Shown here: one piece after another, positions 1 to 64,000 of the stretch
Position numbering within the stretch: position 1 is the first letter of the stretch
Layout of the letters: each line of letters starts with the position of its first letter
Assembly (NCBI GenBank): GCA_963745235.1
Contig: CAVUXE010000046.1
Span: forward strand, 1-64,000
DNA: 64,000 nt
Reading direction: 5' to 3'
Source of the DNA: an uncultured Spirochaetota bacterium
GTDB taxonomy: Bacteria > Spirochaetota > Spirochaetia > SZUA-6 > Fen-1364
Notes under the pieces: model-generated
What the model saw: the letters and a program-made list of their open reading frames with translations, nothing else
Told to the model about the DNA's origin: nothing
The model's database searches: none
Position numbers and translations under genes: made by a program

Positions 1-3000
1 GGTGAAGCTGCTCACACTCAGGTTGGCGCTGATGCTGGTGGAGCCCGAGCTGGCACTCAAGCTGCCCGTGCCCCCCACCGCCGCAAAGCTGTCTGTCCCG
101 CTGCCCCCGCTCAGGGTGCCGTTGATCGTCGTGGTCCCACCAACGCTGATGCCCAGGTTGTTCGTCGCATCCGTCAGAGTCGTTGAGCTATTGACCGTCA
201 AGGTCCCCGCCAGGTTCAACCCCGTTGTGGCCACCGTCACCGTCGGGGTGGTCCCCGTCATGATCGCCAGGTTGCCGATGGCCACCCCGGTGGCCACCGT
301 CCCCGTCCCCGTCATCTGCACCGTGCTGTCGGTGGCCGTCCCGCCGAAGGTCCCCGAGATGGCCACGTTGCCGCTGGCCGTTATGGTGTTCACCGCTGTG
401 TTGGTGATGGTGCCCGTGCTGGTGAAGGCCCCGCTGCTCACCGTCCCCGAGGTGTTCAGTGTCCCACCCGCCCCGACGCTGAAGGTCCCTGAGCTCACCG
501 TCACCCCCGCGGGTATCGTCAGCGTCCCCCCGCTCACCGTCGCGGTCCCCGTTACCGTCACCCCGATGGCCGTGATGACACCCCCGCTGACCGTCAGGTT
601 CGCGTAGGTGCTCACCGCGGCGATCATCGTCACTGTCCCCCCGGAGTACACGAAGCTGCCCCCCACGCTGGCGGGCATCCCGCTCACGGTGCCCGCTCCC
701 GTGTAGGTGAAGGTCCCCGAGTTGGACAGGCTCCCCGCCCCGAGGGTCAGGTTGGACCCTCCGTTGGACCAGCTGGCCGCTGCCTGTACGGTCAGTCCCT
801 TCAGCGTCAGAGCCGCGGTCTGCGTCGGCTGCGTCCCCCCGGAGGGTATGCTGGCCGTGTCGTACTGCCCCGGGGTCACCCCCGTTGACCAGTTGGACCC
901 CAGGTTCGCGTTCGCAGTTCCCGTGGTCAGCCAGGTGATTGCCCCAAAAGTCCAGTTGGTGTTGTTGCCCGTCGCGTCGATGGAATTGGTGGCCGCCACG
1001 CTGGCGGTGGTGGCCGGACTGTCGGAGACCTGCACGTAGGAGACCGAATTGCTGCCCGTATTGTTCAGGCTCCACGTGGTGCCCCCGATGCTTGACTTCA
1101 CCGTGATCAGGTTCCCGCTGGTCCCCGTCAGCGTCAGCGCGCCGCTTACCCCGAAGGTCTGTGTGGCGGTAAAGCTCAGCGTCGAGCCGGCGGTGGTATC
1201 GCTGAGGTTGTTGAAGTTCGTCGCCCCGCTGATTGCGTGCACCACCGCCCCCGTGAAGCTCACCGTGCTGGTCCCCTTGAGGAAACCCGCCGCCCCCACG
1301 CTGTTGGTCCAGTTGCCCCCCACGCTGTGGCTGAAGCTGCCCGCAGTCCAGCTGCCCCCGCTGATGAGCAGGGTGTTGGCGATGGTCCATGCACCCGTGG
1401 AGGTGACCGCTCCGTTGATCGTCAGGTTGTAGAAGCTGTAGGCCCCGTCGCTTCCCCCCGTCAGCGTCACCGTCCCCCCGTTGGGGGTGAAGCTGCTCAC
1501 ACTCAGGTTGGCGCTGATGCTGGTGGAGCCCGAGCTGGCACTCAAGCTGCCCGTGCCCCCCACCGCCGCAAAGCTGTCTGTCCCGCTGCCCCCGCTCAGG
1601 GTGCCGTTGATCGTCGTGGTCCCACCAACGCTGATGCCCAGGTTGTTCGTCGCATCCGTCAGAGTCGTTGAGCTATTGACCGTCAAGGTCCCCGCCAGGT
1701 TCAACCCCGTTGTGGCCACCGTCACCGTCGGGGTGGTCCCCGTCATGATCGCCAGGTTGCCGATGGCCACCCCGGTGGCCACCGTCCCCGTCCCCGTCAT
1801 CTGCACCGTGCTGTCGGTGGCCGTCCCGCCGAAGGTCCCCGAGATGGCCACGTTGCCGCTGGCCGTTATGGTGTTCACTGCCGTGTTGGTGATGGTGCCC
1901 GTGCTGGTAAAGGCCCCCAGCGTCAGGGCCCCCGAGGTATCCAAGGTTCCTAATGCTCCAACCGTGAATGGGTTGGCGGCGGCGTTCACCGTTCCACCGC
2001 TCTGAATCTGCAGCGTTCCCCCGCTCACCTGGTTGGTCGCCCCGTTCAGCGCAAGGGTCACGCCGTTGGGAACCGTCAGCGTCCCCCCGCTCACCGTCGC
2101 GGTCCCCGTTACCGTCACCCCGATGGCCGTGATGACACCCCCGCTGACCGTCAGGTTCGCGTAGGTGCTCACCGCGGCGATCATCGTCACTGTCCCCCCG
2201 GAGTACACGAAGCTGCCCCCCACGCTGGCGGGCATCCCGCTCACGGTGCCCGCTCCCGTGTAGGTGAAGGTCCCCGAGTTGGACAGGCTGCCCGCCCCGA
2301 GGGTCAGGTTGGACCCTCCGTTGGACCAGCTGGCCGCTGCCTGTACGGTCAGTCCCTTCAGCGTCAGAGCCGCGGTCTGCGTCGGCTGCGTCCCCCCGGA
2401 GGGTATGCTGGCCGTGTCGTACTGCCCCGGGGTCACCCCCGTTGACCAGTTGGACCCCAGGTTCGCGTTCGCAGTTCCCGTGGTCAGCCAGGTGATTGCC
2501 CCAAAAGTCCAGTTGGTGTTGTTGCCCGTCGCGTCGATGGAATTGGTGGCCGCCACGCTGGCGGTGGTGGCCGGACTGTCGGAGACCTGCACGTAGGAGA
2601 CCGAATTGCTGCCCGTATTGTTCAGGCTCCACGTGGTGCCCCCGATGCTTGACTTCACCGTGATCAGGTTCCCGCTGGCCCCCGTCAGCGTCAGCGCGCC
2701 GCTTACCCCGAAGGTCTGTGTGGCGGTAAAGCTCAGCGTCGAGCCGGCGGTGGTATCGCTGAGGTTGTTGAAGTTCGTCGCCCCGCTGATTGCGTGCACC
2801 ACCGCCCCCGTGAAGCTCACCGTGCTGGTCCCCTTGAGGAAACCCGCCGCCCCCACGCTGTTGGTCCAGTTGCCCCCCACGCTGTGGCTGAAGCTGCCCG
2901 CAGTCCAGCTGCCCCCGCTGATGAGCAGGGTGTTGGCGATGGTCCATGCACCCGTGGAGGTGACCGCTCCGTTGATCGTCAGGTTGTAGAAGCTGTAGGC

Positions 3001-4665
3001 CCCGTCGCTTCCCCCCGTCAGCGTCACCGTTCCCCCGTTGGGGGTGAAGCTGCTCACACTCAGGTTGGCGCTGATGCTGGTGGAGCCAGAGCTGGCACTC
3101 AAGCTGCCCGTGCCCCCCACCGCCGCAAAGCTGTCTGTCCCGCTGCCCCCGCTCAGGGTGCCGTTGATCGTCGTGGTCCCACCAACGCTGATGCCCAGGT
3201 TGTTCGTCGCATCCGTCAGAGTCGTTGAGCTATTGACGGTCAAGGTCCCCGCCAGGTTCAACCCCGTTGTGGCCACCGTCACCGTCGGGGTGGTCCCCGT
3301 CATGATCGCCAGGTTGCCGATGGCCACCCCGGTGGCCACCGTCCCCGTCCCCGTCATCTGCACCGTGCTGTCGGTGGCCGTCCCGCCGAAGGTCCCCGAG
3401 ATGGCCACGTTGCCGCTGGCCGTTATGGTGTTCACTGCCGTGTTGGTGATGGTGCCCGTGCTGGTGAAGGCCCCGCTGCTCACCGTCCCCGAGGTGTTCA
3501 GTGTCCCACCCGCCCCGACGCTGAAGGTCCCTGAGCTCACCGTCACCCCCGCGGGTATCGTCAGCGTGCCCCCGCTCACCGTCGCGGTCCCCGTTACCGT
3601 CACCCCGATGGCCGTGATGACACCCCCGCTGACCGTCAGGTTCGCGTAGGTGCTCACCGCGGCGATCATCGTCACTGTCCCCCCGGAGTACACGAAGCTG
3701 CCCCCCACGCTGGCGGGCATCCCGCTCACGGTGCCCGCTCCCGTGTAGGTGAAGGTCCCCGAGTTGGACAGGCTGCCCGCCCCGAGGGTCAGGTTGGACC
3801 CTCCGTTGGACCAGCTGGCCGCTGCCTGTACGGTCAGTCCCTTCAGCGTCAGAGCCGCGGTCTGCGTCGGCTGCGTCCCCCCGGAGGGTATGCTGGCCGT
3901 GTCGTACTGCCCCGGGGTCACCCCCGTTGACCAGTTGGACCCCAGGTTCGCGTTCGCAGTTCCCGTGGTCAGCCAGGTGATTGCCCCAAAAGTCCAGTTG
4001 GTGTTGTTGCCCGTCGCGTCGATGGAATTGGTGGCCGCCACGCTGGCGGTGGTGGCCGGACTGTCGGAGACCTGCACGTAGGAGACCGAATTGCTGCCCG
4101 TATTGTTCAGGCTCCACGTGGTGCCCCCGATGCTTGACTTCACCGTGATCAGGTTCCCGCTGGTCCCCGTCAGCGTCAGCGCGCCGCTTACCCCGAAGGT
4201 CTGTGTGGCGGTAAAGCTCAGCGTCGAGCCGGCGGTGGTATCGCTGAGGTTGTTGAAGTTCGTCGCCCCGCTGATTGCGTGCACCACCGCCCCCGTGAAG
4301 CTCACCGTGCTGGTCCCCTTGAGGAAACCCGCCGCCCCCACGCTGTTGGTCCAGTTGCCCCCCACGCTGTGGCTGAAGCTGCCCGCAGTCCAGCTGCCCC
4401 CGCTGATGAGCAGGGTGTTGGCGATGGTCCATGCACCCGTGGAGGTGACCGCTCCGTTGATCGTCAGGTTGTAGAAGCTGTAGGCCCCGTCGCTTCCCCC
4501 CGTCAGCGTCACCGTTCCCCCGTTTGGGGTGAAGCTGCTCACACTCAGGTTGGCGCTGATGCTGGTGGAGCCAGAGCTGGCACTCAAGCTGCCCGTGCCC
4601 CCCACCGCCGCAAAGCTGTCTGTCCCGCTGCCCCCGCTCAGGGTGCCGTTGATCGTCGTGGTCCC
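1..4665. repeat. Near-identical intragenic tandem repeat: units of 1485/1557/1485 bp plus a partial unit (495/519/495 aa)
   Basis: GGTGAAGCTGCTCACACTCAGG recurs at 1, 1486, 3043 and 4528. Near-identical antisense ORFs recur at the same spacings. Confidence 0.97.
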
Positions 4666-7600
4666 CCCAACTGTGAGCCCGAAAGTCAGCGCACTCAATG
4701 TGTCGTTGCTGCTCATCGAGAGGGTACCGGTGACCGCCAGGGCCGCACCGAGCTGGTAGATCATGGCTCCCCCGGCGCTGGTGAACGACAGGTTGGTGTA
4801 GCTGTTGCCAGCCTTCAACCCGGTGATGGTCCCTCCCCCGTTGCCGTAGTACACAACTGTCCCACCGAGTGCTCCGGCGGGCAGGCTTACCGCGGCCTCG
4901 GTCCCTTTGAGCTTCAGAGTGCCGCTGTTGGTGAAGGTGGTGCTCACCGTCACGTTGTTTCCAGCCAGGTCCAGCGTGTCGTTGGAGCTTATCGCGAGGG
5001 TGCCGCTGACCGTCAGAGCCGCGGCAAGCTGGTAGATCATGGCTCCTCCGGCGCTGGTGAACGACAGGTTGGTGTAGCTGTTGCCAGCCTTCAACCCGGT
5101 GATGGTTCCCCCCCCGTTGCCGTAGTACACAACTGTCCCGCCGAGTGTTCCGGCGGGCAGGCTTACCGGGGTCTCGGTCCCCTTGAGCTTCAGAGTGCCG
5201 TTGTTGGTGAAGGTCGTATTCACGGTCAGGTTGTTGCCGTTGAGGTCGAGAATCGCGCCGCCCGCTATCGTGAGCGTAAACCCCGAGGCGACTGTTATGC
5301 TTTGCGCAAGCTGCAGTATGGCGCCGCCGGAGACGGAATCCGCCAGGTTGGAAAATGTCGTTGAGGTCGACCCGGATATCGTCTTTGTCCCTGAAGACGC
5401 GTTGAACGTGACGGTTCCCGTTCCCGCGGAGTAGCTCCCATTGTTGACCCACGCGCCTGCGAGCGCCAGGGACTGGGAACTGGCGTTCAAAGTAGCTCCC
5501 GAGTTTATGGTCAAGCCGCCGGACAGATTGGCTGCGTCCCCCAGCGTAACAGAACCGGTGCCGCCAACCACCAGGCTAGGCAGCGTCTGGCCCGAGCTGT
5601 GCAGCGTCACCGCTCCAGAAGGGCTCATGGTCACAGTCCCCGAATCCGAGAACCCGGTCGATCCCGTAAGGTTGAGGTTGCCGCCGACGTTGATCGCGTT
5701 TGCACCTCCGGTCAGCGTGCCTGCGGAAACAATGATGTCCCCCGAAACGTTGAGTGCGCCGTTCGGGCTGAAGGTGCCCCCCGAGCCGCTGATCGTAAGA
5801 TTGTTATAAGTAATGGCACTGCTCTGGACCGTATATGCGCCGGTTCCCACCATGTTCACGGTTCCACTACCGGTGACGGCTGTGACGTTGGTGAGCGCCT
5901 CGCCGCCGTTCATGATGAGCGTCCCCTGGACGGAGATCGTTCCCGAGCTGGCCAACGTGACATTGAAACCGCTCATGGTGAGCGTGGCGTTCGAAGCGAT
6001 GGACAAGCCCAGGACGCTTACGTTTGCGCTGAGGGTCGGCTGAAAACTGGCGGGGACGATCACCGCGGCCACCGCGGCGGATGGCACCCCATTGCTCCAA
6101 TTTCCCGCCGTGGCCCAAGCCGTTGTGCCGGCGCCGGCGTTCCACGTTGTGGACGTTGGGACTGACCAGCCAGGCGCGCTCGTCAGCACCGAATTGTTCG
6201 CTATGGCCGTGCCGGGGCTCTCGGTGGAAAAGTTCAGGCTGGCGTAGCTTACATTGACGTTCGCTATCGGGCAGCTCAGCGTCCAGTTTGGAGCGGCTCC
6301 ACTGACCGTCGTTATTACGACGTTGTTGGCGGTCCCGGTCGCAGAATAGCCACCCGTGATCGTGAAGTACGTAGCGGTCTGAGTGACCCCACCTGAAAAG
6401 TTCAGCGTCTTGGTCGGCGTGGTGCAGGATAACAGGTAAAAAGTGTTGGCGCCCGTTATCGTAGACGTCCCTGTCCCGGCAAGGTTCACGGTCGACGTGG
6501 AAGCCGTGAACGCTCCACCTGTATTGGACCAATTCCCGTAAAGGTTGATCGTATTCGAGCCAGCGTTGAGCGTCCCGCTTGCGAGCGTAAGATTTCCATT
6601 TACGGTAATGCTTGCGTTCAGATTGTAAGTGCCAGTACCCTGGAAGGTCAGATTGTAGTAGCTCGTGCCCATTGCGAGTCCAGTGTAGGGCCCTGCAGAG
6701 CCCGCATAGACGACCGTGCCGAGCGAGGTCGAGCTGCCAAGCGACACGTTTTCGTTGCCGTTGAGGGTGAAGGTGCCGGAATTGGAAAAGCCCCCGCTTA
6801 CCGCAAGGTTCGTCGTCCCATCGCCGTTGAGCGTCATGGAGGCGGTCGCATCGATGACGAGGGAAGCGACGCTGACCGTCTGCGCCGTCGTCAGTATCGG
6901 GTATGTCGAAGCTCCGGCTGGAATGTGTATCGCGGTAGAGCTGCCGTTGGGCGGAGCTAATCCGCCAACCCAGTTGGCTGCCGTTGTCCAACCGGTGCCG
7001 CTTCCGCCTTGCCAGGTGTATGTGACCGGCTGGATCGTGATGACTTTGCTGTCGACGACGTTCCAGGTAGCCCCGCCGTCGTAGGAAAGCAGAAGGCTGA
7101 ACGAGCCCGGAGAGTTGGTCGCGGTCAAGGCCAGACCCGAAATGGTGAGTATGTCAGTGCCCGTGAAGTTGGTCGTAACAGGGACCGTTACGATGAGATC
7201 ATTACCAGCCCCACCGGAGTACGTCACTGTTGTCCCGACCCGCCCCGTGGTGGGCTGGACGAATGTCGGCGTGGTTATGGTCGTATTGAAGTGGGCAATC
7301 GGAGTGGTCGTAGGAAGGCTTATCTTGATACCATTCGCGGTCGTGATGGTGCCCGTGCCGCCATTGTTGCTCACGGTTATCGTGGAGAGTGTCGCTGCGT
7401 TGCCTGTGACGAAAGTGAGGTCGTTGTTGCTCGACAGTAACGGCGGTGGGTTGGTGACAAAGGTGGCGGTTGCGCTTCCGTCGACCCCTGGGAGATTGAT
7501 CGTACCAAGGGTTCCGTTGGAGAGCAAACTGATGGTCACACTTTGCGCGGTAGCGTCGTTCACCGTGAAGCTGACCCCACCGGTCGTGTTGGTGGTGATC

Positions 7601-8817
7601 GTCTGGGGCGACGCGAGCCCGTTGATCGTCGCGGCGCCCGTCGTCGAAACCTGTACGCTGGCGATATAGGAAATTGGATTGCCGCTCGAATCGACGAGCT
7701 GCACGTTGTAGGTCAGGGGGGTGCCTGTTACGCCGGTCGAGCTTGCCGGGCTCAGCGCAAAATGATCGGGCTTGGGCCCTGAGTAGGGAGTCGAATATAT
7801 CGGGAGAAGGGAGCCGCCGATGGAGAAGTAGAGCTCTGCTGCGCCCGAAGCGCGCGTCCCCCCCAGGTTGCCGGTCGTCGAGAACTGGAGATGCCACGTC
7901 GCGTTGGTCTGCGCGGCGGAAACCGCGTAGGTATTCGTCGCGTTGCTGCTTCCCATGGGGAAGGTACCTGTACCTTGGGAAACACCCAGGTTGTCGTTCC
8001 ATAAATTGATCGTAATATTGCCCGTAAGCGCGTAATTAAAGGCATTGGTCGTGGCAGTCATCGGGGTTCCCGCCCCGAGAGGCACGAAGGGGTAGAAGTT
8101 CCACGTCTCGGCTGTTACCCCATCTCCCGTGGCGGCGAGCTGGGCGAGCTCGACGTCATAACTGAAGGCGTTGCCGCTGGAAAGCCCCGTCGGTGTGCCG
8201 CTGTTCGTGAACGAGACATCGAACTGATAACAGTGCTTGAACTCTGTGCCGTTTGAATAGTTGGGCGACACCGCGGTGAGACGGAAATAGTACTTGTTGC
8301 CGATGTGCTCGCCCTGGGATGGGGAGACGCCGTTGAAGTAGACCCAGGCGCCGACTCTGAAAGCTCCCGTGTAGCTGCTGCCGGTGATCGAATCGAGGAC
8401 CGTCCCGCCGCTGTTCGCCGCGTTGCCGACTAAGTGTTGTCCGGCGACGGACGAATAGGCTCCCGTGCCGCCGATGAGTGCGTAGTTGACCCATGGTGGT
8501 CCGGCGACGGCCGGAAGGTCGGGTTCGCTATTGGCCAAGGTACCGTCTACGTCGACATCGGGGTTCCTGACCGCGAAGAAGAGGATCTGGGTGGTGGTGT
8601 CGGGAATCGCGAAGAAGACGACATTGGCGCCCGTGTAATCGCCGACGAGGGTATTGGCGCCCGTATAGAGCCAGTTCTGGGTCATTGCCGTCCCTTCGAC
8701 GTACTGGGGGCCCTGAGGAGGGAAGCGTGTAGGAGCAAACTGTGCGAATGCCATGCCTGCCGCACAGAGGATGAGCGCGACGACAGCCGCGGTTCTCTTC
8801 AAGCGCTTCCCGGTCAT
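1..8817 (-). CDS. Giant secreted/surface beta-strand-repeat (beta-helical adhesin-like) protein, 5' part (>2939 aa), runs off the left edge
   Basis: Hand translation from ATG 8817: MTGKRLKRTAAVVALILCAAGMAFA|QFAPT (Sec signal peptide). The frame was spot-checked open and consistent at ~8000, ~7000 and position 1 (...NLSVSSFT). The protein is G/T/S/N/V-rich with 'TWQGGSGTGWTTAANW' and 'TWNAGAGTTAWATAGNW' motifs. It is missing from the ORF track because no stop lies in the window. Confidence 0.9.
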   Translation of the reverse strand, partial: MTGKRLKRTAAVVALILCAAGMAFAQFAPTRFPPQGPQYVEGTAMTQNWLYTGANTLVGDYTGANVVFFAIPDTTTQILFFAVRNPDVDVDGTLANSEPDLPAVAGPPWVNYALIGGTGAYSSVAGQHLVGNAANSGGTVLDSITGSSYTGAFRVGAWVYFNGVSPSQGEHIGNKYYFRLTAVSPNYSNGTEFKHCYQFDVSFTNSGTPTGLSSGNAFSYDVELAQLAATGDGVTAETWNFYPFVPLGAGTPMTATTNAFNYALTGNITINLWNDNLGVSQGTGTFPMGSSNATNTYAVSAAQTNATWHLQFSTTGNLGGTRASGAAELYFSIGGSLLPIYSTPYSGPKPDHFALSPASSTGVTGTPLTYNVQLVDSSGNPISYIASVQVSTTGAATINGLASPQTITTNTTGGVSFTVNDATAQSVTISLLSNGTLGTINLPGVDGSATATFVTNPPPLLSSNNDLTFVTGNAATLSTITVSNNGGTGTITTANGIKISLPTTTPIAHFNTTITTPTFVQPTTGRVGTTVTYSGGAGNDLIVTVPVTTNFTGTDILTISGLALTATNSPGSFSLLLSYDGGATWNVVDSKVITIQPVTYTWQGGSGTGWTTAANWVGGLAPPNGSSTAIHIPAGASTYPILTTAQTVSVASLVIDATASMTLNGDGTTNLAVSGGFSNSGTFTLNGNENVSLGSSTSLGTVVYAGSAGPYTGLAMGTSYYNLTFQGTGTYNLNASITVNGNLTLASGTLNAGSNTINLYGNWSNTGGAFTASTSTVNLAGTGTSTITGANTFYLLSCTTPTKTLNFSGGVTQTATYFTITGGYSATGTANNVVITTVSGAAPNWTLSCPIANVNVSYASLNFSTESPGTAIANNSVLTSAPGWSVPTSTTWNAGAGTTAWATAGNWSNGVPSAAVAAVIVPASFQPTLSANVSVLGLSIASNATLTMSGFNVTLASSGTISVQGTLIMNGGEALTNVTAVTGSGTVNMVGTGAYTVQSSAITYNNLTISGSGGTFSPNGALNVSGDIIVSAGTLTGGANAINVGGNLNLTGSTGFSDSGTVTMSPSGAVTLHSSGQTLPSLVVGGTGSVTLGDAANLSGGLTINSGATLNASSQSLALAGAWVNNGSYSAGTGTVTFNASSGTKTISGSTSTTFSNLADSVSGGAILQLAQSITVASGFTLTIAGGAILDLNGNNLTVNTTFTNNGTLKLKGTETPVSLPAGTLGGTVVYYGNGGGTITGLKAGNSYTNLSFTSAGGAMIYQLAAALTVSGTLAISSNDTLDLAGNNVTVSTTFTNSGTLKLKGTEAAVSLPAGALGGTVVYYGNGGGTITGLKAGNSYTNLSFTSAGGAMIYQLGAALAVTGTLSMSSNDTLSALTFGLTVGGTTTINGTLSGGSGTDSFAAVGGTGSLSASSGSTSISANLSVSSFTPNGGTVTLTGGSDGAYSFYNLTINGAVTSTGAWTIANTLLISGGSWTAGSFSHSVGGNWTNSVGAAGFLKGTSTVSFTGAVVHAISGATNFNNLSDTTAGSTLSFTATQTFGVSGALTLTGTSGNLITVKSSIGGTTWSLNNTGSNSVSYVQVSDSPATTASVAATNSIDATGNNTNWTFGAITWLTTGTANANLGSNWSTGVTPGQYDTASIPSGGTQPTQTAALTLKGLTVQAAASWSNGGSNLTLGAGSLSNSGTFTYTGAGTVSGMPASVGGSFVYSGGTVTMIAAVSTYANLTVSGGVITAIGVTVTGTATVSGGTLTIPAGVTVSSGTFSVGAGGTLNTSGTVSSGAFTSTGTITNTAVNTITASGNVAISGTFGGTATDSTVQMTGTGTVATGVAIGNLAIMTGTTPTVTVATTGLNLAGTLTVNSSTTLTDATNNLGISVGGTTTINGTLSGGSGTDSFAAVGGTGSLSASSGSTSISANLSVSSFTPNGGTVTLTGGSDGAYSFYNLTINGAVTSTGAWTIANTLLISGGSWTAGSFSHSVGGNWTNSVGAAGFLKGTSTVSFTGAVVHAISGATNFNNLSDTTAGSTLSFTATQTFGVSGALTLTGASGNLITVKSSIGGTTWSLNNTGSNSVSYVQVSDSPATTASVAATNSIDATGNNTNWTFGAITWLTTGTANANLGSNWSTGVTPGQYDTASIPSGGTQPTQTAALTLKGLTVQAAASWSNGGSNLTLGAGSLSNSGTFTYTGAGTVSGMPASVGGSFVYSGGTVTMIAAVSTYANLTVSGGVITAIGVTVTGTATVSGGTLTVPNGVTLALNGATNQVSGGTLQIQSGGTVNAAANPFTVGALGTLDTSGALTLGAFTSTGTITNTAVNTITASGNVAISGTFGGTATDSTVQMTGTGTVATGVAIGNLAIMTGTTPTVTVATTGLNLAGTLTVNSSTTLTDATNNLGISVGGTTTINGTLSGGSGTDSFAAVGGTGSLSASSGSTSISANLSVSSFTPNGGTVTLTGGSDGAYSFYNLTINGAVTSTGAWTIANTLLISGGSWTAGSFSHSVGGNWTNSVGAAGFLKGTSTVSFTGAVVHAISGATNFNNLSDTTAGSTLSFTATQTFGVSGALTLTGTSGNLITVKSSIGGTTWSLNNTGSNSVSYVQVSDSPATTASVAATNSIDATGNNTNWTFGAITWLTTGTANANLGSNWSTGVTPGQYDTASIPSGGTQPTQTAALTLKGLTVQAAASWSNGGSNLTLGAGSLSNSGTFTYTGAGTVSGMPASVGGSFVYSGGTVTMIAAVSTYANLTVSGGVITAIGVTVTGTATVSGGTLTIPAGVTVSSGTFSVGAGGTLNTSGTVSSGAFTSTGTITNTAVNTITASGNVAISGTFGGTATDSTVQMTGTGTVATGVAIGNLAIMTGTTPTVTVATTGLNLAGTLTVNSSTTLTDATNNLGISVGGTTTINGTLSGGSGTDSFAAVGGTGSLSASSGSTSISANLSVSSFT
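4751..5230. repeat. Two-copy ~276-bp (92 aa) intragenic duplication
   Basis: AGCTGGTAGATCATGGCTCC...GTAGTACACAACTGTCCC occurs at 4751 and 5027. Confidence 0.85.
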
Positions 8818-9127
8818 GACGAGTCCGTACTCAAACGCCCTCCGACGCGGTTCCTATTCAAATGAGATCGAAGCGGCCGTCCCGGCCACCGGCTATTTAT
8901 GGGTCACCATTGAATCCCGTCTGCAGATTCAAAATCGCATCTCATCAATGAAGATTATATCCTTCCCTGATAAATACTTCCAAGGTCGGCACCTCGTATG
9001 CGGCGTTGGCAAAAACTCCATGTGACGCGAGGAGCCCGGCCTTCCGTGCCCAGGCGGCGGGCCTGCTCGTTGAGAGGTCCCGAAAACTCCGATATTCATT
9101 CAGACCACCTCCGTCATCTGCCCGGGC

Positions 9128-9660
9128 ATGATGCCATGCCCAGCGCTAAATGAAGGAAAGATACCTACGATGGAGAGAAGTCGGCGAGCGCGGCGCGATG
9201 GGGACTACGGAAGCTCCGTTGCTGGAAAGGACGGCACTTTCGGGGAGCCGAGCCTGCAGCTGGACGCCATGGCGAGGATCGCGGGCCGGTACCCGAGGAT
9301 ACGGTTCGTCATCGAGCACCTCTTCTACCCCGGCCTGGATCACTTCGACGATGTTCAATCCGGCCTTGGCAAGCTTGCGCCGTTTGGGAACGTTTCCTTC
9401 ACATTGGCCTCTGTTCCCAACAGCCTCATGCCTGAGGCGTATCCGTTTCCTTCAACCAGCCGCTACGCGGGCGTTGCGAGGGATGTCGTGGGGGTGGCGC
9501 GCATATGAACGCGACGTACCGCCAGCTCATCGACTCCATTGCGGAAAACGGCTTGTTTTCGGCGGACGAGCTCCGCCGCATCTACGCGGAAAATGCCGCC
9601 CGCGTGTACGGCCTCCCGGCCGACCCCTACTCGTTCAAGCCTGCGAGCGCGCCAACATAA
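9128..9660 (+). pseudogene. Amidohydrolase_2 family remnant (C-terminal half, frameshifted)
   Basis: 'ARIAGRYPRIRFVIEHL...YPFP...DVVGVARI*' continues in another frame from 9505 as 'MNATYRQLIDSIAENGLFSADELRRIYAENAARVYGL'. The usual 'MWGSDYP' segment and the N-terminal metal-binding half are missing. Confidence 0.7.
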
Positions 9661-10313
9661 CCCTTGAACGCGATGCGACGAAACCACGTTGCGACCTGGA
9701 ACGCCGAATGTTTCTTGCCGCCCTCCAGCCAGAGCTGAACGACCCCCAGGATGGCGCTCGCAAAGAAGCATTGCGCAACCTCAACCGGAACGGCGGCGGA
9801 ACCCCTGCCCTGGTGCTTACCATAGATTCTCTCGCTGAGAAACCTTTTCAGATGCTCTTTCATCCTGGACTGGAACCAGACGCATCCTTTTCCGCCGAGC
9901 ATTGCCCTGTACATGCGCGCGTTTGACTCGAAATGTTCGAACAGGCTTACCCATGCAGCCTGATTCCGTTCGTTGTCCAGGCCGCGCGCCAGATCGCCGC
10001 TCTCGTTGATGATGAGGGGTGGCCCCATTTCGTCAGCCATCTTCTGAAGAGCGCCCTTGAATATCTCTTCGACCACACGGTGCTTGTCTCGATAGTATCG
10101 GTAGAAGGTTGCGCGGTTGATCATCGCCTGAGCGGAGATATCCTGCACGGAGACATGGTCGAAGCCTCGTCGCTCAATCAGCTCAATCAAGGCGTTCTGT
10201 ATGAAAATCCTGGTTCGCTGGGAGCGCAGATCGATCTTTTTCTGCATCAGTGGATGTTTTCCGTTGCGTTCTGCGACATTCCTGCGGGCTTGTTTCTTGA
10301 CTAAATTGTTCAT
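9627..10313 (-). CDS. TetR/AcrR family transcriptional regulator
   Basis: N-terminal HTH 'DLRSQRTRIFIQNALIELIERRGFDHVSVQDISAQAMINRATFYRYYRDK'; C-terminal 'FFASAILGVVQLWL' typical of TetR_C-type domains. Confidence 0.92.
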   Translation of the reverse strand: MNNLVKKQARRNVAERNGKHPLMQKKIDLRSQRTRIFIQNALIELIERRGFDHVSVQDISAQAMINRATFYRYYRDKHRVVEEIFKGALQKMADEMGPPLIINESGDLARGLDNERNQAAWVSLFEHFESNARMYRAMLGGKGCVWFQSRMKEHLKRFLSERIYGKHQGRGSAAVPVEVAQCFFASAILGVVQLWLEGGKKHSAFQVATWFRRIAFKGYVGALAGLNE

Positions 10314-10429
10314 GCCCTTAGATTAACAACAGCCTGGTGCAAGAGCAAACGCTTCGATCGACTCATCCTGCCTGACCTTTTTCACCTCCTGCAGCAGGAT
10401 TGCTCGTTCGTATCGAAAAGGAGACAGGA

Positions 10430-11761
10430 ATGGGTTCGTTAACGACGCGGGAGCGATTTTTGCCCTCGGTCGTCAGCTCGGCCATATATACTCTGGGATT
10501 TCCGTTCACGACACATTTTCTCAGAGGTGGAGAATGGTTCGGGTGTTTTGTCGTTATTCCGCTTTTCCTTATCGCCTGCCACGGGGGCGAATGGATGGGA
10601 CTAATCGCGGCGGGGGTAGCGATTGTCTACACAGACGCGATTCTCGCAGCCCAGCACGTCATCATTCACCACGAATCCCTTTCCTCATCCCGGGTCCTGC
10701 CTCTCGTCCTGTGCGAGCTCACGCTTCTGCTTCTTGCCCCAATCGCTGGCCGGATAGGCCGCATGGGGAGAGCCTTTCGATCATCCACGGCCACCTTTGA
10801 AGCTGCCCTCAGGATGCTTCCTGACACGGTGTTTGCGCTTGACCGTCAGGGGAAAGTCCCTGATGTGTGGCACGAGGCCAAGCAGACGCTGTCCCCCACG
10901 ATCGTTGACGTAGACGCGAGCATCGAAGAATCCCTGGAGATGATGAGAGGGATGCTGGGGGAGGGCATCACCGTCGTTCACGAGGCAGGCGCGGAGGCAA
11001 GCCTCGTCAAAGTCGACCCGGGACAATTCACGCAGGTGCTTGCGAATCTCGCCATCAATGCGCGCGACGCCATGCCATCCGGAGGGAGGCTTGCGCTCAA
11101 AGTGCATCGCGTTGCCGTCGCAAGCGCGGACGCCGGGCTGCCCACGGAGATGCATCCCGGTGACTACGTTGTCATCCAGGTGAGCGACACGGGCACGGGC
11201 ATGGACCAGGAAACGACGAAAGGGCTGGGGAGCGGTACCGGTCTCGGCCTGTCGATTGTCTCCCGCATCGTCAAACAATCCGCCGGCCACATCTCCGTTG
11301 ACAGCAGGGTCGGGAAGGGGACCACGTTCAGCATCTATCTTCCGCGTGTCTCCGAAGCCCTTGAAACGCGTGGAAAGCACGAGAGCTGCCCGGGGGAAGA
11401 GCAGAGCGGGACTGAAACCATCCTGTTGGTCGAAGACGAGGAACAGGTGAGCAACCTCATCCAGCGATGTCTCTCAGGCTGCGGCTACCAGGTCCTCCCG
11501 GCGGGAGACGGCAGAACAGGATTGGAAATCTGCCGACAAAAAAGCGGTCAGATCCATCTCCTTCTCGTGGACCTTACCCTCCCCGACATCAGGGGAGATA
11601 AAGTGGCCCAGGAGTTCCGCGCAACAAATCCCCGTGGCCGGGTGGTTTTTATGACAGGCTACTCCGACGTCGGCGGTCTCACGAAAGAAAGGGTTCTCAA
11701 CAAGCCCTTCACGCTCTCCGACCTTGCGGTGAGCATTCGCCGGGAGCTGGACAGCCGATAG
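10430..11761 (+). CDS. Degenerate membrane hybrid sensor kinase/receiver (HisKA and F-box deleted; possible pseudogene)
   Basis: TM segments, a PAS stub, N-box 'QVLANLAINARDAMP', G1 'VSDTGTGMD', G2 'GTGLGL' and an intact receiver (EDE..D..T..KPF). There is no H-box. SD-like AGGAGACAGGA precedes ATG 10430. Confidence 0.75.
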   Translation: MGSLTTRERFLPSVVSSAIYTLGFPFTTHFLRGGEWFGCFVVIPLFLIACHGGEWMGLIAAGVAIVYTDAILAAQHVIIHHESLSSSRVLPLVLCELTLLLLAPIAGRIGRMGRAFRSSTATFEAALRMLPDTVFALDRQGKVPDVWHEAKQTLSPTIVDVDASIEESLEMMRGMLGEGITVVHEAGAEASLVKVDPGQFTQVLANLAINARDAMPSGGRLALKVHRVAVASADAGLPTEMHPGDYVVIQVSDTGTGMDQETTKGLGSGTGLGLSIVSRIVKQSAGHISVDSRVGKGTTFSIYLPRVSEALETRGKHESCPGEEQSGTETILLVEDEEQVSNLIQRCLSGCGYQVLPAGDGRTGLEICRQKSGQIHLLLVDLTLPDIRGDKVAQEFRATNPRGRVVFMTGYSDVGGLTKERVLNKPFTLSDLAVSIRRELDSR

Positions 11762-11778
11762 GGTACTGGGCACTACGT

Positions 11779-12198
11779 TTATCTCCCGAGCTTCTCGATA
11801 ATCCTCGCGGCCCCCAGGCGTGCCATCTCGGCATCCTCCAACTGGTCAAGGCCGCTGACGGCCACCGAGCCGACGAGCCTGTTTCGGTGCCAGACGGGAA
11901 TGCCGCCGTCCCAGCCGGTGAACCTGACATCGCTGTTGGCCATCTGCCAGCCGTTCTTCTGGAAGTTGCGTCCGAGGAGCCCGGTCTCCGACCTTTCCCG
12001 AGCCGCGGTGAGCGCCTTCCTTGTCGCAACGTCGATTGAAGGGAGAGGGGCTCCGTTCATTCTCAGCAGGGAGACAAGCTCGCCATGAGAATCCGACACC
12101 GCGATGACGGCAACCTTCGCCCTGCGGACGAGCTCCTCACGAATGGCTTCAATTGCGATTCTCGCTTCCTCTTCCCCGAGCTCCGTAGCTTCCTGCAT
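11779..12198 (-). CDS. GlcG/HbpS (DUF336) heme-binding family protein
   Basis: Motifs 'IAVSDSHGELVSLLRMNGA', 'ATRKALTA', 'GGIPV...VGSVAVSG'. Confidence 0.9.
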   Translation of the reverse strand: MQEATELGEEEARIAIEAIREELVRRAKVAVIAVSDSHGELVSLLRMNGAPLPSIDVATRKALTAARERSETGLLGRNFQKNGWQMANSDVRFTGWDGGIPVWHRNRLVGSVAVSGLDQLEDAEMARLGAARIIEKLGR

Positions 12199-12250
12199 CC
12201 CCTACCTCCTCCCGTTGCCTGTATACCCCAGTTGTAAGATGGGTGTGGCT

Positions 12251-13018
12251 CTAGTTCACTCTTCCATTCGGAAAGAGCCTGCTCTCAAGGAGGTCGATGG
12301 ACTGAAGCAGCACGAATGCCTCGTCTTTGCTCTGCGTCTCGACCTTCAGCTCCGCTCGAGCCATCAATTCCTTCATTTTCCCAGCCAGGAAGGACATGGT
12401 GTTGGAAACATAGAATGGGAAGTACCAGAAATAGAAAAGCGCCAGCAAAATGCACCCTGCCCCGAATGCGGCTATCGAAGTAATCATTCTTCCAGATTCG
12501 ATTTTTGTCGCGAGGCTCTTGCGCTCGATTGCTTCCATATTAATGTCGTTTATCTTTACGATTGTCTGTCGAGCGCTTAGATATGCCGGGATGAAATCCC
12601 GGGAATATGACAAAGGGCTTCCCCCCGCCGTCTGCATCTTCATGCAGAGGGCCAGAAAGAGGCTGTAGTTCTTGTTCAGCTCTTCCACGTATTCTTTCTC
12701 GTGCAATTCCGTGATGTTGCCATTCTCCGCCTTGAAGTTCTTCTCAAAGGATGAACGGCCGGCGCCAAAGACTTGCGAGTCATAGGGAGATGCCTCGGCC
12801 ATTTTCGGCCCGATGACCCTGTCGACAATCGCGGTCCGCATATCATCGATGGCCAGGAGCATGTTTTTGCAATAGACAAGGGTATCATAGTTGTCTCGGA
12901 GTATTCGGTCAGCGGACTTCGAAAGCTCCTGGATGTCGAATGAGCTGTAGATAGCCAGGGCAAAGATGATCAGAAAAAGGAATCCAAGCCCACACGTGAG
13001 TTTGGTTCTCAACGACAT
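12251..13018 (-). CDS. Membrane protein with 4HB_MCP-like periplasmic sensor domain, no output domain
   Basis: 'MSLRTKLTCGLGFLFLIIFALAIYS...ILRDNY' TM1, a helical periplasmic region, TM2 'LALFYFWYFP', then only ~45 cytoplasmic aa. Confidence 0.7.
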   Translation of the reverse strand: MSLRTKLTCGLGFLFLIIFALAIYSSFDIQELSKSADRILRDNYDTLVYCKNMLLAIDDMRTAIVDRVIGPKMAEASPYDSQVFGAGRSSFEKNFKAENGNITELHEKEYVEELNKNYSLFLALCMKMQTAGGSPLSYSRDFIPAYLSARQTIVKINDINMEAIERKSLATKIESGRMITSIAAFGAGCILLALFYFWYFPFYVSNTMSFLAGKMKELMARAELKVETQSKDEAFVLLQSIDLLESRLFPNGRVN

Positions 13019-13060
13019 ATCGCTCAGTGTATATCCGCGCCGCAGGAAGGTCAATCAAAG

Positions 13061-13101
13061 CGGGGGCCCAGGGTTGCGACGCGCAGAAACCTGGCCCCCG
13101 G
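13061..13101 (-). terminator. GC-rich hairpin, putative terminator after the DUF1059 gene
   Basis: Imperfect inverted repeat GGGGGCCCAGG...CCTGGCCCCC 10 bp past the stop; weak U-tract (CTTTGATT on the minus strand). Confidence 0.45.
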
Positions 13102-13111
13102 TATTCCCGCC

Positions 13112-13282
13112 CTAGGTTCGAACCGTCTTCATCATGCCCTGAATCTCCTTGTCAGACATCGTCTTATTGTGGGACTTGCTGGCATGGAGCTTCACGATAT
13201 CCGTCAGCTCGGCGCTGTTGTGGTCCTGAACCTTGAACCCGCAATCGGGCGAACATTCGACCGTGTACAGATCTGCAGCCAT
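13112..13282 (-). CDS. DUF1059 small metal-binding protein (56 aa)
   Basis: 'ECSPDCGFKVQDHNSAELTDIVKLHASKSH' fits the C..C...H...H pattern; AGGAGG SD precedes ATG 13282. Confidence 0.85.
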   Translation of the reverse strand: MAADLYTVECSPDCGFKVQDHNSAELTDIVKLHASKSHNKTMSDKEIQGMMKTVRT

Positions 13283-13321
13283 GAAACACCTCCTGATACG
13301 CCGCATTCTCTCCCCAGCGGG

Positions 13322-13373
13322 CGTTACGGAATCGCAACGGCCCGAACGAAAACGTCGTTGCGGTGTCGTAACG
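13322..13373. promoter_or_regulatory. Putative operator: two palindromes CGTTRCG-N4-CGYAACG
   Basis: CGTTACG-gaat-CGCAACG (13322-13339) and CGTTGCG-gtgt-CGTAACG (13356-13373) lie in the divergent intergenic region; an extra CGTTGCG is at 13391. Confidence 0.55.
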
Positions 13374-13413
13374 GTCTTTGGCCAGGCTGACGTTGCGCCC
13401 GGAGGTCGAAATC

Positions 13414-15162
13414 ATGATTGCCCTGACGATGTCAGGTTCTTTCCGGTTTCCCCCTTTGACGGGGGACCTTCAGCGGTCGTCGCAATTGGAAATGGACGCT
13501 GCCGTCAAAACCCTCGGCGATCACAAGGAGGAGTGGCTCAATCTCCCGGTCCGACAAAAAATCACTATCCTGGATCTCCTGTTGAAGGATCTTGCCGCAG
13601 GAGCTCACCGTTGGGTGGCCGCCGGCCTGGAAGCAAAGGGCCTTGTCCCTGACAGCGCCGCCGCGTGGGAAGAATGGGCCGCCGGTCCACACATCGTCAT
13701 GGTCAATCTCCGCCAACTTCGGGAATCCCTGCTGGACATTGCGCGATCAGGGAAACCCAGGATCCCCGGACCGTTGACCGTCCGGCCGGATGGCCAGCTT
13801 GTCGCCCGGGTCTTCCCCCGCCGCGGCTACGACCGCCTCTTCCTGGGCGGCGTGACGGCGGAGATCTGGATGCAGCCGGGAGTCACGACGCAGAGCTTGC
13901 CGGCGACGCAGGCGGTCGCGTTCCACGGCGGCTCGCACACGGGAAGAGTGGCCCTGGTCCTGGGTGCCGGAAATGGCTCCGCCATCGGCGCCTCGGACAT
14001 CCTGTACAAGCTTTTCGTTCAGAACCATGTTGTCATCTACAAGGTCAACCCCGTCAATGCGTACATGGGCCCGCTGTTCGAGGAGTCCTTCCGTGCCCTG
14101 GTGAACGGCGGGTTCCTGCGGATCGTCTACGGCGGAGCGGAGGAGGGGGCATATCTCTGCAGTGATTCCGACGTTGACGAGGTGCACATCACCGGCTCGG
14201 ACAAGAGTTTCGAAGCAGTCGTGTTCGGGGCCGGACTGAACGGTGCGGCTCGAAAGGCAAAGAACCAACCTCTCCTGGACAAGCCGGTCACGGCCGAGCT
14301 GGGCAACGTCAGTCCCGTGATCGTCGTTCCCGGGCCGTGGAGCGAGGGTGATCTCGCCTACCAGGGAGAGCACATTGCCTCCCTGCTCGTCGTGAACGCC
14401 GGGTTCAATTGCCTCACGCCACGCGTCCTCATCCAGCACCTGAGCTGGGACAGGCGTGAAGAGCTCCTGCGGCGGGTTCGCAAGATCCTGCGCACTGTGC
14501 CCGTTCGTAGGGCCTACTACCCCGGCGCACGGCAGCGCTTCGAGGCTTTCCTGGCCGCTCATCCGGATGCGGAAACGTTCGGGGCGGCATCGAATGGGGA
14601 GCTCCCCTGGGCGCTCATTCCGTACCTCGACCCGAACGAGCAGGACGACATCTGCTTCACGACGGAGGCCTTTTGCGGCCTTTTCTGCGAGACTGCTCTC
14701 GGGGCTGACGGCGTCGCCGACTACATCTCCAAGGCCGTTGCGTTCGCAAATGACCAGCTTTGGGGAACGCTCAACGCAACGATACTCGTCCATCCCGAGT
14801 CTTTGAAGGACCGTGAGGTTGCCGAAGCGCTTGATCGGGCCGTCGCGGACCTGCGCTATGGCTGCGTCACGGTCAACCAGGGCGCCGGCTCAGCGTACGG
14901 CTTGTGCGTCGTTCCGTGGGGCGGGTTTCCCGCCGGCGCCTCGCTGGGCGACATCCAGTCCGGGATCGGGTTCGTGCACAACTCGTTGATGTTTGAGCGT
15001 CCGCAGAAATCCGTGCTCAGGGGGCCATTTCGGGCCAAAGGGACGCCTGCGTGGTTTCCTACGCGAAGCCGGCGGGCCGCGGAGCTCTTCGCGAAGCTGG
15101 TCCGTTTCGAGGCATCCCCGTCTCCGTGGAAGGTACCCGGCATTCTGCGAAGGGCCATGTAA
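13414..15162 (+). CDS. Aldehyde dehydrogenase family protein (atypical)
   Basis: 'LVLGAGN', 'HITGS', catalytic Glu 'ELGNVSP', catalytic Cys 'NAGFNCLTP', 'EAFC'. GGAGG SD precedes ATG 13414. Confidence 0.9.
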   Translation: MIALTMSGSFRFPPLTGDLQRSSQLEMDAAVKTLGDHKEEWLNLPVRQKITILDLLLKDLAAGAHRWVAAGLEAKGLVPDSAAAWEEWAAGPHIVMVNLRQLRESLLDIARSGKPRIPGPLTVRPDGQLVARVFPRRGYDRLFLGGVTAEIWMQPGVTTQSLPATQAVAFHGGSHTGRVALVLGAGNGSAIGASDILYKLFVQNHVVIYKVNPVNAYMGPLFEESFRALVNGGFLRIVYGGAEEGAYLCSDSDVDEVHITGSDKSFEAVVFGAGLNGAARKAKNQPLLDKPVTAELGNVSPVIVVPGPWSEGDLAYQGEHIASLLVVNAGFNCLTPRVLIQHLSWDRREELLRRVRKILRTVPVRRAYYPGARQRFEAFLAAHPDAETFGAASNGELPWALIPYLDPNEQDDICFTTEAFCGLFCETALGADGVADYISKAVAFANDQLWGTLNATILVHPESLKDREVAEALDRAVADLRYGCVTVNQGAGSAYGLCVVPWGGFPAGASLGDIQSGIGFVHNSLMFERPQKSVLRGPFRAKGTPAWFPTRSRRAAELFAKLVRFEASPSPWKVPGILRRAM

Positions 15163-15222
15163 TTCGCGCACAGACTGCGCGTTGCGCAGGTGGAGAGAAA
15201 AGACGACAGGAGGACAGGCACC

Positions 15223-15522
15223 ATGTACAAGTTCGTGAGGTCCGGAAAGATCAAGGGCAACTTCCCTGAGGCAGTGCGCTGGGCCAAGGAAATCGCCGAA
15301 TACGTCTCCAGCAAACACTCGCCCGTCAAAGTCCAAGTCTACACGGGGATGTTCGGGGATCTGAACACAATCTTCTGGGAGATCGAGCACAAAGACCTGG
15401 CATCCATCGAAGCCTTGTCGGCAAAGCTTGTTTCTGACAAGGGATATTGGGCCGTTGTCGAAAAGGCAACCGGCCTCTTCATCGACGGAACCTTTCGCGA
15501 TTCCGTCCTGGGCTCTGTCTAG
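15223..15522 (+). CDS. Small dimeric alpha/beta-barrel (NIPSNAP-like) protein, 99 aa
   Basis: 'VQVYTGMFGDLNTIFWEIEHKDLASIE..L..DKGYW' pattern; AGGAGG SD. Confidence 0.6.
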   Translation: MYKFVRSGKIKGNFPEAVRWAKEIAEYVSSKHSPVKVQVYTGMFGDLNTIFWEIEHKDLASIEALSAKLVSDKGYWAVVEKATGLFIDGTFRDSVLGSV

Positions 15523-15531
15523 GAGGACACC

Positions 15532-16425
15532 ATGATACTCGTTGTTGGATCGACGGGGATGCTGGGAAGCGAGATCTGCAGGCTTCTTGCAGGCCAGGGT
15601 GGCCGGGTACGGGCACTCGTTCGCGCGACTTCAAACGCGGAGACCGTGAAAACCCTCGCATCACTTGGCGCAGAGGTCGTTCAAGGAGACATCCGGGATG
15701 TCGCGTCACTGGAAAAGGCCTGCAACGGCGCTCAGACGGTCATCTCGACTGTTTCCTCCATGCCCACGCGCTATGTTGCCGGAGACAACGATATTGCAGC
15801 CGTTGACGACAATGGCCTGAAGAAGCTCATCGATGCTTCACAGAAGGCTGGTGTGGAGAGGTTCGTCCTCACATCCTTCACCATGGACAACCGATTCCCC
15901 CTTCGGGATGCAAAGCGCGGTGCGGAAGAGCATCTCAAGGCCAGCGGGATGAGCTGGACGATCCTGAGGCCAAGCTTCTTCATGGAGGCGTGGCTGGGAC
16001 CCATGGTCGGGTTCGACTACGCGAACGCCTCTGCCCGGATCTACGGCTCCGGCACCAGGCCCGTCAGCTATGTCTCTTTCCGCGACGTTGCCGCCATTGC
16101 GGTGGCATGCCTCGAGAAGCCCGCCGCGAAGAACGCCGTGGTCCCTATCGGGGGACCGGAGGCGATCAGTCAGAAGAGAGCCGTGGAGATCTTCGAAGAA
16201 GCCGGGGGCCGCCCGTTTGCGACAGAGGTCGTCCCGGAAGCCGCAATCGCCGCCCAGCAGAAGGAAGCGACGGATCCAATGCAGCAGTCGTTCGCGGGGC
16301 TCATGATGGGAATCGCATCCGGGGACCAGGTGGAGATGAGAAGGACGGCGGAAGAGTTCGGCGTTCACCTCAAGTTCGTTCGTGACTACGCTCGCGAGGT
16401 CCTGCCCCAAACGGTGCATTCATGA
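15532..16425 (+). CDS. Atypical SDR / NmrA-like NAD(P)-binding oxidoreductase
   Basis: 'MILVVGSTGMLGSEI', 'VRALVR', 'WTILRPSFFME'. Confidence 0.9.
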   Translation: MILVVGSTGMLGSEICRLLAGQGGRVRALVRATSNAETVKTLASLGAEVVQGDIRDVASLEKACNGAQTVISTVSSMPTRYVAGDNDIAAVDDNGLKKLIDASQKAGVERFVLTSFTMDNRFPLRDAKRGAEEHLKASGMSWTILRPSFFMEAWLGPMVGFDYANASARIYGSGTRPVSYVSFRDVAAIAVACLEKPAAKNAVVPIGGPEAISQKRAVEIFEEAGGRPFATEVVPEAAIAAQQKEATDPMQQSFAGLMMGIASGDQVEMRRTAEEFGVHLKFVRDYAREVLPQTVHS

Positions 16426-17342
16426 ACGGGTACTACAGGTTCGCGGTGGGTTCCTTCGCCTGCACGAGCCTCCTGGATGGTTCGCACGAGTACAAGTGGC
16501 AGGACTTCGTGGTGAATGCAGGTGAGCAGGAAGTCCGCGCCGCTTTGAAATCTACCGGGATGACCCAGGACGGCCTCGTCACGCCGTACACCTACCTTCA
16601 TGTCGACACCGGGGCCCACCAGATCCTCATTGACGCCGGCGCCGGGAGCTACTTCCCGACGACCGGCCTCCTGGCAAAGAGCATGGAGGAGGCCGAGATC
16701 GACCGGAGGGAGATCGATACGGTCATCATCACTCACGCTCATCCCGATCACATCGGGGGCCTGCTTCTTCCTGATGGCTCACCCGCCTATCCCGAAGCCG
16801 TGCACTATATCTGGAAGCGCGAATGGGACTACTGGTTTTCAGATGAGGAGTACTCTCGCGCGCGAAAGACCCGCAGAGGGAGCTTCGACTTCGGACATTT
16901 TTTCGACTTCGCGCGCAGCCGCCTGGATCCCGTCAAGCGGCTCATCCGCCAGGTGGAGTTCACGGGGGAGGAGGTGACGATCTTTCCCGGGGTGAGGCTG
17001 CTTCGCGCCCCGGGTCACACCCCGGGTCACATGGTGGCGGAGCTTCACTCGAATGGGGAAAGCCTTCTGTACATCGGGGATGCGGCAATCTCCCCCATCC
17101 ATCTCGAGCAACCGGCCTGGCTGCCGGTGACGGAGATCGAGCCAGAGTTGTCGCTGGTCAGCAGACGGTTCGTGTGCGACCTGGCCGCGTCTCGCCACTC
17201 ATGGGTCGTGGGCCAGCATTTCCCTCCGTTTCCGAGCCTCGGCCATATCGAGAGGCGCGGAGACGCCTGGGAATGGAAACCTGTCACGCTGAGGGAGAGG
17301 GGGGAAGGGGAAGGCCGTCCAGCAGGCGCCGGGCCTCGTTGA
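16422..17342 (+). CDS. MBL-fold metallo-hydrolase (YtnP/AiiA-like)
   Basis: 'THAHPDHIGG' (HxHxDH), 'APGHTPGH', 'YIGD', 'HFPPFP'. ATGA overlap with the SDR gene. Confidence 0.92.
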   Translation: MNGYYRFAVGSFACTSLLDGSHEYKWQDFVVNAGEQEVRAALKSTGMTQDGLVTPYTYLHVDTGAHQILIDAGAGSYFPTTGLLAKSMEEAEIDRREIDTVIITHAHPDHIGGLLLPDGSPAYPEAVHYIWKREWDYWFSDEEYSRARKTRRGSFDFGHFFDFARSRLDPVKRLIRQVEFTGEEVTIFPGVRLLRAPGHTPGHMVAELHSNGESLLYIGDAAISPIHLEQPAWLPVTEIEPELSLVSRRFVCDLAASRHSWVVGQHFPPFPSLGHIERRGDAWEWKPVTLRERGEGEGRPAGAGPR

Positions 17343-20300
17343 GATCGGCGCTTGTGCTGCCTTCCGTGAAGCTGTCGTAGAGTGCCTCCAGCTGCCCGTG
17401 AAGCGCCGCGCTTCCGCTCTGCAATCCGCGGCGGTACAGGGACATGGTCGCCCGCAGCTCGAGACACTTTGCCTTCTGCTTCTGCGACAGCCTGAGGGAG
17501 CGCTGGAACCAGCGGTCGGTATCCTCATCCGGCTCGCCGGCGAGGCGGCCGGCTTCCCCCCGCAGCCGGTGAACCTCCGGTTCCCACAGATGGAGATGGG
17601 TCTCCCGAACCTGCGTGAGCGCGTTGTCGAGCGTTTCGATGGCGCTGTCCGTCCCACCGTCGGCCAGATAGAGCTCCGCCAGCATGCACGCGTAGGCACA
17701 GGGAAACGGATGGCGGGGAAGCATCTCGATCCCCTGGCGAATCAAATGGGGATCCCCGCCGGACCAGCCTCGGAGGACCAGCCCGTATCCGATGTAGAGC
17801 GCGAACCCTTCCCGCTGAGCCAGTGAGAACAGCTCCTCGGAGAGCGGGCGGGCCTGGTGCTGTTCGCGGCGCATGAAGGAGAGAAGGCATGCGTAGAAGA
17901 TCACCATGCAAAGCGTGAAAGCATGACCCAGGGTCCGGGCTCGCGTCAGGTCTTCCTGCATCACGGCCGCGGACTGTGTCATGAATCCGAAGCCCCAGAG
18001 CGCGAGGGACCGGGTGATCATGACGATCGCGGAGGTGTCATTTCCAAACTGGATCAGGTCCAGTGACGAGCCCGCCGGCTGGCAGTGCGCCTGACCGGCT
18101 TCCGCGTGCGCGCGCATTTCCTGGAAGTCTCCAAAGTAGAAAAAGGATTCCGCGAGCATGCCGTGAGCGCGCGAGATGAGCCGTTCATCATCCAGGCCGC
18201 GGGCGATGTCGAGCATCTGCTGTCCGTAATGAAGGCGCTGGCGGCTGTACGAATAGTGGCGATTGAGCCCGAGGTTCACGAGGAAGCGCTGCAACGGGCT
18301 CCCTCTCTCCTCGCAGATGGCCTTGGCGCGCAGGTGCACGGCTTCAACCGTCGGATCCTGATGTCCTTTCGCGAGGACGAGCGGAACGCCGAGTGAGATG
18401 AGAAACTCGAGCTCCCTGTCCAGGGAAGTTGGGCCCTGGGGACACCCCCGCAGGAGCTCCAGCCCCCTCGTAAAATGCGCCACCGCCGCGGAGTTTGCAT
18501 ATCCCTGGCGCGCCTTCTCTCCCGAGAGGTAGTAAAAATCGATGGCGTTCTGGACCTCCTTCCCTCGATCGTAATGGTACGCGAGGGACTCGCTGTACTC
18601 GGTGCGAGCCGACGGGGACAGCCGCTGGTACGCGAGAGCCACTTTCCGATGGAGCCGAAGCCGATCCCCCACGGAAATGCTCTCGTAGACGGCCTCCTGT
18701 GTGAGCGCGTGCTTGAAGGAATACTCGACTTCCGGGACCGAGCGCTCGATGAAGAGAAGCTCCCGTTCTTCAAGATCTTCCAGGATGGCGCCGAGGTCAT
18801 CCCTTTCGACGGCAAGAGCGAGCAGCCTGCGGAGGAAGACTCTCCCAATGACCGCCGCGTGGGAGAGGACCTCCTGTTCGGTCTCCGAGAGATTGAAGAA
18901 CCGGCTGAGAACGACTGATTTGATCCCCTGGGAAAGGGTCGAGCGATTTGCTTCCCCCGCGGATGGGTCAGGGGGAGGAAGCTCCTCCGCCTCCTGGGAC
19001 CCCAACGCGCTGGCGCGCGCCAGCTCTTCCAGAAAGTAGGGGTTGCCTCGGCAGCTCAGGAGAATGCTTTCGCGGACCGAGGCGGGAAGGGATTCAGCGG
19101 GAACCAGGGCGTCGAGCATCTGGCTGCTTTCTTCACGGGTGATCTCACGGAGGTGGATCTCGGTCAGCTCGTCGAGCCTCCGACGCGCGGCGCTGGAGGC
19201 GAGTATCCTGCTCCTGTGGTCCGGATCGATGCGGTAGACGAGCACGAGCAGGATCCGCAGCCCCCGCGACGAGTCGAGGAGCGAGTCGATGAGGTCCAGA
19301 GAAAGCGTGTCAGCCCAATGCAGGTCCTCGAAAACCAGGACGAGCGGGGCCAGCTTTGAGAGCTCGCGGAAGAGAAGCGTCACAGCGTTGAACGCTCGAT
19401 GCTTGACCTGCTCCGGGCCCCATTGGTCGATCTCTTTGCGGTGCGGACCGGCTCGCCAATGGCCGAGAAGCTCGTTTGCGGCTGAGACAAGGGACCTCAC
19501 CCGCCCTGGCCCGGCAGCAGCCTTCTGGGCGAGGATCTCATCCAGGCTTTCGCGGCTGAGAGATTCAGTCTGATCCCCGCCGGTCGTGCGGGCACGCTGC
19601 TCAGCATCAAGCACGCCGATCATGTCGATGAAAGGCCAGTAGCCGATGTTCGTCTTTGGAGACAGGCAACGGCCCTCGAGCCAGCGGACTCCGCCGGCCG
19701 CCAGCGTGTCGGACACCCGGTGGTAGAGCTCGTGAACGAGGCGGGACTTTCCAATCCCCGCTTCACCCGTGATCACGACGACCTGCCCGTTTCCCCCCGC
19801 CGTTCGTTCGAAAGCGTGTGTGAACCTGGCGGCCTCTTCCTCGCGGCCGATCATCTCGCTCCGGGGACCAAAGGGTCCCCGGCTCTTCCTCGAGACAGGC
19901 GCTATGCCCAGCACACCGAACGTGGAGCGGCCCCCGCGCTGGAGCGACGCTCGTCAGCAACCGGGGCAAAGGAGAAAGCATCCCGGGTCAGGCGATAGGT
20001 GTGCTGATCAACCAGCAGCGCGCCCTCGGGGGCGCGTTCCGCGAGCAGCCGGGCAAGCGGGACGGCGCGTCCGGCAAAACGGAGGGTTGATTCTCCGCCC
20101 GCGCGGGCAAGATAGCCCGTCGTAACCGCACCCCGGATCGGATGCGAGCTCTCGCCTGCCTCTTCCCGCATCTCCAGCGCCGCGCGGATGGCCAGCTCGG
20201 GGTTGCTTTCCAGGAACCGGCCGTCGCCGAACAGCGCGAGGAAGCCTGACCCGGAGCTCTCGATCAGCTGACCGTGATACCTGGCGATCGTCTCCCCGTA

Positions 20301-21185
20301 GCCCTCACTGGCTGAGGAAGTCGCGACTGCCAGCACGGTCGAAAAGGCAGACTCCGTGAAAGGGTCGGCCGGGGATACCTTCTCACTTTCGGCGCGCTTG
20401 GAAGCGAAGACAGGGATCTCGGGTGGCTCTCCGCGCGCAATCGCTTCCGCGAGGCGGAGAGTCGACTCCTTCGGGGGGCTGTCCAGCTCTTCTTCCAGCA
20501 TGCGTCGGCATTCCTCGAACTGGTGGCTTGCCGCGGCCCGATTTCCGTCCCACGCGTGCAGCCGCATCAACATTGCATGGGCGGACTCATCCATCCTGTC
20601 GACGCCAAGCCTCCGGTGCGCAAAGCTGATGGCTGAGCCGAAGTCTCCGGCGGCGGCGTGGCACAGGACGAGCCGGTCCAGCACGTGCACCGCCTCCAGC
20701 CGGTACTTCTCCGTCGTGAAGAATTGCCAGTCATCGAAATCCACGCTGTCCTTCAGCGTGAACCCCGCGAGAAACTCCCCGCGGAACATCCCGACTGCCT
20801 CGCTCAGAACCGGAAGACAGCCTTTGCATATCGCCTGGCGTCCGTGGGCATGGCTGCCGCAAAGGGCGAGCAGGTCTCGAGATCTCGAGATGTCGATATG
20901 GAGGTCAGGCGACTGGACCAGGCGGATGGTTTCCCGTTCCGCGTCGAGAAGTCCTTTGCCGAGCGCGCTCCGAAGCGTCGAGAGGGTACGTCGAAGCGCC
21001 GCGTGTCCGCCGGCCCGGCCGTAGCGCGACCACAGCAGTGTGACCAGCGCGTCGCGGCTCACCGGCTCCGCGGTGTCAGCGAGGTATGCCATGAGGGCGA
21101 CAGCCTTCCGCGTGTCAAGATGGACAGGGGCCCCGTCAAGCTCGATGAGTGGTGGTCCCAGAAACGCCAGACGCACCCGTGCCAT
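17284..21185 (-). CDS. SARP/BTAD + degenerate cyclase-like + AAA (STAND-like) + TPR regulator, ~1300 aa, split by a 1-nt frameshift near 19933
   Basis: N-terminal 'RLAFLGPP...RKAVALMAYLA...SRDALVTLLW'; BTAD 'FDDWQ...ESAHAMLMRL'; Walker A 'GEAGIGKS'; Walker B 'LVFEDLHWAD'; C-terminal 'LELRATMSL'. Adding one C to the C5 run at 19931-19935 joins ORFs 19902-21185 and 17284-19914. Confidence 0.85.
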
Positions 21186-21251
21186 TTTTCCTTGCCCCGA
21201 CCAAATATACTAGCCGAACGGCCCCCTGACGACCAAAAGGGGAGCTTCCGC

Positions 21252-21644
21252 TCACTGCGGCCCCTTTGCCGCACGGTCCCGCGCAGCGCAAACCGAGCGG
21301 GTCTCCTCTCGTTCGTTGGTCATGTCGACGTACTCCTTGAGGACGCCCGGGGGCAGGTTCAGATAGACGGCTTGCAGAAGCTCCTGGCGCGACGGCCACA
21401 CCTCGACCAGGTCCCCGATTGTGGAAATGTCCCTGAGAAACTCCAGTCTCGGCCAGTTGGATTCCTTCGAGAGCTCCTTGTACGCCGGCCAGACGAGGAA
21501 GGAGTACTTGCCGGGTATGTCGTCCTCGGACCACCTGGACAGGACGTCGTCTGTAATCCTCGCGGCAAGCTCCTGCTTCCTGTCGGGTTGCGCGTAGAGC
21601 AGTGTCGTTGACAGGAACCACAGAATCAGCACACGCCACCTCAT
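21252..21644 (-). CDS. Hypothetical secreted protein (130 aa)
   Basis: Signal peptide 'MRWRVLILWFLSTTLLYA|Q'; SD GGGGAGG upstream. Confidence 0.6.
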   Translation of the reverse strand: MRWRVLILWFLSTTLLYAQPDRKQELAARITDDVLSRWSEDDIPGKYSFLVWPAYKELSKESNWPRLEFLRDISTIGDLVEVWPSRQELLQAVYLNLPPGVLKEYVDMTNEREETRSVCAARDRAAKGPQ

Positions 21645-21854
21645 TCACGCCTCCCCTTCACTCCATTTCCCGAGGATAGTGTGTCCGGGCGCGCCGTGGA
21701 ATCCGCCACATTCATCATTTTTCCTTTGGCGTCTCCCCGGCAGAGACTGGTTAGGAATAACCATCCCCGAGGTTGACAACCGACCCGGGCCCTGCGCAAC
21801 GGGCGGAAATCTCATCTTATTATAGAAGACATCAACCGCGGAGGAAGAAAAAAC

Positions 21855-21884
21855 TTGACGGTGACTCAAAGCGGCCAGTACGTT
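21855..21884 (+). promoter_or_regulatory. Possible sigma70-type promoter of the giant LEPR-XLL gene
   Basis: TTGACG-N18-TACGTT preceded by an A-tract (UP-like), ~36 bp before the ATG. Confidence 0.35.
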
Positions 21885-21920
21885 CTTAGCTGAGATGCTG
21901 CGTCGGGGTCCGGACGGGCA

Positions 21921-24900
21921 ATGAAGCGAAGCAAGTCTGACTTTCAGCTTGAGCAGCTTGAGCCCAGGCTGCTCCTGTCCGCCTCGCCGCTGCTGCCCCA
22001 GGCAATGACTGCCGCCGCGTTTCAGAGTGAGAGCCCGGTGGCAGTGCAGGGCCTGGAGGCCGGGCAGCAGGCGTCCATCGACTTGCACACATCCTTCACG
22101 TACAATCCAGCCGCCAATGTGAGCGACCTGTTCGCTCGCGGCCCCGCGGAAGGCGCCGCGGCTCAGGCAGCCCCTCCCGCCGCGCCGGCCGGCAGCTCAG
22201 CCGCGGTGCAAGCGGTGCGCCCAGAGACCACCGCCGCTGCCTTCGGAGCTTCCCTTGCGCAGCCGGCTGTGTCATCGAACACCGGTTTGGCGGTAAACAA
22301 CGGCGCGGGCGCCACGCCTTCCCCCTCGCAATCAAGCATGACAGATCAGCGCACGGAAACGTTGAGCTCGGCCCAGCCCCCGCCCCCGGCGGCCGAGCAA
22401 ACGTTGACCTACACCGCGGGCCCGTATGGCAGTGACGTGACGCTTCGACTCAACCCTGAGGACCCGGGCACTCTGCAAATCGTTGACGACGGATCCGGCG
22501 CGGTTGTCGCAAGCAGCCCGCTGAGCGCGGTGGGTGCGGTCCATGTAAGCGGCGCGAACAACGCGGACAATACGCTGACCGTTGATCTCTCGGTGCCCTT
22601 CTGGCTGAAGGGCGGTGTCGTGTTTGACGGCGGTACCGGCGGGTACAACACTCTCGCCGTGATCGGACCAAAGGGCGGCAGCGTCAGCTACACCGCAATG
22701 GGGACCGGCTCCGGGGTGATGTCGGTGTCCCTGGGCTCGAGCAGCACGTCCATTTCCTTCACGGGTCTGGCACCCGTGGACATCAGTGGAGGTGTTGCGT
22801 ACACCTTTACGCCGGCCTCCGCCACGCTGAGCGGCGGCGGTCCGACGCTGGACCCAACCGCTGCGGTGGATATCACCATTGGAAGTTCCGCAGGCGTAAA
22901 TGTTCTGACTGGCACCATCGGCGGGGTACCGTTCGAGCAGGTCAACCTGCTTGGCGTCTCCAGCCTTACAATAGATCTTTCCGGCGGCGCCTCACCATAC
23001 ACGAACCCCGACACCGTTACTCTTGCTTCCAGCGGTTTTACCACCGCGGGGCTTGAGAACGTCGATATCCTTACAGGCAGCGGAAGCAATTCGATCACCA
23101 TCCAGGGCGCCAGCCTTGCCCTTCCCGCCCCTGGAGGATCATTTGCCATAGACGGCGGGACAGGCAGCACCACTCTCGTTGTGGCCGGCACGTACGGCTC
23201 AGCTTCTGTGAGCGCTGCTGGCGCGACCACGGGCACCCTGGCTTTGGACGGGTCGTCCCTTTCATTCTCGAACATCGCTGAGCTTCAGCTCCCCGCGGCT
23301 ATCGGGTCGTTCACCTACCAGGGCAGCGGCGCTGAGACCATCCAGGGCGTGGCTGGCAACGCGTCCCAGGTTCAGATCTCGGGCTCCGGGCCCACCGTCC
23401 AGCTCGCTGATCCCTCCGCCGGCCTGACAGTAGAGGCGGGCTCGGTTGACCTGGTCGGAAGCTTCGGCCTCGGTGGAGCTGACCTCTCGGTCAACGCACA
23501 GACCATCACTGTTGATTCCGGCGCGGCAATCGGCTCCTCCGCCAATACGGTGGGAACCGTCACCCTGAGCGCCACGGCTTCTGATGGCTCTCCGATTACT
23601 GATCCCTCGCTCCTCCAGGCGCAGTACGCCACCATCACCATCGACGGCTCGATCGACGCAACAGGCAGCGTCGACGCCAACGCAACGGTGACCCGCGCCG
23701 TGGACGTGAGCGAGCCCGGCGTCTTCGACCTCACCGTGTCCTCCGCCTCCAGCGCCGGCCTCACGGTGGGAAGCGGAGCAACCCTCACCGGGTCTTCCAT
23801 AACACTGGGCGCTGCCACTCAGGGGAGCGTCATGGCAGCCGATGGCGGCGCGATCACCATGGATTTTACGGAAACCTCCGCCACCGATCTCACGGGAGCC
23901 ACGCTCACGGCCAGCTCCATCCAGGTGTCAGCGGGAAGCTCGACAGTCTACTCGGCAGTCGGCCTGGCCGCCACGAACGCGGTGCCCGGGAGCGCGAGCG
24001 TCTCGGTCACCGGTTCCACGCTGACGGCAAATGCGGGCGGGGTGAGCATGACGGCGCTGGACAGCGTGAGCGTCAGCGCGCAGGCAGAACCCCAAGCCCT
24101 GGATCTCGGCACCCTCTCCACATCGAAATCCCTTTCGGTGTCCCTGGCTCGGAACGACCTTGACCGCAGCGTCTCCGCCACGGTGAGCGGGTCCACGCTG
24201 AGCGCAACGGGCGGGGACGTCAAACTGACGGCCACCAAGGCAGACGTCGCAAGCGCCACCACGCACACGGTCACGCTGATTGACTCCACGTCCACACCTC
24301 CGCCCAACTCGGACACCGTGAGCCTTGGAGGCACTTTCTCCGCCAACCTCCTGCTCGGCGACGTGACTGCTTCCATCGATACGAGCACCGTCACCACCAA
24401 TGGCACCGGTGCCATCCTGATCGACGCAAGAGACACTTCCGCCGTTGATGCCCACTCTGATCTCAGCGCCACGGATGCGCCGGGGACGCTGACGGCGGAC
24501 ACATCAGGGGTGGCCGCGGGTCCCTCCATCGCCTTCAACGCGCTGGGCTGGACGTTCGGCCAGTCGTTTACGGGCTTTGCTCTTGAAACCATTAACACCC
24601 TGCTTGGCACACAGATCGGCGACTCCCCGCAACCGGTAACGAGCCAGGCGTCCATCAGCGACTCCTCGGTGAGCGCGGGCGGAAGCCTCTCGGTGACAGC
24701 GGAAAGCCAGCCGCAGCTGAACGCCACAGTAAGCAACGCGGCAACCTCCACCTCCTCCGCCCTGTACGGCGCGAGCGGGTCGAGCGCCAGCGGCATCCTG
24801 GCCAGCAACAGGGTGGCGAGCCAGGCCACGGCGTTCATTGACAATACAGGCGCCGCAACCGGGGTGAGCGTGAGCGCAGGCGCGGGGGTCACGGTCAGCG

Positions 24901-27900
24901 CCAGCGACAATTCCGGCATCTATTCCAACAGCAAGGTGGTTTCTTCCTCGATAACGACCAGCGACGGAGGGGCCGCCGTTCTCGGCCAGGCAGTGGACCA
25001 GTTGACTTCCGCAACCTACGACACCACCCCTGATACGGGGTTGACGACGGAAGTCCGGTCCCTCCAGTTCGGCGACACAGTGCGCCTGGACCAGGGCTAC
25101 ACAGGGGGCGGCGCACCGGGAGTCGTGTACGAGTACATGGGCACAGCGGCAAGCGGGGCCGGCCTGGACCTCGCCTCGACCAACTATGCGGACCTGGGCT
25201 ACTGGAAGCCGCTGCCCCAGACGCAGCTCATCCCGCAGGGCAACAGCATCAGCCCCTCCAATTCGCTGGCGGTGGGCGGGCTGGTGGTTCGGAACGAGGT
25301 GAGCGGTGGGGCAACCGCGTACATCAACAACGCCACGGTGACCGCCGCGGGCGGCAACATCGATGTCACGGGCACGCAAAACGCCATCATCACGGCAACC
25401 GCGGACAGCTCGGCAAGCTCCTCGGGAGGCAGCGCTTTTGGAAGCGGCAGCTCCCTTGCCGTGGATGGGACAATCGCCACCAACGTCATGCTCTCCTCCT
25501 CGCAGGCGTACATCACCGGCAGCAGCATCACGGCCACGGCGGGAAACATCGAGGTGGAGGCCACAGACAACGCGGACATCGCCGCCACCACGAAGCAGGC
25601 CACCACCACCAACGCCACCGGCGTGAGCGTGATCCTTGCGTTCAACACCGTGGGGTGGGACGCTCAAAACGTTCTCTACGATGCGCTGGATGCCCTGCTC
25701 GGGACCCAGATCGGCACAAAGGACCCTGACCTCACTACGGCCTCTATCACTGACTCCTCCGTGACAGCGGGCGGGACGCTGACGGTGCAGGCCCTTTCGG
25801 AGGCGCGAATCTCCTCCTCAATAGGAAACGATGCCACGGCCGCCACAACGGCGTTGTTCGGAGCTTCGGCGGCAAGTTACGCCGGGATCCTGTCCAGCAA
25901 CATGGTTGCAACGAGCGCGGACGCGTACGTCGACAACACCGGCGCCCGAGCGGGCACCACGGTGCAGGCCGGCGGGAATGTGACGGTGAGCGCCAGGGAC
26001 ACCCCGACCATCAGCGCGAAGTCCAACCTCCAGGACCCCGCCTCGGCCGCCAACGACGGCGGAGCCGGGATCCTCAACTCCCTTGCCCAGTCGCTCATGG
26101 AGGACTACCAGTACACGAGCAACTCAGGGACGCAGGCGCTTGCCTTTGGAGACATGGTGCGGGTGGCGGATGGCTACTCCGGCGGAGGCTCAGGAGGGAC
26201 CGTCTACGAGTACATGGGTACGCCGAACGCCGTCGATCTTGGGACCGAGAACTACGGTGATGCGGGTCTGTGGAAGCAGCTCGACACCACCAACATCGTT
26301 CCCACCTCCATAGCCAAGACGGCGCTCAAAGCAGTCGGGCTGGGCGGTGGAAGTGCCACGGCCATGGGCGGGCTGGTGGACCGAAACGACGTCCGCGGCG
26401 AAGTTTCGGCGTACATCACCGCGGCCACGGTGACGAGCACTGCGGGCAACATCATGGTGCAGGCAATCGAGGCGGCCATGATCAGCGCCGTGGACTCGAG
26501 CGTCGTCTCCGCGAGCCAGAGCACAGCGGGGGTCATCGTCACCAACCTGGTGTTGAGCTCAGCCACCGCCTTCATCACGGCGGGCAAAGTGACCGACAGC
26601 GGCGGCTCCGTTACCGTGGACGCGGAGGATGACTCCTCCATCAACGCCACTGCCACCACCTCGGTGAAGGGCAGCAAGCAGGTGATCGGGTTCGTGGTCG
26701 CCTTCAACACGGTTGGCTGGCAGGCGCAGGATCTGCTGTCAAGCACCGTGGATGCACTGATTGGAGATCCCGCGCTCGCGAACGTCTTCGGCGGCGAGCA
26801 GCCGGCCTCTGTAACCGCGTACGTGGAGGACTCCACGATCACGACCTCGGGAGCCGTCTCTGTCACCGCGCAGAGCGCAGCCGGCATCAACGCCGCGGTG
26901 AGCGACAAGTCCACGTCGAAGGCCACGAACAACTTCGCAATCGGCGCAAAGTACGGCACGAACGGGATGTCGGCGGGCGCGCTCCTGGCAAGCAACAAGG
27001 TGGCCAGCAGCGCGAATGCATACATCGATACCGCCACCGGAACGACCACCGTTACCGCATCCGGCGGGGTAACGGTTTCCGCCGCGGACAAGAACAGCAT
27101 TACCTCTGACACAACGGTGCTCGTGTTCTCCGCCACCACCAACGACCTGAGCGCCCTCCAGCAGCTTGCCGGCACCCTGGCGCCGACGAGCTACAACTAC
27201 ACCACCGCGTCCGGAACGCAGACGCTTTCCCAGGGCGACATTGTCCTGTACTCCGGCGGCCACGCGACGGGGGGGAACGGGACGGAGGGAGGCCTCTACC
27301 AGTACGTGGGCCCGGGCGCATCGCTTGACCTGGGTTCTCAGGGCTATGACACGGATACTGCGAACTGGACAAAGCTCTCCTCTTCCGACCTGTCGAACCT
27401 CCTGTTCCCCAACATCGGCAACCTCACGGATTCCAACTCCCGCGCCTACGGCGGACTCGTCGTCTACAACGACGCCCGCGGCCAGGTCAGCGCGTACATC
27501 AATGACGCAACGGTCACCGCCTCCACGGGGGACGTGAGCGTATCCGCCCTGGAGCAGGCAATGATCCAGGCCACGGCAACCAGCAATGTCTCCTCCAACG
27601 GGGGAAGCGCGTTCGGCAAGGGAGATTCCCTGGCGGCCAATGGCCAGATCGTCACCAACGTCGTGCTGGCAAGTGCTGATGCCTACATCAGCAACGCCAC
27701 GGTGACGGCCACTGCCGGCAGCGCCCTGGTGAGCGGAAAGAACGCCTCCGGCGTGGACGCCACCATCGACAGCTCGAGCGTTGCGGGAGGCTCGAGCCTG
27801 GACGTCACCATCGCCTTCAACTCCATCGGGTGGAAGGCGCAGAACATTCTCTTCAATGCAATAGACGCTCTCCTCGGGGACCCCGCCATCTCCAGCGCCT

Positions 27901-30900
27901 TCGGCGGCTCGCAGCCCGCGGATGTCCAGGCGTACATCACGGACTCCACGGTGAGCGCCGGCACGGACGTGAAGGTCACCGCGCTGGACAACACCCAGGT
28001 CAACGCCACGGTGAGCAACGCCGCTGACACAACGGCGTCCGGCCTCTATGGGAACTCGGGCAAGGGGCTGGGCGCGGTGCTCGCCAGCAACAAGGTGAAC
28101 GGCTCCGCAAAAGCCTACATCGCGGACCTCAGCACCACGGACGGGACTACCACCAGCGTCACCGCCGGGGGCAGCGTCACAGTGGACGCTGAGGACAACA
28201 CTGGGATCTATGCCAACTCCAAGATCGTTTCCTCCACCATCACCACGGATGACGGCGGCGCCTCGGTGATCCAGGGGGAGATCAACGGCCTGATCCCCGC
28301 GGACTACACGACCTCCGCGGGCATGGCCCCCGTGTCCCTTTCCTTCGGCAGCACGGTGCGGCTGGGAAGCGACTTCTCCGGCAGCGGCACTCCGGGGACG
28401 GTCTACGAGTACATGGGCACCGCGACAACGGGAGCAAACCTCGACCTGACCGCCCAGGACTACACGAACCTGGCTTTCTGGAAGCCGGTAGCCCAGACTG
28501 AGCTCGTTCCCCAGGGGCTGAACGTGGACTCCTCCGACGCCACGGCGGTGGGAGGAATCGTCGTCCTGAACGACGCGCGCGGGAGCGCAACGGCGTACGT
28601 GGACCAGGCCACGGTGAAAGCGGGCCAGGCACTCACCGTCAAGGCGATAGAAAACGCCACGATAACCGCGACCGTGGATTCCACCGCTAACGCCTCCGGC
28701 GGCAGCGCTTTCGGCGAGGGCAAGTCCATTGCCGTGAACGCAACCATCGCGACGAACCTCGTGCTCTCCAGCGCCGAAGCGAGCGCCACCAACAGCACCC
28801 TCACAACAACGTCCGGCGCCGCGCAGGTGGAAAGCCAGGACACCTCGGTCATCACCGCCACCACTGACAGCGCCACGACGAGCAGCGGCACCGGAGTCGG
28901 TATCACGCTCGCTTTCAACACGGTGGGTTGGAAGTCGGAGAATTTCCTCTTCAATACGGTGGACGCTCTCCTGGGGGACCCCGTCATTTCGGAGGCTTTC
29001 GACGGCTCGAGCCCCGCGAACGTGCAGGCGCTCGTCCAGGACTCCACGGTGAACGCGGGCGGCGCGCTGACGGTGAGCGCCCTTTCGAACGCGATAATCA
29101 ACGCGACGGTCAGCAACAATTCCACCTCGGCGCCGTCAGCCTTCGTGGGCGCCAAGAGCCTTTCCATCGGCGGGGTGATAGCGGAAAACATGGTCAACGG
29201 TTCCGCAAGCGCCTCCATCACGTTCACGGGCAGCAGCCAGGGGACGGTCAGCGCGGGCGGAGCCCTGACTATCGACTCGGAAGACAATTCCGTCATCGAT
29301 GCCACCAGCACGCTGGATGCCGTCTCCTCCACTTCGCAGAACAGCGGCTTCACGATCCTGGAAAACCTCGCCAACACTCTGGCTACCGAATACCAGTACA
29401 CCACGGAGTCGGGAACGCAGAATGTGACCCCTGGCGCCATGGTGCGGCTGCAGGACCAGTACGCCGGGGGAGGGACGCCGGACACGATTTACCTGTTCGT
29501 CGGGACCGCTGCCCAAAGCCTGGACCTGGGAAGCCAGAATTACGCTGACACTTCCTTGTGGCAGCCGGTCAGCACCAGCAACATCGTCAGCGATCTCGCC
29601 GGCCTGGGGATCAACTTCTCGGATTCCAGCTCCACCGCCATTGGCGGCCTCGTGGTGCACAACGACGCCCGCGGAAGCGCGGCAAGCTCCGTCACCAACG
29701 CTTCCGTGAGCGCGGCGGGGGACTTCACCGTCGAGGCAATCGAGAACGCCGCAATAGACGCCACGGACACGAGCACGGTGAGCTCCGATGGCGGAAGCGT
29801 CTTCGGGGGTTCTTCGCTCGCGGTGAACGGCATCATCGCCACGAACAACGTCCTGAGCGGCGCCACCGCGACAGTGAGCGGCAGCAGCATCACGACCACG
29901 AGCGGCGGCAACGTGGATGTCACCGCGCAGGACAATTCGGTGATCGACGCCTCCGTCACCAACAGCACCACGGCGGACGGCTCGGCCGTAGGGGTGACCC
30001 TGGCATTCAACACCATCGGCATCACGCCGCAGAACTTCCTCTTCAACACCGTGGATGCGCTGTTCGGGACGAACATCGCCAACGAGCAGCCGGATGACGT
30101 CGAGGCCATCATCCAGTCCACCAGCGTGACCGCTGCCCGGCGGCGTGGATGTCAGCGCCGCCTCCAGCGCTTCAATCGACTCCACGGCAAGCTCTTCGGT
30201 GAGCGCCTCGGACGTGAGCTTCAAGGGCTCCACCGCGGTCACCGTGGGCGCGGTGGTCTCGCTGAACAAGGTAAGCACCTACGTGCGCGCGGAGATCGAC
30301 GGCTCCACCGGCATCACCGCCCAGGCGGGGAACGTCCAGGTCCAGTCCACGGACAGCTCCACCATCACGAGCACCGTGTCCGCGCCCACGCTGTCGGTTG
30401 CCGTGTCCACGGGCAAGTCCCTCTCCGTGGCCGTGGGCCTGAGCGTTGCCAGGAACGAGATCCACAACGACATGCAGTCGTTCATCCAGGGCGCGGGCTC
30501 CGTGACCGCGACTCACGGCAGCGTGAGCGTCACCTCCTCCGAGTCCGCCTCCATCACGGCAAGCTCCGCCGCCTCCGCCGTGGGCGTCTCCGTGAGCGCT
30601 TCCGACAGTCCGACGCCGGCCGTTGGCGGCGGCGGGGCCACGGCTCTGAATACCATCATTGGCGCGGCGAATGCCTACGTTTCCGACAGCTCTCTTGCTG
30701 CCACGGGGACCGCTGCCAACCAGGGCGCCGTAACGGTCTCCGCGACAGATTCCTCCGTCATTGACGCCGTCGTGGAGGCGACGGCAGTCACGGTGGGAGT
30801 TGGCGCGGGAACCACGCCAGCGTTTGCCCTGGGGGCCGCGCTCGCGCTGAACCTCGTGGGCTGGAGTAGCCTCACGACCCAGGACGACATCCAGGTGGAG

Positions 30901-33900
30901 GCGTACCTCACGGGAAGCAGCGTGAATGCTGCCACGACGTTCACGGTTTCCGCCACCTCCACGCAGGCCATCACGGCGACCATCACGGCAACATCCGTTG
31001 CAGTCGGAGTGTCGGCAGACCCGGCGTACGCGTTCTCCGTGGGAGCCTCTATCAGTGAGAACCAGGTGGCCGCCGACGTGTTTGCCTATGACGACGCCAC
31101 CAGCTCCATCCAGGCAGGGGCCGGCGGGATCAGCATCACCGCGGGGGACACCTCCTCCATCAGCACCGACACCCAGGCGGTGGCCGTGGCCGCCAACTTG
31201 AGCGGCGGGAGCGGCGGATCCCTCTCCATCGGCCTCTCCCTGGCGCAGAACACCATCTCCAACAGCGTGCAGGCGTACCTGAGCAACGCCGCCCAGGTCC
31301 TCACCCCGGGAAGCCTCACGGTTTCAGCAACCGAGTCATCCACCATCGACTCCACGGCCACGGCAGTGGCCGTTTCCGCGGGCATCTCAGCCGGCAGCTT
31401 CAGCTTTGCCGCAAGCGGCGCCGGCGTCGGGGCAACGAACGTGATCCTCATCTCCACCGAGGCCTACCTCAGCGCGAGCGCCGTAGGCAGCTCCGCCAAG
31501 CCGGTTGCCTCTGTTGCCATAACCTCGACGAACAGCTCCTCTATCACGGCGGACATCCTGGCCGTGGCGGCGTCCGTGACCTTCGGCGGAGGCTCAGGGG
31601 TCGGAGTGGCCGTGGGCGTGGCGGTTTCCGAGAACCTGATCGGCTTCGACCTGGCCGGTGATTCACTTCCGGTGGTGGTGGAAGCACTGAGCCAGGACAC
31701 GAGCATCGACTCGGTTGGCGCCCTGTCAATTTCCGCGACGGCCAGCCAGACTATCACCGCGAGCGCCATCGTGGGGGCCGCCGCCGTCGCGGTCACGGGA
31801 AGCGGCTCTGCGGCGTTGAGCGGCGCTGGAGAGAGCGCTCTGAACGAGGTGCAGGTGGACACCACGGCGTCCATCGACGGCGCCGGAACAAACGGAGTTG
31901 CGGCGGCAACCGTTTCCGTGATGGCAACTGATACGTCCACGATTTCCCTGGACGCGGAGGGAGCCTCTGTTGCCGCTTCCGTCTCGGGAGACGGGTCCCT
32001 CGCGGCCTCCATCGGCCTGACGCTTGCTCAGAATGCCATCTACAACCAGGTGGCTGCCTCGATTGTAAACGCCGCAAGCGGAGTCACGTCGACCTCGGGA
32101 GACATCACGGTGGAGGCCAGTGAGAAGGCAACCATCACCGCCACGGCAGCGGCCGCTTCGGCGGGAGTCGGAGTTTCCGCCGGCGCAGGGGCCGCCCTGA
32201 GCGGGGCCGGCGCGGCAGCGATCAACGTCATCCTCACAAAGACGGACGCTTTCATCGATTCGAGCATCGTGACGAGCGCGGGCGCCGTGACCATCCAGTC
32301 CACCGACACCTCTTCCATTACGGCGACTATCGCTGCCGTTTCGATCTCCGCGGCCGTCGGTGCGGGAGCGGGGGTTGGCGTTTCCATCGGCGTGTCGGTG
32401 GCAAGCAACCTGATCGGCTGGAGCCCCGACGCTTCCTGGTACCCCGGTGATGCCGGGGACATGACGCACAGCCCGGCCGAAGTGCAGGCTTGCATCCTCG
32501 ACTCGAGCGTGAGCGCAACCGGCGCGCTGGGACTTACGGCGCAGGCAAGCGAATCCGTCACCGCGCAGGTGGTGGCCGGCTCCGCGGCGGTTGCCGCCGG
32601 CGGCGGTGCGGCGTTGGCGGGCGCAGGTGCCGGGGTGAGCGCCACGAACCTCATCTCAACCAATGTCAAGGCGTACATCGACGGAGACGGCACCGCGGGG
32701 ATAGCGGCAGGAAACATCGGCCTCATGGCGGAGGACACCTCCACCATCAACGCGCTGGCAGGCGCGGCCGCGTTGTCGCTGTCCTTCTCCCCGAGCGCGG
32801 GCCTGTCCGTTTCCGTTGCGGCAACGATCGCCCAGAACAGCATTGAGAACACGGTGGATGCGTACATCCAGAACGCGGCTCAGGAAGTCCAGGCCACCGC
32901 GGGCAACATCATGGTCCAGGCCACCGAGCAGGCTTCCATCACCTCCCTGTCCGTGGCTGCCGCAGCTTCCTTCAGCGTGACGCCCGTGGGGGTATCCCTG
33001 GCGGGCGCCGGCGTCCAGTCCGCTGACAGCCTGGCGAACACGGTCCATGCCTGGGTTGAAAGCTCGTCAAACCTGACGGCCTCCGGCGCGGTCAGCGTCA
33101 GCGCGGGGGATACGGCAACCCTGGATGCGGAAGTGGACACCGCATCCATCGCGGTCGGGCTGACAGGGCTTGCGGTGGGAGACTCCCAGGCCTCCAACAC
33201 GATCTCGGACAACGTCTCCGCCTTTGTGGACGGCGCTTCCCTCACGGCGTCCAGCGGAAACATTTCAGTGACGGCGACCAGCACGCCGACAATCACCACC
33301 TCCACCACGGTCCTGTCCGTATCGGCGTCCATCGGCGGGGCGGGGGCGGGAGCTACCTCCATCACGACGATCAACGGGACCACGGAAGCCTCTCTGAATG
33401 GCGGCACTTTCACGGCGAAAGGCAACAGCGTCAGGGTGTCTGCCACCTCGAGCGCTTCGGTTGATCCAACCACGCAGGGGGCATCCGGCGGTCTTGTCAG
33501 CGTGGCGGTGATGATGTCCGACGCGGAAATCCACGGGACCACGGAAGCCTTCGTGGGCGGATCCAGCACGGTCACGGCGAGCGGCCTTTCAATCACTGCA
33601 ACCGACACGAGCCATGGGACCCCTGATACCTCGGTGACGGGAGTCGGAGGACTCACGGGCGCCGGCGCGGAGTCCAAGACCGTGATCAGCCGCGCGGTGT
33701 CCGCGTTCATTGCTGACGCGGCGAACGTCTCAGTGGGATCCGGCGCCGTCTCCATAACCGCGACATCCGCCGACACGGCTGACGGCACAACCACGGGACT
33801 TTCCGGCGGCGCTATAGCCATCACGGCCCTCGTGGTGGACATGGAGCTGAACGGTTCCACGACCGCCTCCGTTGGTGACGGCGTGACTCTTTCCGCGGGA

Positions 33901-36900
33901 CAGCTCACCGTGTCCGCCGGGGCCACGGACGTTGTCACTTCTGATACCTCGGCGACGGGCATTGGCCTCGCCTCCGCCGCGGGAGTCACGCTGACGGCAA
34001 AGGACACCAGTGGCGTGGACGCCCACATCGGGCCGTCCTTCGGAACGCTTTCTGTGGGGACCCCGACAAGCGTCACCATCACGGGCGGCGGGGTGAGCCT
34101 CACGGCGGGCATGACCTCGAGCGTTTCCGCCACGGTCACAGCCACCTCGGTGAGCCTCGTTGCAAGCGGCGCCGGCACGGACACCACGGTGACCTCTTCC
34201 CCGACGGTCCGCGCGTATCTCGGAGACAAGGCCCACGTGAAGGCTGACGGTGACGTGCTGGTCAGCGCAACCGCGCAGGCAAGCGGCGTGGCGGCGGGCG
34301 TTGGTTTTGCCGGCGCCGGCGGCATTTCCGCGGCTGCGGAGACGGTGGACTCCACGGTGGACCCGACAGTTTCGGCATTCGCTTCCGGGAACGGCTCGGT
34401 CAGCGGAAGCAATGTCACATTCAAGAGCGTTCTCAACGTGGATACAACGGGAGCGCCCATCCTGCCGCTGGTCAACGGCAACGCGGTCGGTCCGGCGTAC
34501 GCCACGGTGACCCTGGGCAGCCTCGGCCTCGTTGCCGGGGCTGCGGGCGCGAATGTCTCCGTTGACAACTCGCCCACGGTGTCGACCTACGTCGGAAGCG
34601 GCGCCACGGTGAACGCGGTTGGCGCGCTCACCGTTGAGTCCGAGTCCTTCCAGCTTGCGCAGATCGACGCGCAGTCGCTGAGCGGCGGAATCGGGGTCGG
34701 CATCGGGATCATTCTTCCGACCGCGAGCGCAAACGGAAGCATTTCGGCGTATTTCGACGGCAACCTGCAGTCCGCCGGCAGCGCTTCGGTCCTGACCACG
34801 GTAACGGCGGGCACTCTTGCGGTGGGTCGGGCAGGCGGCGCCGCAGCCGGCGCGAGTGTCACCGACACGAGCATTTCCGCGACCACCTCGCCGAGCGTCA
34901 GCGCGGCAGTCGGAGCCAATGCCGCCATGACGGCGACCAACGACATCGATGTCAGCTCGCTGGCCGTCACGAGCGCCTCTGCCACGGCAGACTCCATGGA
35001 CTTCTCCTTTGGCGCTTCCGTCGGGGCGCTCAACGTGAACGCCACCGCGGATCCGCGCGTCACCGCGACAATCGGCGCCGGTGCGGTGGTCACGAGCACG
35101 GGGGGGAACGTGGCGCTCCTCGCGGGCAACAACTATGACTCCACAAGCAGAGCCTTCATCGGCGGGGAAGGGGCAAGCGCATCCAGTGATTCCCTGGCGG
35201 CTTCCGCCGGCGTGAGCGTCGGTGACACGACCGTGGACGCCAGCGCCGGCGCAACGGTCAACGCCACTGTCCAGTCAGGGGCGACAATTCGGGCAGCGGC
35301 AGGCCAGGTGTCGACGCTTGCCGAGTCCAGCAATCTCGCCCAGGCTGTCAGCGCTGACTCCGGCGGGGCGGCGCTCAGCGTCAGCCTGACGGACGTGACC
35401 GCACAGGCCCACGGCGCCACCACCGCTGCTCTGCTGGGGAACGTCACCAACGCTGACGGGTCCGCCGGTGCCACCACTGTGCTCGTGACGGCGAACGCAG
35501 CCGACGACGCGAGCGCTGGCGCGGACTCCAGCAACGGCGGAGCCATTTCCGTGGGAAGCTCCAGCCTCAACGCCACCACGGATCCAACGGTCCTTGCCGA
35601 GGCGGGCGGAACCATCCAGGCCAACGGGAACGTGACCATCCAGTCGTTCTCCGCAACGGATGCGCATGCAACCTCGCAGAGCTCATCCGGCGGAGCGGTC
35701 GACGTCACGACCTTGAAGGCAAGCTCCACGGTGAATCCAACGGTGAGCACAACGGTGGACCCGTCCGCCGTTATTGACGCGGGCGGAACGCTGACCATTT
35801 CCTCCACGCAGGGAGGGCTGCCGCCCGTCTACTCGGACGGCACGTTCAACGCGGGCACTGCCGTCAATACCCAGACAGACACGATCAACCTGGGCGCTCC
35901 CACCGGCCTTCAGACGGGGGACACCGTGATCTACAGCGCCGGGACCGGCAATGTGGCAATCACCGGGCTGGTCAACGGCCGCACCTACGGAGTCATCGTT
36001 CCCATGGACTCCCTGGGCGCGCCTCAGCCAAACGCGCTGCAACTGGGGGTATCCTTCAATTCCTCACAGGCCGCGGCGCAAGTGAACCTGGTGAACGACA
36101 CCATCACCTTCCCGGTGGCCCACAACCTCCAGACGGGAGACCTGGTGGTCTACCGCGCCGGCAGCGGCAACGCGGAGGTCGGCGGCCTGAGTGACGGAAC
36201 CACATATGTTGTGCAGGTGATCGACAGCAAGACCATCAAGCTCCTCCCCCAAAGCCAGCCTTTTGCTCCGTTGAGCTTTACCGGGGCGGATTTGGCGAAC
36301 AACACGATCACGATCACCGGGAACGGGTTCGCGGACGGCCAGGCAGTGACATACAGTGCGCCGCAGGCCACGACGTTCAACGCCTCCGTGGTGAACGTGG
36401 TGCTCACCAGCGGGGTGCTCACATCGTCCCCCGCGGCATACGACATTTTCATCGGGACGAGCAATCCTTTCCGCGCGGGAGACGAGGTCATCTATACCGC
36501 CAGCGGCACCCCGATAAACGGGCTCGTGAGCGGCAACCGCTACTGGGTCATCTACGATCCGACCAACCCGGACTTCATCCAGCTTGCGGCAAGCTACGCG
36601 CAGGCCGTGGGGAGCCCAGGAGATCCCAGCGCCAACCCGCCTGTGGCCGCCACGGCCCCGACGCCCATCCAGATTTCCGCGTCCACCGCGTCCGGCGCAA
36701 GCTCGGTCATTCATTCACTCCTGAAGGTGACCGACCAGCCCATCGGAGGGCTGGTGGACGGGGTGACCTACTACGTGGCCAATGCGACCGCCAACACGTT
36801 CCAGCTCGCCCCGACTCAAAAGGACGCGCTGGCGGGGACGAACATCATCACGCTCGCACCGACGGATGCCGTGAGCGGGGTCGTCCTGAGCGGAACGAGC

Positions 36901-39900
36901 AAGATCGGGACGGACGGGGTGGACTTCACGGCCTACGGGACGGGAGCCCAGGACCTGGTGATCAAGCTTACCTCCGTCGGGACGGGAACCCAGCAGCTCA
37001 AGGGAGTGGGGGGCGCCGCGGCGCTGGCCTCCGCTCCCACCGGTGACGGCGTGGCCACCGCCTCGGAGAGCAGCTCCGGCGGAGGGGCCATCCAGGTGGG
37101 CATGGCAACAGCCAGCGTGAGCTCGACGCCCACGGACGCGGTGACAGTGGGTGCCGGCGCCAGCCTCTCCGCCACGGACCTGAACGTCCTTGGAACCTCC
37201 TATGCGAACGTCTCCGCCTCTTCCGCCAACGGCGGCGGCGGCGGGGTGGCCATCGGGGTTGCAACCGCCTCCGCCTCGGCGAGCAATGACGCAACGGTGT
37301 CGATCGATGACGGCGCCTCGCTCGCTGCGTCGCACGACATCACCGTCTCCTCCGACGCAATCGAGAATGCAAACGTCCTTGCCGGCACGAGCGGCGGCGG
37401 CGGAGTGGACTACGCAACGGCACGTGCCCTCGGGTCCGTCACCTACAGCTCGCAGGTCCAGATCGGCACCGGGGTGACCATGAAGGCAGGCAACCAGATC
37501 TCGGTCAGCTCCCTCAGCGACGTGAACGGGACCGTCGTTGCCTCCGCGGACGCCTCCGGTCTCGGGGCCAACGCCGATGCGAATGACACTTCCGGCCAGG
37601 GGCTTCTCATCGGGGCAAGCGGCTCGCCGGCGCTGACGGAGACAACCATCGCTTCCGGGGCTTTCCTGACTGCTCCGACAGTGGACCTGAACGCCACCGT
37701 CACGGGGATGAACGCCTATGAGCAGTCGAGTGCAAGCTCTTCCGCGCTCGGGGCCAGCACCACCGCGCAGGCCAACCTCGTAATCTACGACACCGCTGAG
37801 GTCGTGTTCGGGAGTGACGCCTCCGTCCTTGGCTCCGTCGTATCGCTGCAGGCGCAGCATGAGAACATCAACGCGGTGGCGGAAGCGGATGCCAGCAGCT
37901 CCGGCCTCGGGGCGGACACCACGGCGAACGCGAATACCGATTACGAGAGCCTTTCCCAGGTCCAGACGCAGGCCGGGTCCAGCCTTGCCGGTGGAAACGT
38001 GACAGTGAACGCCGCGCAGGGGATATCGAGCTACGCGAGGGTCACCGACCAGAGCCCTGCAACTTTCGACTCCGGCGGCACGAACCAGACCGGCAACTTC
38101 AACGCCCAGCGGAACGTGACCCTGGACGGCAATATCTCGCTCCTTGCAAGCCCTGACCCTGTTCTCCTCATCGACGGGAACGGCAAGATCGTGCAGGCAG
38201 TCGATATCACAGTCAACGGCGGACTGGGGCAAGGGGCCACGGTGAGCGGGCCGACCATCTCGGTTGATCCAATCACCGGGGCAGGCTCAACCTCTGGGAC
38301 CGCCCTGGTGGAAACGAACACTCTCGGTTCCCTTGATGGGATCACGCCGCCGGCGGGCACGGTGACAGGCTCAGGTGGGATCGTAAACGTCCGGGACACA
38401 TACAACTCGATCACCATCACGAACCTTTCCAGCATGCCGCTCGTCCTCAACGGCATCAGCGTGGTGACGAAGCCCCAGGGGGCGGGCATCACGATCGCCA
38501 GCCAGGATTCTTCAGGGCTTACCTTCGCGATTGCCCACGATATCGGTCCGACGGCCATCAGCATCCAGAACAAGGGGACCTCCGATCTCACGATAGGGGG
38601 GTTGATCGACAACCCCATCGGAACCACCGCCATCAGCAGCCTTGGGTCGATCCTGAACGGGACGGGAGGGGTCATCCTGACCGACAATCTCCAGATGAAC
38701 GCGGCGAGCGACATCGGGTCGTCGGCCAGCCGCCTTGAAGTCCAGCTCGTGCTGAGCGCCGGCGCGCCGACGGGGCTTTCGGCAACCGCGGGCGGCAGCA
38801 TCTTCCTCGACCTCACGGGACGGGTGCGCGGGACGGGGGTGACCCAGACGACGTTCGCCCTGGGAACAATCTCCGCCGGAGGCGACGTGGATCTCCTCAT
38901 CCAGCCCAGCGTGAAGGACGGCGGTCCCACGGGGAACGGCAACGGCGGCCTGGTGGTCACCGTGAACAACGGAACCACGATCACCAGCGTGGCGTACTAC
39001 GCGTTCTACCAGCCTGACCCGAATCCTCTCGTGACGGCCCCCCTTGATCCCCGTCTCTTCGCGGACACGAGCAACCCCGTGCAGGTAGCAAGCCTGTACA
39101 CGTTCGTGTCATTGACGGCCGGGGGAAACATCAGGGTGAATGCCGCGGGCTCGGCGCCCGCTGACACCATGGTCAGCCTCAGCGGCGGCACGGACCTCCT
39201 GGGCACGGGGTCCATCACGGTGCTGACCAATGGGAACATCAGCCTCACCGAGACAAGTGGAGACCTGCGAATCAACTCGATCGAGTCCACCGCGGCGGAC
39301 GTTGCCCTCAGCGTCATCGGCAGCGGCGGGTCGATCTATGACGTCGCCGCTTCTGACGGAGCCACCCCCTGGGTCATCGGCAACAACATCACGCTGGCAT
39401 CCGCGGACGGCGCAATCGGGAGCCTCACGAACAGGCTGGAGATCGACTCCGCGTACTCTGCCGCCGGGAACCTGACCGCCAGCGCAAAGGATGGAATCTT
39501 CATCACGGAGACCTCGGGGGACCTGAACATAGCCACGGTGGGGTCATTGGACGGCAACGTGATGTTGGACGTTCTCAGCGGCTCGCTTCTTGACGGCGTC
39601 GGGGGCGCGGTTGCGAACATCCAGGGCGCCAGCCTGGACCTGAGGGCTTCCGGCGGCATCGGGACTGCCGGAGACCCGGTGCGGATTGACGGCGGGGGAA
39701 GCAATGAGCTTGCCCAACCCGATCCGGCGGTCTCCATCCTGCCCGCAATCCCCGGGCCGGGCAACCTCTACGCCAGCGCAAGCAGCGGCGTGTACCTCAC
39801 CGAGGTGAGCGGCGGGGCCAGCGTCCTGTCGGTGACCACCACGTCGGGTGACATCTCGCTGACGGTTCTCGACACGGTCACTCCGGGAGAAAATCTCGAT

Positions 39901-42900
39901 CTCCTGGCAAGCGGAACCACGCTTGACGGAACCGCGGTGCCCGCTGGATCGATCAGCGCGCCGGGGGCCGTGACCCTGAACGTGGGTGACAACATCACCA
40001 TCCCCGCCGGGTCCGCCGTGACCAGCCAGGCGTCCGTGACACTGAGCGGGGATGACTTCCCGACGAACCCTGATCCGAACGTCGGATCGATAATCACGAT
40101 TGCCGGCTCTGTGAGCGCCCCCACCGTGACGATCAACGGCGGCCCGGACCTGGACTTCATCCAACTTCTGAACCCCGCGGGAATCAACACGGTCGGGACC
40201 ACGACCATCAACGGCAACGGCGCGGATGACCGCGTGTTCATCGACGCAATCGCCGGACCGACCACCGTGGATCTGGCCTCGGGGGCGGGCAGGGTGTACG
40301 TGGCCGGCAACGCCTCCATGGACCTTTTCACGGTCAATGGCATCTACGCCGACGGCACCACGGACAACCCGCTGGATATCGTTCCCATGACGCTCCTGTC
40401 CGGCACTCTTGCCAACATCGCCTCCACCCTCACCATAGACCTGGGGACCGGGGGCAACCAGGGAAGCCTCCCCTCGATCTATGTGAGCGCCGCCGGGGAG
40501 AGCTCCTCGGTGACCGGCACGCTGGATGCAGGCACCATCACCGGCCTGGGGATGCCGGCAGGCGGCAGCATTGCGTACAGCGTGCAGGCAGGGGCGTACA
40601 TCTATGTCGGCTTGAGCGCATTCGATGACACATTCTCCGTCACGGGGATCAACTCGAACGTTGCCGCTTTCATCTACGGTGGCGCTGGAAACGACACGCT
40701 GAACGTCGGAACCGCCGGTGGTCAGCTCACCGGTCTCGCCGGGATCGTGGCTTTCTTTGGAAACGCGGGAACCAACACGCTGAACGTGTACGGGGACGCC
40801 TCCACTGACCCCGGTCAGCTCTCCGCGCTGTCCCTGACGGGGATGGGCATGGGAACGAACCAGCTCATCACCGTAGACAACGGCATGTTCGGCGCCGGCT
40901 ACTCGCTCAACCAGGCTTCCTACCCCGGGGCCATATACTTCGCGGTGCGCACCCTTGTCCAGGGCAGCCAGGTCTATACATCCACCGTCCAGTCCATCAA
41001 CATCTCCCTGGACAACGGCGCCAACTCCTTTGCAATCGACAGCACGCTCGCCGGGGCCACCTCCACGATCTACGGCGGAACGGGCTCAGACGTGTTCACC
41101 GTGGGGACCACGGAGACCGGGCTCCAGCCCAACTCTCTGCACAGCACGGACTTCATTGCCCGGAGCGCTCATCATTACGGGCACGGGAGGAAGCGATTCC
41201 CTGGTGGTGGACGACTCTGGTGAGAGCGTCCCCGCGGTAGGCACGCTGGAGGCAGGCAGCGTCACCGGACTCGGGATGAGCGGGTCCCTGACTTTCAGCG
41301 GGATCAGCTCAGTTGAAGTGGACCTCGGGGCCGGAGGCAACACATTCTACATCGCTGCGGTGCCAGCCGGAATCACGGCAACGGTCAATTCCGGAAGCGG
41401 ATTCGACACCGTCTCTGTCGGGACCACCCCGGGAAACGAGAGTGCAGGCTCGCTGGACTCCATCCAGGGGACGCTGCTCCTGAGCGGGCAGGACCCGCAG
41501 ACGGGCAACACCCTCTTCCTGAACGACCAGGGCAGCACAGCGGCGCAGACCTACACGATCAGCAATTCCCTCGGAACCCCGGTGACTCTTACGGGCGGCG
41601 AGTCCTGGTACTTCGACACCACCACGGTGGCCCGGACCGGAATGGGCACTCTCATGTACCAGCGCTTCGAGACGGTGGTGCTGAACGCTTCCCAGGGAGA
41701 CAATACGATCAATCTCCAGGGGACGCAGCGCGAGCAGGACCCCAGCGGCGGCCACAGCTCGGTGTTCGTCATCAACACGGGAAGCGGCAACAGCACGATC
41801 TACGTGGGCACGCCCGTCTCCGGCGGGTATTCCCTGGACGGCTTCGCCATCGAAAGCGGGACCAATCCTCCCGCGGCCTCTGATCCGCGTGGCGTCCCGG
41901 TCATCATCAACGGCCAGGGCGGGTACGACGTTGTCCAATACCTGGATACCGCGGAGACGACCGCCGAGAACCTGGCGTTCGTCACGAAGAGCTTCGCGGA
42001 CCTCTTCCCGGGAAGCGGGCCGGGCGGAGCCTCGCCGACATGGCTTGCGCTCTTCACCCAGATTTTCGGCGGGGACCCGACCTCCGCTCCGTATGACACC
42101 ATCGCTCTCTCCCTCGCCGGCCAGACCTCGGCGGTGAACATCTCCGCGCGGGGCATCGGAAGCATCAGCTTCTCCCTTGGCAACGGGAACAATATCGTAC
42201 AGCTCACCTCGGGCGTATACGCCTACGACATCACCGTCTACGGCGGCGCGGGAAACGACACTTTCAACGTCGAAAACGGCGTCAACGACGCGGGCCACAT
42301 GATCACGCTGAACGCCGGCGGAGGCAACGACCTGCTCTTCGCCGACTTCACGGACGGTGTCCCGGCAGGAACGGTCTTCGTCACGTTCAACGGCGGGACC
42401 GCGGCGGCCGCAACCCTTCGCATCGAAGGAGACGGGGTAACCTCGGGCGGGCAGTTCACTCCGTCCGCCACCGTGGCGAATGCCGGGGTGATCACCGTGG
42501 CCGGCAACACGTTTTCGTTCACGGGGGTCGGGCCGATGATCGTCGACGGCCTGCCGGACTTCCAGGTCATCACCCCGAACAACCCCGCCGACGTCACGGT
42601 TGGCACCATTGCCGTCGCGGACCTGAACCTGAGCGACATTACGCTCCACGTCCTCACGGTGAACGGCGTGGTCTCCTGGACGCAGGAGTCCAAGCTGGTC
42701 GTTCCGGATGCGCTGGATACGGTGAACTACGGCGAGTCGGTTGCCATGAGCGGGAACACGCTCGTGGTGGGGGCAAAGCTCACGGATCAATCCCTTGGCA
42801 CCGTGTTCGTCTACACCTGGAACGGCTCCGCGTGGGTGGAGCAGGCAAAGCTCTACCCGGAGGACAGGTTCCAGGGGGGCGGATTCGGTTTCGGTGCCTC

Positions 42901-45900
42901 AGTGGCGATCGCGGGGAACCTGCTCGTGGTTGGCGCTCCCCAGGACAACTCAGCGGGCACGGACTCCGGCGCCGTCTACGTGTTCACCCTGTCGCCGGAC
43001 GGCGCCTGGCAGCAGACCGCCAAGATCACGGCCCTGAACGCCTCCGCGGAGAGCGATTTCGGAGAATCGGTAGCGGTGTCGGGATCTGAGATCGATTGTG
43101 GGAGCCCCCGCTGTGAACGGCGGCAGGGGCGCGGCCTACTTCTTCGTGAATCAGGCGGGAACGTGGTTCCAGCAGCAGGAAATCGCGGGAACGGGCGCAT
43201 TCGGAACTTCGGTGGGGATCAACGGCGCAACCGCGGTGGTGGGAGCTCCTGGCGCCGGCGGCATCGGGGAGGCGATCGTCTATAGCTTCCGAAGCTCACT
43301 GTGGAATCCAAGCCAGACCCTGACTCCTTCCGACCCGCAAGCGGGGGAGGGGTTCGGATCTGCCGTGGCCATGGACTCAACGGATATCGTGGTTGGTTCG
43401 CCATTCTGGACAAACGATCCCGCGAGCCCCTCCAGCGCCACGGAAGGCGGCCGGGCATTCATCTTCGAGCTTTCCAGCGGAACATGGATCCGGATGGCGC
43501 GGCTCACGGCCCAGGACGGTCTGCCTGCAAGTGAAGCCCCTCTTGCCGGTGCCAAGGGAGAGCAGTTCGGAGCCGCGCTTTCCGTGAGCGGAAACTGGGT
43601 GGTCGTGGGCGCGCCGCAGTACCAGGGAACTTCTACGGGGCAGGGCGAGGCCTATGTCTTCTACCGTTACACCGATCCCACCACCACCCTCGGCCCCACC
43701 TGGGTGCGCTCCACCGGCGGAACAGGAACGGGCAGCATAGGCGAAAACCTGCCTGCCGGGGGGGACAACTTCGGCGCGGCCGTGGCTGTCAGCGGAGATC
43801 TCCTGGTTGCCGGGATTCCCGGCGTCACCCAGACGGGTCGTCTGAACGTCGGGGCCATCCTGACGTTCCAGACCAACGGCATAGTGCCGTCAGCCGCTCA
43901 GGCGAACCTCGAGGCAGAGATCATCAACCCGGCGGGCGCCGGAGGCAGCCTGGTCACATTCTATGACCCGACGCTTCGCATGCTCTTCGTGGGAAATCCG
44001 ACGGCTGGAACAGTCCAGGTCTATGTGAATGAAGACCTGTATTGGAGGCCCACCGCGCAGGGGAGCCTGGGCGGTCCTTCGAGCTTTGGAACTTCAATTG
44101 ATGAGCAGGGCGGGCACCTCGCCGTTGGCGCTCCGGGCGTAGATACGGTGTACCTCTACGCCCAGTCCGGCGAAAGCTGGTACCCGTACCAGACCTACAA
44201 GGGCCAGAGCGGATCCCAGTTCGGTGCCTCCGTGGCAATCAGCGGCTACAAGCTGGTGATCGGCGCCCCGAACGCTGCCGTGCAGTATTCGTCCGTAGGC
44301 CAGGCCAGCTCGGGCTACTCGATATCGTTGGGGAACTCCGGGGCTGCGTTTGTCTGGGACATCAGGAACGGACCGAGCTCCAATCCCACCCTCCTCATGC
44401 CCTACGACTCGCTCCTGCCGTACAACACCACGGCCTACGACCCCTACTACGTGGCACCCATTAGCGGCTTCGGTCCCGGGGAGGTCGCCTTCCGGATCTA
44501 CGACGGCAGCACATGGTGGACGGTGGGCAACGGTCCCGGCACCTACAACCTCCTGAGCTACACCTCCTCCCAGGGCGGACTTGGCTTCAACACGGTTGCG
44601 GTCCTGCTCTGGCCGAGGACCTCCGTGACGGTCATCTCTCTCGGCGGGTCCCTCAGCATCTCGAACTACAGCTATTACGGCACGTACGAGGTGGATTTCT
44701 CCGGCAGCAACTCCTGGATCCGCAACGCGGCTGTGGCGTTCGTCTCCAGCGCTCTCGGCCCGATCTCCACGACACCCATCGACTTCAACGTATTCTCCGG
44801 TCTTGCGGGCACGCAGTGGGGATCCAGTGTCGCGATCGTGGGCAACACAGTCGTGGTTGGGGCCCCCGGAGTCGGGACCCTGCGCATTGAGTTCGAACCC
44901 GACGACGGCGGCCTTATTCTCGGCAACCCCCTGGTCGGCAGGCTCGCCGTGTACAACCTGGCATCGTCGCCTGACTATCACTGGTCCGCGTCGGCCGGCG
45001 GCTTCGGATCGAGCTATCCTTACATCCCCGCCTTCACGAGCGACTTCCCCGGAAGCGGCGCGCAGCTGGCCTTCATGGATGCCAGCCACTTCTTCGCCTC
45101 CACGACGACTGGTCTCGTCATTCCCTACGTCCTGGCGAACGGTTCCTGGTCTGAACAGACCGCGTTGAGCCTCTCGGGAGTCGGGAGGAATGACACCCTG
45201 ACAGCGAGCGGCGGCGTGGTCCTGGCGGGCTCACCGGGGAATGACTCGGGAGCCGGTGATGCAGAGACTTCGTCCGGCCTGACCCTGCTTCCCTACACGT
45301 TGAGCGGGAACAGCATGGTCGTCGTGACGAGCCAGGCCGGCTTCGGGTACGGTCCCGTGATAGCGAGCTCGGGCGACTACCTCGTTGGTGATGCTTCTGG
45401 AGTCCTCTACAACTTCCGCCAGCAGGGCCCGGGCTGGATGCCGTTGGGGACACTGGTGCCCAATCCTCCGCCGACAGCAAAAGTCGGCTCGAGCGTGGCA
45501 ATAGACGGCATGCTGACCGTGATCGGAGCGCCGCAGTACGACAACCGCGGAGCCGCTTTTGTGTTCACGATTGGCAATGGCTCGACTCCCGGAACCTACA
45601 CGTGGACCTACGATGCCCTGCTCCAGTCGGATGACGCTCGGGAGGGAGACTCGTTTGGAGCATCCGTCGGAATCAGCGGCACCACCGTCATCGCCGGAGC
45701 CCCGGGCAGATCAGGCGGAGCGGGCGCGGTCTACATGTTCCAGGAGATCGGCGGCCACTGGGTCCAGGTCGGGGGAGCAATCGTTCCCTCTGACGCCGGC
45801 GCCGGGTCCCGCTTCGGATCTTCGGTGGCCATAGACGGCTCGCTCGCCCTCGCCGGCGCCCCGGGGCGGAATGCGGTCTACCTCATCGAGGGGAACGGAC

Positions 45901-48900
45901 TGAGCTGGACCGTAGCGCAGGAGATCGACGGGACAGGTGGGTTCGGAACCTCGGTTTCCATGAGCGGGCAGCTCGCGGTTGTCGGCGCGCCGCAGGCTAT
46001 TGGCGGCGACGGCGCGGCCTACGCGTACAGCGATCTCGGGAGGCGGCGGTCTCACCGCGCTGGGCGGCGCCCTGACGGCTTCGAACGGCGCATCCGGCGA
46101 CCTCTTCGGCCAGGCGGTCTCGGTGAGCGGCGGCTACGCGGTAGTCGGCGCCCCGGGTGTGGGCTCCAGCGAGGGGGCGGCCTACGTCTTCCTGGATTCC
46201 GCCGGAAGCTGGGCCCAGGTGCAGGAGCTGAGCGTTGCGCCGAATCCCTCCAACATCGGGCCTCCCAACGACTCCTTCGGAAGCGCCGTGGCCATTTCGG
46301 GCCCGCGGATCGTCATAGGCGCGCCCCTGCGTGACGTGACGACCGCGGTGGGCGGCGTGCCCACGACGGCTCAGGACGAAGGCGCCGCGTTCGTCTTCAG
46401 CCTGACAGGCGGCCAGTGGGGCCTGGAGACGGTGGTTGCCCCGCTCACCGGCTCGGATGCCGCGGCGGGAGACAACGTGGGCTACGCGGTGGCGGTCAGC
46501 GGGGACTTCGTGGTTGCCGGCGCGCCGCAGCTTGCCGGGCGGACGGCGTACAACAGCACCCCGGGGGTGATCAACACCTCGGGAGCCGGCTACGCCTACC
46601 TGCGAAGCGTCTCGCCCCCGACAACCGTGACCTACCCGGAGACACAGCAGACGCTCATCGACGGCGCTCAGGCCAACACGATCTCGGGCACCATCGGCGG
46701 GCTGGCAATGTCCACCGTGGAGTTCTTCGATGTCCCCAGCTTCACTATCAGCACGGGCAACGCTCCCAGCACCGTGACCATCGGCCCCGCCGGCCTGACC
46801 GCGTACGGCCTGGAGAACTTCAGCGTAAACGCGGGCTCGGCAAGCACCACGCTGGTGCTGCAAAGCCCGAACCTGACGCCGCCCCTTGTCGGTCAGTACG
46901 TGCCCACGGGGGATTTCAACGGCGCATCCTCCGGAAGCGCGCTGCCTCCGGGCGCGGGCTACATGCAGGTGACCGGGGCCTTCACGTTCAACGGCGTCGG
47001 CTCCAATACCGTGGTGGCCAGCGCGGACACCGACTGGACGCTGGACGGGACCACGCTCACCGGCGGCACCGGGGGGAACATCGTCCTGAGCGGCGTCCAG
47101 AACGTGCAGCTCATCGGCGGACCGAGCTCCAACCGCATCACCGTGGTGAGCTGGGCCGGCTCCGTCCTGGTCGACGGCAGGGGCGGGTCGGATCAGATCA
47201 CCGTGTATGCCGGGGCAGTGGCCAACTGGACGGTCAGCGAGACGACGGGCGGCCCCGCGGACCAGAACCAGCTCACCGTCATTGGCGGCGCCGGACCCAA
47301 CTCGTTCACCGTCACATCGGGTGAGATCTTCCTGGGAACGCAGGGATTCAGCTACAGCGGCATCCAGATCCTGAAGATCCTCGGCGGCCCGGGCAATGAC
47401 TCGCTGACGGTGGATGGCTCGAGCGCGGGCACCGTCATGCTGGACGGCGCCGCCGGGTCGGACACGTACACGGTTGCCGGCACTGGTTCTTTTGACGTGT
47501 GGGTGAGCGACAGCGGTCCCGGCCCCGCCCAGGGGGACACGGACACCCTGCGCGTTCCCGCAAACAGCGTCTCCGAAACGGCGGTGGGCGGCTTCTTCCG
47601 GCTCGTGTCGGGCGGCACGACCATCTATTACGACACGAGCATCGAGAAAGTGGAGCAGAACGCGGTGTCGCCCATCCTCACCGTTCAGGGCACGGGCGGG
47701 AATGACACCTTCACCGTCAACGGCTCGGTTCTGACTTTCAACTCGTTCGTGATCGACCTCACCTCGGTCACGCAGCTCACCATCGATGAAAATGGCGGCA
47801 ACGACACGATCACGGTCCTGGGAGTGCTGCCCACCCTGACATCGTTCGTCATCAACGGGGGCAGCGGCACCACGACGCTGGTGGGACCGAACGACCCGAC
47901 TACCTGGACCATAACGGGCCAGAACGCCGGCTCGGTTGGCGTGGGCAACTCGCAGGGAGGCACGCTGATGGTCTCTTTCACGAACGTGCAGAACCTGAGC
48001 GGCGGCGCGGGGTCCAACACGTTCGCGTTTGTCGGAGACTCCGCGGGCATCACCGGCAGCCTGGATGGAGGGGGCGGGCCGAACGTGATGAGCTGGTCCG
48101 GGCGATCGACCGGGGTAGCAGTGGATCTCGCTTCGGGCACGGTGACGGGTGTGGGCGGACAAGTCATGGATGTCCAAACATTCATCGCGGCAGGCGGAAG
48201 CGGGAACACGTTCATTGGCCCTGATGCCGACGCAACGTGGAACATCGACGGGACGAACAGCGGCATGCTCCTCAGCGGCGCCTCGACCTTCACCTTCGAG
48301 GGCTTCCAGAACCTGGTGGGCGGCGCGGGCTCCGATAGCTTCGCGCTCCTGCCCGGAGGATCCGTGAGCGGAGTCGTGGACGGCGGAGGCGGCGCGAACT
48401 CTCTTACTCTCTCCCCGGCGCAGCCGGATGAGGTCATTGGGGTGACCGCCACGATGGTCACGGTGGACGGCGCGGAGACGAGCTACGCGAACATCCAGGT
48501 GCTGAATGTCAGCGCGCTCGGCGGCTCCGACCAGGTCACCGTAGATCCCAGCGGAGCCGGCTTCCCCTCCTCGGTCAACATCGCCACGAGCGGCGTGGCT
48601 GACACCATCACGGTGGACCTTGCGCCGACCACGGCGACGACGATCAATATCAGCGCTGTCTCGCTTTCCACGGACACCCTCATCATCCAGGGTGCCTCCA
48701 CCCCGGATCCCGTCCTTGTCACGGACCCTCTGATCCAGTTCGACTCCCTGCAGGTGACTTTCACCAACGTGGAGAACCTCACGATCAACGGCGCGGCCGG
48801 GAATGACTCCATCACGCTCGTCGGCCCGATCGTCCCCGGGACCCTTTCGGTGAATGCGGGAACGGGTGACGTGATCGTCAACGTTGGAAGCCCTGCCATC

Positions 48901-51900
48901 GGTTCCGGCGGGACAGCAGGTGGAATTGCCTCACAGCTCATTCTGAACGGCGGCCCCGGCAACGACACGCTGAACATCGATGACTCGGGCGATACTGCCT
49001 TCACGAATGTCCAGCTTACCGCCACCGCGGTGGTTGGCCTGGGGAGCGTCATCCAGTACTCCGGCTTCGCCACCGTGAACGTGGCCTTCGGCTCATCGGT
49101 GAGCAGCCTGGTCATCGCCAGCACGGACGCGGGCATCACCAACGTATATGGGGGAGCAGGGACCGCCGTTGAGACAATCCAGTCCACCGGAGGACAGCTG
49201 ACACTGTATACCGGGGACGGGAACGACACGGTGAACGTGCAGTCCATCGGCGCTCCGGCAACCATCAGCCTCGGAGCGGGAAATGACACGGTGAACGTTG
49301 GGAGCCTGGACCCGGGGACCGGCGGAGTGGTGAGCGGGATAAGCGCTCTGCTGACCGTCAGCGGCGGCTCGGGGACTGACACACTGGTCATCGATGACTC
49401 CGGTGACGCGGCCCCGACAACCGGAACCCTCACCAACACCACCCTGGCCGGGCTGGGGATGGCAGGAAGCATATACTACCAGGGCATCGCGAACCTGACG
49501 ATTTCGCTCGGCTCGGGCGCGAACACGTTCGCGATCCTCAGCAACGACTCACAGTCCACGACCGTTGACGGCGGCGCGGGGAATGACACGTTCACGATAG
49601 CGGCAACCGCGGGAACGCAGGTCCCCGCCAGCGGTCCTTTGTTCGTGGATACCGGTAACGGGAACGACGCGGTGAACGTGCAATCCATCGGCGCTCCGGC
49701 AACCATCAGCCTCGGAGCGGGAAATGACACGGTCACGGTGGGAAGTCTTGCCCCGGGGACCGGCGGAGTGGTGAGCGGGATAAGCGCTCTGCTGACTGTG
49801 AGCGGCGGCTCGGGGACTGACACACTGGTCATCGATGACTCCGGTGACGCGGCCCCGACAACCGGAACCCTCACCAACACCACCCTGACCGGACTGGGGA
49901 TGGCGGGAAGCATCTACTACCAGGGGATCGCGAGCCTCCTGGTTGCGCTTGGTTCTGGCGTGAACACCTTCACGATCCTCAGCAACGACTCGCAGTCCAC
50001 GACTGTTGACGGAGGCGCGGGGAATGACACCTTCACGATAGCGGCCACTGCGGGAACGCAGGCCTCCGCCAGCGGGCCCCTGTTCGTGAATACCGGCAAC
50101 GGGAACGACACGGTGAACGTGCAGTCCATCGGCGCTCCGGCAACCATCAGCCTCGGAGCGGGAAATGACTCGGTGAACGTTGGGAGCCTGGCCCCCGCCT
50201 CGGGCGGAACGCTCGGCGGGATCACCGCGCTCCTCACTGTCAACGGCGGCTCAGGGACTGACACACTGGTCATCGATGATTCCGGTGACGCAACCGCGGC
50301 AACCGGATCGCTCACCAACACCACTCTGACCGGGCTGGGAATGGCGGGAGGCATTTACTACCAGGGGATTGCGAACCTCCTGGTCGCGCTTGGTTCTGGC
50401 GGGAACACCTTCACGATCCTCAGCAACGACTCGCAGTCCACGACTGTTGACGGAGGCGCGGGGAATGACACCTTCACGATAGCGGCCACCGCGGGAATGC
50501 AAGCCCCCGCCAGCGGGCCCCTTTTCGTGAACACCGGTAGCGGCGTTGACATGGTGACGATCCTCTCCACCAGCGGACCGGTCACTGTTACGACCGGCAG
50601 CGGCAACGACGCGGTGAGCGTGCAATCCATCGGCGCTGCGGCAACCATCATCCTGGGAGCCGGCACTGACACGGTCACGGTGGGAAGTCTTGCCCCAGCC
50701 ACAGGCGGTGTGGTGAGCGGGATAAGCGCCCTGCTGACTGTCAACGGCGGCACGGGGACTGATACCCTGGTCATCGATGACTCGGGTGACGCGGCCCCGA
50801 CAACCGGAACTCTCACCAACACCACCCTGGCCGGGCTGGGGATGGCGGGAAGCATCTACTACCAGGCTATTGCGAACCTGACGATTTCACTTGGTTCAGG
50901 CGGGAACACCTTCGCGATCCTCAGCAACGACTCGCAGTCCACGATCGTCGACGGCGGCGCGGGGAATGACACGTTCACGATAGCGGCAACCGCGGGAACG
51001 CAGGCCCCCGCCAGCGGGCCCCTGTTCGTGAACACCGGCAACGGTGTTGACATCGTTACGATCCTCTCCACGAGCGGACCGGTCACTGTCACGACCGGCA
51101 GCGGCAACGACCTCGTGAACGTGCAGTCCATCGGCGCCCAGGTAACCATCAGCCTCGGAGCCGGCACCGACACGGTCATGGTGGGAAGTCTTGCCCCAGC
51201 CATAGGCGGCGTGGTGAGCGGGATAAGCGCTCTGCTGACCGTCAGCGGCGGTTCGGGGACCGACACACTGGTCATCGATGATTCGGGTGACACGGCGCCG
51301 CAGCCCCTGGTTCTTGGCAACGATCATATCGGCGGGCTGGGCATGGCAGAGGGGATCGACTTCTCCTCAATCGCCAGCCTCGTTCTCCTGCTTGGATCGG
51401 GGGCAACAGACATCACCATCATCGGGACGCCGTCGGGCACCACGACAACCCTGACCCTTGGCCCGGGCAACGACACGGTGAACATCCAGGCAACCGAAGG
51501 CGCCCTGGATGTCATAACGGGAGCCGGAGCGGACACCATCAACATCTCCTCCGACGCGCCGGCGGACAGCGGGACCCTGGCCGGCATCCTCGGCGCGGTC
51601 ACCATTGACGCCGCGCGGGGTATGGCCACGCTGAATGTCAGCGATTCGGGAGACACGCTGCCGTCCCCCAACGTGATCATCACAGCCACCTCGATCACGG
51701 GACTCTCCCCCGCTGCCATCACTTATGTCACGAGCGGCGGGACTTTCAACGGCGGTGTCAATATCTCCGCCGGTTCGGGCGGCAACACCATCGTGATCCA
51801 GTCCACGAATCACGACCCCGGCACCACCACCACGGTCTGGTCCGGCAACGGCTCGGACACCGTCACGGTGACGGAGACCGACCCGACGTCCCTGGTGATC

Positions 51901-54075
51901 AACGGACAGGCTGGAAACGACGTGATCGATGCCACGGCTACAACAACGGGCGTGACGATCACGGACGGGAACGGGAATGACGTCATCCTCGGCGGTTCGG
52001 GGAATGACACCATCACGGCGGGCAACGGAAACGACCAGATCATCGGCGGCCTCGGGTCCAACACTATCACCGCGGGCAACGGAAACGACATCGTGATTGG
52101 CGCGGACGGGGAAGTTGTGCGGGTGGGCGGCCAGGTCGTCCTGGTGGAGTCCACCAGCGGGACGGAGGGCGGGAGCAACGTGATCACCGTGGGCAGCGGC
52201 AACGACGTGATCATTGGCGGCCCGGGAAACAACACAATTTCGGCAAACGGCGGACTGGCAACGCAGGATATCGTGCTCGGCCACGACGGCTACGTCACCT
52301 TCGGAGGAACGGCAAGCTTCGGTCCGGGGGAGGCCGGCTCGACGATGAGCTTCAACTTCGTCGACTCTTCCGAGGCCTATGTGAGCGGAGTGTTTGGAGC
52401 TCCCGGTGCGGCAGCAGGAGACTGGAACAACCTCGACGGCCTCTCCGGAACCTACGGTGCTTCCCCCGGTCAGTCCGCGCTGCTGAGCAACGGCGGCTCC
52501 GCCCCTGGTGTCACGGTCCAATGGAATGCGGCCCAGGGAAATGAGGTCACGGCGGCCACCGTGAGCGGGCTGTCATACTACTACGCTTCCTACAACGTGT
52601 ACGTCTACCTTGGCGGTGACGGCTCGGCGCCTTCGAGCGCCGTGAGCGACGGTTCGACCACCTACTACGTCACTGACGCCCAAGGCCGCAGCTTCTGCGG
52701 GACCCTGATCCAGGTGACATCGACGAACCCGAGCGCGCCGGGAGTCGGCAACTATGTCGTGTTCAGCGCTCTGACAGGAAACAGCTTCACAATCAGCGCG
52801 TCGAGCACCGCTTCCGGCGCCGGGCGCCACCAGGCCGCGGGGATGGCGGGCCTTCAGATCGTGGGCCAGAGCCAGCCGATCGACAGGATTGCCACGACGC
52901 TTCCGACGGTAGGCGGCAACGACACCATCATCCTTGCCGGCGGCTCGAACATTGTCTTCGGCGGCGCAGGCAACAATACGATCACCATCGGCGGGGCGGG
53001 CAGCAACATCGTGGCGGGCGGCAACGCCGAGGCCACGCTCGTCAAGGGCTCCGTTCGCTCCGTGCAGACCACGGATCCCGAGGTGGCCGGCAATGACGTG
53101 ATCACCACCGGCGCGGGAGCGGACATCATCTTCGGTGGCAGCGGCAACGACATGCTGAGCGCCGGGGCAGGCAACAACGTGGCGTTCGCGGACAACGCCG
53201 AGGTGACCTTCTTCCCCGCCGGCCAGCTGGGGATCCAGCTCCTGTTCCCGGCCTACGGCGGCAATGACACGGTGATTGTCGGCTCCGGCACGAACCTCTT
53301 CTTCGACCAGGCGGGCAGCGTCCGCTACATTTTCCCGGCCGGCGTCAGTGGCAGCGACACGATCGTGGAAGCGGGCTCCTGCGACTGCGCTGCCCAGGGG
53401 GCTCGGCACGACACATTTGATTTCAGCGGGTTTGGGGCTCCGATCGGCATCGACTACGGCGTGACGCAGACCCACTTTGTCGGCGGGAGCTCCGCCACCG
53501 CACCTCAGCTGGCGGTAACCGTCTCCAACCCGGGCAGCGTCGAGCAGGTCATCTCGACCGCGCGGGACCAGATCCTGATCGGTTTCTTCGACGTCGACAG
53601 CATGACCCACGGGAAGGCCCCGGCGGGCCTCTACGACGCGCACCATGATGAGGATGCCTCCCTGGCGGTGATCGTGAACGCCGGGGCGGGCGATGACCTT
53701 CTCACTGTGGCCAGCGCCGGGTGCGACGACATCACGGTGGCGGGCGGATCGACATCGACCACGCCCTGGTCTCTTGCAGTCGAGGATCCCAGCCTCGTTG
53801 TGATCAATACCGCGGATGCCGGCGCCGTCGTGAAGACAGGCGGCCTGCGCCGCGACCAGCTCGGGGACCTTATCGTGAACAAGGGTGCCGCGGCCACGAA
53901 TCCGCCTCCCTCGCAGCCGGACCACGACCAGTCCGGATGCGGCGACGGCTCATGCGATCCCGGCGATGGTTCGGGCAACTTTTGCGGCCTCGGCTTCACG
54001 GTGACCGGGTTTGCCAGCCCGACCATGAGCCTCCTCACCGCGGCGGATGAGGACCAGCGGAGCTTCGATCAGTAA
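21921..54075 (+). CDS. Giant LEPR-XLL domain repetitive adhesin (~10,716 aa when four +1 frameshifts are repaired)
   Basis: N-terminus 'FQLEQLEPRLLLSA', no Sec signal. ORFs 21921, 30145, 40955, 43098 and 45979 step +1 each time with continuous protein character across each junction. (32155-4)/3 = 10717 codons including the stop. Confidence 0.88.
24500..30100 (+). repeat. ~365-aa diverged protein repeats ('AFNTVGW..N.L...DALLG' x6, with 'YEYMG..DL...NY.D..W' module x5)
   Basis: AFNxxG motif at ~24530, 25640, 26700, 27815, 28910 and 30000 (~1.1-kb period; W follows in the first five). Confidence 0.85.
42730..46600 (+). repeat. FG-GAP (integrin-alpha-like beta-propeller) repeat region
   Basis: More than a dozen 'FGxSVAISGxxxVVGAP....GAxYVF' units. 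Confidence 0.88.
49220..51290 (+). repeat. Tandem 441/441/501/501-bp repeats plus a partial unit with RTX-like GGAGND motifs
   Basis: 'GND(T/A/L)V(N/S)VQSIGA' units start at 49220, 49661, 50102, 50603 and 51104 with high nucleotide identity. Confidence 0.92.
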
Positions 54076-54710
54076 TTGAACGGCGCAGGCGGCTTTGGGC
54101 CGGGCGGGGTGAACCCGTAGTCCACGCCGGCGAGGACCGCGAGCCTCAAGCGGCGGGTCGGCGGCAGGGGATCGACGAACATCATCACGGGGAGGGAGAC
54201 GCCTCCAAAGGAGAACCTCCATCCAACCGCGTAGACGATGGAAGGGGCGAGGGAGACGCCGCTGCCATCGTCGGCAAGCTCGAGTTGCGGCCCGAGGCCG
54301 GCCTCCAGGCCGAAAGGAGTTGTCGCTCCCAGGAGAAGGTCGAGAACCGGGAGCGCAAAGTTCTGATCCAGCCCGACCACCGTGAGGAGCTGGCTGAAAT
54401 AAAGGTGAAAGCCGGTCTGGGCAAGAGGCACCTGCTCCGACAGGTCCACGCCGATCTGGCTGTAGACTGGGAAGTATGTGTGCCCGCTGGGAAAGATACG
54501 CTGGACCGTGTCGTTGAAGTCTGAGGGTTGCGCAATCTCGCCGCCAACCCCGACCCTGGGCCCCAGGTAGAGCCAGGGAGAGCGCGGCGGCGACGGCTCG
54601 GCCTGCGCCGGGGCGGTCCCTCCCTCGTCCTGCGCCCAGGCGATGCCGGGTTCAGCTGCCAGGATAACCCCCAGGAAAGCAATCAGCCCCACGAATCGCC
54701 AGAGTTTCAT
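54069..54710 (-). CDS. Secreted protein with amphipathic beta-strands (putative small outer-membrane barrel); last gene of the export operon
   Basis: Signal peptide '...GIAWA|Q', 'WLYLGPRVGVGG', 'IVYAVGWRFSFG', aromatic C-terminus 'FNY'. It starts 16 bp after the secA-like stop with a purine-rich SD. Confidence 0.7.
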   Translation of the reverse strand: MKLWRFVGLIAFLGVILAAEPGIAWAQDEGGTAPAQAEPSPPRSPWLYLGPRVGVGGEIAQPSDFNDTVQRIFPSGHTYFPVYSQIGVDLSEQVPLAQTGFHLYFSQLLTVVGLDQNFALPVLDLLLGATTPFGLEAGLGPQLELADDGSGVSLAPSIVYAVGWRFSFGGVSLPVMMFVDPLPPTRRLRLAVLAGVDYGFTPPGPKPPAPFNY

Positions 54711-54726
54711 TCTTATTTCCCTTCCT

Positions 54727-56715
54727 TCATACTATGTCCCGACGCGCAAACGACAGGGAGTCATCCAGCCAGGTATCCATCCGCAGCACTGACCGCCTGC
54801 GGGCCGCGGCAAGCCGCTGGGCGAGCGCCTGGGCCAGGCGCGCCGCACCCGTGGCCTGAAGCCCGGCCCCGGGGAGCCTCCCCCGCAGCTGCGCCCCGAT
54901 GAGCAACCGCGCGGGGCGCGGGATGAATCTCCGCACTACCTCGTCCTCCAGGCTCATGTACAGGCGCGCGCTGCCGGGGTCCCCCTGGCGGGCGGCTCGG
55001 CCGAAGAGCTGCCTATCGATCCTCGACGACTCGTTGCATTCGGCGACGATCACGTGGAGGCCGCCGCGCCCTGCCACGCCGTTGCCCAGGCGGATGTCCG
55101 TGCCGCGTCCGGCCATGTTGGTGGCGATGGTGACAGCCCCCGGCGCTCCGGCGAGGGTGACGATCCCTGCCTCCTCACGATGGCGAACCGCGTTCAGGAG
55201 CCGGTGCGGGAGCCGGAGGGCGTCCAGTCTCCGGGAAAGCGACTCGCTGTCCTTGACGCTGCGAGTGCCCACCAGGACTGGACGGTCTTCGCGGTGAAGC
55301 ATCTGCACTTCGTCGATCACTGCCCGCCATTTCGACTGCGAGTCCGCGTAGGCGCGCGACGGGAAGAGCTGTCGCCGGGATGGCCGGTTCTCCGGCAGCG
55401 TGATGGTCGGAAGCTCGTAGATTGTCCACATCTCATCCGCGACCTCCCGAGCCGTCCCGGTCATTCCCGCAAGCCTGTGAAAAAAGCGATAGAAGCGCTG
55501 GAAGCTCAGGCGTGCCAGGGTCTCGGTGGGAGGGGTCAGGGGAAGGTTCTCCTGGGCCTCGATGAGCTGGTGCAACCCGAACCGCCACGTGCGTTGGGGC
55601 ATCTGTCGCCCGGTGAACTCGTCAACGATCACCACCTTCCCGTCCTGGATGACGTACTGGTGATCGCGATGGAAAAACTCACGGGCCGTCAGGGCCTGCT
55701 CCACGAGGTCCATGTAGCCGCCAAGCCCTCGATAGCGCGCTCCCGATTGTTCCACGAGCTTTCCCAGCCGATCCGAGAGCCGCGGAGACAGCTCGATCTC
55801 CTTGCGGCGCTCGTCCACCGTGTAGTCCGCGTTCCGTTCCAGCCCGGCGCTCACCGCGTGCGCAATCTCGCATGCTTCCAGGAAGAGGTCGTTCGGAAGG
55901 GAGTGCGAGATGACGAGCGGTGTCACCGCTTCGTCGATCAGTATGCTGTCCGCTTCGTCCACGATGGCGTAGTGGATGCCGCGCATGACGAGACCCTTCT
56001 CGATCTCAGCCTGCCTGCCGAGGAGTGCGGAGATCTGGCGCCGTCCGGCGTTCTGAAGATTGCCCAGCCAGAGACGGTCCCGCAGGAAATCCGCCACGAT
56101 CTCCTTGTTCGTCGTGTAGGTGACGTCCATGCGGTAGGCGTCCCGGCGAGCGTCGCGCCCCATGGGTCCCGTCACGCAGCCCACCGACAGCCCGCTGAAC
56201 CTGTACAGCGGGGCCATCCAGCGCGCGTCACGCTCCGCCAGGTAGTCGTTGACGGTGATGATATGGCAGGGGAGGCCGGCCCAGCCGCGGATCACCGCGG
56301 CAAGCGACGCGGTGATCGTCTTTCCTTCGCCCGTGGCCATCTCCACGAGGTACCCCTCGTACAAGGCAAGCGAGCCCGCCAGCTGCACGGTGTACGGCCG
56401 CATCCCCAGGTGCCGTTCGGCCGCTTCCCGCAGCGCGGCGAGCGCCTTCGGCACGAGACTCTCACTGCGGTCCGGGCGACGCCTGAATTGCTCCTTGAGA
56501 TCGAAGAGCCGGCTCTTCAGGACGCCGTCCGTGAGGGATGCCCACGCAGGGGCTTCCTTGTCTATCTGCTCCGCCTTTGCGAGCATGAGCCCCACGTTGC
56601 CGGGTCCCCGGGCAAGCCAGCCCGCCAGGGCGAAGAGGCGGGCGTCCAGGCCCTGGTAGATGTCCCGCGGCCGGCGGATGTTCGTGCGGCGGTACTCATT
56701 GGTGGGCGTGCTCAT
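54727..56715 (-). CDS. Accessory truncated SecA (SecA_DEAD + PPXD + NBD2 only), 662 aa
   Basis: 'EMATGEGKT', 'TVNDYLAERD', 'IVDEADSILIDEA', 'IVDEFTGR', 'GMTGTA', 'IATNMAGRGTDI', 'RIDRQLFGRAARQGDPGS', 'SLED'. It ends ~60 aa later. The likely start is ATG 56715, 4 bp after the upstream stop. Confidence 0.93.
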   Translation of the reverse strand: MSTPTNEYRRTNIRRPRDIYQGLDARLFALAGWLARGPGNVGLMLAKAEQIDKEAPAWASLTDGVLKSRLFDLKEQFRRRPDRSESLVPKALAALREAAERHLGMRPYTVQLAGSLALYEGYLVEMATGEGKTITASLAAVIRGWAGLPCHIITVNDYLAERDARWMAPLYRFSGLSVGCVTGPMGRDARRDAYRMDVTYTTNKEIVADFLRDRLWLGNLQNAGRRQISALLGRQAEIEKGLVMRGIHYAIVDEADSILIDEAVTPLVISHSLPNDLFLEACEIAHAVSAGLERNADYTVDERRKEIELSPRLSDRLGKLVEQSGARYRGLGGYMDLVEQALTAREFFHRDHQYVIQDGKVVIVDEFTGRQMPQRTWRFGLHQLIEAQENLPLTPPTETLARLSFQRFYRFFHRLAGMTGTAREVADEMWTIYELPTITLPENRPSRRQLFPSRAYADSQSKWRAVIDEVQMLHREDRPVLVGTRSVKDSESLSRRLDALRLPHRLLNAVRHREEAGIVTLAGAPGAVTIATNMAGRGTDIRLGNGVAGRGGLHVIVAECNESSRIDRQLFGRAARQGDPGSARLYMSLEDEVVRRFIPRPARLLIGAQLRGRLPGAGLQATGAARLAQALAQRLAAARRRSVLRMDTWLDDSLSFARRDIV

Positions 56716-56719
56716 GGGT

Positions 56720-58882
56720 CTACAACTGGTAGCGGGCCTGGAGCATCTGCCGCAGCCTCCGATAGCCCTGCGCCATGATGGGCTCCGGAGGGAGCTTGAA
56801 ATTGACCTCACCGGAGATGCCCTGAAAGAGGGCAGCGGCGTCGTTCCTCTGAATGCCCAACCGCAGCTCGTAGAATGACTGTGCGGCAATGTCCCCGCCT
56901 GCATCGCTGCTCGTCGGGAGGTTGCCCCCGCCTTGGAGCCCCAGCGCGGCGGAAGGGAGCCGCGTCTGCCCCGCGGGGATCCTCGTGATGCTCGTGACCG
57001 AAAGCGGGGCGTCTGCCTGGCCGGCCAGCCTGACCTTCGAGCCCCGGATGACGTTGGAGAAAACCGCGGAGGCGTCCTGCTGCGGGATCACGCAGACAAA
57101 GTCAAACCTCGAGTCATCGACGACCTTCCCGATCGAGGTCCCTCTCGGTATCCACATGTCGCTCATTTCATCCAGGTCCGGAGCAACCCAAAGCCCGTCC
57201 CGATCCGCCCTGACCACCAGGGCCTCCTCCTCCCGCTCCACGCGGTCCAGCTGGTCCTGGACGCTTGCGATGCTGTCGTCTATCGCGGGGAGGTCAGCGG
57301 GGCTTCTGGAGAGCGCCCGTGCCCGCACTGCCCTCGACTCGTCCATGTGAGCCTGGATCTCCTGCATCCGCGCGGCCAGCTCTGGATTTGCCAGCTGGAC
57401 CAGGATGTCTCCTTTGTGGACGCGGGAGTCCGACGGCACGAGGATCCGGGAAATGAAACCGGGAACCTCATTGACGATGGCGCCCTGTTCGGATGCCTGC
57501 AGGATCCCGGGGGCCCTGAAGCCTCGGGGCACTGGCACCACAACGAGGAGGCCCGCGGCCAGGGCCACGGCGGCCACCGTGACGCACGCGGCGCGCAGCC
57601 GGTTCTTTTCCAGGCGCGGATTGGCGACGAGGTAGTGGAGGACGCGCAGAAACGGAGTGATGACCCAGGCCACGGCGCACACTGCGGCCATGATGATTCC
57701 GAGCAGGAGGAAGCGGTCCGCGATGACGAGCAGGATCGTGGAAAAGACCACGAGCTTGTACAAGCCGCTTGCCGTTCCGAAGACGGTGAGCCAGCCGGCT
57801 TCAGAGGGCGTGGCCGCGGGGCTTTCGGACTTTCGCACCCCGAACGCGTAGTGCTCCACCAGGTGCCTCAGGTGCTGGTTGGCCCGGCTGGCCAGGTTGG
57901 GTATGTCCAGCAGGTCCGAGAGGATGTAATAGCCGTCGAAGCGCATCAAAGGATTCACGTTGAATACGATTGTAGAGATCGAGGCGACGAAAATGCTGTC
58001 ATACGCAAGGGCATGGAGGGTCCCCGGCCCGGTGGCCGCCCAGACGAACACCGCGAGCCCCGCGAGGAAGAGCTCCGCGACCATGCCCGCCGCTCCCACG
58101 AGCGCCCGCTGCCACTTGCTGCGGAACGACCATGCCGCAGTGGTGTCCGTGTACGGAAGCGGATTGAAGATCAGGAACATGAGCCCCATCGTGTGGACGC
58201 TGCCGCCGAATCGGCGCACGGCGCACGCATGGCCAAGCTCGTGGAACGTCTTGATGAGTATCAGGGAGAGATACAGCAGGGGCAGGTTGGACAGCGACAG
58301 CACTCCCTGGGCCTGGACCCTGAGCTGCGCGAAGTGATTGACGGCCACGGTGAGGGCCCCCAGCACAACCGCGGCCCAGAGGAGCCCGCCGGCGGGACCG
58401 ATCAGAAGGCGGATTGCGGGCAGGAGACGCTTGAGCAGCCCGTTCGGGTCGAACAGGGGAATCCGAAAGAACATGATGCTGCGAAGGGTGGCCCGCCTGA
58501 CGGACTGTTTCTGCCTGCGATACCGCTCGAAGAGCGTCTCACTGTCCGCGGGGAGATCGTAGTGAAGAAGGTTCGCGTGGTAGAGCTGGGAAAGGAGCTG
58601 GATGACCTCCTCCTGGCCGGGGGCGTTCTGCGGATCAAGCTCCACGCTCTCCCGCCACACATCGTCCACCGTGCGCCCGCTTTCCAGCCGGCAGAGAAAC
58701 TCATAGGCGGCCGGCCGCAGCCGGAAGAACTGGTCGCTGAACGGCTCGTGCAGCACGTACCAGCGCGATCCGCGGAAAAGCTGACGGCGCGCGCGCACGC
58801 TGGAGCGGAGGGAAAGCCTCTGGCCGGCAAGGCGGTACCACGATTCATGGAAGATCTTGTGCTCCGCGGGAGCCGCTGCCAT
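56720..58882 (-). CDS. PqqD/RRE-like domain + M50 (site-2) metalloprotease + HlyD-type membrane-fusion domain
   Basis: 'KTFHELGH' (HExxH), 'NPLMRFDGYY', multiple TMs, C-terminal lipoyl-like/coiled-coil MFP. N-terminal 'WYVLHEPFSDQFFRLRPAAYEFLCRLESGRTVDDVW...VIQLLSQLYHANLL' resembles a 3-strand/3-helix PqqD fold. Confidence 0.88.
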   Translation of the reverse strand: MAAAPAEHKIFHESWYRLAGQRLSLRSSVRARRQLFRGSRWYVLHEPFSDQFFRLRPAAYEFLCRLESGRTVDDVWRESVELDPQNAPGQEEVIQLLSQLYHANLLHYDLPADSETLFERYRRQKQSVRRATLRSIMFFRIPLFDPNGLLKRLLPAIRLLIGPAGGLLWAAVVLGALTVAVNHFAQLRVQAQGVLSLSNLPLLYLSLILIKTFHELGHACAVRRFGGSVHTMGLMFLIFNPLPYTDTTAAWSFRSKWQRALVGAAGMVAELFLAGLAVFVWAATGPGTLHALAYDSIFVASISTIVFNVNPLMRFDGYYILSDLLDIPNLASRANQHLRHLVEHYAFGVRKSESPAATPSEAGWLTVFGTASGLYKLVVFSTILLVIADRFLLLGIIMAAVCAVAWVITPFLRVLHYLVANPRLEKNRLRAACVTVAAVALAAGLLVVVPVPRGFRAPGILQASEQGAIVNEVPGFISRILVPSDSRVHKGDILVQLANPELAARMQEIQAHMDESRAVRARALSRSPADLPAIDDSIASVQDQLDRVEREEEALVVRADRDGLWVAPDLDEMSDMWIPRGTSIGKVVDDSRFDFVCVIPQQDASAVFSNVIRGSKVRLAGQADAPLSVTSITRIPAGQTRLPSAALGLQGGGNLPTSSDAGGDIAAQSFYELRLGIQRNDAAALFQGISGEVNFKLPPEPIMAQGYRRLRQMLQARYQL

Positions 58883-58891
58883 GCCTTCCTC

Positions 58892-60769
58892 CTACCACCA
58901 CAGGCGCAGCCGCAGGAAGTCCGCCGTGCGGTGCGTCAGGACCCAGAGGAGTCCCCTGGTTCCCGCATCGAGCCTTGCCACTCCTGTCATCCCCGGGCGC
59001 CACCAGCTCGCGGGGCCCGTCGGGAAGTTGCAGTCCACGATGAAGATGTTTCCCGTATTCTTCGTGACCGCCTCCGGCTCGATGCGGGTTACGGTGATCC
59101 GAGAGCTTTCCTGCGGCCGCGCGGTCAGGGCAATCTCTCCTCCCCGCGCATTCTGCAGCTCGCGGATATCCCTCTCACTGACCTCCAGCCGGGCATACAG
59201 GCGGTCGATGCGGGCGAGCTTGAAAAGCGTGTCGCCCTGGTGCACCGGCAGCCCGATGCGCTCCCGCAGGTCTCCTTCCACGATGATTCCTGAGAAGGGC
59301 GCCTTGATGACAGACTCATCCAGGTGGTAACGCACCTGGTCGTATTGCGCCGAGGCCTGGTCCACGCGGGCCTGCGCTATCCGCATGTCAGCCAGGGAAA
59401 AAGTCGCCCGCGCCTTGGCAAGCTCCGCCTGGTAGGACTCCCTCTCTGCGACGATCTGCGCCTCCGAAAGGAGGAGGTCCGTCTGGTCGAGGGCAAGAAG
59501 TTCCTGCCCTTCCTGGACGGTGTCTCCGATCCGTACGTCCACTTTCTCGATGTGACCGTCCAGGGGGGCGCTCAGGACGGCGACGTCGTCCGTTCGCAGC
59601 GTGACAGGCGCCTTGACCCGGTAGGGAACGCGCCCGAAGAGCACGAATGCCAGGAGGACAGCCCCGATGATTGCGAGGACCTTGAGCCATGTGTGCTCGA
59701 ACCCGACAAGGCGGGCGAAAACCTCCTTCGCCCCCAGGGCCAACCGGGCCCCGACCCATCTATCCCATCTCTTGAGGTCGGAGAGTCTCGGCCCGGCCAG
59801 GTCGCAGAACAGGCGCAGGTGCCGCACCTCGCGCTCGGAGAAGGGGGCCGTATTGCGCTCGCAGGTCAGGACCGCCACGGGTTTCCGGTCGATGCGAAGG
59901 GGAAGGGAGCACAGGTACCGTGAATCGTGGGCGCGCGAAAAGCCCTGATGGTCCCGGGTCACCGGGGCGCCCTGCGAGCCGGTTGCCGGCACGACGATAT
60001 CGCTGTCCTGGTCAAAGGCCTCTTCCATGGCTGCCTCGAGCAGCTGGACCGCGTCCGATGCGCGGTCGAAGCGGTCAACATGGCTCGTGGCCGCAAGCTG
60101 GATGTAGCCCTTTTCGTTCCACCCCAGGCTCACCCGCTCGCAGGCCAGGCGCGCGGCCGTCTCGTTGCAGAAAGTCATTGCGGCGGGGAGGAAGCGCCCA
60201 TGGTCGTTGAGGACCACGACCAGGTCCAGCGCGCCGGCAAAGCTTTCAACCTGGGCCTTCGATTCTCGGGCCATGCGCCGTTCCTGGTAGCTTGCCGGTG
60301 CGTCGGCCGCAAGAAGCAGGCGCCGCGAGATCTCCTTTGCTGAAACGAGGCTGGCGTTCTTCAGTCTCAGCACCGCGAGACACAACCCCTCCCCGACGCC
60401 GGCTTCGACCCGCAGCGCGACGAGGCGCTCACCGTCGCTTTCCCAGAGGGCGGCCCCTTCGCGTGCGCACTGTTCTGCCACCGCATCCAGCTGCGCCGGA
60501 AGATCAGCCTCCGCGCGGCCCCCATCCGCGTCCTGATTGTCTTTCGCAACGAAGCGCCACGCGGATCCGCGCTCCCGGCCGCGAACCATGATTGCTCCCC
60601 ACCCGGCTTCCGCCATGGACGACAGGATCCCCAGGAAAGCGCGCCAGAACTGCGCGGGCTCGCCCTGGAACCTCCGCAGCAGCGCGAGCTGCTCCAGGGA
60701 ACGCAGGTACGCCTCCTGCGGCCAATCGACGCGCCCCTGGTCCGGGATAGCCGCCTCTTCCCTGCTCAT
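58892..60769 (-). CDS. GAF-domain HlyD/efflux membrane-fusion protein
   Basis: GAF 'YLCSLPLRIDRKPVAVLTCER...FSEREV', one TM, MFP 'LSAPLDGHIEKVDVRIGDTVQEGQEL...IKAPFSGIIV...WWRPGMTG'. Confidence 0.88.
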   Translation of the reverse strand: MSREEAAIPDQGRVDWPQEAYLRSLEQLALLRRFQGEPAQFWRAFLGILSSMAEAGWGAIMVRGRERGSAWRFVAKDNQDADGGRAEADLPAQLDAVAEQCAREGAALWESDGERLVALRVEAGVGEGLCLAVLRLKNASLVSAKEISRRLLLAADAPASYQERRMARESKAQVESFAGALDLVVVLNDHGRFLPAAMTFCNETAARLACERVSLGWNEKGYIQLAATSHVDRFDRASDAVQLLEAAMEEAFDQDSDIVVPATGSQGAPVTRDHQGFSRAHDSRYLCSLPLRIDRKPVAVLTCERNTAPFSEREVRHLRLFCDLAGPRLSDLKRWDRWVGARLALGAKEVFARLVGFEHTWLKVLAIIGAVLLAFVLFGRVPYRVKAPVTLRTDDVAVLSAPLDGHIEKVDVRIGDTVQEGQELLALDQTDLLLSEAQIVAERESYQAELAKARATFSLADMRIAQARVDQASAQYDQVRYHLDESVIKAPFSGIIVEGDLRERIGLPVHQGDTLFKLARIDRLYARLEVSERDIRELQNARGGEIALTARPQESSRITVTRIEPEAVTKNTGNIFIVDCNFPTGPASWWRPGMTGVARLDAGTRGLLWVLTHRTADFLRLRLWW

Positions 60770-61593
60770 TCCTCCCCTTTCGACGGGAAAAGGAGGGTAC
60801 CCGTAATGCCCGGAAGGACCCGACCCTCGGGATTGTCAAAAAGCACCTTGATCTCCCGCAGCCCGCTGGAAGGATCAACCACGGGTGAGACGTAGTCCAC
60901 GGTACCCCGAGAGCCGGACTGCGGCAGACCGGGAACCGATATACGAACCTTCATGCCGACAGCGAATCCGGCAGAAGCCGCCGCATCCACGTGGGCGTCC
61001 AGGCGGCACTTGGAGACATCCACGATGCGCACCACCGGGGCCGGCGGAGCGCAGGAGTCCCCGAGGTAGACGAAAAGCTTGACGATCACGCCGTCGAACG
61101 GAGCGACGATGGTCCGCCGGGCGAGTTGTGCCTGGGCGATCTCGTAGTCGATCTTCTCCCGCTCTCCCGCCTCTTCGAGGCGCTTCACCTCGAGGGCCGC
61201 CAGCCTGGCCTCCAGCTCCCGCTGCAGCAGGTCGTTCTCCGGCACCGAGTGGGTGGTGGTATACAGCTCCCGGGTGCTCGCGAGCAGCCGCGTGTAGGCT
61301 TCCAGTCTCTGCCTGGCTTCGTCCAGCTCCACGGTGCTCTGCCAGATCTGCTGCCTGCGCTGGACCTCCAGGGATTCCAGGTCCTTGTCCAGCTCGAGGA
61401 TCTCTTCCCTGGCGCGCACGGTATCCCCTTCCTTCTTGAAGACCTGGGACACCGTTCCCGGCACGCTCACGCTGAGAGTCACGTCATGGTAGGGCTCAGT
61501 GATCCCCCTGACAGCCTGCTGCTGGGCGGCGGCCTGCCGCGGGATGGTGAGAACCAGCATGGAGAGCATGAACGTCACGACGAGCTTTGTCAG
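60766..61593 (-). CDS. Efflux RND/HlyD periplasmic adaptor subunit (possible CTG start at 61593; alternatives 61570 and 61686)
   Basis: 'VTLSVSVPGTVSQVFKKEGDTV', 'IVAPFDGVI', 'YVSPVVDPSSGL', 'LPGITG'. ATGA overlap with the next gene. Confidence 0.88.
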   Translation of the reverse strand: MTKLVVTFMLSMLVLTIPRQAAAQQQAVRGITEPYHDVTLSVSVPGTVSQVFKKEGDTVRAREEILELDKDLESLEVQRRQQIWQSTVELDEARQRLEAYTRLLASTRELYTTTHSVPENDLLQRELEARLAALEVKRLEEAGEREKIDYEIAQAQLARRTIVAPFDGVIVKLFVYLGDSCAPPAPVVRIVDVSKCRLDAHVDAAASAGFAVGMKVRISVPGLPQSGSRGTVDYVSPVVDPSSGLREIKVLFDNPEGRVLPGITGTLLFPSKGEE

Positions 61594-61722
61594 CGGACTC
61601 TCCTCGGCGCCTCGAAACGATTGTGTAGAAAGTACAGAGCCGGCGGGCGGGAGTGCAAGTTCTTTTTCCCTTGCTTTCTGGCGCATATTTTCCCGACCTT
61701 TTTTCCAGAATTGGAGGAAGCG

Positions 61723-63288
61723 ATGAAAGGCCGATCAGTCCTCGGCGTCTTCAGAGCGCTCGCGTTCTCCTGCGTCCTGTTCAACGCAGGGTCCACAGAG
61801 GCGCAGGAAATACCGGCGCCTGGCCGCATGATGAGCCTCGCCTCTTTCCTGGGGGACGTCGTTCGCACGAACCCCGGGGTGCGAGAGGCCCGCCTGCAGT
61901 GGCTCATCCAGACGGGGCAGGCGCGCGCGGAATGGGGCACCTACGAGCCCGTTCTCGCGGCCAGCGCGAAGGAGGAAGGGCTGCGCCAGCAGAACACGGC
62001 CCTTGAACAGTTCCAGCAGCTGGGAACCCCTCTGTACGACGAGAAGAACGACGCCTACTCCCTCGGGGTCGAGGGGAATCTTCCCACGGGGGCAAACTAC
62101 AATCTGGGCGCCTCCATCACCAGGTTGCAGGATACCTACGTCGAGCAGGGACAGTTCAAATCCTTCGTGGGCATTTCCGCCCAGCAGCCCCTCCTGAAAG
62201 GGTTTACCCACGGCGCCCCGATGGGCTCCATTCGAACCGCTTTCGAGGACCGCATCATTGCGTTTCACGAGTATCGCCGGCAGCTCATGTCCGCGGTGAC
62301 CCAGGCAGAGGCGGCATACTGGAACCTTGCGTTCGCGCAGGAAGTGCTTCGCATGGACTCCGAATCCGTCCAGGTGGCCCGCGACCTCCTCACGACCGCG
62401 AAGGAGGCAGCGCTCGTGGGGAAAATGTCCGACCTGGATGTTCGCGAAGCGGAGGCGGAGCTTGCCTCCCGCGAGGCAGCGCGGGAAGACGGGCAGATTT
62501 CCCTGAACGAGGCCCTGCGGCAACTGCGGCTGCTCACCGGCGGTGCGGGGGCAAAACCAGCAAACGACAGTATCGTTGCCACCGACCCGCTTGTTGCCAA
62601 CGAGGGAGGGCAGTGGGACCCGGCGGCCGAAGGCCGCAGCTACCAGGAGTGGGCCGAGCGCGCGCAACCCGATTACATGATCGAATCGGAGCAGGTGCTC
62701 AAGGAGGGCCTCCTGGTCGACCTGCAGAAGGACCAGGCTCTGCCTGAGCTCAGCCTCACGGGCAGTTACGGGTACAGCGGGCTCGGCGACACGCCTCAGG
62801 ATTCCCTTGGCAGCCTTGGGAGCCAGAGCTATCCGACGTGGTCGCTCGGGCTGGAGCTCCACATGCCCCTCCTCCTGGGCGTGAAGCAGCGCAACGAGCT
62901 CGACGTGGAGGAGCTCAAGAGGGAGCTCGCAACCGTGCGGCTCGCCGCGGTGCGCCAGCAAATGACAGACACCATCGTCTCCCTTGTCCAGAGCATCGCG
63001 ACACTCCGTGAGCATATCGACAACCAGCGAACGGTGGTCCAGGTCAAGCGCGACCTCCTGGCTGTCCAGACCGAACGGCTGCACGGCGGGACGGCCAGCC
63101 TCCTGGAAGTCTACAACGCCGAGGATGAGGTGCGGCAGGCCAGGCAGCACGAGCTGGAGGCAGTGGTCCGTTTCCGGCAGGCGTTGATGGAGCTGGGCCG
63201 GGCGAGTGGAGCCGTGCTCAGGGACCATGCCCTGGAACAGCTGAAGGACGGCCAGGTTGAGCTGAGGGAGGACCTGCGGTCACGGTAG
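61723..63288 (+). CDS. TolC family outer-membrane efflux protein (521 aa)
   Basis: GGAGG SD, signal peptide ending 'TEA|Q', 'QQPLLKG', 'EAAYWNL', 'LPELSLTGSY', 'WSLGLELHMPL'; two OEP repeats. Confidence 0.9.
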   Translation: MKGRSVLGVFRALAFSCVLFNAGSTEAQEIPAPGRMMSLASFLGDVVRTNPGVREARLQWLIQTGQARAEWGTYEPVLAASAKEEGLRQQNTALEQFQQLGTPLYDEKNDAYSLGVEGNLPTGANYNLGASITRLQDTYVEQGQFKSFVGISAQQPLLKGFTHGAPMGSIRTAFEDRIIAFHEYRRQLMSAVTQAEAAYWNLAFAQEVLRMDSESVQVARDLLTTAKEAALVGKMSDLDVREAEAELASREAAREDGQISLNEALRQLRLLTGGAGAKPANDSIVATDPLVANEGGQWDPAAEGRSYQEWAERAQPDYMIESEQVLKEGLLVDLQKDQALPELSLTGSYGYSGLGDTPQDSLGSLGSQSYPTWSLGLELHMPLLLGVKQRNELDVEELKRELATVRLAAVRQQMTDTIVSLVQSIATLREHIDNQRTVVQVKRDLLAVQTERLHGGTASLLEVYNAEDEVRQARQHELEAVVRFRQALMELGRASGAVLRDHALEQLKDGQVELREDLRSR

Positions 63289-63351
63289 TTAAGAAGATTT
63301 AACCTGGCCGCAATCAAACCGTAATCAGGCGACGCTACGATCTACGCAGGT

Positions 63352-64000
63352 ATGAGTAGCGCCGTCAAGAGGACACGAAAGGCTGAAGAGAACGTCCTTT
63401 CAATCTATTTCAAGGAAATCAGCCGGATCCCCCTTCTTTCTCGGGCGGAAGAGGACGCGCTTGCCCGCCGCGCGATGCGCGGTGACAGGCTCGCCGGGGA
63501 AAAGCTGATCAAGGCAAACCTGAGGTTTGTCGTGAACCTCGCAAAGAAGTTTCCCTCCTATGGCATTCCGCTCGAGGACCTTGTCAGCGAGGGGAACATC
63601 GGGCTGGTGCTTGCCCTGGAACATTTCGATCCCGGCAAAGGCTACCGGTTCATCTCGTACGCCGTGTGGTGGATCCGTCAGACCATCCTGAGGGCCATCG
63701 GCGAGAAATCCCGCATGATCCGTCTCCCCCAGAACAAGGCCCAGGAGCTTCTCCAGGTCACGCGGGTGCGTGATGAGCTGCAGGGAGAGCAAAGCCGCAC
63801 ACCAGTGGAAGAGGAGATCGCGCAGAGGCTCCACAAGGATCGCGGCCGGGTCGCAGAGCTGCTGACCATCTCCCGTGACCTGCTTTCCCTGGACGCACCC
63901 GTTTCCGCGGATGAGGACTTCTCTCCGCTGGAGGACTTCGTGGAGGACAAGAGCCGCGGGTCCGTTGAGGAGATCCTTACCAGGAGCTCCCTCCGAGACG
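63352..64000 (+). CDS. RNA polymerase sigma factor, RpoD/RpoS family lacking region 1.1 (partial, runs off the right edge)
   Basis: Hand translation: 'LSIYFKEISRIPLLS..EE', 'LIKANLRFVVNLAKK', 'DLVSEGNIGL', 'FDPGKGYRFISYAVWWIRQ', 'SLDAPV'. Confidence 0.93.
   Translation, partial: MSSAVKRTRKAEENVLSIYFKEISRIPLLSRAEEDALARRAMRGDRLAGEKLIKANLRFVVNLAKKFPSYGIPLEDLVSEGNIGLVLALEHFDPGKGYRFISYAVWWIRQTILRAIGEKSRMIRLPQNKAQELLQVTRVRDELQGEQSRTPVEEEIAQRLHKDRGRVAELLTISRDLLSLDAPVSADEDFSPLEDFVEDKSRGSVEEILTRSSLRD

Follow-up and report, generated by a model that had tools for sequence, protein, structure and literature searches.

A SecA-like motor, an M50-adaptor fusion and a giant LEPR-XLL gene: a candidate ABC-less export locus in a probable spirochaete

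Several described systems share parts with the locus analyzed here, which lies in a DNA stretch of 64,000 nucleotides ("the window") from a host that, as the earlier note on this DNA proposed, is probably a spirochaete. Classical type I secretion (HlyB-HlyD-TolC; LapBCE for giant RTX adhesins) has in common with it membrane-fusion adaptors, a TolC-family channel and a giant, repeat-rich client, here with RTX repeats. In contrast, this locus combines three different adaptor-type proteins with a SecA-type ATPase and has no ABC transporter; the signal common to its putative clients is at the N-terminus, and no C-terminal region is conserved. In the peptidase-containing ABC exporters of bacteriocins, a C39 domain cuts a double-glycine leader. 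An exporter-borne protease, recognizing and cutting an N-terminal leader, would be the common logic; the protease, however, is here of the M50 and not of the C39 type, the motor is SecA-like rather than ABC, and the cargo exceeds theirs in size by about three orders of magnitude. The M50 systems of RiPP pathways share the HExxH intramembrane protease, and PqqD-type RREs share a PqqD-like beta3-alpha3 domain, to which the leader is predicted to bind as a strand. The protein found here differs in its fused periplasmic adaptor, in its client, which would be a giant protein and not a peptide, and in scoring under both equivalog cut-offs: 180 bits (E 6.5e-53) against 300 for the daptide intramembrane metalloprotease (NF041824), 33 against 225 for YydH/LiaK (NF058609). 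Gram-positive bacteria use accessory SecA2 systems for the export of very large adhesins: a second, reduced SecA, tied to very large surface proteins, is common to SecA2 and SecA2/SecY2 systems and to this locus, but no SecY2 is present among the window ORFs scanned.

SecA_DEAD domains, missing scaffold and wing like the SecA-like protein described below, are reported inside giant Omnitrophota proteins in a preprint (West-Roberts et al. 2023); here, in contrast, the motor is not embedded in the giant protein but has a gene of its own, grouped in an operon with those of the adaptors and TolC. The locus type itself is already known: a secondary SecA_DEAD/type-I-like conserved locus was first described by Kamneva et al. 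2015 (PMC4452313). The match to it, claimed in the earlier note, holds for the parts which that text lists, all present here: SecA_DEAD without SecA_SW, GAF/HlyD, Peptidase_M50/HlyD, HlyD and sometimes OEP, with no ABC. In the main text of PMC4452313, SecA_DEAD is proposed as the ATPase and M50 as a possible pore, Spirochaetes are not among the listed carriers, and no substrate is named ("cargo" has no matches, "substrate" a single, generic one). What the present analysis adds to that text is the connection with LEPR-XLL proteins, an RRE-like domain, the invariance of the catalytic site and a gene for a small outer-membrane barrel.

Organization of the locus and its components

Five minus-strand genes lie within window positions 54069-63288, together with a divergent TolC gene:

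61686..60766, minus strand: MFP1, 306 aa, plain membrane-fusion adaptor
60769..58892, minus strand: GAF-MFP, 625 aa, with a cytoplasmic GAF region, one TM helix and a periplasmic membrane-fusion domain
58882..56720, minus strand: M50-MFP, 720 aa, three-part fusion
56715..54727, minus strand: SecA-like ATPase, 662 aa
54710..54069, minus strand: P213, 213 aa, small outer-membrane barrel
61723..63288, plus strand: TolC-family outer-membrane channel, 521 aa

Re-derived coordinates give successive spacings of -4, 9, 4 and 16 nt, the tight operon of the earlier note; the 7-nt overlap between the P213 stop and the end of the giant frame (54075) is likewise confirmed. The TolC gene is preceded by a GGAGGA ribosome-binding site, and its product has a signal peptide. 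Its divergent gap to MFP1 is 36 nt with the MFP1 start at 61686; the true start may instead be Met40 or Met43, which would widen the gap. The GC content of operon and giant gene is 65.6%, that of the flanks 60-61%.

Profile searches, as proposed earlier, matched SecA_DEAD, Peptidase_M50, HlyD, GAF, OEP and LEPR-XLL. The adaptors score 32.5 bits for GAF and 55-68 bits for HlyD_D23 and HlyD_3 (Pfam); their best Foldseek matches are MacA, MexA and AcrA (E 6e-12 and weaker). TolC matches OEP at 108.7 bits, and type_I_sec_TolC at 75 bits, under the family cut-off.

The SecA-like protein is composed of NBD1, the preprotein cross-linking domain and NBD2 (SecA_DEAD 305 bits, SecA_PP_bind 85, P-loop_SecA 175), and its alignment to B. 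subtilis SecA (E 2e-125) spans residues 12-539 of the latter; it has intact Walker A, DEAD and arginine-finger motifs. Its C-terminus lies about 60 aa past NBD2, so that wing, scaffold, two-helix finger and C-terminal tail are absent. The truncation noticed earlier is therefore real: SecA_SW, the scaffold-wing domain, gives no Pfam match, while the canonical SecA of the same genome, on contig C52, features it at 191.9 bits. The score is 555 bits for the SecA equivalog (cut-off 814) and 339-480 bits for the SecA2 families.

No ABC gene was found by tblastn on the 72-kb contig C46, which carries the window, with 12 ABC domains of the same genome as queries; genome-wide, the best type_I_sec_HlyB match (349.9 bits) does not reach the cut-off of 725.55, in a MAG 85.7% complete. 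RND and SecY families are absent from the 23 window ORFs scanned with Pfam. On these grounds, the description of the cluster as free of ABC, RND and SecY genes stands.

Related loci were confirmed in 568 cases, the best 80 being kept for counts. Of the loci in which sequence extends 2.3 kb or more past the M50 gene on the downstream side, 56 of 62 carry the SecA-like gene; of those extending as far on the upstream side, 65 of 67 carry the GAF-MFP gene. Where at least 6 kb are available on both sides (36 loci), MFP1 is found in 30 and TolC in 14; the latter is upstream and co-directional in most related loci, while here it is divergent. An ABC-type ORF of any kind occurs within 10 kb in 2 of the best 80 of 568 loci.

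P213 has no family match in profile searches. Its model (pLDDT 90.2) is an 8-stranded, OmpA/OmpX/Ail-like barrel, with Foldseek matches to OmpA-TM, Ail and OmpX at E 2e-4 to 1e-3; a signal peptide is present, and relatives were found, 80 as representatives. The gene is present in none of the best 80 of 568 related loci: P213 is a lineage-specific accessory, outside the core machinery, and a view of this outer-membrane protein as a conserved component of the system is not supported.

The giant gene and its link to the module

The putative cargo is encoded on the opposite strand:

21921..54075, plus strand: giant LEPR-XLL gene, putative cargo, about 10,716 aa as a single frame, 32 kb
21942..21995, plus strand: LEPR-XLL leader motif, giant protein residues 8-25

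The N-terminus of the giant protein matches NF012209 (LEPR-8K) at 25.3, 29.6 and 30.1 bits (cut-off 17), and is the single match over cut-off in the genome. The leader consensus is F-x-[LV]-E-x-L-E-P-R-x-L-L-S-A. By its sequence, the leader is without a classical hydrophobic signal-peptide core: its most hydrophobic 12-residue stretch reaches 1.19, whereas three Sec signal peptides encoded in the same window reach 2.1-2.95. Repeats are of the LktA_tand_53, FG-GAP_2 and RTX types. Those of FG-GAP_2 run on through the last three frame segments, and about 310 aa separate the last RTX-like motif from the C-terminus. RTX repeats in this position resemble those of classical, C-terminus-first type I substrates, and count against the explanation favored below; the 16 cargo-like neighbours compared share neither conserved RTX repeats nor conserved C-terminal regions.

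The earlier note had reported a 32-kb LEPR-XLL gene. Its N-terminus is borne out by the family match, but the gene is not intact in this assembly, where four +1 shifts divide it into five successive plus-strand frames (21894-30761, 30130-41220, 40877-43282, 43074-46331, 45964-54072). The junctions were compared with contigs from other metagenomes (runs X1, X2, X4 and X5):

30136, plus strand: junction 1, extra base in the window, left out in 4 of 4 runs
41159, plus strand: junction 2, extra base in the window, left out in X2 and X5
43094, plus strand: junction 3, extra base in the window, left out in X1, X2 and X5; no cover in X4
45992..46033, plus strand: junction 4, net one-base difference

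At 30136, the base-lacking contig of X1 accounts for 7.39 of 80.2 depth. At 41159, X1 agrees with the window, covering the site without deletion, and X4 gives no cover. At junction 4, the X1 and X4 contigs feature +1, -1 and -1 at 45992, 46001 and 46033; X5, at depth 2, is without these changes, and X2 gives no cover. The cargo gene is thus split, in this assembly, by one-base insertions mostly missing from the other metagenomes' contigs.

In the source genome, one LEPR-8K match over cut-off and one module lie side by side. A motif-bearing ORF is found in the flanks of 14 of the best 80 of 568 loci, mostly 65-250 nt past the SecA-like gene (motif background in this genome: 3 of 3968 ORFs); motif-bearing flank segments match NF012209 in 12 cases out of 12.

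Co-occurrence was evaluated genome-wide. In a verrucomicrobial sample of 201 genomes (the phylum of genome G301), with the module defined as a match to the M50-adaptor query (A1) of at least 400 bits, 14 genomes feature both, 1 the module only, 4 LEPR only (all at 19.6 bits or less) and 182 neither (Fisher p 4e-17, genomes being counted as if unrelated). For the class of genome G302 (221 genomes), the corresponding numbers are 11, 5, 5 and 200 (p 1e-11, counted in the same way); incomplete assemblies could explain its five module-only and five LEPR-only genomes. With the more lenient criterion of accepting every A1 match at E <= 1e-30, 32 of 46 genomes in one sample and 16 of 29 in the other carry a paralogous M50-adaptor without LEPR, which counts against the explanation favored below. 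Of the genomes reached through the loci, all 15 with the module have LEPR over cut-off, against 0 of 14 controls. Within the source phylum (301 genomes), LEPR occurs in 2, the source genome and one with an 18.6-bit match, and full-length M50-MFP in the source genome only. One Phycisphaeraceae genome carries 15 LEPR genes, spread over the chromosome and none in the module locus: the link holds, therefore, also without adjacency. LEPR-XLL proteins track the module, and their genes often directly adjoin it. The cargo link drawn in the earlier note survives, being strong both in the two phylum- or class-level samples and in the 15 picked genomes.

The M50-adaptor fusion

Three parts are distinguished in M50-MFP:

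residues ~15-110: RRE/PqqD-like domain, cytoplasmic
residues ~147-448: polytopic M50 metalloprotease, HELGH at 214-218, NVNPLMRFDG at 308-317
residues ~450-720: periplasmic membrane-fusion domain

Peptidase_M50 is matched at 29.2 bits (cut-off 27.2). The HExxH and NxxPxxxxDG motifs are kept in 21 of 21 aligned homologues across phyla, with H214, E215, H218, N308, P311 and D316 invariant. The PqqD profile matches 13 of these 21 homologues and gives no match at E <= 0.05 in the window's own protein, the N-terminus of which has a beta3-alpha3 fold in the predicted structure.

The modelled complex of leader and M50-MFP scores 0.69 (three runs, 0.68-0.71), the best of three controls 0.00. Among solved complexes, 58 of 80 attain the mark used, and among mismatched pairs 2 of 110; these counts are only approximate here, because the alignments were made for this analysis. 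Contact agreement among runs is at least 76%, and the pLDDT of the leader partner at least 55. Leader residues 5-23 are placed in contact with residues 51-56 and 86-105 of the RRE domain, and with 207-218, 242-251 and 306-316 around the M50 active site. RRE-leader complexes have already been solved, and the score may partly mirror this likeness; the model suggests binding of the leader by both RRE domain and active site. Given the invariant catalytic residues, the RRE/PqqD-like domain preceding them and the modelled placement of the leader, M50 is better read as a leader-recognising peptidase, which would cleave its client, than as the "M50-derived inner-membrane channel" of the earlier note.

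Proposed export route and alternative explanations

The cluster is probably, if by a modest measure, a dedicated ABC-less exporter, moving proteins with an N-terminal LEPR-XLL leader in one step. Cleavage of the leader, the nature of the inner-membrane pore, the transport direction and the link to TolC are inferred, as follows. The client would here be the product of the convergent gene, a filamentous repeat protein about 10,700 aa long. In the cytoplasm, its short hydrophilic leader would be bound by the RRE/PqqD-like domain of the M50-adaptor, docking as an added beta-strand on strand 3 and helix 3. The residues following the motif would enter the intramembrane M50 active site and the leader would be removed, in analogy with the C39 peptidase of bacteriocin exporters and the YydH/daptide M50 proteases. 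The SecA-like motor, keeping ATPase core and preprotein clamp but none of the SecY-coupling parts, would drive the unfolded chain N-to-C with ATP. The three adaptor-type proteins would together provide, through their periplasmic domains, the conduit to the TolC-family channel, allowing export without a periplasmic intermediate, and the GAF domain may act as a regulatory input. No M50 protease is known to form a protein-conducting pore, which counts against the inner-membrane route proposed for a megadalton chain.

M50 might instead be a degenerate, non-proteolytic channel through which SecA pushes the cargo, the leader merely targeting it. M50 is the sole polytopic membrane domain of the operon, and a similar role is suggested in the text of Kamneva et al. 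2015 (PMC4452313); this is nonetheless unlikely, since motifs invariant across phyla are unexpected after loss of catalysis, and the leader is modelled in the active site. We also give little credit to classical type I export, C-terminus first, by an ABC protein encoded elsewhere, with the module retaining, releasing or regulating the adhesin via its N-terminus. LapD and LapG act on LapA by a comparable logic, and the RTX repeats near the cargo C-terminus, the GAF sensory domain and protease of the module and the limited completeness of the MAG all favor it. The best HlyB match of the genome, however, stays far from its cut-off, ABC ORFs are rare at the related loci, the C-terminal regions and RTX repeats of cargo-like neighbours are unconserved, and a conserved SecA-type ATPase, syntenic with three adaptors and TolC, would be left unaccounted for.

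A two-step route, in which the SecA-like protein passes LEPR-XLL proteins to the housekeeping SecYEG and adaptors and TolC take over from the periplasm, would have its precedent in Gram-positive SecA2, in line with the SecA2 scores, and a canonical SecA is present in the genome. It appears improbable, because the entire scaffold/wing region, including the two-helix finger, is missing, the leader has no hydrophobic core comparable to Sec signal peptides, and SecY2 is absent from the window ORFs scanned. Very little weight, finally, goes to the maturation or export of some other product, e.g. a small RiPP-like peptide, with LEPR-XLL genes often adjacent simply because both travel on one mobile island: among curated families, RiPP proteases indeed come closest, and both the GC content and the rarity of the module in the phylum are island-like, but co-occurrence in the 201- and 221-genome samples and the scattered Phycisphaeraceae genes argue against it, and no conserved small ORF was noticed on non-systematic inspection of the loci.

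For a cluster that has rarely been studied, the comparison across phyla thus suggests a function: the export of proteins carrying a short N-terminal tag.

The operon, its SecA-like protein and its probable host

The window covers the first 64 kb of a 72 kb contig, C46, part of a metagenome-assembled genome (MAG) of 5.85 Mb, which is 85.7% complete with 5.9% contamination. Five minus-strand genes, spaced by -4, 9, 4 and 16 nt, lie within 54069-61686; they are listed here with the genes on either side.

Genes of the module and its putative client, with lengths and domain matches
21921-54075, plus strand: giant LEPR-XLL gene, convergent to the operon
P213, minus strand: 213 aa, no family match
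SecA-like, minus strand: 662 aa from the ATG at 56715; SecA_DEAD 305 bits, SecA_PP_bind 85 bits, P-loop_SecA 175 bits
M50-MFP, minus strand: 720 aa; Peptidase_M50 29.2 bits (cut-off 27.2)
GAF-MFP, minus strand: 625 aa; GAF 32.5 bits, HlyD_D23 66.4 bits
MFP1, minus strand: 306 aa; HlyD_D23 67.9 bits, HlyD_3 54.8 bits
61723-63288, divergent to the operon: TolC; OEP 108.7 bits

The stop of P213 and the end of the giant plus-strand frame overlap by 7 nt. Gene order, spacings, this overlap and the domain types are those described in the earlier note, whose account of the operon is therefore correct. Membrane-fusion proteins and a TolC-family channel are both present, at scores that do not reach the cut-offs of the type_I_hlyD and type_I_sec_TolC subfamilies. 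When the N-terminal 345 aa of GAF-MFP were searched against the Atlas, only GAF clusters were found. The annotated starts of MFP1 and TolC are only 36 nt apart (61687-61722), and the true start of MFP1 may be Met40 or Met43. Since TolC is co-directional and upstream in most related loci, its divergent orientation here looks like a local inversion.

Against Bacillus subtilis SecA, the alignment of the SecA-like protein covers residues 12-539 (E 2e-125) and stops there. With the canonical SecA of its own genome it shares 39% identity, counted across NBD1, NBD2 and the preprotein cross-linking domain. It keeps all of the Walker A, DEAD-box, GRGTDI and arginine-finger motifs, the C-terminus follows about 60 residues past NBD2, and SecA_SW gives no match, versus 191.9 bits for the canonical SecA, encoded on contig C52. 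At 555 bits the protein falls below the cut-offs of 800 and 814 (TIGR00963 / NF009538), and indeed under every SecA and SecA2 equivalog cut-off. In established SecA-SecY structures, SecY is engaged by the scaffold, wing and two-helix finger parts of SecA. The window's protein thus reads as an ATPase core with clamp, differing from canonical SecA by the absence of these SecY-engaging parts.

P213 carries a signal peptide and is modelled as an 8-stranded barrel (pLDDT 90.2), similar to Ail, OmpX and the transmembrane domain of OmpA (TM-scores 0.5-0.64, normalised by target). Its family is small (80 representatives at E <= 1e-3). A role as core component is rejected: an HMM built from 36 members found no match in 80 related loci (ORFs of at least 80 aa), nor did blastp in the same loci. 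P213 is a lineage add-on.

The operon and the giant gene have a GC content of 65.6%, against 60-61% in the contig flanks. Among the 301 genomes of a sample of the phylum, a full-length M50-MFP is found in this genome only; three others show matches of 45-51 bits, confined to the M50 domain. Higher GC and rarity within the phylum fit acquisition as an island; the GC value taken by itself fits either an acquired island or Ala/Gly-rich coding of these genes. That the whole contig is a mis-binned contaminant is, in turn, unsupported. The parts of C46 outside the giant gene have the GC content (60-61%, genome 61.2%) and the tetranucleotide usage of the genome (distance 0.0064, median 0.0059). The sigma-70 gene just past TolC is nearest, at 59-69% identity, to proteins from Spirochaetia/Spirochaetales MAGs (P0215, P0218, P0221, P0305 and P0308, the only organism names among its best 120 matches). 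The host proposed by the earlier note, a probable spirochaete, therefore stands. Those sequencing runs that are listed as containing this stretch carry the label of a peat, soil, freshwater-sediment or wetland metagenome, or just metagenome.

The giant gene and its leader

In the assembly, region 21921-54075 reads in five frames, every junction being a +1 shift. Protein-like sequence runs straight over each junction, where the old frame becomes Arg-rich, and FG-GAP_2 repeats span the last three segments; on coding content, the five segments are so read as one gene, not five. Contigs from other metagenomes, taken from four runs of four different studies (X1, X2, X4, X5) over 29500-46500, are one base shorter than the window at each junction, as follows.

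Bases at the four junctions in contigs from other runs, relative to the window
30136: one base fewer in 4 of 4 runs; in X1, at only 7.39 of 80.2 depth
41159: one base fewer in X2 and X5; covered without change in X1; not covered in X4
43094: one base fewer in X1, X2 and X5; not covered in X4
45992-46033: net one base fewer in X1 and X4; without change in X5 (depth 2); not covered in X2

All four sites lie within the overlap of the adjoining open segments, and therefore the shorter version reads as a single frame of about 32.15 kb (some 10,716 aa). Contigs can themselves carry erroneous indels, as single-run indels occur elsewhere (36609, 40459/40461); four multi-run indels exactly at the four junctions are, nonetheless, not a matter of chance. 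The extra bases of the window may be assembly errors or may mark a strain-level pseudogene, the contigs being compatible with either.

LEPR-XLL leaders were detected by NF012209, because PF07595 (Planc_extracel) scores below its cut-off on the window leader (14.4 bits). With NF012209, the N-terminus of the giant protein gives 25.3, 29.6 and 30.1 bits (cut-off 17). The leader lacks a hydrophobic core like that in the Sec signal peptides of P213, TolC and the other giant ORF of the window; this lower hydrophobicity, relative to three local signal peptides, is suggestive only. RTX repeats occur near the C-terminus. A conserved C-terminal signal was not found when the last 500 aa of 16 neighbour proteins were compared by all-vs-all blastp: only 5 weak pairs, of the repeat type, were obtained.

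Upstream of the giant gene, and divergent from it, an AAA_16 gene (876 aa) and a BTAD gene (427 aa) occupy 17284-21185 on the minus strand, and are candidate regulators. The other giant ORF (1-8817, minus strand; at least 2939 aa) is cut off by the start of the contig; it has a Sec signal peptide of the classical kind, matches no Pfam family, lacks the LEPR motif, and represents another class of giant protein on the same contig. Elsewhere, open frames started by LEPR-XLL reach 14,191, 19,216 and 20,466 aa, and are among the largest bacterial frames in the analysis.

Related loci and association with LEPR-XLL proteins

Relatives of M50-MFP are numerous (2404 proteins at E <= 1e-3 among 8000 scored) and their conservation is unusually high, with lengths clustering at 716-721 aa; identities are 50% or above through the best 120 of the 2404, and the source names belong to several phyla. 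A pattern scan, with one genome per species, confirmed at least 568 loci, of which the best 80 were kept. Their titles name Verrucomicrobiota, Planctomycetota, Lentisphaerae, Desulfobacterota, Nitrospirota, Myxococcota, Methylomirabilia, Fibrobacter, and beta- and gammaproteobacteria. Within these 80, the SecA-like gene is present in 56 of the 62 loci having at least 2.3 kb downstream, and GAF-MFP in 65 of the 67 having at least 2.3 kb upstream; where at least 6 kb are available on both sides, MFP1 is found in 30 and TolC in 14 of 36 loci. In six loci (L005, L019, L024, L035, L050, L078) the M50-adaptor gene is followed by no SecA-like gene within at least 2.3 kb; their motor may be encoded elsewhere or missing.

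An ABC-type ORF occurs in only 2 of the same 80 loci, and no ABC gene was found on C46. When the whole genome was searched with the HlyB-type ABC model TIGR01846, the best match scored 349.9 bits, against a cut-off of 725.55.

Motif ORFs, with LEPR-XLL in the first 150 residues, are found in 14 of the best 80 loci (15 ORFs; two, of 320 aa in L074 and 396 aa in L078, are doubtful), and most begin 65-250 nt past the SecA-like gene. As background, the spirochaete genome shows this pattern in 3 of its 3968 ORFs with 300 aa or more, one of the three being the true gene; NF012209 matches 12 of 12 selected motif-ORF segments. The count of 14 is a lower bound, because flanks end at 10 kb and convergent layouts like that of the window would be missed. 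The Motiliproteus record may serve as an example: a 5'-open ORF of 2618 aa, whose end lies 256 nt ahead of GAF-MFP, forms the last part of a 9147-aa frame, which starts with a 35-bit LEPR match. In a Nitrospira record, three tandem LEPR genes lie just upstream of the module. In the spirochaete genome itself, the sole LEPR-8K match over cut-off is the gene facing the sole module.

A lack of co-occurrence with LEPR-XLL proteins had been named beforehand, in the earlier note, as refuting its proposal, whose key inference is this cargo link. An association was found in two unrelated groups, as well as in picked genomes. Fifteen module genomes were picked, non-randomly (3 with a visible motif, 8 with a large 5'-open neighbour ORF but no visible motif, 4 with neither): all 15 have a LEPR match over cut-off, versus 0 of 14 control genomes. 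For the two groups, the module was scored by the bit score of M50-MFP used as query (A1). Both a strict and a lenient threshold are reported, because A1 scores are clearly bimodal only in the first sample.

Genomes with the module and with LEPR matches (both / module only / LEPR only / neither; Fisher p)
Phylum of G301 (titled Limisphaerales), 201 genomes, A1 at least 400 bits: 14 / 1 / 4 / 182; 4e-17
Same, any A1 match at E <= 1e-30: 14 / 32 / 4 / 151; 3e-7
Class of G302 (titled Comamonadaceae), 221 genomes, strict (at least 400 bits, or a match of full length divided between contig ends): 11 / 5 / 5 / 200; 1e-11
Same, any A1 match at E <= 1e-30: 13 / 16 / 3 / 189; 9e-11 (an unpublished genome, G656, is among the 16)

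The p-values overstate the case, because Fisher tests take no account of kinship between genomes, many of which are incomplete; in both groups, even so, it is clear which way the effect runs and how large it is. In the first sample, the four LEPR-only genomes score just 18.7-19.6 bits, in frames of 38-354 aa. In the second, one genome counted as LEPR-only under the strict threshold (G571) has a 284-bit A1 match 4.4 kb from its LEPR match. The lower mode of A1 scores corresponds to a paralogous M50-adaptor family of about 700 aa (129-335 bits), common in both samples and not associated with LEPR-XLL. A Phycisphaeraceae chromosome features 15 LEPR matches, none at the module locus; one module with many clients suits a general route of export better than a fixed pairing of genes.

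The M50 fusion and the proposed export route

In a 21-member alignment of M50-MFP, residues H214, E215, G217, H218, N308, N310, P311, D316 and G317 are invariant; judged by these residues, the site-2-protease signature (HExxH, NxxPxxxxDG) is complete. The nearest curated families are, by score, RiPP leader proteases: the daptide family NF041824 (180 bits, E 6.5e-53, below its cut-off of 300) and, at 33 bits, the YydH/LiaK family. The AlphaFold model (pLDDT 78.3, pTM 0.50) features three regions. The N-terminal one is composed of strands 30-36, 39-46 and 51-55 followed by helices 57-64, 72-82 and 90-102, the three-strand, three-helix arrangement of an RRE-like fold; the middle one is helical and lies in the membrane; the last, starting near residue 450, is predicted to have an adaptor fold, with MacA, MexA and AcrA as best Foldseek matches (E 6e-12 and weaker). 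Foldseek with the whole model returned adaptor structures only. The RRE family PqqD is recognised in 13 of 21 homologues (E <= 0.05, best E 2.4e-5), the window's own copy being unmatched.

Alignment of 12 leaders leaves E11, L13, E14, R16 and L19 invariant (window numbering), and little else in common. Residues 1-430 of the M50 fusion were modelled together with residues 1-40 of the window cargo, with alignments for both. The complex scores 0.69 (0.68-0.71 in three runs), against 0.00 for the best of 3 controls. Of 80 solved complexes 58 attain the score mark, as do 2 of 110 mismatched pairs; these counts apply only approximately, since the alignments were our own. At least 76% of contacts are common to the runs, with partner pLDDT of at least 55. 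In the model, leader residues 5-23 lie against the RRE-like domain, at its strand 3 (51-56) and helix 3 (86-105). Error is lowest for the pairs of residues 52-55 with leader 10-13, and the placement is that of the canonical RRE binding mode. The leader also contacts 207-218, 242-251 and 306-316, including H214, E215, H218, N308 and D316. The modelling thus supports, at the level of prediction, leader binding to the RRE-like domain; part of the score may reflect likeness to solved complexes, because RRE-leader complexes are already among these.

The observations comprise the parts list and its conservation, the absence of ABC genes, and the statistical and positional link with LEPR-XLL; the models support the adaptor and RRE-like folds and the docking of the leader on RRE domain and active site. 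From these, a distinct pathway, widespread in diderms, may be proposed, to which we assign slightly less than an even chance. Megadalton proteins would be selected by a RiPP-style leader, which would be bound by the RRE-like domain and cut by the M50 protease, the SecA core would drive translocation independently of SecY, N-terminus first, the three adaptors would join as one conduit to TolC, and the GAF domain would regulate transport. A channel derived from the M50 domain, as proposed in the earlier note, may be an additional role, but a purely non-catalytic channel is at odds with the invariant active site. If the proposed pathway is real, LEPR-XLL would be the export signal of the module, and it would be explained how proteins devoid of Sec signals, the largest that these phyla encode (in frames of up to some 20,000 aa), get out of the cell.

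With classical type I secretion, the module has in common a membrane-fusion protein and a TolC-family channel; a dedicated ABC transporter, in contrast, was not found on C46 nor, with the HlyB model, in the genome. The main text of Kamneva, Poudel and Ward (2015; PMC4452313) describes exactly such a neighbourhood, without an ABC transporter, and proposes that the SecA_DEAD protein is the ATPase and that the M50 protein may form the pore; it names no substrate. Methylobacterium extorquens AM1, with genes META1p2399-2402, is a culturable carrier named there. The window shares with that locus type a SecA_DEAD protein without SecA_SW, besides a canonical SecA elsewhere, and neighbouring GAF/HlyD, Peptidase_M50/HlyD and HlyD proteins; OEP is an optional part, and ABC genes are absent. 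In the 2023 preprint by West-Roberts et al., SecA_DEAD domains without scaffold are reported from within giant proteins of Omnitrophota. Full-text literature searches found no follow-up work on the 2015 locus type, and papers mentioning LEPR-XLL appear to do so incidentally.

As the locus type was already noted, computationally, in 2015, the present cluster adds one member to it and extends it to a new phylum. More striking is the evidence, presented here, for LEPR-XLL as a recognition tag, and for its being read by RiPP-type parts, neither of which was found in print. If LEPR-XLL is the export signal, thousands of giants annotated as 'LEPR-XLL domain-containing' would acquire a predicted export route together with a leader predicted to be cleaved, and a candidate tag would be available for the export of very large recombinant proteins. 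A SecA motor that operates independently of SecY, and an M50 protease acting as leader peptidase of an exporter, would each be a new role for a very well studied family.

Follow-up and report, generated by a model that had tools for sequence, protein, structure and literature searches.

A wingless SecA-like ATPase as the probable motor of an export cassette next to a giant LEPR-XLL gene

Introduction

SecA is, in the textbook view, tied to the SecYEG channel, and the export of bacterial proteins of 10,000 or more residues is largely an open problem. A locus in the genome of an uncultured Spirochaetota bacterium (assembly GCA_963745235.1, contig CAVUXE010000046.1) bears on both points by raising the question of what a second SecA does when it lacks the wing and finger region, the parts by which canonical SecA enters SecY. 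We analyzed positions 1 to 64,000 of this contig (hereafter, the window), in which a first-pass annotation had singled out a short SecA paralogue. The most likely answer is that this ATPase powers the export of the giant protein encoded beside it, rather than serving the ordinary Sec channel.

A family of short SecA-like ATPases

The longest open reading frame at the locus (54727-56904) would encode 725 residues from an ATG at 56904. We dropped this reading for one of 662 residues (54727..56715, minus strand), because the ATG at 56715 lies 4 nt past the TAG of the gene upstream and encodes an invariant M1, the start being common to 20/20 aligned relatives. The first-pass annotation had the length right but placed the stop about 60 residues after the motif 'SLED'; this motif occupies residues 588-591, and the protein ends 71 residues later.

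Pfam finds SecA_DEAD (46-430, 4.8e-91), SecA_PP_bind (285-386, 5.7e-24) and P-loop_SecA (from 452, 1.6e-51), and in a 21-row alignment that also contains the housekeeping SecA there is no variation in the Walker A motif GEGKT (129-133, with lysine K132), the DEAD motif (253-256) or the NBD2 motifs, bearing out the initial reading of an intact motor and preprotein cross-linking domain (PPXD). Residues 50-600 can be aligned with positions 12-539 of a SecA chain of 765 residues, whose sequence agrees with the B. subtilis SecA entries listed alongside it, and SecA structures are the top fold matches of the model. To this core (PPXD, 285-386; NBD2, 452-~598) the family adds a conserved N-terminal extension (1-~45), already recognized as atypical at first pass, which places ~25-45 residues ahead of the canonical start and has the consensus MSxLTxDYRRTxIRxPxxLxSGLDA across the family; a family-specific NBD1 insertion of ~21 residues (~215-242); and a conserved, low-confidence C-terminal tail, DTWLDDSLSF (647-656). 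The protein has no wing domain, two-helix finger, C-terminal linker or zinc-binding SEC-C tail, as had been noted for the wing, finger and SEC-C regions. The scaffold, which had been listed as absent with them, is in fact retained as a stub: a single helix at residues ~617-646 lines up with the opening stretch of the scaffold helix in the housekeeping SecA, and everything beyond these ~30 residues is missing. The separate housekeeping secA, whose presence the first-pass annotation had proposed to confirm, lies on another contig of the genome (G000:C52); it encodes 931 residues with the C-terminus CPCGSGKKYKYCHGQ and continues ~300 residues past the end point of the short protein.

The truncation is a family trait rather than a peculiarity of one assembly: 116 of the best 120 relatives, which spread over many phyla at 54-100% identity, are 646-680 aa long, and at least 528 relatives of the tail were found in metagenome contigs. 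Homologues on alphaproteobacterial plasmids are 42-45% identical. In a quick tree of 34 short and 7 canonical rows, with SecA2 sequences outside its scope, one branch splits the two sets (SH-aLRT 100, length 1.13), which agrees with the earlier view of a paralogue distinct from canonical SecA. The housekeeping SecA is 88% identical to that of a second genome (G005), and the short copies of the same two genomes are 61% identical. The short protein has the DEAD motor (NBD1 and NBD2) and the PPXD that characterize canonical SecA, and it scores under the cut-offs of the canonical models (TIGR00963, 554.9 vs 800 bits; NF009538, 555.5 vs 814).

Architecture, clade and neighborhood place the protein in the 'secondary SecA_DEAD' (wingless SecA) family. 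According to the available text of the paper that described this family (Kamneva, Poudel, Ward 2015, PLoS One, PMC4452313), its members combine SecA_DEAD and the PPXD with a wing/scaffold that is absent or a fragment, form a clade apart from canonical SecA with a patchy, transfer-like distribution, and neighbor genes for Peptidase_M50/HlyD, GAF/HlyD, HlyD and sometimes OEP proteins, with the ABC transporter absent. The present locus, likened to theirs by description, shares these traits: SecA_DEAD is present with SecA_SW absent or fragmentary, the clade lies apart from the organism's canonical SecA, the neighbors are M50/HlyD, GAF/HlyD, HlyD and, in some cases, OEP, and the ABC transporter is again missing. 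Kamneva and colleagues proposed that the SecA-like protein is the ATPase and the M50 protein the membrane part, and their carriers include Methylobacterium extorquens AM1; the available text of PMC4452313 is silent on any cargo (0 occurrences each of 'giant', 'LEPR' and 'adhesin'), calls the M50 similarity weak, and contains neither a leader-binding domain nor a Spirochaetota carrier of the locus. The family and its neighborhood have therefore been known since 2015; new here, compared with that text, are the link to LEPR-XLL genes as likely cargo (the locus's own giant, 16/83 further loci, and plasmids) and an RRE/PqqD-like fold in the protease fusion. Our literature search found no experimental study of the SecA-like/M50 export system and no follow-up to the 2015 paper beyond citing mentions. 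The first-pass annotation had overlooked this in silico description, together with the adjacent LEPR-XLL giant, the likely cargo, and the TolC-like gene on the opposite strand.

The putative export cassette

The SecA-like gene is the fourth of five tightly packed genes, spaced by -4 to 16 nt, which encode an adaptor, a GAF-adaptor, a fusion of RRE-like domain, M50 protease and adaptor, the SecA-like ATPase, and a small secreted protein. The first is a periplasmic adaptor of the HlyD/RND type (306 aa, 60766..61686, minus strand), which may actually begin at an internal codon, since only 6 nt separate the ATG at 61686 from the start of the divergent TolC-like gene. The second (625 aa, 58892..60769, minus strand) joins a cytoplasmic N-domain and a GAF domain (199-326) to another HlyD/RND-type periplasmic adaptor. 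Diverging from the operon, the plus-strand gene at 61693..63288 encodes a TolC-like outer-membrane factor of 531 aa with a signal-peptide-like N-terminus, which matches OEP (4.1e-31) and, under the cut-off, type_I_sec_TolC (1.2e-21). A minus-strand frame at 61735-63228 (497 aa) with weak tblastn matches, which we had considered as a sixth gene, is the antisense shadow of this TolC-like gene. The last gene of the operon (213 aa, 54069..54710, minus strand) encodes a protein with a signal-peptide-like start that is confined to the cassette's closest relatives and has no Pfam or NCBIfam family that we could find; among named Atlas clusters, those nearest to it are small outer-membrane beta-barrels, which we take as a lead only.

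The SecA-like gene is tightly linked to those for the M50 fusion and the GAF-adaptor, the partners suggested at first pass: the M50-HlyD gene lies directly upstream of the SecA-like gene in 46/48 loci with at least 2300 nt of upstream sequence. We detected no ABC-transporter domain among the window ORFs scanned, whether within the cassette or outside it, and no ABC transporter is annotated in three alphaproteobacterial plasmid cassettes. Phylum-wide samples of other genomes yielded the cassette in 0/300 and 0/250 cases.

A protease-adaptor fusion with an RRE/PqqD-like domain

The fusion gene directly upstream (720 aa, 56720..58882, minus strand) was resolved by Pfam, NCBIfam, alignment and fold comparison into an RRE/PqqD-like domain (~14-112), the membrane domain of a site-2 (M50) protease, in which HELGH (214-218) and NPLMRFDG (310-317) occur, and a HlyD-type periplasmic adaptor (~455-720). 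The Peptidase_M50 score is 29.2 against a cut-off of 27.2, the HExxH and NxxPxxxxDG motifs are invariant among 26 homologues (H214, E215, H218, N310, D316), and the membrane part matches the folds of RseP (Z 9.3-10.1), MjS2P and SpoIVFB.

Pfam finds nothing in the first 150 residues, PqqD included, even at E-values up to 10, so the RRE assignment is one of fold. The modeled N-domain aligns over 84-89 residues to PqqD, lasso B1 and TbiB1 chains of 85-94 residues, with Z-scores of 9.4 for lasso B1 with its leader (rmsd 2.9, 84 residues of an 85-residue chain), 9.2 for PqqD and 9.0-9.1 for TbiB1 with its leader; for so small a domain the Foldseek E-values are 0.18-0.76, and the match is strong only by the Z-scores of the re-alignment. 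On this modeling, the fusion carries an RRE/PqqD-like leader-binding fold at its N-terminus, with which the 'leader peptide' idea of the first-pass annotation agrees. A complex prediction for the SecA-like protein with residues 1-338 of the fusion scored 0.26 against a mark of 0.32 and speaks neither for nor against binding.

A giant LEPR-XLL gene beside the cassette

Converging on the operon from the other side is a giant gene of ~10,700 codons (21921..54075, plus strand), which terminates 6 nt within the 3' end of the 213-aa gene. It is read in five frame segments, with switches near 30200, 41090, 43160 and 46040, and may be broken or mis-assembled. The product, a protein of surface type, carries FG-GAP and RTX calcium-binding repeats, the latter near the C-terminus, and is cysteine-poor (13 Cys, 0.12%). 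Only 7 residues past the start codon lies a LEPR-XLL motif, FQLEQLEPRLLLSA (21942..21995, plus strand). To our knowledge, this tag has been named by curators and assigned to no pathway, and our search of the literature found nothing linking it to a machine.

The genome has exactly one match to the LEPR-XLL model NF012209, namely, the giant abutting the operon, and each of the five other cassette-bearing genomes (5/5) likewise has exactly one. In 4/5 of the cassette genomes the matching gene starts 145-850 nt downstream of the SecA-like gene, two of the four being one contig binned twice. Scanned with the curated NF012209 model, 16/83 further cassette loci have a match at or above the cut-off, compared with 0/71 for other candidate N-termini, and the tagged ORFs in cassette loci range from 600 to more than 3000 codons. 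Plasmids of Pontibrevibacter, Pseudosulfitobacter and Mesorhizobium carry genes for proteins of 10,500-12,900 aa directly upstream of the cassette, two of them annotated as LEPR-XLL. Among sampled cassette-less genomes, 2/550 have LEPR-XLL matches; G390, a genome of unknown completeness in which the cassette is lacking, has a LEPR-XLL frame of 6985 aa, no M50-HlyD match, and SecA matches that are canonical-like only.

A candidate mechanism and its alternatives

We consider it probable that the SecA-like protein is the ATPase, on the cytoplasmic side, of a dedicated export machine which spans the envelope and works without an ABC, RND or MFS pump. The mechanism that we propose is as follows. 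The LEPR-XLL leader of the giant would be read by the RRE/PqqD-like domain of the protease-adaptor, and the motor would be held at the membrane through its N-terminal extension and C-terminal tail, instead of SecY contacts. The PPXD clamp would grip the unfolded chain, and the motor would push it N-to-C into a conduit composed of the M50 membrane domain together with the three adaptor paralogues and the TolC-like duct. The M50 protease would cut off the leader, the calcium-binding repeats would fold extracellularly, and the GAF domain may gate the system. The motor may dock, as the first-pass annotation inferred, on the M50 fusion or the GAF-adaptor, and may be unable to use SecY. Several points weigh against this reading: we know of no precedent for a site-2 protease acting as a protein channel, 14/28 loci with long flanks lack any sign of a giant gene, the giant here is read in five frames, G390 bears the tag with no M50-HlyD match, and the giant has RTX repeats near its C-terminus, which in classical type I substrates go with a C-terminal signal.

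Two other accounts of the motor are unlikely to about the same degree. In one, the short SecA would be a SecA2-like accessory motor feeding the giant through SecYEG, with the M50-adaptor, GAF-adaptor, adaptor and TolC-like proteins serving only for processing and passage across the outer membrane. In its favor, neither the motor nor the PPXD is damaged, the best superpositions of the model are with substrate-engaged SecA-SecY structures (6itc_A, TMq 0.78; 5eul_A, 0.77), the residues that follow the leader motif (LLLSASPLL...) are mildly hydrophobic, and accessory SecAs without C-terminal parts do exist, the SecA2 of M. tuberculosis lacking a wing domain. Yet all that follows the first ~30 scaffold-helix residues is gone here, the two-helix finger included, and every SecA2 model scores far under its cut-off (TIGR03714, 442 vs 930; TIGR04221, 415.9 vs 725; TIGR04397, 480.3 vs 1085; NF012136, 338.7 vs 1100); no SecY2 or Asp genes were found among the window ORFs scanned. 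Moreover, the gene is coupled to the M50 fusion in 46/48 loci, not to any secY copy, and the conserved N-terminal extension and tail suggest another docking surface.

In the other account, the motor would not translocate at all; working as an unfoldase, holdase or feeder, it would deliver the leader or the chain to the M50 protease, or prevent a 10,000-residue chain from folding, the transporter being encoded elsewhere. It could draw on the site-2 protease with invariant motifs fused to a leader-binding fold, on the cassette's having no recognized channel-forming pump, and on the DUF3467 or SapC genes added to some alphaproteobacterial cassettes (DUF3467 was not found in our genome, which is 85.7% complete). 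The recurrence of three adaptors and a TolC-like duct with the motor, pump-free, is nevertheless hard to square with power from elsewhere.

Less likely still is that the RRE-like domain and the M50 protease mature a short leader peptide of the RiPP or bacteriocin kind for export, with the giant a mere neighbor. The N-domain has the RRE fold of RiPP enzymes, the model for the daptide intramembrane protease, NF041824, hits the fusion at 6.5e-53 (score 180 vs a cut-off of 300), and of 28 loci that extend at least 8 kb past the core, 14 show no LEPR-XLL start and no truncated giant ORF in the available sequence; against this stands the occurrence of the tag at the N-termini of giant ORFs in 16 loci and on two annotated plasmids, when it turns up in only 2/550 genomes elsewhere. 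That the SecA-like gene is a truncated pseudogene or an assembly artefact can be safely set aside: two metagenome loci (L026 and L087) hold just the C-terminal 280-311 residues of a relative and the neighboring giant shifts frame four times, but the SecA-like frame is free of stops, its length is common to 116 of the best 120 relatives, an independent metagenome contig (L014) carries a 100% identical copy, and the motor motifs are invariant.

Relation to known systems

Export of the giant by the SecA-like motor would resemble several known processes, each in part. The motor fold and PPXD clamp are those of canonical SecA and of E. coli SecA-N68 (5k9t), a laboratory truncation that likewise ends just past NBD2 and has deregulated ATPase activity; the natural short family differs in keeping a scaffold stub and in adding the conserved N-terminal extension, the NBD1 insertion and the tail. 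Accessory SecA2 of Gram-positives and mycobacteria is similar in being a second SecA copy for a small special set of cargo, and SecA2 proteins are 760-780 aa long with the two-helix finger retained.

Type I secretion (HlyB-HlyD-TolC; LapBCE) also sets HlyD-type adaptors and a TolC-like duct beside a cysteine-poor calcium-repeat giant, and the cassette has both an HlyD-type fusion protein and a TolC-type factor, but no ABC energizer. It further differs in having three different adaptors, one of them fused to a protease, and a putative signal that is N-terminal, whereas type I substrates bear an uncleaved C-terminal secretion signal, with which the RTX repeats of the classical substrates go together. 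The RRE fold is shared with RiPP leader recognition (PqqD, lasso B1/TbiB1, cyanobactin heterocyclase RRE; Z 8-9.4) and the M50 membrane protease with HExxH is shared with the daptide protease (NF041824), but in the present fusion a periplasmic adaptor is joined to RRE and protease, and the substrate bearing the tag has thousands of residues instead of being a short peptide. As far as the available text goes, giant proteins of Omnitrophota (West-Roberts et al. 2023, bioRxiv, 10.1101/2023.11.21.568195) embed a SecA motor and preprotein-binding domains without scaffold or wing, and these domains have been proposed to serve the export of the giants themselves; in those proteins the motor belongs to the giant chain itself, whereas the ATPase described here is encoded on its own, as a protein of 662 aa, within an adaptor/TolC operon.

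We see the chances as evenly balanced that these genes make up an unnamed Gram-negative secretion type, in which a wingless SecA takes the place of the ABC protein, the RRE-M50-adaptor recognizes and removes the N-terminal LEPR-XLL leader, and proteins of 5,000-13,000 residues are threaded N-terminus first through the adaptor/TolC conduit. If so, a SecA-type motor with adaptors and TolC would be a new energizing mode for one-step secretion, SecA-type motors would gain a second, SecY-independent channel, and the orphan LEPR-XLL tag would be explained by gaining its machine.

The hypothesis is directly testable because carriers of the system include cultured, tractable alphaproteobacteria, among them Pontibrevibacter nitratireducens ALG8, Pseudosulfitobacter sp. 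DSM 107133 and Mesorhizobium ciceri R30. On a Rhizobium johnstonii plasmid (L094), the M50 fusion sits at the start of the circular record, the gene table of which is incomplete and lists no SecA-like gene. Public annotation of the motor is poor: it appears as 'DEAD/DEAH box helicase', 'prepilin peptidase' or 'hypothetical'.

A wingless SecA paralogue with an intact motor

The longest ORF at the SecA-like locus covers 54727-56904 on the minus strand. Because the ATG at 56715 adjoins the upstream gene, lying 4 nt past its TAG, and is the common start in 20/20 aligned relatives, we take the SecA-like product (54727-56715, minus strand) to be 662 aa long, as first stated. Pfam places SecA_DEAD at residues 46-430 (4.8e-91) and the preprotein cross-linking domain at 285-386 (5.7e-24); its SecA P-loop match begins at residue 452 (1.6e-51). 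No motor motif varies in an alignment with the organism's housekeeping SecA and 19 relatives. These results bear out the claim of an intact motor and cross-linking domain. The AlphaFold model (pLDDT 81.8, pTM 0.80) has SecA structures as its top matches and superposes best on SecA-SecY complexes engaged with a substrate (6itc_A, TMq 0.78, rmsd 3.7); its hits include SecA-N68, a laboratory truncation. Residues 50-600 align to 12-539 of a solved SecA structure; that 765-residue chain agrees in sequence with the B. subtilis SecA entries among the same structure matches.

Past NBD2, the protein retains two helices (600-611 and 617-646), the second aligning with the start of the scaffold helix of the housekeeping SecA, and its C-terminal tail, VLRMDTWLDDSLSF, is strongly conserved and modeled with low confidence. 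The protein has no wing domain, remaining scaffold and two-helix finger, linker or zinc tail; thus, of the C-terminal regions that the first-pass annotation reported lost, the wing, two-helix finger and SEC-C tail are indeed absent, whereas a stub of the scaffold (617-646) persists. The atypical N-terminal extension noted earlier is present and conserved across the aligned relatives as a family-specific feature (consensus MSxLTxDYRRTxIRxPxxLxSGLDA); NBD1 carries an insertion of ~21 residues, and the cross-linking domain is shorter than the canonical form. Canonical SecA inserts its two-helix finger into SecY and keeps its ATPase in check through the C-terminal region. The short protein is a non-canonical paralogue and most probably acts independently of SecY.

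A housekeeping SecA and a widespread short family

The genome encodes a separate, higher-scoring SecA of 931 aa on contig 52, with a SEC-C motif at its end, as its housekeeping copy. The truncation is not peculiar to this assembly: among the best 120 relatives from a search of 5.8 billion proteins, 116 are 646-680 aa long, at 54-100% identity, and the others measure 830, 602, 558 and 522 aa. The short gene is neither an artefact nor the housekeeping gene. The named relatives among these 120 come from Spirochaetota, Deltaproteobacteria, Gemmatimonadota, Margulisiibacteriota, Kiritimatiellia, Latescibacterota and Chitinivibrionales, and a tail-only scan of metagenome contigs recovered at least 528 relatives. 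The 830-aa member (protein-search match P0065), which covers only 74% of the query, is possibly a fusion or the result of a mis-called start.

Every NCBIfam model for SecA or SecA2 gives the protein a score far under its cut-off. In a quick maximum-likelihood tree confined to 34 short forms and 7 canonical SecAs, one branch (SH-aLRT 100, length 1.13) divides the two sets, placing the short forms apart from canonical SecA within that sampling. Between this genome and another carrier (G005), the housekeeping SecAs are 88% identical and the short copies only 61%, a contrast that fits separate acquisition or faster change of the short SecA. Elsewhere in this genome, a 929-aa open frame contains a third match to SecA_DEAD (G000:C73:91563-91754), a weak one at 28.9 bits over 64 model positions.

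A conserved cassette with an M50 fusion and adaptors

Five closely spaced minus-strand genes form an operon in which the SecA-like gene comes fourth, preceded by those for a 306-aa HlyD-type adaptor, a 625-aa GAF-adaptor and a 720-aa fusion of an M50 protease core with a C-terminal adaptor, and followed by one for a 213-aa protein with a signal-peptide-like start. A TolC-like outer-membrane factor (61693-63288, plus strand) diverges from the operon, and no ABC-transporter domain was found in any window ORF scanned. A 497-aa ORF (61735-63228, minus strand) was rejected as a sixth operon gene, being the antisense shadow of the TolC-like gene; it has weak tblastn matches in relatives despite this origin, as a conserved gene on the opposite strand can mimic homology in G+C-rich DNA.

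We compared 83 further loci (4 genomic and 79 metagenomic, once one duplicated contig and the copy in the window had been set aside). Where at least 2300 nt lay upstream of the SecA-like match, the M50 fusion was directly upstream in 46/48 loci. In the two exceptions, L026:9533-10372 and L087:9410-10342, the SecA-like ORF is reduced to the C-terminal 280-311 residues and adjoins giant ORFs, with no M50 fusion upstream; these partial genes look like remnants of the cassette. The plain adaptor and TolC-like gene vary in position among loci, and the 213-aa gene is restricted to the cassette's closest relatives. The earlier proposal that the motor docks on the M50 fusion or the GAF adaptor is thus partly supported: the protein is tied to both, with docking itself putative.

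The HExxH and NxxPxxxxDG motifs of the M50 fusion are invariant in 26 homologues. The model of residues 1-430 (pLDDT 81.2) comprises a small strand-plus-three-helix domain (about 14-112), then a membrane core. Foldseek E-values were weak; on re-alignment of these matches, the N-domain scored Z 9.4 against a lasso-peptide B1 with leader, 9.2 against PqqD, 9.0-9.1 against TbiB1 with leader and 7.5-8.3 against cyanobactin heterocyclases, a fold like that of leader-binding RRE proteins. The core matched RseP (Z 9.3-10.1), MjS2P (8.5) and SpoIVFB (7.5-7.7). Pfam found no PqqD match in the fusion by sequence, and some plasmid homologues are annotated 'PqqD family' over the whole protein.

In a plasmid tblastn search with the M50 fusion, 13/64 matching records covered at least 80% of the query, and four regions were inspected. 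In Pontibrevibacter nitratireducens, a 31.8-kb 'LEPR-XLL domain-containing protein' gene heads the cassette, followed by DUF3467, an adaptor, the 'PqqD family' M50 fusion, a 661-aa 'DEAD/DEAH box helicase' and an adaptor; in Pseudosulfitobacter sp. DSM 107133, a 38.8-kb LEPR-XLL gene precedes an adaptor, a 'site-2 protease', SapC, a 674-aa 'prepilin peptidase' and an adaptor; and in Mesorhizobium ciceri R30, a 31.6-kb 'Ig-like' gene precedes the same gene set. In the fourth region, from Rhizobium johnstonii, the M50 fusion stands at the beginning of the circular record, and the genes listed there include no SecA-like one. The motors of the first three share 42-45% identity with the SecA-like protein of the window and fall in its length class. 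These alphaproteobacterial cassettes differ from the window in their extra DUF3467 or SapC genes. Public labels for the motor are 'DEAD/DEAH box helicase', 'prepilin peptidase' and 'hypothetical protein', and for the M50 fusion 'PqqD family peptide modification chaperone'.

Giant LEPR-XLL proteins as the likely cargo

Five overlapping giant ORFs (21921-54075, plus strand) read as one gene of ~10,700 codons, whose product carries FG-GAP and RTX calcium-binding repeats and 13 cysteines in ~10,716 residues. Four frame switches in ~32 kb, near 30200, 41090, 43160 and 46040, may be assembly errors in repeats or signs of a decaying gene; giant relatives at other loci run unbroken for more than 3000 codons. 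The start of the protein, MKRSKSDFQLEQLEPRLLLSA, matches the N-terminal tag LEPR-XLL (NF012209; 25.3 bits, cut-off 17), the single such match in its 5.8-Mb genome, and 0/14 control genomes have one.

Each of the 5/5 other cassette-bearing genomes has exactly one match. In 4/5 it shares the strand of the SecA-like gene and begins 145-850 nt downstream of it (two of these four are one contig that was binned under two different genome labels); in the fifth it lies on a separate short contig. In a scan of 89 candidate frames from the loci, limited to the N-terminal 150 residues of each, NF012209 matched at or above its cut-off in 16 loci and just under it in 2, with no match in the remaining 71 frames; four more loci have a 5'-cut giant ORF alone. 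Of 28 loci that extend at least 8 kb beyond the core, 14 have neither a LEPR-XLL start nor a cut giant ORF, which counts against a link between tag and cassette. The aligned leaders share a basic stretch, then F-x-L-E-x-L-E-P-R-[LI]-L-L-[SN]-[AG].

The M50 fusion was found in none of 300 genomes sampled from the window's phylum, among which LEPR-XLL matched once, weakly (18.6 bits). It was likewise found in none of 250 genomes from the phylum of another carrier, among which LEPR-XLL matched once (G390, 25.6 bits), at the head of a 6985-codon frame (G390:C28:757-795). In both matching genomes, no M50 fusion was detected and the SecA matches were all canonical-like, and G390 is possibly a counter-example to the cargo-machine link or else an incomplete genome. 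Since related genomes are not independent, these counts are given without a statistical test. The giant LEPR-XLL protein is likely the cargo of the cassette.

Loci L007 and L008, Deltaproteobacteria- and Bacteroidota-labelled records of one project, have identical tblastn statistics and leaders and are apparently the same contig; one or both were probably assigned to the wrong bin.

Relation to earlier work

Both the SecA-like family and its gene neighbourhood have been described before. Kamneva, Poudel and Ward (2015, PMC4452313) described secondary SecA_DEAD domain proteins that had lost the wing/scaffold domain, proposing that the motor stands in place of an ABC ATPase and the M50 protein forms the membrane part; the passages of that paper on the system leave its cargo unnamed. 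Later literature yielded no follow-up beyond two citing mentions, one in a preprint on Omnitrophota giant proteins with embedded wingless SecA domains (West-Roberts et al. 2023, 10.1101/2023.11.21.568195). A 2026 Chlorochromatium preprint describes giant proteins exported in experiments and flanked by SapC and TolC-like genes; its passages on these genes mention a recently acquired secA and leave the M50 protein undiscussed. Neither of two papers that use the term 'LEPR-XLL' names a machine for the tag. The present analysis adds the cargo link and the leader-binding fold, and on balance we lean towards the cassette being a SecA-powered, TolC-linked exporter of LEPR-XLL giants.

Other genes in the window

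A second very long frame (1-8817, minus strand; 2939 aa) runs off the window; it matched no Pfam or NCBIfam family except for a weak macroglobulin MG4 hint near its start, and no LEPR-XLL. Just upstream of the giant gene and divergent from it, 17284-21185 (minus strand) encodes an AAA_16 ATPase (876 aa) and a BTAD-domain regulator (427 aa), possible regulators of the giant gene.
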